Of a stretch of DNA of 32,000 nucleotides, positions 1-32,000 are shown piece by piece (the first letter of the stretch is position 1; each line of letters opens with the position of its first letter). A model generated the notes under the pieces. That model was not told where the DNA came from, ran no database searches, and worked only from the letters and a program-made list of their open reading frames with translations. The DNA is from Nostoc punctiforme PCC 73102 (GTDB taxonomy: Bacteria > Cyanobacteriota > Cyanobacteriia > Cyanobacteriales > Nostocaceae), in the NCBI RefSeq assembly GCF_000020025.1, contig NC_010628.1, positions 3,960,001 through 3,992,000 of the forward strand. Reading direction: 5' to 3'. Made by a program: the position numbers and the translations under genes.

Positions 1-12
1 TCAATATGACCT

Positions 13-618
13 ATGAAACCAAAAGATAAATATCATCACGGTAATTTACGTAACAAATTAATTGCAATTGCAACAGAACTTCTGTCAGAAGAAGGCGCTC
101 ATAGTTTGAGTTTGCGGAAGATTTCTCAAAGAGCAGGAGTCAGTCATAACGCTCCTTATATGCACTTTGCAGATAAAGAGGCGGTTTTAGCAGCGATCGC
201 AGAAGAAGGTTTTCGGTTGCTGTCAGCGCAAGTAGAAACAGCAGTAGATAAAGTTAATCAAAATACTAAGCAGCAGTTAATTGCCGCTAGTAGTGCATAC
301 GTTAATTTCGCATTACAGCATTCAAATCATTTACAAGTAATGTTCTGTTACTACAATCGAGAGAAATATCCGAGTTTGATCGAGGTTTCACAGGCATCCC
401 TAGATCAATTATTCAAAATTGTCCAAGCAGGACAGAAAGACGGAACGCTGATTGCAGGCAATCCTCACGAAATAACTAAAACAATTTGGGCATTGGTACA
501 TGGCGTAGCAGCGATTTCTATTGCTTATGAATCAAAGATTCTACTTCCAGAAAAAAATTCAGCACAAGAGGTAGTATCAACGTTTGTGACGCTGTTGCTG
601 AATGGATTAGCCAGATGA
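13..618 (+). CDS. TetR/AcrR-family transcriptional regulator
   Basis: 201-aa ORF. The N-terminal HTH region (GNLRNKLIAIATELLSEEGAHSLSLRKISQRAGVSHNAPYMHFADKEAVL) matches the TetR_N signature. The helical C-terminal half fits a ligand-binding domain. Confidence 0.85.
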   Translation: MKPKDKYHHGNLRNKLIAIATELLSEEGAHSLSLRKISQRAGVSHNAPYMHFADKEAVLAAIAEEGFRLLSAQVETAVDKVNQNTKQQLIAASSAYVNFALQHSNHLQVMFCYYNREKYPSLIEVSQASLDQLFKIVQAGQKDGTLIAGNPHEITKTIWALVHGVAAISIAYESKILLPEKNSAQEVVSTFVTLLLNGLAR

Positions 619-764
619 AGTAACCAACCCAGGGCAAACGCATCTAAATTACTCTTGATCGCAACGAAGTTAAGAACCAACGAAAAAATCAGGATTTCGA
701 GTTTGATTATTAGACATGTCCTTAAAACAATCATTGGCGTTGCTGAATGAAGGGATGAATTGAT

Positions 765-1265
765 TTATAAAAGTATGGTTTGATACTTCAAGTAGTGGAG
801 TAATAATTTAATTGAGTATCTCAGCATTTGTTCTGATTTGGAATAACATAAAGTTTTGCGATGAAGGCGTGCAAGATAATGTCTAAGCCTTGTATTTTCA
901 TTTTCTACCCGCGTCATATATGTTTTACTCACAATTTGGTCTCCATCGGGAATAAAACTGGGGTAAACCTTCCAGCCATCAGTTACATAGAAATAGCATT
1001 TCCACTTTTCAATATTTTCCCAAAGTGGCTTAAAAGTTTCAGCTACTTCGACTTCGCTCAGTACAAGACTATGGTCTCCTAAAACCCAAGCTAAAATACC
1101 TTGAGTAAAGTGGTTTACTGCTGTCCACAGCCAAATTTTGTTTTTTTTGACCCAACAAATGTCTCTAATTCATCTAGTTCTCCCACTTCTGGAATCACAT
1201 TTTCTTCCGGGACATCTGGCAGTTTCTCGCCCATTTGTTTCACCCAGAAAATAATAGTTGTATGA
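765..1265 (-). mobile_element. IS1-family transposase remnant, 5'-truncated and frameshifted at an A8 run
   Basis: My minus-strand translation reads ..RSCHTTIIFWVKQMGEKLPDVPEENVIPEVGELDELETFVGSKK|NKIWLWTAVNHFTQGILAWVLGDHS..FYVTDGWKVYPSF..KTYMTRVENENTRLRHYLARLHRKTLCYSKSEQML..*. It is collinear with E. coli IS1 InsB ([21 protein letters not shown] .. MTDGWPLY .. [26 protein letters not shown]). It is missing from the ORF track because the frame breaks at 1141-1148. The N-terminal part is cut off by the neighbouring IS at about 1266. Confidence 0.7.
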
Positions 1266-2718
1266 CAAGACCTTTGCCAAATTACGAGGGTTCAACGCCT
1301 GTGGAAACGGGATGAACACGTCCCAGGTAAGTAAGCGTTGCAAAAATTTGTGCTAATAAAATAGGCTTAGGCTTTTGAGGAAGTATTTTTAACATTTCAC
1401 GGACATATCGAAAACCACGGTAATAAGCTTTCAGGTCAATAATGCCAGAACCAGGATTATGTTTACGGAAATCAGCCAGAAGATGATGGGATAAATTAAC
1501 CATGAAGAAGGCCAGATTAGCAGCATTAGTCACAGCAGTCTGGCTCAAATTCATAAAATCTTCTAAACCCCAAAATTGCTTGGCATCACGGAAGTTAAAT
1601 TCGATTTGAAAATGGAGTTTGTAGTAATCTATTATTTTGTCAAATGATAAATCTAAGCCACTGGAAAAGAGAATTACATGGTTGCGAGCATTGGTTTTAA
1701 GATTAGTTTTGACCAAAATAACTACATTCAGAGGCTGGGAAAATTCTTTGTGAAGAAGAGTAGCTTGATAAATATCAGTTTTAATTTCATCCTCAATAGC
1801 ACTTTTACATAAATATTTGTCAGGTAGATTACGATAATCTAGCTTGTCGCCGTATTGACGACGGGAGCGTTTACTGGAGTCAGGATTTTCATAAGGGACG
1901 TATAATGCTGAATCATGGCGCAACTTGGAAATTATATGCAAGTTAACTTGTCGTGCCATCCGCAAAGCATTGTTGTTACCAAAATGACCATCTACTACCA
2001 AGTACGTCAAAGGGATAAAGTTAGCTACTAGCTCGAATAGTGAGTTAATCATCTTTTTAATTAGTAATAGTTCAGATGTTAATATCACTTCAGTTTTGTT
2101 TTTGTTTTTACTGCCTTTTGGTCTTCCCCTTCCACGTTTCTCTTGAGATTTTATTTTTTTGATTGCTCTGGTGCTATTGATTTGGGTATCACTTTTGATT
2201 GCCTGTTCTATCCTAATAGGAAATGACTGTCTCTCTGACACGGTTACTAATGACAATACGAAGAAAGATAAACCATTAATTGGTTTACTGACCAGGCTAG
2301 AAAAAAATCTATCTACCCCGTATGTTTGCTTACCTGATTTACTAACTACAACTTCATCTCCTGCAAGCAAATATACATCCTGCTCTCGCCACAAATGTTT
2401 ACGAAAAAACAGCCAAAACAATGTTGCCCAAGGTATTACTGTATGAAAGAACCTCAACATTGTCCGATAACTACCACCCATTTCTGCCCACCGGGATATT
2501 CCCAACATTGTGATTCGCCCATTCATCGCTAACATGGCCTGTATTATCTGGTTCAACTGCCGCATCGTTGTGGCGTTTATCTGCGGTAGAAGACATTGCA
2601 ATAGTGATAAGATGTCGGGCATGGGCGGCTAGTAGTTTCTGAGTTGTCGTTGTGAGAGACAATAACTCTACTACGAAACGCCCTGCCTCTTCATGCTCTT
2701 ATTTTGGCAACGGTATTG
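1266..2718 (-). mobile_element. IS4-family-type insertion sequence (~1.45 kb) with imperfect terminal inverted repeats
   Basis: The terminal IRs are CAAGACCTTTGCCAAATTA (1266-1284) and the reverse complement of TTATTTTGGCAACGGTATTG (2699-2718), about 16 of 19 positions matching. They enclose a single 446-aa transposase ORF. Boundaries are good to a few bp. Confidence 0.7.
1282..2622 (-). CDS. DDE transposase, IS4 family-like
   Basis: Intact 446-aa ORF. It carries the motif LLAGDEVVVSKSGKQTYGVDRFF and a C-terminal YKLHFQIEFNFRDAK that fits the IS4 Y-(2)-R-(3)-E-(6)-K signature with R replaced by H. The basic linker KRGRGRPKGSKNK is also present. Confidence 0.8.
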   Translation of the reverse strand: MPDILSLLQCLLPQINATTMRQLNQIIQAMLAMNGRITMLGISRWAEMGGSYRTMLRFFHTVIPWATLFWLFFRKHLWREQDVYLLAGDEVVVSKSGKQTYGVDRFFSSLVSKPINGLSFFVLSLVTVSERQSFPIRIEQAIKSDTQINSTRAIKKIKSQEKRGRGRPKGSKNKNKTEVILTSELLLIKKMINSLFELVANFIPLTYLVVDGHFGNNNALRMARQVNLHIISKLRHDSALYVPYENPDSSKRSRRQYGDKLDYRNLPDKYLCKSAIEDEIKTDIYQATLLHKEFSQPLNVVILVKTNLKTNARNHVILFSSGLDLSFDKIIDYYKLHFQIEFNFRDAKQFWGLEDFMNLSQTAVTNAANLAFFMVNLSHHLLADFRKHNPGSGIIDLKAYYRGFRYVREMLKILPQKPKPILLAQIFATLTYLGRVHPVSTGVEPS

Positions 2719-2720
2719 AT

Positions 2721-2770
2721 CTATGGCGCTACTTTTTACGCAACTGCTTCCCAGGGTAAAATCCAGGCAC
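2721..2770 (-). pseudogene. 3'-terminal fragment of a second HU-like gene
   Basis: The minus strand reads VPGFYPGKQLRKK(V)AP* once one base is restored in a 5-nt homopolymer. Compare IPAFSAGKQFKEKVAP* at the end of the intact HU gene. The 19 nt ATCTATGGCGCTACTTTTT are identical at 2719-2737 and 3316-3334. Confidence 0.45.
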
Positions 2771-2777
2771 TATCTAA

Positions 2778-2816
2778 TAATTACTAATTCGTAATTCGTA
2801 ATTAATTCATAATTGT
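2778..2816. repeat. Heptamer tandem repeat (TAATTCG-like, STRR-type)
   Basis: The units are taattac taattcg taattcg taattaa, followed by further TAATT units. Confidence 0.6.
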
Positions 2817-3317
2817 GTAACTATCAGAATAGTTGTAAAAACCTTAAAGTTAAACAATTTTCTCCATGCGCTCGTTACTCTTTCAAAACTTAAAGCTGAC
2901 TATTCCTACAGCTTTATTATTTACGGTTCTTGGATATATTCTAAGTCTATTTCTGAGTTTTCTTACCAATCCACAAGCAGCAAGATGGCAATTCCATCTA
3001 GAATTCGGGCCTGAACCCTAAAACCTTCATGAGCTTGCAATTTTTCAAACTCAGGCAGCATTCTCCGGTACAGCGCTCGGAATTCTAATAGCTCAAACAA
3101 CTTTTTTTGTATATGTAAGTAAATTTGGACTCAGCAATCGTAGCACTAAGCAGTAATCGTAAGCGATGTCACTCGGCTTGCCGCTTGCGCGTCTACGCCA
3201 TCTGCAACATCCACAATTTCACACTCACATTCCCCCTGTCATTGCCATACCCTGTCTTTATAACAGCGATTGCTATAGCTTTGGAGTGATTGAATTGCTA
3301 CTGGTAAAGCAATTCAT

Positions 3318-3593
3318 CTATGGCGCTACTTTTTCTTTAAACTGTTTACCAGCAGAAAACGCAGGTATTCTGGTAGCCGGAATCGTCATTGTCTCCTGGG
3401 TTTTGGGATTACGCCCTTCACGCTCGGCACGTTCGCGTCGCTCGAATGAGCCAAAGCCAATCAGCGTTACCTTTTCACCATTGGCTACAGCTTCGGTAAC
3501 AACTGACAAAAAAGCACTGATGACTTCATCAGCTTGCTTTTTTGTGATGTTGGTCTTTGTTGCGACAGCATCCACTAATTCGCCTTTGTTCAT
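3318..3593 (-). CDS. hup: HU family nucleoid DNA-binding protein
   Basis: 91 aa: MNKGELVDAVATKTNITKKQADEVISAFLSVVTEAVANGEKVTLIGFGSFERRERAEREGRNPKTQETMTIPATRIPAFSAGKQFKEKVAP, a canonical HU/IHF fold signature. I moved the start to the MNKGEL methionine, which is the typical HU N-terminus. The track ORF begins 7 codons upstream. Confidence 0.9.
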   Translation of the reverse strand: MNKGELVDAVATKTNITKKQADEVISAFLSVVTEAVANGEKVTLIGFGSFERRERAEREGRNPKTQETMTIPATRIPAFSAGKQFKEKVAP

Positions 3594-3970
3594 AAATAAA
3601 TCGCCCTGAAACATTGCAAGTAAACGAAATCTAGCATTATTACCTCTTATTCATAAAGGGGAAATGGAATAATTTTTTAGCAACACGCGAAAATTAACAA
3701 TGCACAACGACTATTACTGTGTTGATTTGGCGCGATAGATCATTACCATTTCGTTTCCCTAAATGTTTGACTGTTGTAACTGTTGCACTTTCGGTTAGAT
3801 AAATCCACTTTCATATTCAGTCAAAAGAGATAGGATATCTATCCATAGGTACTACAAAACAGCTAGGAAACGTTCAATAGGCAATCGACATTTGGTTCCT
3901 CTGGCAGCGATCACAGTATATAAGTGCGATGCTTCAATTCACCACGGCTTTTTGCCAAGCTATATAGTCT

Positions 3971-4438
3971 TTACCGTCCTGTTTCACCTATCTGATCTGC
4001 ATCGTCTGCTACTCCATTACGAAAGCGTACTTCTAAGCCGTGTTCTGGGTCCCAGTCACACCCAGCTATCAACTTAAAGGTAGCAATATCTAGGTCATAC
4101 TCCACATAGATATATGAGAAAGTGACCTGATCCCAGACCTGAATCGGATTAGGCAACACAGGCATTGACTCATCTCCAATCATGTCACGATATACATCAT
4201 AATTTTGCAGCACCAGAGGAGCAGTGACGTGTAAAACATCAGGTGACAAGGCTAGAGCTTGCCGAATAGCTTCACGCTGAAGTGATGAAAGTTCCCCAAT
4301 TTGCCCCTGTTCAAAATCCACACAAATCCGTACACGGCGATCGCCCAAAACAGCACATTGTGCTAAAGTCCAATAGTTATCTTCCAATATAATCTGTCCA
4401 AACTCAGCATCGTAATAACTTCTTGGGGATTCCATCAT
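3971..4438 (-). CDS. Hypothetical protein with a C-terminal CDWDPEHGLEV motif (possibly DUF6985-like)
   Basis: Intact 155-aa ORF. The CxWDxEHG motif near the C-terminus recalls small immunity-type families. I recall the family name only loosely. Confidence 0.55.
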   Translation of the reverse strand: MMESPRSYYDAEFGQIILEDNYWTLAQCAVLGDRRVRICVDFEQGQIGELSSLQREAIRQALALSPDVLHVTAPLVLQNYDVYRDMIGDESMPVLPNPIQVWDQVTFSYIYVEYDLDIATFKLIAGCDWDPEHGLEVRFRNGVADDADQIGETGR

Positions 4439-4616
4439 CTTCAGATACTACCTTTATTCTGGGCTTCCCTAGCAACTCCAAAAACTAGTGAAAATTTTAC
4501 TTTGAAATTAGTCGTACTTTTTAAACGAGAATATCGATAGTTAAAGTTAAGTTCTGTATCCCTAACCAGCTTCTCCTTTTAGAAGTTCCCATTCATCCAA
4601 AATAGCGCAAATGCAG

Positions 4617-5684
4617 TTATTTAATTTGCCAAATATGTATAATGCTATCCTCATTGCTACTAACGAGGGTTTTACCATCCAAACTCAAAGCAAGCCCTAA
4701 AACCGAACTGGAACCATCCCTCGATGTGTGCAATAGTTTTAAAGTCTCTAAGCTCCACATTTTAATAGTGCCATCATAATTGCCGCAGATCAGAATTTTT
4801 CCATTGGGGCTAATCACAAGAGATTCAACTGAACTAAAATTATCAGCAAACTCATGCAGCAGTTTTCCAGTTTGAAGATTCCATAACTTCAGGGTACTAA
4901 TTGCACGATTTCGAGAAACTAGCTGACCAAAACTACCAGTAACAAGCTTTTTGCTATCTGGAGTAATGGCAATAGCATCAACTCCAGTTTTGTGTCCTTT
5001 GAGAATATGGCGTGTTTTTTTGGTTTGTAAATCAATCAGCCTAATTGTATTATCATCGCCACCCCCAGCACTTACAAGGGTTTGCATATCAGGGCTAAAT
5101 GCAACTTTACTCACAAATCCTGAGTGTGTAGTAATGGTATCAAGCAGCTTAAGCGTGTGTAAATCCCAAAGCTTGATTGTATAATCGTCACTACCACTAG
5201 CAATCAATTTACCATCTGAACTAATCGCAACAGTTTCTACTGGTTGGGTATGCCCACTGTCGCCCTTAAGCATAAGGAAACTGCGTAAATCCCAAACCTT
5301 CATTGTTGGGGTGCTTATCCCACCAGTTACAATTCGCTTGCCATCTGGACTAATCGCAATTGAAGTAACACCATCTGAGTGAGCGTCTAAACTACGCAAC
5401 AATTTCCCAGTACGTAAATTCCAGAATTTAATTGTATCATCTCTACCTGCACTAATCAGGGTTTGCCCCGAAGAGCTAATCGCAACTGCTCGAACACCAA
5501 AAGTCACTTTTTTATGCCCAGTCAGTGTGTGAACAAGTTGAATCTGTGGTTGTAACTGAGTAATTGTACTCTTGTCTATGGGAAAATTTGAACTAGAAGA
5601 ATGTACATCAATGACAGTGATATTTACTGCAATCGCTAAAACTATAATGACTGGTCTGGATTTGAGAAAATTCAATAATTTCAT
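4617..5684 (-). CDS. WD40-repeat beta-propeller protein with N-terminal signal/anchor
   Basis: About 7-8 WD40 units are visible (SGSDDYTIKLWDL, GRDDTIKFWNL, GGDDNTIRLIDL, NYDGTIKMWSL, SNEDSIIHIWQI). I placed the start at MKLLNFLKSRPVIIVLAIAVNITVI, a hydrophobic signal-like segment. The track ORF starts 20 codons upstream. Confidence 0.85.
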   Translation of the reverse strand: MKLLNFLKSRPVIIVLAIAVNITVIDVHSSSSNFPIDKSTITQLQPQIQLVHTLTGHKKVTFGVRAVAISSSGQTLISAGRDDTIKFWNLRTGKLLRSLDAHSDGVTSIAISPDGKRIVTGGISTPTMKVWDLRSFLMLKGDSGHTQPVETVAISSDGKLIASGSDDYTIKLWDLHTLKLLDTITTHSGFVSKVAFSPDMQTLVSAGGGDDNTIRLIDLQTKKTRHILKGHKTGVDAIAITPDSKKLVTGSFGQLVSRNRAISTLKLWNLQTGKLLHEFADNFSSVESLVISPNGKILICGNYDGTIKMWSLETLKLLHTSRDGSSSVLGLALSLDGKTLVSSNEDSIIHIWQIK

Positions 5685-5839
5685 GGTGCCCAGGAATGCA
5701 ATTACATAACATGGTTCCCATTTGATGGACGCAATCGCACCCAATCTGATAGACTACGGTCAAACACTGGGTATAAGTTAATAATCTAAATACGGTTTCC
5801 TAGTGATTAGAAAAATTATCATTTATCATTGTTTCAATC

Positions 5840-6212
5840 ATGAATGACCAGCAATTATTTAACGAGCGTCTGGCTGTGTTGGCGACAATGCACCAAAAAG
5901 AAAATGTAATTGCTCCACTATTATTGAGACAGATATGCGGGCAATGTATAATCCCACTCGGATGAAAAATATTGCAAAAGCTACCCATAATTTACTCAAT
6001 AAAATTAGCAGTTGTTGCCCTAAATGTAATATCCCTGGTTTTGAAATAACTGAAATAATTCAGGGATTACCCGGTGAATTTTGTCATATCCCAACCACTT
6101 TACCACTGACCGCAATTTCTCAATTAAAAAATGTGGTTTTAATCAAGAGAAACTATTTCCTAATGGTATGAAATTTGCCAATCCAGCCCAATGTATGTAC
6201 TGTAATCCGTAG
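5840..6212 (+). pseudogene. Gene remnant (recalls the DUF6671 family) with a large internal deletion and a frameshift
   Basis: Three collinear pieces lie in three frames: MNDQQLFNERLAVLATMHQKENVIAPLL, then (ETD)MRAMYNPTRMKNIAKATHNLLNKISSCCPKCNIPGFEITE..TTLPLTAISQ, then KKCGFNQEKLFPNGMKFANPAQCMYCNP*. Most of the central protein is absent. The last frame change sits at an A6 run (6126-6131). Confidence 0.45.
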
Positions 6213-6511
6213 GGTATCTCTATAGGAGGAGGATTTGGTCAGAATTGGGATTGCTGGAGGTGCGTAGCTTACCGCCGTAGACATGGCATCCATTACTTAA
6301 CGGGTAATTTAATTAGTCAGGCTTATCATCTGATGATGCTGTTTTAACCCAAATAGCAGGTGAGTTTGACAAATAAATCCAGTTTTATCATCAAGTTAAA
6401 GATAAATTAACCCAAGTATAAACTATACTAAATTATCAAATTTATGCCAAATGTCATCCTCATTTTCCAACAATGAAACAATATAGTATTAAACTTGTTT
6501 ATGCTAAATAT

Positions 6512-7908
6512 TTAACCCTCTTGTGTCACTATCGCGGTAGTATAATAATGTACAAAGCCTAGAACCAAGACATAAAGCATGGTAGAGCCTCGTTCACCCA
6601 TAAAAACCGTCAAGTTTGTGGATGAATATTGCTTATGGTATAAAAACCTGTTTTCAGATGTTAGGAATTTTGAAGCTTTCAAATATCTACATATAGGATG
6701 TATTTCCGATTTAAAACGGAAAAGTCTACCTGAAATAGCGAAAATTGTCGGGCTAGATAACTATCAAGGACTACATCATTTCTTAACTACACCATCATGG
6801 TCAGTAGAACAGTTAAGAGCTTTGCGATTACAACTAATTTTAGAGGTACTAAAAGGAAGACCAATCATTTTAATTATTGATGAAACAGGAGATAAAAAGA
6901 AAGGTAATACCACAGATTATGTGAAACGTCAGTACATAGGCAATTTAGGAAAAGTAGAGAATGGCGTTGTGGCAGTCACAGCTTACGGTATGTTCTGTGG
7001 AATGACATTTCCACTGCTGTTTGAAGTATACAAGCCACGAGAAAAATTAAAGCCAGGAGACAAATATCTTACTAAGCCTCAAATCGGGGCAATGCTAATA
7101 CGCAAGCTACAGTTAATGGGATTCAAATTCAACTTGGTACTAGCAGATAGCTTATATGGTGAGAGTAGCACAAATTTTATACCCGTATTAGATGAATTAG
7201 ATTTAAATTATTTAGTAGCAATTCGCTCAAACCATTCTGTAGCATTGCTTAAAGGTCAGTATACTCAATATTTAAACTGGCATAAGTTTAAAAGAGTATT
7301 CTCTGACTTAAGTAGTGAGAATCGGTTTATTAGAGAAATAATACATGGCAAACGTAGCAATCATAGGTATTGGCAAATTACTACAGACACTCTTAACTTA
7401 CCTGGAAACTCTACCTGGTATGTAATGAGTAAATACCCAGACATTACACCAAGAGAAGTTGGGAATTTCTATGGCTTTAGGACATGGGTTGAGTATGGTT
7501 TAAAACAAAGTAAGAATCAGTTAGGTTGGGCAGATTATCGTTTTACTTGCTATGAAGATATTGAACGGTGGTGGGAGATTATTTGTAGCGCCTACTTAAT
7601 GGTTAGTCTTCATTCAGAATCTCTGCGCCCTTATCCCCTAGATTCTCAATCAACATTTGCTTCACATCAGAGGTGGGATAATGGTAAAGGTTGGAAGAAT
7701 ATTCTCAATAATCTCCGTCTCATCCTTCAACCTTTTACCCTATTTAATTTAATTCAGCCTTGGCTTTCAGTTTTTCCTATTCCTCATTTATCTTTGGGAT
7801 TTGCTAAACTCCAATCTGTTGTTTATTACCTTACCTATCCTACTTTTATATCCCTGACTGACCCTGATTTCTATTTTTCCTCTGCCTAAAGTGACACAAC
7901 AGGGTTAA
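6512..7908 (+). mobile_element. IS701-family-type insertion sequence (1397 bp)
   Basis: The 18-bp terminal IRs are TTAACCCTCTTGTGTCAC (6512-6529) and the reverse complement of GTGACACAACAGGGTTAA (7891-7908), 17/18 identical. They enclose one intact transposase gene. Confidence 0.85.
6579..7889 (+). CDS. IS701-family DDE transposase
   Basis: 436 aa. The motif LIIDETGDKKKGNTTDYVKRQYIGNLGKVENGVVAVTAYG is the classic IS701 DETG..KKG..RQY.G..GK pattern. YGFRTWVEYGLKQSK fits Y-(2)-R-(3)-E-(6)-K. Confidence 0.85.
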   Translation: MVEPRSPIKTVKFVDEYCLWYKNLFSDVRNFEAFKYLHIGCISDLKRKSLPEIAKIVGLDNYQGLHHFLTTPSWSVEQLRALRLQLILEVLKGRPIILIIDETGDKKKGNTTDYVKRQYIGNLGKVENGVVAVTAYGMFCGMTFPLLFEVYKPREKLKPGDKYLTKPQIGAMLIRKLQLMGFKFNLVLADSLYGESSTNFIPVLDELDLNYLVAIRSNHSVALLKGQYTQYLNWHKFKRVFSDLSSENRFIREIIHGKRSNHRYWQITTDTLNLPGNSTWYVMSKYPDITPREVGNFYGFRTWVEYGLKQSKNQLGWADYRFTCYEDIERWWEIICSAYLMVSLHSESLRPYPLDSQSTFASHQRWDNGKGWKNILNNLRLILQPFTLFNLIQPWLSVFPIPHLSLGFAKLQSVVYYLTYPTFISLTDPDFYFSSA

Positions 7909-7983
7909 TCTGATTTTTGACTAGGGAGAGTTGACGTTTAAAAAGAAGTAACACATTCAGGATGATTCTTTTTCTAGAACCAA

Positions 7984-8676
7984 TTACTGCTCAAGAGAAA
8001 TATTAGCCGAGTAGATATGCCATCTACGTTGCTTTGGAGTTGAGCCAGGAACATTATTGACTCGTCGCAGCTTATAGCTACCACGAAAACGCTGTGGAGT
8101 TCCATTGCTAGTAACACTCGTAACAGTAACGGGAATTTCAATATATAGCGAACCTGCTGCCCCTTCTAAAGAACCTGGTTTTCCGACTTCTTCAACAATG
8201 GATACGATGTTAGCAAAACCCTGCTGAAATTCCTCAAATGATTGCTTACTGGCAGTACCATCTCCATCCTAAGCCAAGTAAGCTTGTTTATAGTCTTGGC
8301 GAGGGATGGCATCGTAATAATCATGAATGAGTTGGACTGCTTGTTGTTCTTGGGACTGGTTTTTTACAGGATTTTGTGTGCTAGAGGTGGGTGGAGAAGA
8401 TGGATTAGAGGTGTCCGAAAAATTTGCCAATGTTAGGCGATTGGCAGATGCTAGTTGTGATGTAGCAGAGTTATTGCAAGCTGTAATGGACATAGCAAGC
8501 AATAAAACTCCAATGACTTTATAACGCTGTTTTAACCAAATATAAAAAGAAAGGTTGATATTCAACAAAGCTATCTCCTGTGGAATCTGCACTAGTAGCC
8601 TGATAAATTCAGCATACTTGAATTTATTGGTTACAGCCATTGACAAATTAAGATGAATAGTAATACTTTCAGCCAA
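7984..8676 (-). pseudogene. Lipoprotein-like gene interrupted by an in-frame TAG
   Basis: The upstream part carries a signal with a lipobox (VIGVLLLAMSITAC) and ends ..DYKQAYLA at a TAG at 8269-8271. The same frame then stays open for 95 more codons (DGDGTASKQSFEEFQQGFANIVSIVEEVGKPG..RFRGSYKLRRV..WHIYSANISLEQ*) to 7984. Confidence 0.5.
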
Positions 8677-8716
8677 TAAGCCCCTAGTGTGGGCGACGCT
8701 ATTTTTACCCCAATCT

Positions 8717-9447
8717 ATGAATCTTCAAGAAGTCAAAAATCAATTTCCAGAAGCAGTAGGTAAGATCGAGACACTTGAAAGACTAGGGTTCGCTTCCCGT
8801 AGTGGTAATTAGATTGATACCCTTGACTTTGAGAAAGCACAGACAGCTTGTTGGTTAGTCGGAAGAGCCGATAATGATCGAGACGCTGATGCCCTTATTC
8901 GTACTTTGTCTGGTCAACGTCGTGAATTATGGATCTTGCAGCAACTTCCCTCAGTCTCATCGCTACTGAGAGACACCTAAAATCTTTGTTGTCTATTCTG
9001 TCTATTAGTTCTGATCCCATACAGCGAAATAGCGTGGTGTATGCAATCTCTTTTCTGTCGAATTACCAAGGAAATCAGGAAGTTATTAGTACGCTGACCG
9101 AAGTAGCAGCAAACATTGCTGAGGCTCCTTTTATTAGAGCGCAAGCATTAGAAGGAATTGGCAATAAGCTCTCTCATGAGTTACCAGAAAATTTATATCA
9201 GCCAGCAGTGAATGTAATTATCCAAGGATTGGATGATACTGAAGCTGAAGTTAGGTTTTGGTCATGTTTTGCTGCCGGGGCCTTAGAAATTAAGGAGACT
9301 TTGCCCAAGCTGCAACTATTGGCGCAGACTGATAAAACAATCGTAGCTGGGTGGTGGTCTGTAGGTGAGGAAGCTGAAGATTCAGTTACTCTTATGACTG
9401 GAGGAGAACCACCACTGCGTAAACCATACAATTTACCTACCAATTAA
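8717..9447 (+). pseudogene. HEAT-repeat protein gene with an in-frame TAG and a frameshift
   Basis: The ORF starting at the 8717 ATG reads MNLQEVKNQFPEAVGKIETLERLGFASRSGN, then a TAG at 8810-8812. The same frame continues IDTLDFEKAQTACWLVGRADNDRDADALIRTLSGQRREL. A frame change near 8925 leads into the 172-aa track ORF (8929-9447), which has HEAT-like units (DDTEAEVRFWSCFAAGAL). Confidence 0.5.
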
Positions 9448-9626
9448 CTATATTTTCTAGAACTCTAGTGGTCTGTCTGTTTTGTATTTGCTGTTGACAG
9501 ATGGCGTGTTAGAAACGGATGGTGCGTGATATTTTTACCCAACGGACAACAGAAAGTCTTTTACGGTGATGATTGTTGGAAATAAAATTATCAGTCAGGT
9601 GGGAAAAATCGGTAATTCAATCTCAA

Positions 9627-9640
9627 GCGATCGCGATCGC
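9627..9640. repeat. Two overlapping HIP1 octamers (GCGATCGCGATCGC), shown as representatives of at least 19 HIP1 copies in the window
   Basis: I verified exact GCGATCGC by eye at 193, 4337, 9627, 9633, 13181, 15112, 18581, 21097, 21332, 22842, 24698, 24901, ~25597, ~27092, ~27691, ~28225, ~29625, ~29801 and ~31709. HIP1 over-representation is a known cyanobacterial hallmark. Confidence 0.9.
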
Positions 9641-9924
9641 ACTTTGGCCCAATAGCTGCTGAAGATTGCACTCAGAATTTATCGGGAGAAGCTCATGAAC
9701 AACCAACCGAATCACAAAAACTTTAGCCCACAAGAAACGCCATGTCTTATCTGCGGCTCACAAAATTTTGTGAAGGGGTCGTACCGTTGGAGAATCAGTA
9801 AGTCAGTGGGTGTAGTGAAATAGGCAGTTATTGCAGAGGGAGCAGGGGAGCAGAGGGAGTATAGAGACAAAGATTGAGTATTTTTTACTACCAAAATAGA
9901 TTGCTTATACACTTATTTCTTCCT

Positions 9925-9963
9925 CTTCCTCTGCTTCAAGAGCTTCCTCTGCCTCAAGAGCTT
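9925..9963. repeat. 18-nt tandem duplication (CTTCCTCTGCYTCAAGAG x2.2) forming one arm of an imperfect long hairpin
   Basis: Units at 9925-9942 and 9943-9960 are 17/18 identical. A purine-rich partner, GCAGAGGGAGCAGGGGAGCAGAGGGAG, lies at about 9833-9860 across an AT-rich spacer. Confidence 0.55.
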
Positions 9964-10047
9964 ACCCATCTCACTGTTAGAGCATTGCTCCCTGTATTGC
10001 CTGCCCTGCTAGGGGAATAAAGGTAAGCAGTACTCATACAGGGCAAC

Positions 10048-10560
10048 CTACCAGAAATATGGCAACAACTTATACCTAACTTTTTCTGTATAGCTATCGT
10101 AGCCCTTGAGTTCTTGCCGCAAAAATTGCTCCTCAAATTGAATCCGTACAACCAGGATTGTCATGGGAACGATCGTTAGTAAAGATGCTGCTACGGATTC
10201 TAACCACAAGGACATACCAACCATCACTAAAATAGCACCTGCATACATAGGATGCCGCACAACGCCGTAAACTCCCGTATCAATCACTATTTGTTGTCAG
10301 TCTGCCTGATGTTTGACCGCAGTTGCTGCAAAGGTATTTACCTTAAACGACAGAGAAATAATCCACCAACCAACGACATACACGACTAATCCCAGTACCG
10401 AAATTATCTTGCTTGGTTGAGCAAACAGATGAAATCGGAACACATCTAAGGGGATGAAGGCAATTATACCTAAGAATGTTGCGATTAATAAGCTGGCAAG
10501 AATTTTGTCAGCCAGAGGTTGTGACTCTTGAATAGGTGGTTTGAGCCAATTCCTGAGAAA
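10048..10560 (-). pseudogene. Isoprenylcysteine carboxyl / phospholipid methyltransferase-family membrane protein gene with an in-frame TGA and no start codon
   Basis: The C-terminal half IDTGVYGVVRHPMYAGAILVMVG..RIQFEEQFLRQELKGYDSYTEKVRYKLLPYFW matches the ICMT/PEMT motif (G.Y..vRHPmY.G ... EE..L). The upstream 87 codons are in the same frame and hydrophobic, but they are separated by a TGA at 10297-10299 and I found no ATG. Confidence 0.55.
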
Positions 10561-10596
10561 TTATCTAGCCAAATCGACGCAGGTGTTAGACTCACT

Positions 10597-10713
10597 ATGA
10601 AGAAAGCTATTGAAAAACATCGCCGTCTAGTAGAATCTATTAGCATTTGGCAAAATGGCCAAGTTGTGAGATTAACCGCCATACAAATTCCTCCTCTCAA
10701 CTCAGATGAGTAA
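10597..10713 (+). CDS. Small hypothetical protein (38 aa), translationally coupled to the next ORF
   Basis: MKKAIEKHRRLVESISIWQNGQVVRLTAIQIPPLNSDE. Its stop overlaps the next ATG (ATGAGTAA, 10706-10713). Start choice is uncertain; the track ORF begins at 10528. Confidence 0.35.
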   Translation: MKKAIEKHRRLVESISIWQNGQVVRLTAIQIPPLNSDE

Positions 10714-11365
10714 CCTATTTTCCCTCATTCCAGATCAAATCCGAGATAAACTACCACTGACGGAAGATAAAAAACAACTACTTCAACAGCAAACCATTAG
10801 TCAAAATATTCCAGGAACAATTCTGCGGGATTTTCAAACTATTTTAGAACTTCTCCAACCCAATGGTGTTGAAGTTAGTAGCACTTATCACCAATTATCG
10901 CTTAAATATCTCCAACAACTTAACTTACAATTGAGTTATCCCATAGATATTAACCTCAAACGTCCTGTACAAAAATCCTATCCTTATATTCACGGTCTTT
11001 ATTTTCTCCTCCGCACCTCTGGACTGTCTCAAGTTATTACCGAAGGTAAAAAGAGCAAGTTAGTTTTAGACCAAAAAGTTCTGCAAATTTGGCAAGGATT
11101 AAACCACACAGAACAATATTTTACCCTGCTAGAATCTTGGTTAGTTTGGGGAGAAAGTGAACTCTTAGGCGACCAAAGAGATATGTTTGACCAAGCATAT
11201 CGCTGTTTATTATTTTGGAACAATCTCCCATCATCAGGATTAAAAATTAATAATTACTCAGAACAAGATAAATTAGTTTATTATGGGTGCATCCCAGTTT
11301 TTATTATTCCAAAACAAATAAATAACAGGGAAGGATTGTTACAGAAAACGGAAGTCAGGAAGTAA
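10706..11365 (+). CDS. Hypothetical protein whose 3' end is replaced by an IS insertion
   Basis: 219-aa ORF as it stands. From codon 194 (11285) onward the reading frame lies inside the ISKra4-type element. Joining 11284 to 12503 gives ..KLVYY-DTA*, so the insertion sits 3 codons before the likely native stop. Confidence 0.55.
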   Translation: MSNLFSLIPDQIRDKLPLTEDKKQLLQQQTISQNIPGTILRDFQTILELLQPNGVEVSSTYHQLSLKYLQQLNLQLSYPIDINLKRPVQKSYPYIHGLYFLLRTSGLSQVITEGKKSKLVLDQKVLQIWQGLNHTEQYFTLLESWLVWGESELLGDQRDMFDQAYRCLLFWNNLPSSGLKINNYSEQDKLVYYGCIPVFIIPKQINNREGLLQKTEVRK

Positions 11366-12502
11366 GGGGATATCAGGAAGGGATAATAAAGTCATCAAGA
11401 CTAGGTGTATCAATGACTCCTGAAGAAGAACAACAGATAAAAGAATATTCTCGTGCAATAGCAAAGATACTGTACAAAAGTACTACGGGTGAGCAACTCA
11501 CAAGTTTGGCAAAAATAGAAGAAGTAGTACGCTCTCAAATGCGGAAGCATGTAATGCCAGAAGTAGGGTTTTTTTATCGAAAATGCCACAGGAGAAAGCA
11601 GAGGATACAAACGAAAAATAAAAAGTATTATTGGAGAACTGCCAATTACAAACTCTCAAGCACAAAAGCTAGAAATTAGACCCCATAATCAATTGAGTCC
11701 ATATTTAGAAGCTTGTTGCTTACGAATCAGCGCGTCGGTATCGTATCAACGTGCGGCAGAAGATATTGAATATTTAACTGGTGTAGAAGTATCAAAAAGT
11801 GTGCAGCAACGATTAGTGCATCGTCAAAATTTTGAATTACCGCAAGTAGAATCAACTGTGGAAGAATTGAGTGTGGATGGAGGAAATATACGCATTCGTA
11901 CAATCAAGGGACAAGTCTGTGATTGGAAGGGTTATAAAGCTACCTGCTTACATGAAAAACAAGCTATTGCTGCCTCATTTCAAGAAAATAGTCTTGTAAT
12001 TGATTGGGTCAAAAGCCAATCAATTGCTCCTATCTTGACCTGTCTTGGCGATGGCCATGACGGTATTTGGAATATTGTCCGCGATTTTGCTCCCGAACAC
12101 CAGCGTCGGGAAGTACTTGATTGGTTTCATCTGATGGAAAACCTACACAAGATTGGCGGTTCTAATCAACGGCTCAATCAGGCTAAAATCCTTCTCTGGC
12201 AAGGAAAAGTTGATGATGCTATCGCTGTCTTTGCTGACTGTCAGCTAAAACAAGCTTTTAATTTCTGTACTTATCTTGAGAAACATCGACACCGGATTGT
12301 CAATTACCAATATTATCAAGCAGAACAAATCTGTTCCATTGGTTCTGGTGCTATTGAGTCTACTGTCAAACAGATTGACCGTCGAACCAAAATTTCTGGC
12401 GCACAATGGAAATCTGATAACGTTCCTCAAGTCTTAGCTCAACGCCAGAGCTTATCTTAATGGATTAATCTTTGCTCACTAAATAAAAACTGGGATGCTC
12501 CC
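11285..12502 (+). mobile_element. ISKra4-family-type insertion sequence
   Basis: The terminal IRs are GGGTGCATCCCAGTTTTTATT (11285-11305) and the reverse complement of AATAAAAACTGGGATGCTCCC (12482-12502), 20/21 identical. The element carries a transposase of ISKra4 type. Boundaries are good to about 3 bp. Confidence 0.75.
11413..12460 (+). pseudogene. ISKra4-type transposase, split by a +1 frameshift in a T7 run
   Basis: ORF1 is MTPEEEQQIKEYSRAIAKILYKSTTGEQLTSLAKIEEVVRSQMRKHVMPEVGFF. ORF2 extends upstream in its own frame as GFFIENATGESRGYKRKIKSIIGELPITNSQAQKLEIRPHNQLSPYLEACCLRISASVSYQRAAEDIEYLTG... The two frames meet at TTTTTTT (11569-11575), and removing one T fuses them. Confidence 0.75.
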
Positions 12503-12618
12503 GATACAGCGTAAGTATATTTATTTATGTACCCATCTTATTAATACACCTAATGATAGTGCCAAATTCACTTTTTAACAGTGTAAATAAAGGTAGGTAC
12601 TTTAAGAGGTAACTAAGT

Positions 12619-13056
12619 ATGGCAACCTTATCTAATCCCACACTGTCAATCGATATTTTTACTAATTCAGAGCCTAATGTCAGTGTAAGGGTCGATGTCA
12701 GACTCACTTCGTTTGAGACTTTTCTTATTGAGAATGAGGTTGGTTTCCAGCTTACAGCTAAATTAGTTAGAGACGATGGCGGTTTAAACCTAAGAGATAA
12801 TGACTTGTTCTTGTTTCCAACTCAAAACATCACTAGTGCAGGAACTTATACCTTTCAATCAACAGTTAGCTATAGCACGCTGAATGAAGATAGTGGCTTA
12901 CTTAACAAAGGTAATGAGCTATTCGCCAACTTTAGCCTTACAATCACAGAACAAATGTTTCCATTAAATGTATCGATTAGCAGCCCTAGCATTGAGAGCA
13001 GGATGGTTTCATTCTCTAAAGAGACTGAAAAATCAAAGGTTCTAGCGATTAAGTAA
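12619..13056 (+). CDS. Orphan hypothetical protein (145 aa) between two IS elements
   Basis: Intact ORF preceded by AAGAGG 8 nt upstream of the ATG. The Ser/Thr/Asn-rich sequence looks beta-strand-like. I recognise no family. Confidence 0.5.
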   Translation: MATLSNPTLSIDIFTNSEPNVSVRVDVRLTSFETFLIENEVGFQLTAKLVRDDGGLNLRDNDLFLFPTQNITSAGTYTFQSTVSYSTLNEDSGLLNKGNELFANFSLTITEQMFPLNVSISSPSIESRMVSFSKETEKSKVLAIK

Positions 13057-13133
13057 TTGCGCTCATTTAGCATCACGTTTTGTCAGAAACTCACACCCCA
13101 GGCCAAATCAATTCAAAAAAGGTATTGTAATAG

Positions 13134-13155
13134 TCAATACCGTTGCCAAAATAAG
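13134..13155. repeat. Solo copy of the IS4-type element's terminal repeat
   Basis: TCAATACCGTTGCCAAAATAAG is the exact reverse complement of 2698-2719, the right end of the IS at 1266-2718. It directly abuts the next IS. Confidence 0.55.
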
Positions 13156-13156
13156 A

Positions 13157-14403
13157 CAGGACTTACGCAACTGGCACAATGCGATCGCCAGTTGATAGTA
13201 CATGAGTATTAATTAAATCTGATTTTGAAAGCCTTGTCTTCGTAATAGAAGTCGCTGTCTTGGAAGCAAAGCATGAAATATTCATGAGAAAATAGGTAGA
13301 AGTTGTATTAGATAAATTTGCTAACGGTAATGAGATTTACTAAGCTTAGTTACTGCCAATACTTATTAAGTAGTCAAATTAATTATACAATTACCAATTT
13401 GGCAGAGCATTTAGAGAGTATTAGTCATGATGCCATTAACTATTATTTGAAAAGAGAGAAATTAACACCTCGTTTACTATGGGATAACGTGAAAGACCTA
13501 GTTGAACCTGATGACAATGGTTACATAATATTTGATGATAGCGTTTTAGATAAAAGGTATTCTGAAGAAATAGAAATAGTCAGAAGACAATATAGTGGTA
13601 ATGAGCATGGTGTCCTTAAAGGCATTGGTGTAGTTAACTGCGTGTATGTCAACCCTACACTTCAAAGATTTTGGGTCATAGATTATCGAATTTTAATCCT
13701 GATGTCGATGGCAAAACTAAGATAGACCATGTGAAAGACATGCTCCAAAGCCTTATGTATCATAAGTTTTTACCATTTGATACTGTTTTGATGGATACAT
13801 GGTATGCGGTACACAGTTTAATGCTATATATTGATAGCTTAGACAAAATTTATTATTGCCCTTTAAAAAATAATCGTTTAGTTGATGATACTTTTGATAA
13901 AAAAATATAAACGGATTGAATTATTAGAATGGAACCAAGAAGAATTAGACTGTGGTAAAATCATAAAAATTAAAGGGTTCCCAGCTAATAAAAAAGTGAA
14001 ACTATTCCGGGTTACTGTTTCTACCAACAGAACGGATTATGTCGCCACTAACGATTTATCTCAAAGTTCCACGGATGTTGTACAAGAGGTGTGTAAAATT
14101 CGTTGGAACATAGAGGAGTTTCACAGGGAAATTAAACAACTAACTGGCATTGAATCTTGTCAGTGCCGGAAAGCTAGGCTTCAAAGAAATCATATTGCTT
14201 GTGCAATGTTGGTTTGGGTTAGGTTAAAGAATTTAGCCTATAGAACTGGCCAAACTATCTATCAAATCAAGCATAACTTGCTTTCTAATTATTTAATTCA
14301 GCAACTGAAACGCCCAAGTATTCTTATGTGCTTGGTTTGATTTAAATTGTCGCGTGTCAAGGCTGCGCCCTGCCCGCTATTTGTGCCAGTTGCGTAAGTC
14401 CTG
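13157..14403 (+). mobile_element. IS4/IS701-superfamily insertion sequence (1247 bp) with perfect 23-bp terminal inverted repeats
   Basis: CAGGACTTACGCAACTGGCACAA at 13157-13179 is the exact reverse complement of 14381-14403. The repeats enclose three collinear transposase ORF pieces. Confidence 0.85.
13330..14340 (+). pseudogene. DDE transposase broken by two homopolymer frameshifts
   Basis: The pieces 13318-13725, 13671-13910 and 13882-14340 join as ..FWVIDYRI|FNPDVDGKTKIDH.. (T4 run, 13691-13694) and ..DDTFDKK|YKRIELLEWNQ.. (A7 run, 13899-13905). Motifs are IIFDDSVLDKRYSEEIEIVRRQYSGNEHGVLKGIGVVN and CKIRWNIEEFHREIK (an x-(2)-R-(3)-E-(6)-K pattern). Confidence 0.8.
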
Positions 14404-14639
14404 CCTTTTATTCAGAATACTCGGAAAGTGACAGAAGAGGGGTATTTGTCGCCAAGAAGAAAAAAATAGAACTCAAAAACGTCACAGTAATTTCTGGGAT
14501 AGGTTTATATGGGTCAAAATTGGATAGTAGCTTGGCATGGGTGTCAAGCCTGGGTCGAGGAAATGGTCGGTTCCATTCGCAATAAGCAGGCATATTATCA
14601 GCGAGGTTTAAGGGCTATGAAGCTTATACAGCAAGCACT

Positions 14640-15458
14640 TTAACTTGCTTGTCGCCCCTTGAAGATGTAGTGTCTGCGATTTACTTTACGCCACGCCTGT
14701 GGGCTAGTTCCATAATATTCACGAAACTGACGAAAGAAGTGATTGATACTGCGATAGCCTAATGCAATAGCAATCTGCTGTATTGACTCGTCTGTTTTCA
14801 AAAGTAAGTCGCGTGCAGCTGTTACGCGCCGCCGAACAATCCAGCGATTTAGCGTTTCTCCAGTTTGATTTCTTACTAGCCCGGTCAAGTACGCTGAAGA
14901 AAAACCCAAGTACTTTGCTACATCGCGCGAACTAATGGATTCATGATAATGAGTTTCAATAAAATTAAAGATTTTTTTTAGCTGAGGACAAGTAGAAAAA
15001 AGCAAAGAAAAATTTGTGAATTCATCTGTCTGATCAGATGTAAACTCTGAGATCCTCTGAGATTCAAAGGCAAACCATTGCTTGAGAATTGCCTGTTTTT
15101 TCAGTTGAGCCGCGATCGCTCCTAGTAATTCCTCTGGAGTAAAAGGCTTGATTAGATAGTCACTCGCTCCTAGTGCCATACCTTGGCGAATCTCTGCTTT
15201 GTTGCTTTTACCAGTTAAAAAGATAAAGGGAATAACGGCGGTAGTTGGATTTTGGTGTAGCGTCTTCAAAACTCCATAACCATCTAGTTCTGGCATCATG
15301 ATGTCGCAGATTGCTAAATCAGGCCGATGTTCGTGTACTTTTTGAACACCAATCCGACCATTTTTAGCGCTCATTGTTTCAAATCCTTCGCTTTCTAAGT
15401 AATCTAACAACATTTCTCTCGTTAGCTGCTCGTCTTCGATAATTAATACTTTAATCAT
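14640..15458 (-). CDS. Response regulator, REC domain plus AraC-type HTH output
   Basis: The REC domain shows MIKVLIIEDE, ..DLAICDIMMPELDG and ..DYLIKPF. The C-terminal region (VAKYLGFSSAYLTGLVRNQTGETLNRWIVRRRVTAARDLLLKTDESIQQIAIALGYRSINHFFRQFREYYGTSPQAWR) is an AraC/XylS HTH. Confidence 0.9.
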   Translation of the reverse strand: MIKVLIIEDEQLTREMLLDYLESEGFETMSAKNGRIGVQKVHEHRPDLAICDIMMPELDGYGVLKTLHQNPTTAVIPFIFLTGKSNKAEIRQGMALGASDYLIKPFTPEELLGAIAAQLKKQAILKQWFAFESQRISEFTSDQTDEFTNFSLLFSTCPQLKKIFNFIETHYHESISSRDVAKYLGFSSAYLTGLVRNQTGETLNRWIVRRRVTAARDLLLKTDESIQQIAIALGYRSINHFFRQFREYYGTSPQAWRKVNRRHYIFKGRQAS

Positions 15459-15519
15459 ATTTTTCCTCGCTCTCTCTATTGATTGGGCGTAAATGCAGAT
15501 ACTTTTGGCTGACTATTTT

Positions 15520-16659
15520 TTACGGGAGCGCGATACTTGCGGTGGGCAAAGCCAACGCAAACTCAGTCCCTACACCAATTTGGCTTTCTACTGTAATTTG
15601 ACCACCGTGGATATCCACAAGCTTTTTCACAATGGCTAATCCCAAGCCATGACCTGGTAAGTCTTCAACATTTTTACCTCGATAAAATGGTTCAAATAAT
15701 CTCTCTCGATCGCCAGGTAGAATACCAATACCTCGATCTTTAATCCGAAAAATCACCTTTCCGTCTTGGTGGTAAACGATAAAATCAACAATGCCACCAG
15801 AAGGAGAATATTTTAGCGCATTTTCAAGTAAATTCGTGAGAATAATTTGAAGCATAATTCTATCTAAGTTTGTAGACAAACAATCGTCTTGACAGCGGAA
15901 ATTGATCGAGTTTTGGTAGCTTTCATTTGGATATAATTCTGCCAAGAGGTTACGGCAAAACTGAAAAATATTAAGTGGCTTTGGATCGAATTTGAGCTTT
16001 CCAGCTTCTGCTCTACCGATAATCAAAACTTCATCGATTAACAAACTCAGCATTTCGACTCCTTTTTGAAGTCGATTTACATACTCTTGGATTTTTTTCT
16101 TACTCCAGTCATCGCTATGACGTTTTAGCAAGTTTGTACAAAATGAGATCGCATTTAGTGGAACGCGCAATTCATGAGAAACCATTGAGACAAGCTGCAC
16201 TCTATTCTGCACCAGTTCTTTTTCTCGTTCTAAAACTTGTTTGTACTTGGTAATATCTACTGCTGTCACCAACTTAGCTGGCTTTCCGGCAAATTCGATC
16301 GCTTTAACTGAATAGTCTAGCCAGCATTCTTCACCATTTTTGCTTAGTAACTTAATTTCTTGATATTGAGGAACAGTACAGCTATCCTGATGAATTTGGA
16401 TCAGTAGAGTTGAAGCAGCTAGGAGGCAGGAGGTAGAGGACAGTTTTCCTTTTGCCTTTCTTAATAAACCGATATGGATTAGCAATTCTTCACAAGAATA
16501 CCCAAACAGACAAGAGGCTGCATTATTGAAATAGAGAATACTCCCATCCGATCTTATTATAATAATTGCTTCCGATACACAGTTCATCAATGATTTAGTT
16601 AAGCATAAGTCCTCTTCTTTTATTTGCTTAGAATGTAACAGCAGATTATTAAAAACCAT
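15520..16659 (-). CDS. PAS-domain sensor histidine kinase
   Basis: The protein shows a PAS-like N-terminal region, an H-box SHELRVPLNAI, an N-box LLENALKYSP, a G1 box IKDRGIGI and a G2 box GHGLGLAIV. It lies 61 nt upstream of the response regulator on the same strand. Confidence 0.9.
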   Translation of the reverse strand: MVFNNLLLHSKQIKEEDLCLTKSLMNCVSEAIIIIRSDGSILYFNNAASCLFGYSCEELLIHIGLLRKAKGKLSSTSCLLAASTLLIQIHQDSCTVPQYQEIKLLSKNGEECWLDYSVKAIEFAGKPAKLVTAVDITKYKQVLEREKELVQNRVQLVSMVSHELRVPLNAISFCTNLLKRHSDDWSKKKIQEYVNRLQKGVEMLSLLIDEVLIIGRAEAGKLKFDPKPLNIFQFCRNLLAELYPNESYQNSINFRCQDDCLSTNLDRIMLQIILTNLLENALKYSPSGGIVDFIVYHQDGKVIFRIKDRGIGILPGDRERLFEPFYRGKNVEDLPGHGLGLAIVKKLVDIHGGQITVESQIGVGTEFALALPTASIALP

Positions 16660-16880
16660 CTTTTTAATTCCTGCAATGAAGGTTTGATCGAAATAAAGAT
16701 GGAGCTAGCAGCATATACAGCAGTTTGCAAATATGTAAGACTTAGACAAAAAACCTTTGAAACTATAACTCCTCTGCGGTGAGCCTCTTCTCTAAAAGAT
16801 GCTTTGCAAATACGTCTAAGTTTATTGCGCGACCTCTGCGTAAGCCCTAAGATGGACAGAATTAGAAGTCGCTTATTACC

Positions 16881-16910
16881 TAGTTAATATTTACCATAAC
16901 TTAGTTAATA
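16881..16910. promoter_or_regulatory. Two identical 9-mers TAGTTAATA spaced 21 bp apart in the divergent intergenic region
   Basis: The copies are at 16881-16889 and 16902-16910. Related AGTTAAY copies occur at 16961-16967, 17244-17251 and 17256-17262. The background is AT-rich, so chance is not excluded. Confidence 0.3.
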
Positions 16911-16946
16911 ACACAACAAAAATTAGATTAATTGATTAAGGTTAAC

Positions 16947-16972
16947 CAAAGATTAACTTAAGTTAATCTTTG
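16947..16972. promoter_or_regulatory. Perfect 26-bp palindrome CAAAGATTAACTTAAGTTAATCTTTG
   Basis: This is an exact dyad centred on TTAA, followed by A8. It sits in the 638-bp region between the histidine kinase start and the STAND operon start. It may be an operator. It has no T-tract in terminator orientation. Confidence 0.4.
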
Positions 16973-17240
16973 AAAAAAAATTAAAAATGTGAGTCAACAG
17001 ATATTTTTAGCTCTCATCAGCATCACAGAAGGCTAAAACTAAAACTCAATTCAGTGACGTGATCGCATCACTAAAAATAAGTCGAAAATCCCCTTAAATA
17101 GACTATTCTGGAGATTTAACACCATCTTCTCGACGAACCTAAACGATAGTAGTTCTCGTGATAGAGCAAAAACTTATTGTTGGTACAGCCGCCAAGTGGT
17201 AGCATAAAATTAAGGATGTTCTGTAATAAGTTCATATAAA

Positions 17241-17269
17241 TAAAGTTAATACAAAAGTTAACTTATAAT
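17241..17269 (+). promoter_or_regulatory. Putative promoter of the STAND/kinase/DUF928 operon
   Basis: A consensus -10 hexamer TATAAT lies at 17264-17269, 29 nt upstream of the ATG. It is preceded by two AGTTAAY motifs. No good -35 is present at 17-bp spacing. Confidence 0.3.
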
Positions 17270-17297
17270 CAACTAGTTTATATACTCTTAAGGGTCG

Positions 17298-18995
17298 ATG
17301 AATTTAGAAGAAGTAACAAAAACTATAGATAATGTAGTTTTCGCTAACACAGGTCGGCACTTGAGAGATGTCGAAGCTGTTGTGTTGAAAGGAGCTTGGC
17401 AAGCTAAAACTTACGAACAGATTGCCGAAACTTGTGAATATAGCCTGAATTACATCAAACAAGTAGCCGCCCCCAAGTTTTGGAAATTATTGTCAGAAGT
17501 CTTGGGAGAGAATATCAGTAAAACGAATTTTCGATTTATCATTGAGCGACAGTGGGGAGGACAGACAGAGAAAATATCATCTTCCCTTGAATTGCAGAAT
17601 TCTTTATCAGCAGGAAACATAAATAATATAGATGCAAGCCTACCCTTGGAAATCAGCAATGAGCTAAAAAGTCAAGATTGGGGTGAAGTACCAGAAATAA
17701 ATACTTTCTACGGGCGCACTCAAGAACTTGCCATGTTAAAGAAATGGCTCGTAAATGATAGCTGTCGGCTAGTAGCAGTTGTTGGGATGGGCGGAATTGG
17801 CAAAACAACCCTGTGCGTACACAGCATTCACCAAACACAGGATGAGTTTGAGTTTGTAATTTGGCGAGATTTAAGGAGCGCTCCATCAGTCAGCAAACTA
17901 TTGGCTGAACTGACACAATTTCTTTCTCCTCAGTCAAAAAATTATTTCACAGAAGAAGACATCGACGCTCAAATCTCTGATTTTATTGGTCTTTTACGCC
18001 AACACCGATGTCTAATCGTTTTAGATACAACGACGGTAATCCAGCAAAGTAGTCATTTTGCGGGGCATTATCGAGAAGGATATCAAACTTATGGCAAACT
18101 CTTAAAACGATTAGGACAAGAGTCTCATCGCAGCTGCTTAATGTGGATAGCTCGTGAGAAACCGCGAGAAATCGTTTTGATGGAAGGAGAAAATCGTCCG
18201 GTTCGCTCTTTATATCTCAAAGGGTTAAACTCGCAAGCAAAGGAAATCTTCCAAGAAAAGAACTTGTTAGATCCGAATAGTTGGGAAGACTTGATTCAAC
18301 TTTATCGAGGTAATCCCTTAGCTTTAAAAATTGTTGCTAGTACGATTCAAGAATTGTTCGGTGGGAAGGTTTCTGCTTTCCTGAAGCAGGAGACTATAGT
18401 TTTTGGGGAACTTAACGATATTTTAGACGAGCAATTTGAGTGCATATCGGCTCTAGAGCAAGAAATTCTCTACTGGCTGGCCATTGAATGCCAACCGATT
18501 TCCTTATCACAGTTGCGTGCAGATATTTTAGCGCCTGTGGCTCAATCAGAATTAATCGAGGGTTTAGAATCGCTTTTGAGGCGATCGCTAATTGAAAGAA
18601 CTGTGGCCCAAGAGGAAGTCATCTTCTCACTTCAGCAGCCTGTAGTTTCTCAATACGTCATCAACCAAATATGTGAGCGGATTTGTACAGAGATTCAGGA
18701 ATTTAGTAAAAACCATAAAATTGAAAAAATTGAGCTTTTGAAAACTCTAGTCTTAGTTAAAAAAACACAAGACAATGAAGCGATCCAAGATATGCAAACC
18801 CGCTTAATCTTAAAACCCATTAAGAACCAACTATGTAAAATCTTAAGAGATGAAAGTCTGATTTCAGAACAGTTAACCAAAATTCTCTCCTTATTACAAG
18901 GAAAAACTGCGCTAGTAGTCGGGTATGCTAAAAGCAATATTGAAAGTTTACTTTTAGAACTAAAATTGGATCTGGGCGATCTCAGTTACCGATAA
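17298..18995 (+). CDS. STAND NTPase (NB-ARC/AP-ATPase type) with N-terminal HTH-like domain and no C-terminal repeat sensor
   Basis: 565 aa. The N-terminal ~85 aa (VVLKGAWQAKTYEQIAETCEYSLNYIKQVAAPKFWKLLSEVLGENISKTNFRFIIER) is the helical domain common at the N-termini of cyanobacterial NB-ARC/WD40 proteins. Other motifs are the P-loop VVGMGGIGKTTL (17784-17810), Walker B CLIVLDT, a GNPLALKIV (GxPLA) motif, and a winged-helix-like ILYWLAIECQPISLSQL. Confidence 0.8.
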   Translation: MNLEEVTKTIDNVVFANTGRHLRDVEAVVLKGAWQAKTYEQIAETCEYSLNYIKQVAAPKFWKLLSEVLGENISKTNFRFIIERQWGGQTEKISSSLELQNSLSAGNINNIDASLPLEISNELKSQDWGEVPEINTFYGRTQELAMLKKWLVNDSCRLVAVVGMGGIGKTTLCVHSIHQTQDEFEFVIWRDLRSAPSVSKLLAELTQFLSPQSKNYFTEEDIDAQISDFIGLLRQHRCLIVLDTTTVIQQSSHFAGHYREGYQTYGKLLKRLGQESHRSCLMWIAREKPREIVLMEGENRPVRSLYLKGLNSQAKEIFQEKNLLDPNSWEDLIQLYRGNPLALKIVASTIQELFGGKVSAFLKQETIVFGELNDILDEQFECISALEQEILYWLAIECQPISLSQLRADILAPVAQSELIEGLESLLRRSLIERTVAQEEVIFSLQQPVVSQYVINQICERICTEIQEFSKNHKIEKIELLKTLVLVKKTQDNEAIQDMQTRLILKPIKNQLCKILRDESLISEQLTKILSLLQGKTALVVGYAKSNIESLLLELKLDLGDLSYR

Positions 18996-19032
18996 CAGTT
19001 AATCCCTTTTTTCCAACCTCAAACGTTCAAAC

Positions 19033-21234
19033 ATGAGCTACTGTATCAACCCCTGGTGCCTTCATCGCAAAAATTATGACGATCGAGAGTTTTGCCAGAA
19101 TTGTGGCTCTAGTTTGACGATCAACGAGCGCTATCAAGTAATTAAGCCCTTACGAGAATTAGATAAAAATCACCACACAGAAATTTTTGAAATCGATAAC
19201 TTAGGAACCATAAAGGTTTTAAAAGTTTTAACAAGCAATCGACGGCGCTTGATTGAACTGTTTGAGCAAGAAGCCAGAATTCCTAAGCATTTGAAGCATC
19301 TAGGAGTTCCGCAAGTCGATACTTATTTTTGTTTTTCTCCTAAAGACAGAACCGAACAATTGCATTGCTTGGTAATGGAGAAAATTCCCGGACAGAATCT
19401 CACTCATTGGTTGGAGGAAAATAAAGTACTATCTGAAGAACTGGCAATTAATTGGTTATTACAACTCGTCAAACTATTAGAAGGATTCCATCAAGAGCAA
19501 ATTTTGCATCGAGATATTAAGCCATCTAATATCATGCTTCGTCCCGACGGAAAACTGGTATTGATTGACCTTGGTGCAGCAAGACAGATGACTATGACTT
19601 ATGTCGAAAAACTACAAGGAGGTGACATTACCAGAGTTTATTCTATGGGATATACAGCACCAGAGCAAATGCAAGGTCAAGCTGTTTATCAATCAGATTT
19701 TTTCGCTCTAGGGCGGACTTTGGTAAATTTATTGACAGGTATACATCCTAATGAATTGCCGAAAGATCCTCAAACCGAACGGTTAATTTGGCGAAATCAA
19801 GCACCTCAGATTTCCACGGGGTTGGCAAATTTAATCGACGATTTGATGACACCATCGCCCCAAGAGCGACCTCTAGAACCACAGATAATTTTAGAGCAAC
19901 TTAGGGTAAGGCAAGAACAAGACCGCCAGATTAATGAGTTAAGTGGAGGGCAAAAAAAATTATTCTCAAGAGAGAGAATTTTTGCTGTAAGTAACTTTAG
20001 TAGCATTTGGGGGAATTTTTGTAAAGTAATTATTCTGAGTTTAGCAATCGCCTTTTTCGTCATCGGTATCAGATATGTGGGACTACTCCAACCCTTTGAG
20101 TTAAAAACTTTCGATCGCGTGATGGCAATCCGACCAATAGAAAAACCAGATCCGCGCCTTTTGCTGATCACTATCGATGAAGCTGACATTCAATATCAAA
20201 ATCAGATGCAAATGCCGATCCGATGGTCTTTATCCGATCTGGCACTCCTGCAACTTCTAGAAAAACTGGAGCCATATCAACCAAGAGCCATAGGCATAGA
20301 TATCTATCGTGATTCCCCAGTCAACCCCAAATATCCCAATTTAGCAAATCGCCTGCGCTCCGACAATCGCTTTTTTGCTCCCTGTAAAGTTCCTGCTCCT
20401 GAAGATGGTGTTGCAGATGCTATTCCTCAACCTCCAGAAGTGCCAAAATCACGCTTGGGCTTTAGCGATTTTGTTGCAGACGATGACGAAATTGCTCGTC
20501 GCCATCTCTTACATTTAACTCCTCCAGTTGCGTCTTCTTGTGCCGCAGAATACGCCTTGAGTCTCCAGATAGCGCTCCATTATTTAGATAGAGAAGGCAT
20601 TAAGCCAAATGTTACTTCAGATGAGCAATTACAAATTGGCAAAGTATTATTTAAGCAATTAACCGCTCATAGCGGTGGTTATCAACACATAGATGCATCA
20701 GGATATCAAATATTGCTTAATTACCGTTCTCTACGCTCTCCTGTAGATATTGCCCAGCAAGTCTCTCTCAGGGATATTTTAGAGGATCGGGTTACTCCTG
20801 AATTCATCAAATTAGTCAAAGATCGCATAGCGATCATTGGGGTCACTGCTGTCAGTGCTGCTGATGACTGGAAAACTCCCTACAGTGCTACAGCGCTTCC
20901 CGCTCGGAGAGAAATACCTGGAATGTTTGTCCAGGCTCAGGCCATCAGCCAGATTCTTAGTGCAGTTCTGGATGGGCGACCTTTAATTTGGTGGTGGCCT
21001 AGTTGGCTAGAAGCAATTTGGATTTGGGGATGGTCGTTGCTGGGTGGTATTCTTGCTTGGTATATTCGTCGCCCGTTGTATTTGGGACTGTCAGTTGCGA
21101 TCGCACTATCCTTTCTATTCGGTATTTGCTGTATTATATTTTTCAACGCTGGATGGATACCACTTCTTCCACCTGCATTAGCACTAGTAACTATCCAAGT
21201 AGTAGTTGTATCATTAGTTCGACCGACTCGCTGA
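19033..21234 (+). CDS. Ser/Thr protein kinase with N-terminal 4-Cys zinc ribbon, TM segment, CHASE2 domain and C-terminal TM helices
   Basis: The zinc ribbon is C4/C9/C21/C24 (CINPWC..CQNCGS). Kinase motifs are KVLKVL, HRDIKPSNIM, IDLGAAR and GYTAPEQ. A TM segment VIILSLAIAFFVIGIRYVGLL follows. The CHASE2-like region reads FDRVMAIRP..LLLITIDEADI..WSLSDLALLQLLEKLEPYQPRAIGIDIYRD. Three hydrophobic helices close the protein. Confidence 0.85.
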   Translation: MSYCINPWCLHRKNYDDREFCQNCGSSLTINERYQVIKPLRELDKNHHTEIFEIDNLGTIKVLKVLTSNRRRLIELFEQEARIPKHLKHLGVPQVDTYFCFSPKDRTEQLHCLVMEKIPGQNLTHWLEENKVLSEELAINWLLQLVKLLEGFHQEQILHRDIKPSNIMLRPDGKLVLIDLGAARQMTMTYVEKLQGGDITRVYSMGYTAPEQMQGQAVYQSDFFALGRTLVNLLTGIHPNELPKDPQTERLIWRNQAPQISTGLANLIDDLMTPSPQERPLEPQIILEQLRVRQEQDRQINELSGGQKKLFSRERIFAVSNFSSIWGNFCKVIILSLAIAFFVIGIRYVGLLQPFELKTFDRVMAIRPIEKPDPRLLLITIDEADIQYQNQMQMPIRWSLSDLALLQLLEKLEPYQPRAIGIDIYRDSPVNPKYPNLANRLRSDNRFFAPCKVPAPEDGVADAIPQPPEVPKSRLGFSDFVADDDEIARRHLLHLTPPVASSCAAEYALSLQIALHYLDREGIKPNVTSDEQLQIGKVLFKQLTAHSGGYQHIDASGYQILLNYRSLRSPVDIAQQVSLRDILEDRVTPEFIKLVKDRIAIIGVTAVSAADDWKTPYSATALPARREIPGMFVQAQAISQILSAVLDGRPLIWWWPSWLEAIWIWGWSLLGGILAWYIRRPLYLGLSVAIALSFLFGICCIIFFNAGWIPLLPPALALVTIQVVVVSLVRPTR

Positions 21235-21274
21235 TCCTGATTTAGTAAACGTCAAAAATTTTAGGTTTGAAATT

Positions 21275-22042
21275 ATGACTGAGAAGAGACTACTTCTTAA
21301 ATCGATCGGCCTGAGATATATTGTGCCTTTAGCGATCGCTAGTCTAACAATTTTTTCTTTACCAATACAGGCGCAAGTTATACAACCGAAATTACCTGAC
21401 AACGGAGCGCCTATCGGTCGCCGCAGAGGAGGAACTAGTCGCAATGATTGTCCAGCAGTCAACATTCCAGTTACCGCCTTAGTTCCTGGTAAAGAGGCTT
21501 CGGGTGATTCTCAAGATTCTGCATCTTTTTTAGCATCAACCATCTCCGAACATCCGACATTTTGGGTCTATACCCCAGAGCTACCAAATAATGCTCGTTC
21601 TGGAGAATTTATATTACAAAATGAAGTCGGAGAAGATATTTATCAAAAGTCTTTAACCCTACCTCAAACAGCATCATTTATTGCTATTAGTCTGCCATCC
21701 AGCCCTAAATATTCTCTACAAATAGGTAAAAAGTATCATTGGTATTTCAAAATATATTGTGGAAAACCAGAACCAGAAACGGGATATTTTTACGTTGATG
21801 CCTGGATAGAAAGAATTGCTCTGACAAACGATCTCGATCTCAAGTTAAAGATGCAAAAATCTCTGAAGTATATCACTTACTTTGAACAGAATATTTGGTA
21901 TAATGCACTGACCAATTTGGGCGAGCAAATTCGTAGTAATTCACAAAATAATAATTTTAAAACTGATTGGGTTAACTTTTTAAAATCTATTGACTTGCAA
22001 GATATTAGCCAAGAACCTGTAGTGATAATTGATAAGTTGTAA
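21275..22042 (+). CDS. DUF928-like secreted protein
   Basis: 255 aa. The signal peptide is LRYIVPLAIASLTIFSLPIQA|QV. It is followed by PDNGAPIGRRRGGTSRNDC, which I recognise as the N-terminal DUF928 pattern (P..G.P..R.GGG.R). Confidence 0.7.
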   Translation: MTEKRLLLKSIGLRYIVPLAIASLTIFSLPIQAQVIQPKLPDNGAPIGRRRGGTSRNDCPAVNIPVTALVPGKEASGDSQDSASFLASTISEHPTFWVYTPELPNNARSGEFILQNEVGEDIYQKSLTLPQTASFIAISLPSSPKYSLQIGKKYHWYFKIYCGKPEPETGYFYVDAWIERIALTNDLDLKLKMQKSLKYITYFEQNIWYNALTNLGEQIRSNSQNNNFKTDWVNFLKSIDLQDISQEPVVIIDKL

Positions 22043-22059
22043 ACTTTAGAATCTTATGG

Positions 22060-22088
22060 GGTGCGTTAAGGCTTTAGCCTAACGCACC
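22060..22088. terminator. GC-rich hairpin between the convergent operons (possible bidirectional terminator or dispersed repeat)
   Basis: GGTGCGTTAAGGC-TTTA-GCCTAACGCACC forms a 12-bp stem with one bulge. No clear U-tract follows on either strand. A partial second copy of the GGTGCGT motif lies at about 22102. Confidence 0.3.
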
Positions 22089-22137
22089 GAAAATCTTGGA
22101 TGGTGCGTCAGCCTACGGCATAACACAATCTGCAAAA

Positions 22138-22179
22138 CTGAATTCTGAATTCTGAATTCTGACTTCTGAATTCTGATTT
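22138..22179. repeat. Heptamer tandem repeat (CTGAATT x6, STRR-type)
   Basis: The units are ctgaatt ctgaatt ctgaatt ctgactt ctgaatt ctgattt, ending immediately next to the CHAT gene stop codon (22181). Confidence 0.85.
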
Positions 22180-22180
22180 A

Positions 22181-24730
22181 TTAAAGCCAGTTTCCTATCA
22201 AAACGAAACTTGCCCAAAAATAAGGACGTTTTTCTTTTTTCAATAGAGCTAATTGGGCTTGACGAAGTGCTTTAGCTCTAGTCAATCCTTTATTTAATTC
22301 TCCGTACAACTGATGCATGATTTCACTAGTGGAAAAATCATCTATTGACCACAGGCTTGCTACTGTACTCTCTGCTCCTGCCTTAACAGCAATTCCAGCT
22401 AATCCTAAAGATGCTTGCCGATCGCCCACAGCAGTTTCGCACGAACTTAGGACTAGTAATTCGATAGAATTAGAACCATTTGAGTTATTTTGCTTGAGGA
22501 GATCGACTAAATCTTCGATATTGAGCAGTTGATCCCAAGTGAGAATGAAGGTTTTTTCAAGGTTAGAACTAAATTGACTGTGAGTAGCCAGATGAACGAC
22601 AGAAAAATCAGTCGTTCGCAATTTATTTTGCAGGTTTGTTTTAGTAAACTTGCTATCCAGAAGTTCTTCACTTTTGGGTATATCAACCTGGATGCGGGCT
22701 AACTCTTTTTTAACATTAGTTAGTGGAGCGAATTCTCGACCTTCAATCGTGCGTTTCTGACTGACTCCAGCCGCTAAAACCTTAATTTTTGAACTGCTGC
22801 GTAAAGGTTTTGGTTCTAGAAGCTGCAAACCTGGTGCTAGAGCGATCGCATATTTTTCAATTAAATATTTCTCTTGTTGGGCATCGTATAAAACTGACAT
22901 AGGAATGTTACGCAGAGAACCATCTAACACAAACACCAAAGTTTCTATATTGCTGTTTAAATCTGCTTCTAAAGGACGGATCAACCAATCATATAGCTGC
23001 TGGGAGAGATGTTTGACTTTAGAAGTTTGGGTAACATCAGGTAGATATTGTTGTAACTTACCAATAGTACTTTCTACCTCCTCTTGAGATATGGTAGTTG
23101 CATAATAGTGAAGTTCCTCCTGCCGAGGCAGCTTCAGAATAATGGCTAATTGTTTCTCCAGAATAATTGGATAGATAACTGCTGCCGTGGAATCATTTTT
23201 ATCAACAATTCGATCGATTTCTACTCTCGGCTTTAAACAAGGTTCTCGAAGAAAATTTTCTAGTTCTGCTAATTGTAAAGATTCAATGGTAGTCCGAGCT
23301 TTTTGAAGATTATTGCTTTTGACATTAGAACTTCCCTGCGTTTGCAAGAGCGATTCGACTAGCTGCCGATAGACAGGTTCTACTTTTTCTCGAAAAGAAA
23401 ACTGCATCTGAGAATTCATTGCAATCATATCGAGACGCAGAGATTGTAAGCTCACAATAGCTGCATCATAAGCTGCGATGGCTGCGCCAACGTCTCCGAC
23501 GAACGCACCTTTGATGTCTCCTTGAGCTTTTAGGATATGTCCTAATTGCCATTGCCACTGATAGGCTATGTCAGTTGCTTGGATGGCTTGAGCCGAAAAA
23601 AGTGCTTTTTGGGTAAGGGTTAGAGCTTCTGACAACTGCTGGTTCTGTTCATAAAGCCAACCAAGATATCCAAGGGCATAAGATTTAGCCCGCTCATCGC
23701 CCAGGCTTTTTGCTTGTTGGAGAACTGCAATCAACTCTTTGGCAACATCTTTCAATTCAGGAGTATTAGTACCAGAGTATTGATTGAGACAAACTAGACT
23801 TTGAGCAAAATTAATTCGAGCGTAAATTGTTGTTTGAGTGGTAGGCAAGTCCTTGAGTTTGGATTCAATTTGTGGTATTAGACTCTGGGCTTGTATTAGC
23901 TGATTAATCTTCAGCAGGAGACTAAGGTGATTGAGTTGTGCTTGCATCCTAGTTTCCGCAGAAATGGATTTAGTTGCTGCTTGCTCATACAGTGAAGCCG
24001 CTTGCTGATACGACGCAATTTTTGCATCATCTTTGGCTTGCTCGCCACAATTTAAAGGACTTGAGTTTTGTTTATTGATTCTGCCCTGTTGAATCTGTAT
24101 GTTATCACCTAGAGTTCGTTGAGCATTACCCAGGCTTACCAAAATAGCACTCTCGGTGCTTGGCGATGGTAGTTGCCGAGCCAATTGCAAACTTAGGTTT
24201 AAAACTTTTATTGATAAATTTGGGCGATCGAGTTTTTGCAGGACATCCCCAAGACTGCGTAAGCCATTGGCTTTAATTAGAGAGTTTGGTTTTGCTTCTA
24301 GGACTTGGAACCAATCATTTTGCCCGCGATCTTTGTTGTTGTCTTGGATTAATCTGCGACAGTCAAGCTGAGTAATTTTAAAGGCTTGGAGGATCTGATT
24401 GCAAGCTTTCAGATCCAGTCCGTTGGCTTGCATGGCTCCAGCAACGTTAATTAAACTTTGAGTCTGGCCTTCTTCATTCCCCGACCGCTTGTAGGCATTG
24501 GCTGCCTCTTGCCAAATATTTGCCGCCGCATCAAATTGTCCAGCTTCGTAGAGATTTTTGCCTTCAATTGATAATTTTGCAGCCTCTGTTGCTGGTTCTT
24601 TGGCTGCTGCTTGAGGTAATAACATTGGAATGTTTACGAATAAAATTATGCCTACTAAGACAAGGGCAATCATTTTGATCGGCTTGACTAAGGTGCGGCG
24701 ATCGCGTTTTCTAGTTTTTCTAATTACCAT
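22181..24730 (-). CDS. TPR-repeat CHAT-domain protein (caspase-like protease) with N-terminal signal/anchor
   Basis: 849 aa. A basic n-region and hydrophobic segment (KRDRRTLVKPIKMIALVLVGIILFVNIPMLLPQAAA|KEP) are followed by a long TPR-like helical region. The C-terminal CHAT domain has an intact His/Cys dyad context: VVHLATHSQF (His codon 22580-22582) and LLVLSSCETAVG (Cys codon 22439-22441). Confidence 0.9.
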   Translation of the reverse strand: MVIRKTRKRDRRTLVKPIKMIALVLVGIILFVNIPMLLPQAAAKEPATEAAKLSIEGKNLYEAGQFDAAANIWQEAANAYKRSGNEEGQTQSLINVAGAMQANGLDLKACNQILQAFKITQLDCRRLIQDNNKDRGQNDWFQVLEAKPNSLIKANGLRSLGDVLQKLDRPNLSIKVLNLSLQLARQLPSPSTESAILVSLGNAQRTLGDNIQIQQGRINKQNSSPLNCGEQAKDDAKIASYQQAASLYEQAATKSISAETRMQAQLNHLSLLLKINQLIQAQSLIPQIESKLKDLPTTQTTIYARINFAQSLVCLNQYSGTNTPELKDVAKELIAVLQQAKSLGDERAKSYALGYLGWLYEQNQQLSEALTLTQKALFSAQAIQATDIAYQWQWQLGHILKAQGDIKGAFVGDVGAAIAAYDAAIVSLQSLRLDMIAMNSQMQFSFREKVEPVYRQLVESLLQTQGSSNVKSNNLQKARTTIESLQLAELENFLREPCLKPRVEIDRIVDKNDSTAAVIYPIILEKQLAIILKLPRQEELHYYATTISQEEVESTIGKLQQYLPDVTQTSKVKHLSQQLYDWLIRPLEADLNSNIETLVFVLDGSLRNIPMSVLYDAQQEKYLIEKYAIALAPGLQLLEPKPLRSSSKIKVLAAGVSQKRTIEGREFAPLTNVKKELARIQVDIPKSEELLDSKFTKTNLQNKLRTTDFSVVHLATHSQFSSNLEKTFILTWDQLLNIEDLVDLLKQNNSNGSNSIELLVLSSCETAVGDRQASLGLAGIAVKAGAESTVASLWSIDDFSTSEIMHQLYGELNKGLTRAKALRQAQLALLKKEKRPYFWASFVLIGNWL

Positions 24731-27700
24731 GACAGATACCTGGCTTTATCCCAAAACTAGAAGCCTCGGAAGTTGCAGAGGCAGTCAAAATAACTCGTCC
24801 TTGTCCATCGAACCTCCAGCTATTTGCTTCTAACGGGGGTGTGGAAGCGACATCTGGGGATTGGTTTTGTTTTGCGGTATTGATAGGGTTTTCATCAACT
24901 GCGATCGCCGGTACCCTTAAGGCTTCTCCTGGCTGTGGAGGTAATCCGCCTCGTCCTGTCACAATAAATTGACTTTCTGGTTGATTTGTGCTGACTCTAC
25001 TCGCCGCACACCCTTGACTAATTAACCCACTCACATCAACTAGATTTGTAGGCAAAGCGACTAACTCTTTTCTGATATCTGCATTTTGGATATTGATTAC
25101 GATTTCGCCATCGAGCAGGGGATTTTGTTGAGAAAAGGCAGTAATATCGCTAAGTGGAGTGAGGTTTTCGCGCTTTTCGATCCCAAAAATTCCTTGGGTA
25201 GTAATTTTGATTAAACCACCTTTGCCTTCAAAAGCATTAGCTGTGATATCGCTATTTTCTTTAGGGACAGCGACTAAAAATTTTGTGTTGATATCAATAT
25301 TGCCACCATTACCTCCAGCCCCTTCTTGTCCTGCTGTGGTAGAAATACTGCTATTATTGCGTAGCAGTAGTATGTCTCGCACTTGCAGTTGAATATTACC
25401 ACCTTCACTACTAACTGTATCTGCTAATAAATCGGATTGTCTTCGCAGAGTTAGGGAACCAGTTGTAATTCTTAAATCGCCTGCATTTCCTTGGCCTTTG
25501 CTGTTGACGGAAATTTCAGAGTCATTAGTGAGATTTACAGAGTCAAAAGCCTCAATTTCGATATTTCCACCTTTTCCTTGTTCTGATGTACTAGCTGCGA
25601 TCGCAGCTTTATCGCTCAGTGTTAACTTAGAGTTAGGCATCATTAAGTCAATCTGAATATTTCCTCCATTCCCTTGTCCAAAGGTACTGGCGCTCATAAT
25701 GCCTCCCTGTGCCAGAGCTAGGGAATCTGCTTTGATATTAATGTCACCGCCATTTCCAATTGCAGATGATTCCGCTTCAGTAGTGATTCCAGTGCCAAAG
25801 CCATTGCTGTCTTCACCATCCACTCTGACAGCACCTCTCACATCCACGGAGACATTGCCAGCATTTCCGTTTCCCAAGGTACGAGCATTCAAAGAACCTC
25901 CCCGTGTAAGATTCAGGGAATTCGCTTTGACATTAATATCGCCACCATCTCCAATTGCTGATGATTCCACTTGGCTGAAAATAGCACTGCCAAAACCATT
26001 GCTATCTACACCGTCAAGAATGACAGCACCCTTCGCATCCACTGAGATATTGCCAGCATTTCCCCTTCCTGAAGTACTGCTACTTAACTGATTTACCTGC
26101 CCTAAAGTCAGAGATTCTGCTGTAATATTAATGTCGCCACCATTTCCAACTGCTGATGATTCCACTTCACTGAAAATAGCGCTGCCAACGCCATCGCTAT
26201 CTACACCGTCAAGAATGACAGCACCTTTCACATCCACAGAGATATTCCCACTATTTCCTTCTCCAAAAGTAGTGGCACTCAAAGAAACTCCCTGTTTTAG
26301 AGTTAGGGATTCTGCTTTGATGTTAATATCACCACCATCTCCAATTGCCGATGATGTTACTTGACTAGTGATAGTGCCACCAAAGCCACCGCTATCTACA
26401 CCGTCAAGAATGACAGCACCTTTCACATCCACAGAGATATTCCCAGCATTTCCTTCTCCAAAGATGGCGGTATTCAAAGTACCGCCATGTATAATACTCA
26501 GGGATTCTGCTTTAATATTAATATCGCCACCATTTCCAACTGCTGATGGTAAAATTTGACTGCTTATTCTACTAGGATAATTCTCGCTGTTGCTAACTAC
26601 ACCATCCAGGGTGACGGCACTACCCACGTCTACAGAGATATTCCCGCTATTTCCTTCTCCAAATGTACCAGTATCTACAAATCCACCCTGTGTAAGACTC
26701 AGGGATTCTGCTTTGATATTAATATCGCCACTATTGCCAATAGCCGAGGGTGATACTGCACTCCTGATTCCACTAACAAATCTAAAACTATCTTTACCGT
26801 CTAGAGTAACAGAACCCTTCACATCCACAAAGATATTCCCACTATTTCCTCTTCCCAAGGTACTGCCACTTATTAAACCTCCCCGTGTTAGAGTCAGGGA
26901 ATCTGCTTTGATATTAATATCGCCACCATTTCCAACTGCTGATGATTGCACTTGATTGGCGATTAAACTAGGAATGCCATTGCTATTTACACCGTCCAAA
27001 CTGATAGCACCCTTCACATCAACGAAGATATTCCTACTATTTCCTTTTCCTAAGGTACTGGCAGTCACAGTACCACCTTGGGTTAAAATCAGCGATCGCG
27101 CCTTAAGATTAATGTCACCACCATCTCCAATTGCCGATGGTGCGACTAGACTCATGATTCTACTAGGAGAGGTAGAGCTATTTTCACCATCCAAGGTGAC
27201 GGCATCACTTACATCAACGAAGATATCCCCACTATTTCCTCTCCCTAAAGTACTAGCACTCAAATAACCGCCCTGTGTTATTTTCAGAGACTCTGACTTG
27301 AGATTAATGTCGCCACTATTTCCAACTCCTGATGGTTGTACTTGATTAATGATTCTACTAGGAGATGTAGAGCTATCTTCACCGTCCACCGTAATAGCAC
27401 CACTCACATCAACCAAAATATTCCCACTATTCCCTTGTCCCAAGGTGCGGGAACTCAACTGACTTCCACCAGTTAAATTCAGTGAACCTGCTTGAATATT
27501 AATATTGCTACTGTTGCCTGTAGCATTAGGACTGACTTGGTTAGTAACACTGCTGGATTGACTGATGGATATAGCTTGTGTGGCATTTAAGCTAATATCG
27601 CCTACTGTTGTTGTTGGTGTTCCCAAACCTGCTGCGATGCCAGCATTAAGAGAACTACCTTCACTAATATCTATATTTTTGCCATGAAGTGCGATCGCAC

Positions 27701-28523
27701 CACCTGAATCACCCGCAACATTCACAAAAGCTTCTCTGAGTGAAATATCGCCTCGCACAACTTCATCAGGAAATGTCAGACTTTGGTTATTTAGATTCAA
27801 CCCAATCTCCCCCTGACTAGCTACACCTCCTAATTCCACTCGACCACCCAAAGCATTTAATCCGCCTGTATTTAGTACGTTTCCTCCCACCAATAGCAAG
27901 CTTTGACTATCAGCAACCCTCAAACCAACTACAGGGTTGTTAGCGCCATCAACTCCGGCTGAAGCAATGGAATTGTTTTCGATTGGCCCTGCACCAATTT
28001 GATTAAAAAATAAAGCTGAGGGTTTAATTGTGAGTAATAATGGGGTTTCTGGGGAAGATGCACTAAAAAAGCCCTGATTGCCAAACTTGATGGCGTTGGC
28101 TGATGTCGCTACAAAAGAACCCTTCACATCTAAAATTGCATTTTTTCCAAAGATAATTCCGTTGGGATTAATCAAAAATAAGTTTGCTTTTCCTAATACT
28201 CCTAATTTTCCGAGAATTTCAGAGCGATCGCTACCTGTTACTCTACTTATAATGTTCTCAATCCCCGCAGGATTGGTAAAATATACAGCCTTTCCTTCAC
28301 CAACGTTAAATTCTCGAAAACTATGGAATAGGTTGATGCCTCGCTGCGCTCCACCATCTATATTTTCTATGGGAAGACCATCCGAATTATTTATGACTTT
28401 GGAACTTTCAATATTTAGTGTATTGTCGGGGACAATTTTACTCTGGGCGCAGGTTCGCTCTCCTGATGAAATAACAAGTGTTTCAATTAAAGCTAGGCAA
28501 ATTGCTACTTTTATATTTTTCAT
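24720..28523 (-). CDS. Filamentous-haemagglutinin-like exoprotein (N-terminal TPS secretion domain plus beta-helical repeats)
   Basis: The signal is MKNIKVAICLALIETLVISSGERTCAQS. TPS-domain motifs are GINLFHSFREFNV and ANLFLINPNGIIFG (the NPNG motif). About 10 tandem 65-67-aa repeats follow. The conserved-looking C-terminal segment is SQGCAASR..FIVTGRGGLPPQP..WRFDGQGRVILTA. I chose the start at M9 of the track ORF (the track starts at 28547). Confidence 0.9.
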   Translation of the reverse strand: MKNIKVAICLALIETLVISSGERTCAQSKIVPDNTLNIESSKVINNSDGLPIENIDGGAQRGINLFHSFREFNVGEGKAVYFTNPAGIENIISRVTGSDRSEILGKLGVLGKANLFLINPNGIIFGKNAILDVKGSFVATSANAIKFGNQGFFSASSPETPLLLTIKPSALFFNQIGAGPIENNSIASAGVDGANNPVVGLRVADSQSLLLVGGNVLNTGGLNALGGRVELGGVASQGEIGLNLNNQSLTFPDEVVRGDISLREAFVNVAGDSGGAIALHGKNIDISEGSSLNAGIAAGLGTPTTTVGDISLNATQAISISQSSSVTNQVSPNATGNSSNINIQAGSLNLTGGSQLSSRTLGQGNSGNILVDVSGAITVDGEDSSTSPSRIINQVQPSGVGNSGDINLKSESLKITQGGYLSASTLGRGNSGDIFVDVSDAVTLDGENSSTSPSRIMSLVAPSAIGDGGDINLKARSLILTQGGTVTASTLGKGNSRNIFVDVKGAISLDGVNSNGIPSLIANQVQSSAVGNGGDINIKADSLTLTRGGLISGSTLGRGNSGNIFVDVKGSVTLDGKDSFRFVSGIRSAVSPSAIGNSGDINIKAESLSLTQGGFVDTGTFGEGNSGNISVDVGSAVTLDGVVSNSENYPSRISSQILPSAVGNGGDINIKAESLSIIHGGTLNTAIFGEGNAGNISVDVKGAVILDGVDSGGFGGTITSQVTSSAIGDGGDINIKAESLTLKQGVSLSATTFGEGNSGNISVDVKGAVILDGVDSDGVGSAIFSEVESSAVGNGGDINITAESLTLGQVNQLSSSTSGRGNAGNISVDAKGAVILDGVDSNGFGSAIFSQVESSAIGDGGDINVKANSLNLTRGGSLNARTLGNGNAGNVSVDVRGAVRVDGEDSNGFGTGITTEAESSAIGNGGDINIKADSLALAQGGIMSASTFGQGNGGNIQIDLMMPNSKLTLSDKAAIAASTSEQGKGGNIEIEAFDSVNLTNDSEISVNSKGQGNAGDLRITTGSLTLRRQSDLLADTVSSEGGNIQLQVRDILLLRNNSSISTTAGQEGAGGNGGNIDINTKFLVAVPKENSDITANAFEGKGGLIKITTQGIFGIEKRENLTPLSDITAFSQQNPLLDGEIVINIQNADIRKELVALPTNLVDVSGLISQGCAASRVSTNQPESQFIVTGRGGLPPQPGEALRVPAIAVDENPINTAKQNQSPDVASTPPLEANSWRFDGQGRVILTASATSEASSFGIKPGICHGN
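25640..27515 (-). repeat. Intragenic tandem array, ~10 units of ~195-201 bp
   Basis: The protein unit is GGDINIKAESLTLTQGG.LSA.T.G.GN.GNI.VDVKGAV.LDG.DS.G..S.I.SQV.SSAIGN. Long near-identical nucleotide stretches recur, for example ATATTAATATCGCCACCATTTCCAACTGCTGATG at about 26515 and 26915, with one mismatch at about 26125. Confidence 0.85.
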
Positions 28524-28719
28524 CCAATGCCAACAGATGTGACTCATAGGCTAACTACTCTTATTAAGATGGATTGTACCAGTTTCGGGGTAAATACATC
28601 TCAAATTTTTAAATTCATAAATGAGCAAAGGGAAAACTTTAGTATGAACAACAGTATTAGCTTAAAACACTACAAACAATATTTTGTCAAGGGAGTTTAA
28701 ATATATTTTCTATAAAATT

Positions 28720-29034
28720 TTAGGTTAAATACACATTAAAACTATCAAAAAAATGACTCATTGAGATAGAAGATTTTCCATCAGGAGAAATAAGTCTGTG
28801 CAATCCGCCGCCAACAATTTCTTGTAGATCAGTTTCGCTTAACTCGTTATTGATTGCTGCGGACTCCAAAAGCTCTGCCTTAGCAAGGTTTAATTCATCG
28901 GGAGTATAATCAAAACCACCAGCTTGCAAAATTTGTCTCCGTTCTTGCTGATTAGCCGTTTGCTCCAATTTGGTTCTGAATTCCTCATCTACTAAGAGCT
29001 TAGTGTAGAGTGCTTTTGCGCTTTGAATAGACAT
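28720..29034 (-). CDS. Nif11-type leader RiPP precursor peptide (putative LanA) with a Cys-free core
   Basis: 104 aa from the MSIQSAKALYTKLLVDEEFRTKLEQ methionine, a Nif11-like leader. The double-glycine end of the leader is ..SETDLQEIVGG|G. The core is LHRLISPDGKSSISMSHFFDSFNVYLT. It lies 130 nt downstream of lanM on the same strand. Confidence 0.75.
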   Translation of the reverse strand: MSIQSAKALYTKLLVDEEFRTKLEQTANQQERRQILQAGGFDYTPDELNLAKAELLESAAINNELSETDLQEIVGGGLHRLISPDGKSSISMSHFFDSFNVYLT

Positions 29035-29113
29035 TTTAAAATTTTTATATTTTCTATTAGGATTGTTCAATACATATCTCTATAAATTAATTATGCGTAT
29101 CCAAAAATGTTTG

Positions 29114-29141
29114 GTAGGCACTATTTATAAATAGTACCTAC
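29114..29141. other. 28-bp near-perfect palindrome between lanM and the precursor gene
   Basis: GTAGGCACTATTTA|TAAATAGTACCTAC has 13/14 arm complementarity. T-rich sequence follows on both strands. It may be an attenuator, terminator or transcript-stabilising stem. Confidence 0.35.
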
Positions 29142-29163
29142 ATTATTTTCAATCCTGTGTTTG

Positions 29164-32000
29164 TTATTGCCAGAGTAGTACTGAAGGGAGTTTGTTGGGA
29201 TAGAGAAGTCTTAATAGTTCATAGCCAATGCCAGCAGTTCCTTGACTAAAGCCGGGATGATAGACTTTAAGAGGTAATTTAGGAAGCAGTTGGAAAGAAC
29301 CAGTGATCGCACTTCTGTGCAAAACTAGAGATGTCTGCAAGCGAGCAGTTTCTAGAAGTTCTAGACGGGAAAGCTGTTCAGCTGCTACTAGCAGCACTTC
29401 AACATCAGCAAAATTACCACAGCAGAGGTTATCTAATGCCTTTAAGCTTGGCTGCTGTATTTTTGGTAAAGAGGTTTCTATTTCCTGGCGAATTTCTTCT
29501 GTATTTAGAATACTCAAGCTTGCCAAACGAGCCAGAATAATACCAGGTAAACCATGACACCAATTAGCTAAGGGTGATAATTTGTCTGCTGCGATCGAGC
29601 AACTTTGCTCGTAAGCGATCGCTTCTTTGGCTGCTGACAGAAAATCTGAGTTTTTAGCTATTGCATACAACTGTAGCAAGGCGTAGGCAATGCCAGCTAT
29701 ACCCTGAGAAAATCCTGTTAAAGGTTCTCCCTCGGCGTTTGTCCAAATTTTATAACCTGTATCTGTGGTAACGCGCCGATCTAAGAGGTAATTTCCCCAT
29801 GCGATCGCTTGTTCTAAAGTGTCAGATTCTTGAGTCACTTTATACAAAGCTAATAAGCTAAGAATTGTTCCCGCAGCACCCTTTAGAAGACCTAATTCTT
29901 CCTCAACAGTAGTTGCATCTACTTTTAGCCAAGAAGCTATTTGTTGAGCATCATTAATTAGTTTTGGTTCAGATAAAAATCCCGCAATTCGAACAAATGT
30001 ATAGACAACAGAGGCTAATCCTGTAGCGCCTCCCATCCCCATCTGTTTGATTAAAGCCTGTTCGAGTTCGGGATCTCGTTCCTGAAGACCTTTGCGTAAA
30101 GACTGTAAAGTTCCTAATGCTAAATCGCCAAATTCAGCTTTGTTTGTAACTGATGCTAATGCTGCTAAAAATAAAGATACGCCGCAATAACCATTATAAA
30201 GATTATGGGCTATTGGTCGCAGTTGAAAATACTGCCCCTGAAAATCGTATGTCATCCCCAGCCAAGCAACAGTATTATTACTCCCATAAATAGCTCGCTG
30301 CTTAATTTCTTGGGCGATTTCTATTACCCGATCCAAAATAGCTTCTTCACTCAAATGAATTATTTCGTCGAGGTTTGGAGTAGTGTTTGGTAAATTTGAT
30401 AGGTCTAATTTCTCAAAAGTCTGACTTGAGTAAAACGAACTCAGAATAATACTAACTTGCTCGGCTAAATTAACATCATTTAGTTCTTTCAAGCGAGTAA
30501 TTACATCATTGTAACTAGAAGTTTCAACAAATTTATCAATGGTTGTGTCTGAGTTGATAATAATTGCATTACTATCTGAATAAGCACTAATATAAGGAAT
30601 ATCAAGCTGTTCTAGAGCTTGTTTTTCTGGTGCTAGCATTGGCCAAGAAGAATGTTTATCCTTTAAAGAAGTAAAACCTACAGCCAAAACATCTAACTCA
30701 ATACTGCGGTCTGCTCCATCTCGAAGATATTTAGGATGCAAGGAATTCTGTAAAAGCGTCGAATAAAGTTGAGTGCTGCGAAGCACAAGACGGACTTTTT
30801 GACCAGTAAATGCCGCTATGGGACTATCAGGTGCTAAGAGCGCTTTTTGATGTTGGATGAAAAACTGGTACATTTGTTTAAAGCCAGCAATTAATTCTTC
30901 TACATGCTTGCTTAAGGATGTATCCAGATTTTCTCCAAAGGGTTGATTATTGTTTTCTGATAGTAGATTGCATTCTTCTTCGCCTCTGGTCATACTATCT
31001 GTATTAATATCTACCCATTTTTGCATTCTGGCAACGATTTGTTTATCGTTAAAATCTCCCAGTCCACAAAAATCAAGATTTACTAAATCATTAGTTTGTT
31101 TATAGTTAAATACCCTCACTCCTGGTAAAAGAGCAGTAGCGATAACTGAATCAAAAAGTTTTTCATTTGCTATTAATATAGCTTCAGGACTGTCTTCTCT
31201 CATCCAAAGACCGTGATGGAAGAGTGTTTCTAAATCTACTAAAACTGGTTGTTCTCCACAAGCAATTAAGTTTTCACAATGACAGTCTGTTCCTTTCAAT
31301 GTGTAGACTATAGCCAAGATCATCCCAGCCCGTTGATAATAATCTTTGACTACCTGTTGGTTTTCACATGGTAATGGGTTCACGAATTCTATCCAACCGT
31401 GACTAGAACAGTTGATAATCTTGAGGGTTTTGAGAGGTAGAGCAATCCCTCGTTGATTTATCCAAGAAATAAATTCAAAATAAGCCTGTTCTAAACCAAG
31501 GTTTTTCGGCTTGTAAACTAGTTTTAAGTTTGAGGTAAACTTGATAATGATTACCGAGCGTCCGCAATTGTGTGGATCGGAAAACGATGACTTGATATCA
31601 ACGACTTGTCCTAGTTCTCGATCGCTTTGAAAGGTTTGCTGAATTTCATCCCAGTCTGAAGCTAATCTGAGAATAAAATCTGCGGTAGCTTCAATCCAAA
31701 AGTCTGTAGCGATCGCTGCTAATCGAGCTAGTACGCTGTATTCTTGAAAGAATGCCAGCAAACCGTCGCTCAGTAAGCCTTTAACAAACTCTACATACTG
31801 CTTTCTAGAAGAATTACCTTGCAGTTGTCCGATTAAACGGACTAACTGAGAGCTTTTGTAAGCACGAGAAATTGAGAATTCTAAATCCAAGGACTCGACA
31901 AACAATTCTGTTAGTTGTTTTAACAAACTTCGTCCTATTTGGATGCTAGCAGCCTGTGATAAAAGTTGGTAGCTAGAGCCTACCCGCTCGATTAATTTCT
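29164..32000 (-). CDS. lanM: Class II lanthipeptide synthetase LanM (ProcM-like CCG type), N-terminus beyond the window edge
   Basis: The reading frame is open to position 32000, and upstream of the track's TTG start it continues ..KLIERVGSSYQLLSQAASIQIGRS. The dehydratase-domain motif is DCHCENLIACGEQPVLVDLE. The LanC-like cyclase shows GFSQGIAGIAYALL, NWCHGLPG (29554-29559), NLCCGNFADVE (CC at 29419-29424) and GFSQGTAGIGYELL. Confidence 0.9.
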   Translation of the reverse strand, partial: KLIERVGSSYQLLSQAASIQIGRSLLKQLTELFVESLDLEFSISRAYKSSQLVRLIGQLQGNSSRKQYVEFVKGLLSDGLLAFFQEYSVLARLAAIATDFWIEATADFILRLASDWDEIQQTFQSDRELGQVVDIKSSFSDPHNCGRSVIIIKFTSNLKLVYKPKNLGLEQAYFEFISWINQRGIALPLKTLKIINCSSHGWIEFVNPLPCENQQVVKDYYQRAGMILAIVYTLKGTDCHCENLIACGEQPVLVDLETLFHHGLWMREDSPEAILIANEKLFDSVIATALLPGVRVFNYKQTNDLVNLDFCGLGDFNDKQIVARMQKWVDINTDSMTRGEEECNLLSENNNQPFGENLDTSLSKHVEELIAGFKQMYQFFIQHQKALLAPDSPIAAFTGQKVRLVLRSTQLYSTLLQNSLHPKYLRDGADRSIELDVLAVGFTSLKDKHSSWPMLAPEKQALEQLDIPYISAYSDSNAIIINSDTTIDKFVETSSYNDVITRLKELNDVNLAEQVSIILSSFYSSQTFEKLDLSNLPNTTPNLDEIIHLSEEAILDRVIEIAQEIKQRAIYGSNNTVAWLGMTYDFQGQYFQLRPIAHNLYNGYCGVSLFLAALASVTNKAEFGDLALGTLQSLRKGLQERDPELEQALIKQMGMGGATGLASVVYTFVRIAGFLSEPKLINDAQQIASWLKVDATTVEEELGLLKGAAGTILSLLALYKVTQESDTLEQAIAWGNYLLDRRVTTDTGYKIWTNAEGEPLTGFSQGIAGIAYALLQLYAIAKNSDFLSAAKEAIAYEQSCSIAADKLSPLANWCHGLPGIILARLASLSILNTEEIRQEIETSLPKIQQPSLKALDNLCCGNFADVEVLLVAAEQLSRLELLETARLQTSLVLHRSAITGSFQLLPKLPLKVYHPGFSQGTAGIGYELLRLLYPNKLPSVLLWQ

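Follow-up and report, generated by a model that had tools for sequence, protein, structure and literature searches.

The question raised by this locus of Nostoc punctiforme PCC 73102 is whether five adjacent genes (ACC81652-ACC81656) act as one envelope-directed unit, as the original prediction proposed, or represent several systems brought side by side. On the plus strand of the window (the whole 32,000-nt stretch of DNA analysed) lie genes for a STAND NTPase (17298..18995, 565 aa), a receptor Ser/Thr kinase with 4-Cys, Pkinase and CHASE2 regions (19033..21234, 733 aa) and a DUF928 protein (21275..22042, 255 aa); on the minus strand are those for a TPR-CHAT caspase-like protease, predicted to be exported or membrane-anchored (22181..24730, 849 aa), and a TpsA-type repeat exoprotein (24720..28547, 1275 aa). 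The five open reading frames and their spacing (gaps of 37 and 40 nt, overlap of 11 nt) were exactly as first described, Pfam and NCBIfam searches of all five proteins found each claimed domain, and hydrophobic segments matched the topology proposed for the kinase-CHASE2, DUF928, TPR-CHAT and TPS products, whose predicted export rests on hydrophobicity and conservation. The description of the surroundings as decaying was accurate for bases 1-14.4 kb, where two intact IS elements, at least one degraded IS element and gene fragments were found, but not for the immediate neighbours, which are intact (a PAS histidine kinase and an AraC-type response regulator on the left, a Nif11 precursor and LanM on the right).

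The recurrence of DUF928, CHASE2, CHAT and TPS genes together in filamentous cyanobacteria, suggested in the original prediction, was borne out: of 80 DUF928-seeded loci, kept as the closest to the query and phylogenetically non-independent, 77 had CHASE2, 61 TPR-CHAT and 59 TPS. All three held fixed positions around DUF928 and were almost absent from the distal flanks (TPR-CHAT, 53/218 proximal ORFs vs 0/230 distal; TPS, 71/218 vs 3/230). Because the loci are non-independent and selected for similarity to the query, and because the metagenome set partly repeats genome contigs (e.g. L108 = L030, L119 = L038), the p-values are overstated. The kinase and STAND form seen in the window accounts for a minority of 10/80 loci, the common form having an EACC2-caspase-CHASE2 receptor, an ECF-like sigma factor and DUF1822 in their place. 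Judged by gene content, the five genes belong to a widespread cyanobacterial gene cluster with a predicted role in envelope signalling, and the best explanation of the whole, which we place just on the probable side, is a modular trans-envelope signalling system encoded beside a surface-protein module. The original interpretation is partly supported; the set divides into separable modules (CHASE2 with DUF928, HTH-STAND with the Ser/Thr kinase, and TPS with TPR-CHAT) instead of forming one unit.

The tightest of these associations joins CHASE2 and DUF928. In 75 of 78 loci CHASE2 immediately preceded DUF928 in the same orientation, the two being separated by a median of 10-14 nt (internal control, 2/741 at other positions), and this context persisted at 33-35% identity in independent precomputed Pfam data. 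The distance matrices of the two families were strongly correlated (Mantel r = 0.90), a value that would also arise from co-inheritance of linked genes, and the nearest DUF928 neighbour belonged with the same receptor type in 75 of 77 cases. Kinase-CHASE2 genes occurred without DUF928 in L175 and L176, and DUF928 without CHASE2 in one locus (L010). Since DUF928 is kept in loci without TPS or CHAT and missing from stand-alone TPS/CHAT loci, it belongs with CHASE2. The window DUF928 protein (Pfam match 1.3e-52) opens with a Sec-like leader; next comes a disordered region in which the motif 'GRRRGGTSRxxC' is almost invariant, and after it a beta-sandwich and a helical bundle; C59 and C162 were invariant in alignment A1. 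Its AF2 model (pLDDT 79) gave the MtxA C-terminal domain as top PDB fold match (E = 1.4e-4), a modest match (TM 0.35-0.49) with no similarity detectable at the sequence-profile level. The best reading is that DUF928 is a periplasmic partner of CHASE2; exported to the periplasm, it may serve as co-receptor or ligand carrier for the receptor kinase.

Signal-peptide proteins encoded beside a CHASE2 receptor are known, likewise from genes, in two other settings: the Burkholderia BiofilmReg operon, which comprises a response regulator, a LysM-FecR protein, a CHASE2 histidine kinase and DUF4136, and for which the factors recognised by CHASE2 were stated in 2016 to be not known (PMC5192318), and magnetotactic bacteria, where the gene for the signal-peptide protein MtxA precedes that for a CHASE2 adenylate cyclase (PMC4439547). 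The Big and TPR-like domains of MtxA are those matched by the beta-sandwich and helical bundle of the DUF928 model, although the partner families (FecR/LysM and MtxA vs DUF928) are dissimilar in sequence and the output domains differ. A sister architecture is that of the ECF sigma/DUF1822/EACC2-caspase-X systems partly described, on computational grounds, by Kaur, Iyer, Burroughs and Aravind (2021, eLife; PMC8195603), a paper that makes no mention of 'hemagglutinin' or 'TPS' and from which the DUF928 link is absent. These are homologous loci, with CHASE2 domains 55-65% identical between the window protein and the caspase-type receptors, DUF928 in the same place, the same TPS/TpsB/TPR-CHAT genes following, and a transcriptional output predicted for both. 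The window differs in having a 4-Cys Ser/Thr kinase for the EACC2-caspase head and HTH-STAND for ECF sigma and DUF1822.

A STAND gene joins the set where the receptor is of the kinase type, lying directly 5' of the kinase in 9 of 10 such loci, 8 of them with a spacing between -4 and 54 nt. The adjacency recurred in all three distant loci seeded on STAND; at one of these the neighbour is a TPR kinase in place of the CHASE2 kinase. The HTH-like head attributed to the STAND protein corresponds to HTH_VMAP-M9 (PF26355, precomputed Pfam match), and is followed by a disordered linker, an NB-ARC NTPase (4.9e-13) with winged helix and a short helical tail, with no TPR or WD40 sensor arm in the 565 residues. 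The GMGGIGKT, LIVLD and GNPLAL motifs are kept in the STAND proteins, and the same short architecture was seen in nearly all of the best 120 matches in a family of at least 2680 members. For the kinase (4-Cys prefix 41.6 bits, cut-off 24; Pkinase 6e-29; CHASE2 3e-67), hydrophobicity predicts a cytoplasmic 4-Cys/Hanks region, one TM helix, a periplasmic CHASE2 domain and a C-terminal TM bundle. Across 11 orthologues the beta3 Lys, HRD, D(F/L)G and APE elements are kept; a canonical Gly-rich loop was found in none of them.

NCBIfam gave weak AfsR and AfsK matches, and a score of 22 bits, where the cut-off is 1430, does not denote an orthologue. In Streptomyces coelicolor, AfsR combines a DNA-binding domain with a NOD STAND module and is phosphorylated by the nearby kinase AfsK, which in vitro hardly changes its activation of transcription (PMC10936776). 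Both systems link a DNA-binding NOD/STAND protein to a Hanks-type kinase, with a transcriptional output; AfsR, however, has a SARP DNA-binding domain and a TPR arm where the window STAND has HTH_VMAP-M9 and no such arm, and the window kinase, unlike AfsK, is a predicted transmembrane CHASE2 receptor whose phosphorylation of STAND is putative. The best reading is of an AfsR-like STAND transcription factor under the control of the kinase. A change in CHASE2 would be relayed across the membrane, reaching the 4-Cys/Hanks kinase at the N-terminus, and the kinase would act on the adjacent short STAND NTPase, which lacks its own sensor arm; such transduction has precedent.

A candidate target for such a factor lies in the 638-nt spacer between the divergent histidine kinase and STAND genes, which contains seven copies of AGTTAA (0.92 expected; 0/2000 shuffles). 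Four fall in a distal AGTTAA/TTAACT repeat cluster, a candidate operator (16881..16967, no strand assigned; copies at 16882, 16903, 16953 and 16961), and three in a proximal cluster (17243..17264, no strand assigned; copies at 17244, 17256 and 17258), 35-54 nt 5' of the STAND start codon, of which L007 retains 'AAAGTTAATACAA(A/G)AGTTAAC'. This repeat element upstream of STAND genes, newly reported here, was kept in 12/12 STAND-upstream spacers examined and ranked first of 2080 hexamers (75 observed vs 7.1 expected, p = 4e-46). It tracks the STAND gene and not the histidine kinase/response regulator pair, and was absent in L169, a locus without STAND. The proximal cluster is a candidate operator/promoter element of the STAND-kinase-DUF928 operon. 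The HTH head of STAND may bind both repeat clusters, although a different factor could do so instead. STAND would then control its own operon and probably also the divergent pair. The earlier suggestion of a CHASE2 kinase that monitors protease and exoprotein is not supported, and no AGTTAA motif was found in the TPS promoter regions checked.

Several features of the two minus-strand products of the five-gene set are conserved. TPR-CHAT (Pfam TPR and CHAT, CHAT 2e-61) belongs to a family of at least 3697 members; the His/Cys dyad noted at the outset is intact in the window protein (His717, Cys764) and invariant in 56/56 homologues. Its placement outside the cytoplasm was upheld at the level of prediction by an N-terminal hydrophobic export/anchor segment in 51/55 homologues vs 0/63 of a cytoplasmic control. 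The exoprotein has an N-terminal leader, a TPS domain (Pfam 8e-52, with an NPNG motif; TIGR01901 match), a tandem repeat of 195 nt in 8.7 copies (65-aa unit) and, at residue 1198, a C-terminal 'FIVTGRGGLPPQP' motif, which is shared by 59/66 TPS homologues vs 0/862 other ORFs. With no TpsB transporter gene in the window, the TPS system is locally incomplete, and secretion would depend on a TpsB gene lying outside it. Maturation or trimming of the exoprotein is most likely the task of TPR-CHAT, predicted to be anchored in the membrane on the periplasmic side, and the sites that it may recognise or cleave include the C-terminal Gly-Arg-Gly-Gly motif and the similar GRRRGG of DUF928. Two-partner secretion with proteolytic maturation is exemplified by Bordetella FhaB/FhaC with SphB1 and CtpA. 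The likeness extends to a TpsA with a TPS domain, a beta-helical repeat body and a C-terminal segment that may be periplasmic and trimmed; here, however, the protease is a clan-CD caspase-like TPR-CHAT and not subtilisin-like or tail-specific, TpsB is missing from the window, and processing is a proposal. In Craspase, the type III-E CRISPR gRAMP system, the cytoplasmic TPR-CHAT protein Csx29 cleaves Csx30 and releases a sigma factor. The window protein shares the TPR and CHAT architecture, and in sister caspase-type loci a CHAT protease is tied to a sigma-factor pathway, but the window protein is predicted to be exported, no CRISPR-Cas genes were identified within the window, and a search of the PDB with the TPR-CHAT family profile returned TPR proteins only, Csx29 not being found.

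The predicted export of TPR-CHAT also bears on whether the locus is a system of biological conflict (anti-phage or programmed cell death), a role put forward for STAND, caspase and kinase genes of multicellular bacteria, with the kinase and STAND sensing an invader and the protease or exoprotein as effector. Kaur et al. (2021) so interpreted the sister EACC2-caspase, ECF sigma and DUF1822 architecture (PMC8195603), the closest folds to the STAND AF2 model (pLDDT 78.7) are Apaf-1, plant resistosomes, CED-4 and MalT, thus including NLRs, and one class of loci has a CHAT-nSTAND1-WD40 protein at its flank. The kinase N-terminus matches the PADLOC PD-T4-6 models at 350 bits, yet these models also call housekeeping PASTA-type kinases with minimal phenotype in every S. 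thermophilus genome (PMC11514479), and the other four proteins gave no meaningful PADLOC match. The sensor domain and three products are predicted to be extracytoplasmic, which places them poorly for intracellular invaders and, for TPR-CHAT, would exclude a cytoplasmic suicide effector; the TPS C-terminus is a conserved motif and not a polymorphic toxin, and the HTH head and conserved operator-like element of STAND fit gene regulation. We therefore consider a conflict function unlikely.

More weight must be given to the possibility, still clearly the less probable one, that two unrelated systems are neighbours: a signalling module, with the histidine kinase and response regulator, for another envelope or extracellular cue, and an independent adhesin with its maturation protease. 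The original treatment of the five genes as one unit did not survive in full, in that 18 of 30 fully flanked TPR-CHAT loci contained DUF928 and CHASE2 and 12 lacked DUF928/CHASE2, and TPS and TPR-CHAT formed stand-alone pairs in L090, L091 and L093. In 5 of 10 kinase-type loci, all non-Nostoc and with heterogeneous downstream genes, TPS, TpsB and TPR-CHAT were all missing within 10 kb; TPR-CHAT lay within 10 kb in only 2 of the 10. In one genome some 220 kb would separate TPS/TPR-CHAT from the kinase-type locus, if two records of 342,301 bp are the same contig; the lack of TpsB in the window and of AGTTAA at TPS promoters points the same way. Against independence stands an adjacency far above the internal control for both genes, which is reciprocal and often same-strand with short gaps across several cyanobacterial orders: the gene right after DUF928 was TPS or TPR-CHAT in 60/78 loci (48 same-strand, median gap 64 nt), and L169 independently joins kinase-CHASE2, DUF928, TPR-CHAT, TpsB and TPS. 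Within the trans-envelope reading, a functional coupling of the exoprotein/protease pair to the CHASE2-DUF928 sensor, whether the pair feeds the sensor or is regulated by it, is probable given that most related loci carry the two modules side by side. Of all the steps it is the weakest. For the kinase-type variant the coupling is weak, TPS and TPR-CHAT both lying beside the receptor in four cases only (the window, L007, L008 and L169).

The reading of the locus also takes in the intact neighbours on either side. On the right, LanM and a Nif11-leader gene are co-directional with and 5' of TPS, and the kinase-type module might sense or regulate a secreted Nif11-leader peptide or lanthipeptide in the style of peptide autoinduction, with LanM and Nif11 as its true partners. 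LanM also lies beside DUF928 in L007, L009, L010 and L038, C39-peptidase ABC exporters follow DUF928 in L011, and two Nif11 genes and an S8 peptidase are near the STAND-kinase pair in L175. This is nonetheless very improbable: the link is missing from most kinase-type and almost all caspase-type loci (among the latter, LanM in one, L038), no AGTTAA cluster was found 5' of Nif11 or LanM, and the window Nif11 core peptide has no cysteine, so that lanthionine rings are not possible. On the left, beyond the coordinates given in the original prediction, are the genes for the response regulator with AraC-type HTH output (14640..15458, minus strand, 272 aa; Response_reg 1.8e-28, HTH_18 3e-22) and its paired PAS sensor histidine kinase (15520..16659, minus strand, 379 aa; PAS_9, HisKA, HATPase_c), which from their conservation are probable members of the neighbourhood. 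Orthologues of the regulator (265-534 bits) were divergently upstream in 7 of the 8 kinase-type loci having that flank, and occurred in about 13 caspase-type loci and in L175. By sequence comparison the histidine kinase is a paralogue of the scytonemin-cluster kinase (NCBIfam 359 bits, under the cut-off of 865), and its orthologues are conserved beside STAND or ECF-like genes.

The five genes occupy exactly the window positions that the original prediction had given them, and the gene content is established: a STAND gene at 17298-18995 (+), a kinase-CHASE2 gene at 19033-21234 (+) and a DUF928 gene at 21275-22042 (+), separated by gaps of 37 and 40 nt, face a TPR-CHAT gene at 22181-24730 (-) and a TPS exoprotein gene at 24720-28547 (-), which overlap by 11 nt. 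Searches with Pfam and NCBIfam HMMs confirmed each domain claimed for the products (ACC81652-ACC81656, whose names in the record are generic only): the 565-aa STAND protein has NB-ARC, the 733-aa receptor kinase combines a Hanks kinase with a 4-Cys prefix and CHASE2, the 255-aa protein has DUF928, the 849-aa protein has TPR and CHAT, and the 1275-aa exoprotein has a TPS domain that includes NPNG. Hydrophobicity profiles placed one TM helix N-terminal to CHASE2 and a TM bundle C-terminal to it in the kinase, and revealed a Sec-like leader in the DUF928 protein, a signal/anchor in the TPR-CHAT protein and a leader in the exoprotein. The description of the surroundings as decaying holds for the left 14 kb, where intact and degraded IS elements and fragments lie, but not for the immediate neighbours of the five genes. 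These are intact: a PAS histidine kinase gene (HK, 15520-16659, -) and an AraC-type response regulator gene (RR, 14640-15458, -) on one side, and a Nif11-leader gene and a LanM gene on the other.

A scan of a genome collection seeded with a DUF928 alignment identified at least 585 loci (species-representative genomes) that encode a DUF928 relative. As in every scan, only the 80 loci closest to the query were retained; nearly all are cyanobacterial and represent several orders, and one, L007, comes from a bin with a non-cyanobacterial label. ORFs were called crudely (first start codon, minimum 100 aa) and annotated with HMMs built from the window domains and then iterated on the loci, so that the models were trained on the very loci they annotate. 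The predicted recurrence of these genes together was borne out, with CHASE2 in 77/80, TPR-CHAT in 61/80 and TPS in 59/80 loci; TpsB was found in 21/80. In 75 of 78 loci a same-strand CHASE2 gene lies immediately 5' of DUF928 (median gap 10–14 nt), and TPS and TPR-CHAT fill downstream ranks 1-3 after DUF928. Ranks -7 to -4, with 230 ORFs, were the internal control and included one CHASE2, no TPR-CHAT and three TPS genes. Fisher tests of positional enrichment gave p = 1e-18 to 1e-100, values that are overstated because the loci are related to one another. Precomputed Pfam annotation, separate from our own HMMs, returned the same context around DUF928 proteins just 33–35% identical to that of the window. 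The conserved linkage is established.

Two related loci deserve separate mention. L007 (CAZZZY010000016.1, from a MAG labelled 'uncultured Acetobacteraceae') keeps the whole window order (HK/RR, STAND, kinase-CHASE2, DUF928, TPR-CHAT, TPS, Nif11, LanM), with a DUF928 protein 72% identical to that of the window; the contig almost certainly comes from Nostoc and was placed in an alphaproteobacterial MAG by a binning error. In L094 (4243-11171 of metagenome contig Ga0335395_10002016), which is 89% identical to the window, CHASE2 is reduced to a 174-aa fragment, DUF928 is gone, the STAND gene is intact and one 1467-aa ORF joins TPS C-terminal and TPR-CHAT similarity; this layout reflects either locus decay or mis-assembly.

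The best-supported picture of the set has three parts: a CHASE2 and DUF928 sensor; a kinase and HTH-STAND transducer, for which an operator is predicted and with which a two-component system is associated; and a separable TPS/TPR-CHAT module that is often adjacent. CHASE2 was defined in 2003 and occurs in kinases, cyclases and histidine kinases across bacteria. The DUF928 family is characterised by a leader peptide, a variable linker, the nearly invariant motif 'PDNGAPxGRRRGGTSRxxC' and two invariant cysteines. In the AlphaFold model (pLDDT 79) the motif lies in a disordered stretch, followed by a β-sandwich and a helical bundle, and the best PDB match of the model is the C-terminal domain of MtxA, an Ig-like plus TPR-like fold (E = 1.4e-4, TM 0.35–0.49). 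A PDB profile search detected no sequence similarity between DUF928 and MtxA; the likeness is therefore at the level of the fold, and serves as a lead only. More broadly, PDB sequence searches with the CHASE2 region, with TPR-CHAT alone and as a family profile, and with the DUF928 profile returned TPR proteins only. MtxA is a signal-peptide protein whose gene is followed by that of a CHASE2 adenylate cyclase (PMC4439547), and in a Burkholderia operon a secreted LysM-FecR protein is encoded beside a CHASE2 histidine kinase (PMC5192318); the same 2016 paper stated that the signals recognised by CHASE2 were not known. We infer that DUF928 and CHASE2 are partners, and their near-obligate pairing names a concrete, testable candidate partner for CHASE2. 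The only mention of DUF928 found was a passing remark that CHASE2 and DUF928 are adjacent in N. punctiforme (PMC5587647), and literature searches on DUF928, on DUF1822, on CHASE2 together with TPS and on CHAT together with haemagglutinin in cyanobacteria yielded no description of the cluster beyond this remark and the caspase/ECF/DUF1822 part treated by Kaur et al. 2021 (PMC8195603).

The window is a minority variant: the CHASE2 protein carries a kinase head in just 10 of the 80 loci and a CHAT/caspase head (Pfam) in 66. Upstream of the caspase-CHASE2 genes lie a DUF1822 gene and a gene for a small protein that weakly resembles sigma factors, and features of the EACC2-caspase, ECF sigma and DUF1822 arrangement occur in 59–66 of the 80 related loci. 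The scanned ORFs of the window include no DUF1822 or sigma-like gene; here the receptor head is a kinase and the upstream neighbour is STAND. The ECF sigma/DUF1822/EACC2-caspase arrangement was described by Kaur et al. 2021 (PMC8195603) in a computational study, with CHASE2 as one variable C-terminus; the text has no match for 'hemagglutinin' or 'TPS' and is not among the papers that mention DUF928. The CHASE2 domains of kinase-type and caspase-type receptors are 55–65% identical, DUF928 and CHASE2 distances are correlated (r = 0.90), and 75 of 77 DUF928 proteins have their nearest neighbour within their own receptor type, which together indicate one periplasmic module with interchangeable cytoplasmic heads. 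That the two variants share this module offers a natural domain-swap experiment, and N. punctiforme is genetically tractable. In a third locus class, genes for a caspase-CHASE2 protein of about 850 aa and DUF928 are followed, on the other strand, by those for TPR-CHAT, DUF1822 and a 475-aa sigma-like protein. In L068, a member of this class, the upstream neighbour is a giant CHAT-nSTAND1-WD40 protein (1909-6612), so that a different STAND type joins there; L077, L079, L081 and L082 have ORFs of like size.

The kinase domain (Pkinase, 101.7 bits) keeps the β3 Lys, αC Glu, HRD, DFG (DLG in the window) and APE across 11 orthologues. The Gly-rich GxGxxG ATP-binding loop is present in no member of the family, and 'PLRELxxNHxTEIFEI' stands in its place. 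An unlikely rival reading, that the set is a conflict system, bears on this protein: residues 1-298 (19033-19930) gave a 350-bit end-to-end match to sub-models of PADLOC PD-T4-6. On examination the match probably reflects general likeness among kinases: core PASTA-type kinases are called by these models too, and the PADLOC scan gave no support for the other genes. Since the sub-models fit the 4-Cys prefix and kinase head, the PADLOC set appears to include the 4-Cys kinase family, and its PD-T4-6 models could give false 'defence system' calls in cyanobacterial genomes.

In the three-part picture, the kinase would act on the STAND protein encoded beside it. The STAND protein has an N-terminal HTH_VMAP-M9 domain (precomputed Pfam) and belongs to the AP-ATPase/NB-ARC type (NB-ARC 49.4 bits, cut-off 23.5); it has Walker A and B, the NB-ARC signature (GxP motif) and a winged helix, and GMGGIGKT, LIVLD and GNPLAL are kept across the family. 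In the AlphaFold model (pLDDT 78.7) a disordered linker stands between a separate helical head and the NB-ARC core, and Apaf-1, the plant resistosomes ZAR1 and NRC4, CED-4 and MalT are the best PDB matches (E = 1e-10 to 5e-8). The C-terminal repeat sensor arm (TPR, WD40 or LRR), which is typical of such proteins and not obligatory, is absent throughout the family and only a helical tail of about 120 aa is found; the family has at least 2680 members, and the best 120 listed are nearly all short two-domain proteins of 530–600 aa. An HTH-STAND gene lies directly 5' of the kinase gene in nine of ten kinase-type loci (the contig of the tenth is cut there), with gaps of -4 to 54 nt in 8 of the 9 pairs, and three distant STAND-seeded loci all have a Ser/Thr kinase gene immediately 3'. 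In a Microcoleus STAND locus the partner kinase has TPR in place of CHASE2, and DUF928 is then absent; L169, conversely, has kinase-CHASE2 without STAND. The closest functional precedent, by analogy only, is AfsK/AfsR: AfsR, which combines a DNA-binding domain with a NOD, is phosphorylated by the nearby kinase AfsK, and this has more effect on how AfsR oligomerises and on its affinity for DNA than on transcription in vitro (PMC10936776). The window pair resembles it in the DNA-binding head on a NOD, the linked Ser/Thr kinase and an operator-like AGTTAA element, although the two pairs are not orthologous (AfsR 22.3 bits vs a cut-off of 1430 and AfsK 31.3 vs 1300, NCBIfam). We infer that the STAND protein is phosphorylated by the kinase and binds DNA.

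The AGTTAA element is established as a new, conserved cis-element. The 638-nt divergent spacer between the HK and STAND genes contains seven AGTTAA/TTAACT copies in two clusters, one of them 35–54 nt 5' of the STAND start codon; 0.9 copies were expected and none of 2000 shuffles equalled the count. All 12 STAND-upstream spacers examined, from Nostoc to Pleurocapsales, Aetokthonos and Microcoleus, have 3–10 copies each; one spacer of only 57 nt has four. When more than 575 intergenic regions of the 80 loci were ranked by cluster strength, STAND-upstream spacers made up eight of the top nine, and in an unbiased test of 2080 hexamers AGTTAA was the most enriched (observed 75 vs expected 7.1, p = 4e-46). 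The element tracks STAND and not HK/RR: it is kept in STAND loci without HK/RR, occurs at background counts in caspase-type loci that have HK/RR and no STAND, and is absent from L169. This pattern supports the view that the STAND protein is a DNA-binding factor that regulates its own expression, and suggests a simple model in which the kinase would control a STAND transcription factor that has no sensor of its own and for which a binding site is predicted. AGTTAA was absent 5' of TPS, Nif11 and LanM in the window and 5' of the TPS units in related loci, and the HK/STAND spacer shared no k-mers beyond chance with the TPS, Nif11 and DUF928/CHAT spacers. Secondary AGTTAA clusters lie 3' of DUF928 in L010 (10796-11729, seven copies, 5' of a response-regulator-like gene) and L015 (10661-11631, four copies), and may be further targets of the same factor.

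Of the eight kinase-type loci in which the upstream flank is present, seven have orthologues of the PAS-HK and RR-AraC pair there in divergent orientation, as do L175 and about 13 caspase-type loci. The pair is therefore part of the conserved neighbourhood, and the left border originally drawn at the STAND gene was too tight. Just past the RR-AraC gene, L017 has a TolC-like outer-membrane efflux protein (OEP, 1829-3409, 2e-65), with ORFs of similar size in the same position in L015 (1631-3190) and L026 (1630-3246); no OEP was found among the window ORFs scanned.

The exoprotein belongs to the TpsA type (Pfam TPS 8.4e-52, 177 bits, cut-off 33.5; TIGR01901 89 bits; 'FLINPNGIIFG'), with a hydrophobic leader at residues 8-30 and a body encoded by 8.7 copies of a 195-nt unit. 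No scanned ORF of the window carries a TpsB domain (POTRA_2 or ShlB); among the related loci, L033, L169 and L026 have confirmed true TpsBs. The CHAT domain of its neighbour scored 208 bits against a cut-off of 24 (Pfam), and all 56 homologues keep H717 and C764. A hydrophobic segment at the N-terminus is present in 51 of 55 TPR-CHAT homologues vs none of 63 cytoplasmic caspase-CHASE2 N-termini used as a control, which fits a putative extracytoplasmic protease. Kinship with Craspase/Csx29 was unsupported, with TPR proteins alone found in the PDB profile search, and there were no cas genes of a type III-E CRISPR context among the window ORFs scanned. The TPR-CHAT family has at least 3697 members; within a family of this size, the pairing of a TPS exoprotein with an exported protease of caspase fold would represent an uncharacterised envelope proteolysis system of filamentous cyanobacteria.

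Three TPR-CHAT-seeded loci (L090, L091 and L093) have TPS and TPR-CHAT without the sensor module, which shows that the pair is separable from it. A less likely alternative is that the sensor/transducer and TPS/TPR-CHAT are independent, unconnected modules; coupling between the sensor and the exoprotein and protease is the least secure step of our reading. In a metagenome scan, 30 fully flanked TPR-CHAT loci included DUF928 and CHASE2 in 18 and TPS or TpsB in 22, the set being not fully independent because part of it duplicates genome contigs; TpsB is usually immediately 5' of TPR-CHAT, and DUF928 is usually convergent and just 3' of it, the latter as in the window. The motif 'F(I/V)(V/I)TGRGGLPPxP', about 87 residues before the end of the protein, occurs in 59 of 66 TPS homologues and none of 862 other ORFs, and resembles the GRRRGG motif of DUF928; as speculation from these motifs, a GRGG-type motif of TPS or DUF928 is a candidate CHAT cleavage site. 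A coupled mechanism, which we consider rather unlikely, would have DUF928 as direct partner or ligand of CHASE2 and the exported TPR-CHAT protein turning the state of the TPS protein into a periplasmic signal read by CHASE2, via GRGG-type cleavage in TPS and/or DUF928. If true, it would constitute a new type of cell-surface signalling in multicellular cyanobacteria: a type Vb secretion substrate would be linked to cytoplasmic outputs that can replace one another, running either from a kinase to a STAND transcription factor or from a caspase to an ECF sigma factor.

A RiPP link is a further, unlikely alternative. In the window, a Nif11-leader precursor gene (28720-29070, -) and a full-length LanM gene (29164-31926, -; 949 bits) lie co-directionally just 5' of TPS, the spacers being 93 and 172 nt long. 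'EIVGGG' closes the leader, and the 27-residue core has no cysteine, so that lanthionine rings are not possible; no exporter was found in the window. RiPP-type genes also lie near DUF928 or STAND-kinase in L009 (11177-14482), L010 (251-9742, two LanM genes beside DUF928 and no CHASE2 gene), L038 (702-3983), L011 (7413-12738) and L175 (1-3108), the recurring types being LanM with rows of small ORFs, C39-peptidase ABC exporters, and Nif11 with an S8 peptidase. The remaining kinase-type loci were checked and a general link was rejected.

Rfam and tRNA scans of the window found nothing, and sigma-70 promoter and terminator scans of 14.4–32 kb gave the same counts as in shuffles. The ORFs of the decaying part (1282-2622, -; 6579-7889, +; 13318-14340, +; 4617-5744, -; 10048-10287, -) comprise transposases, a WD40 ORF and a 79-aa ORF. 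Two DDE_5 transposase genes are intact and a third transposase is split over three frames; the 375-aa WD40 ORF, with a TTG start, resembles the C-terminal remnant of a larger protein, and the 79-aa ORF resembles, by eye, a C-terminal fragment of a membrane methyltransferase. Between the convergent DUF928 and TPR-CHAT genes, nested stem-loops at 22060-22115 are followed at 22134-22179 by about five tandem copies of the heptamer GAATTCT/TGAATTC, which we take to resemble the short tandem heptamer repeats common in Nostoc.
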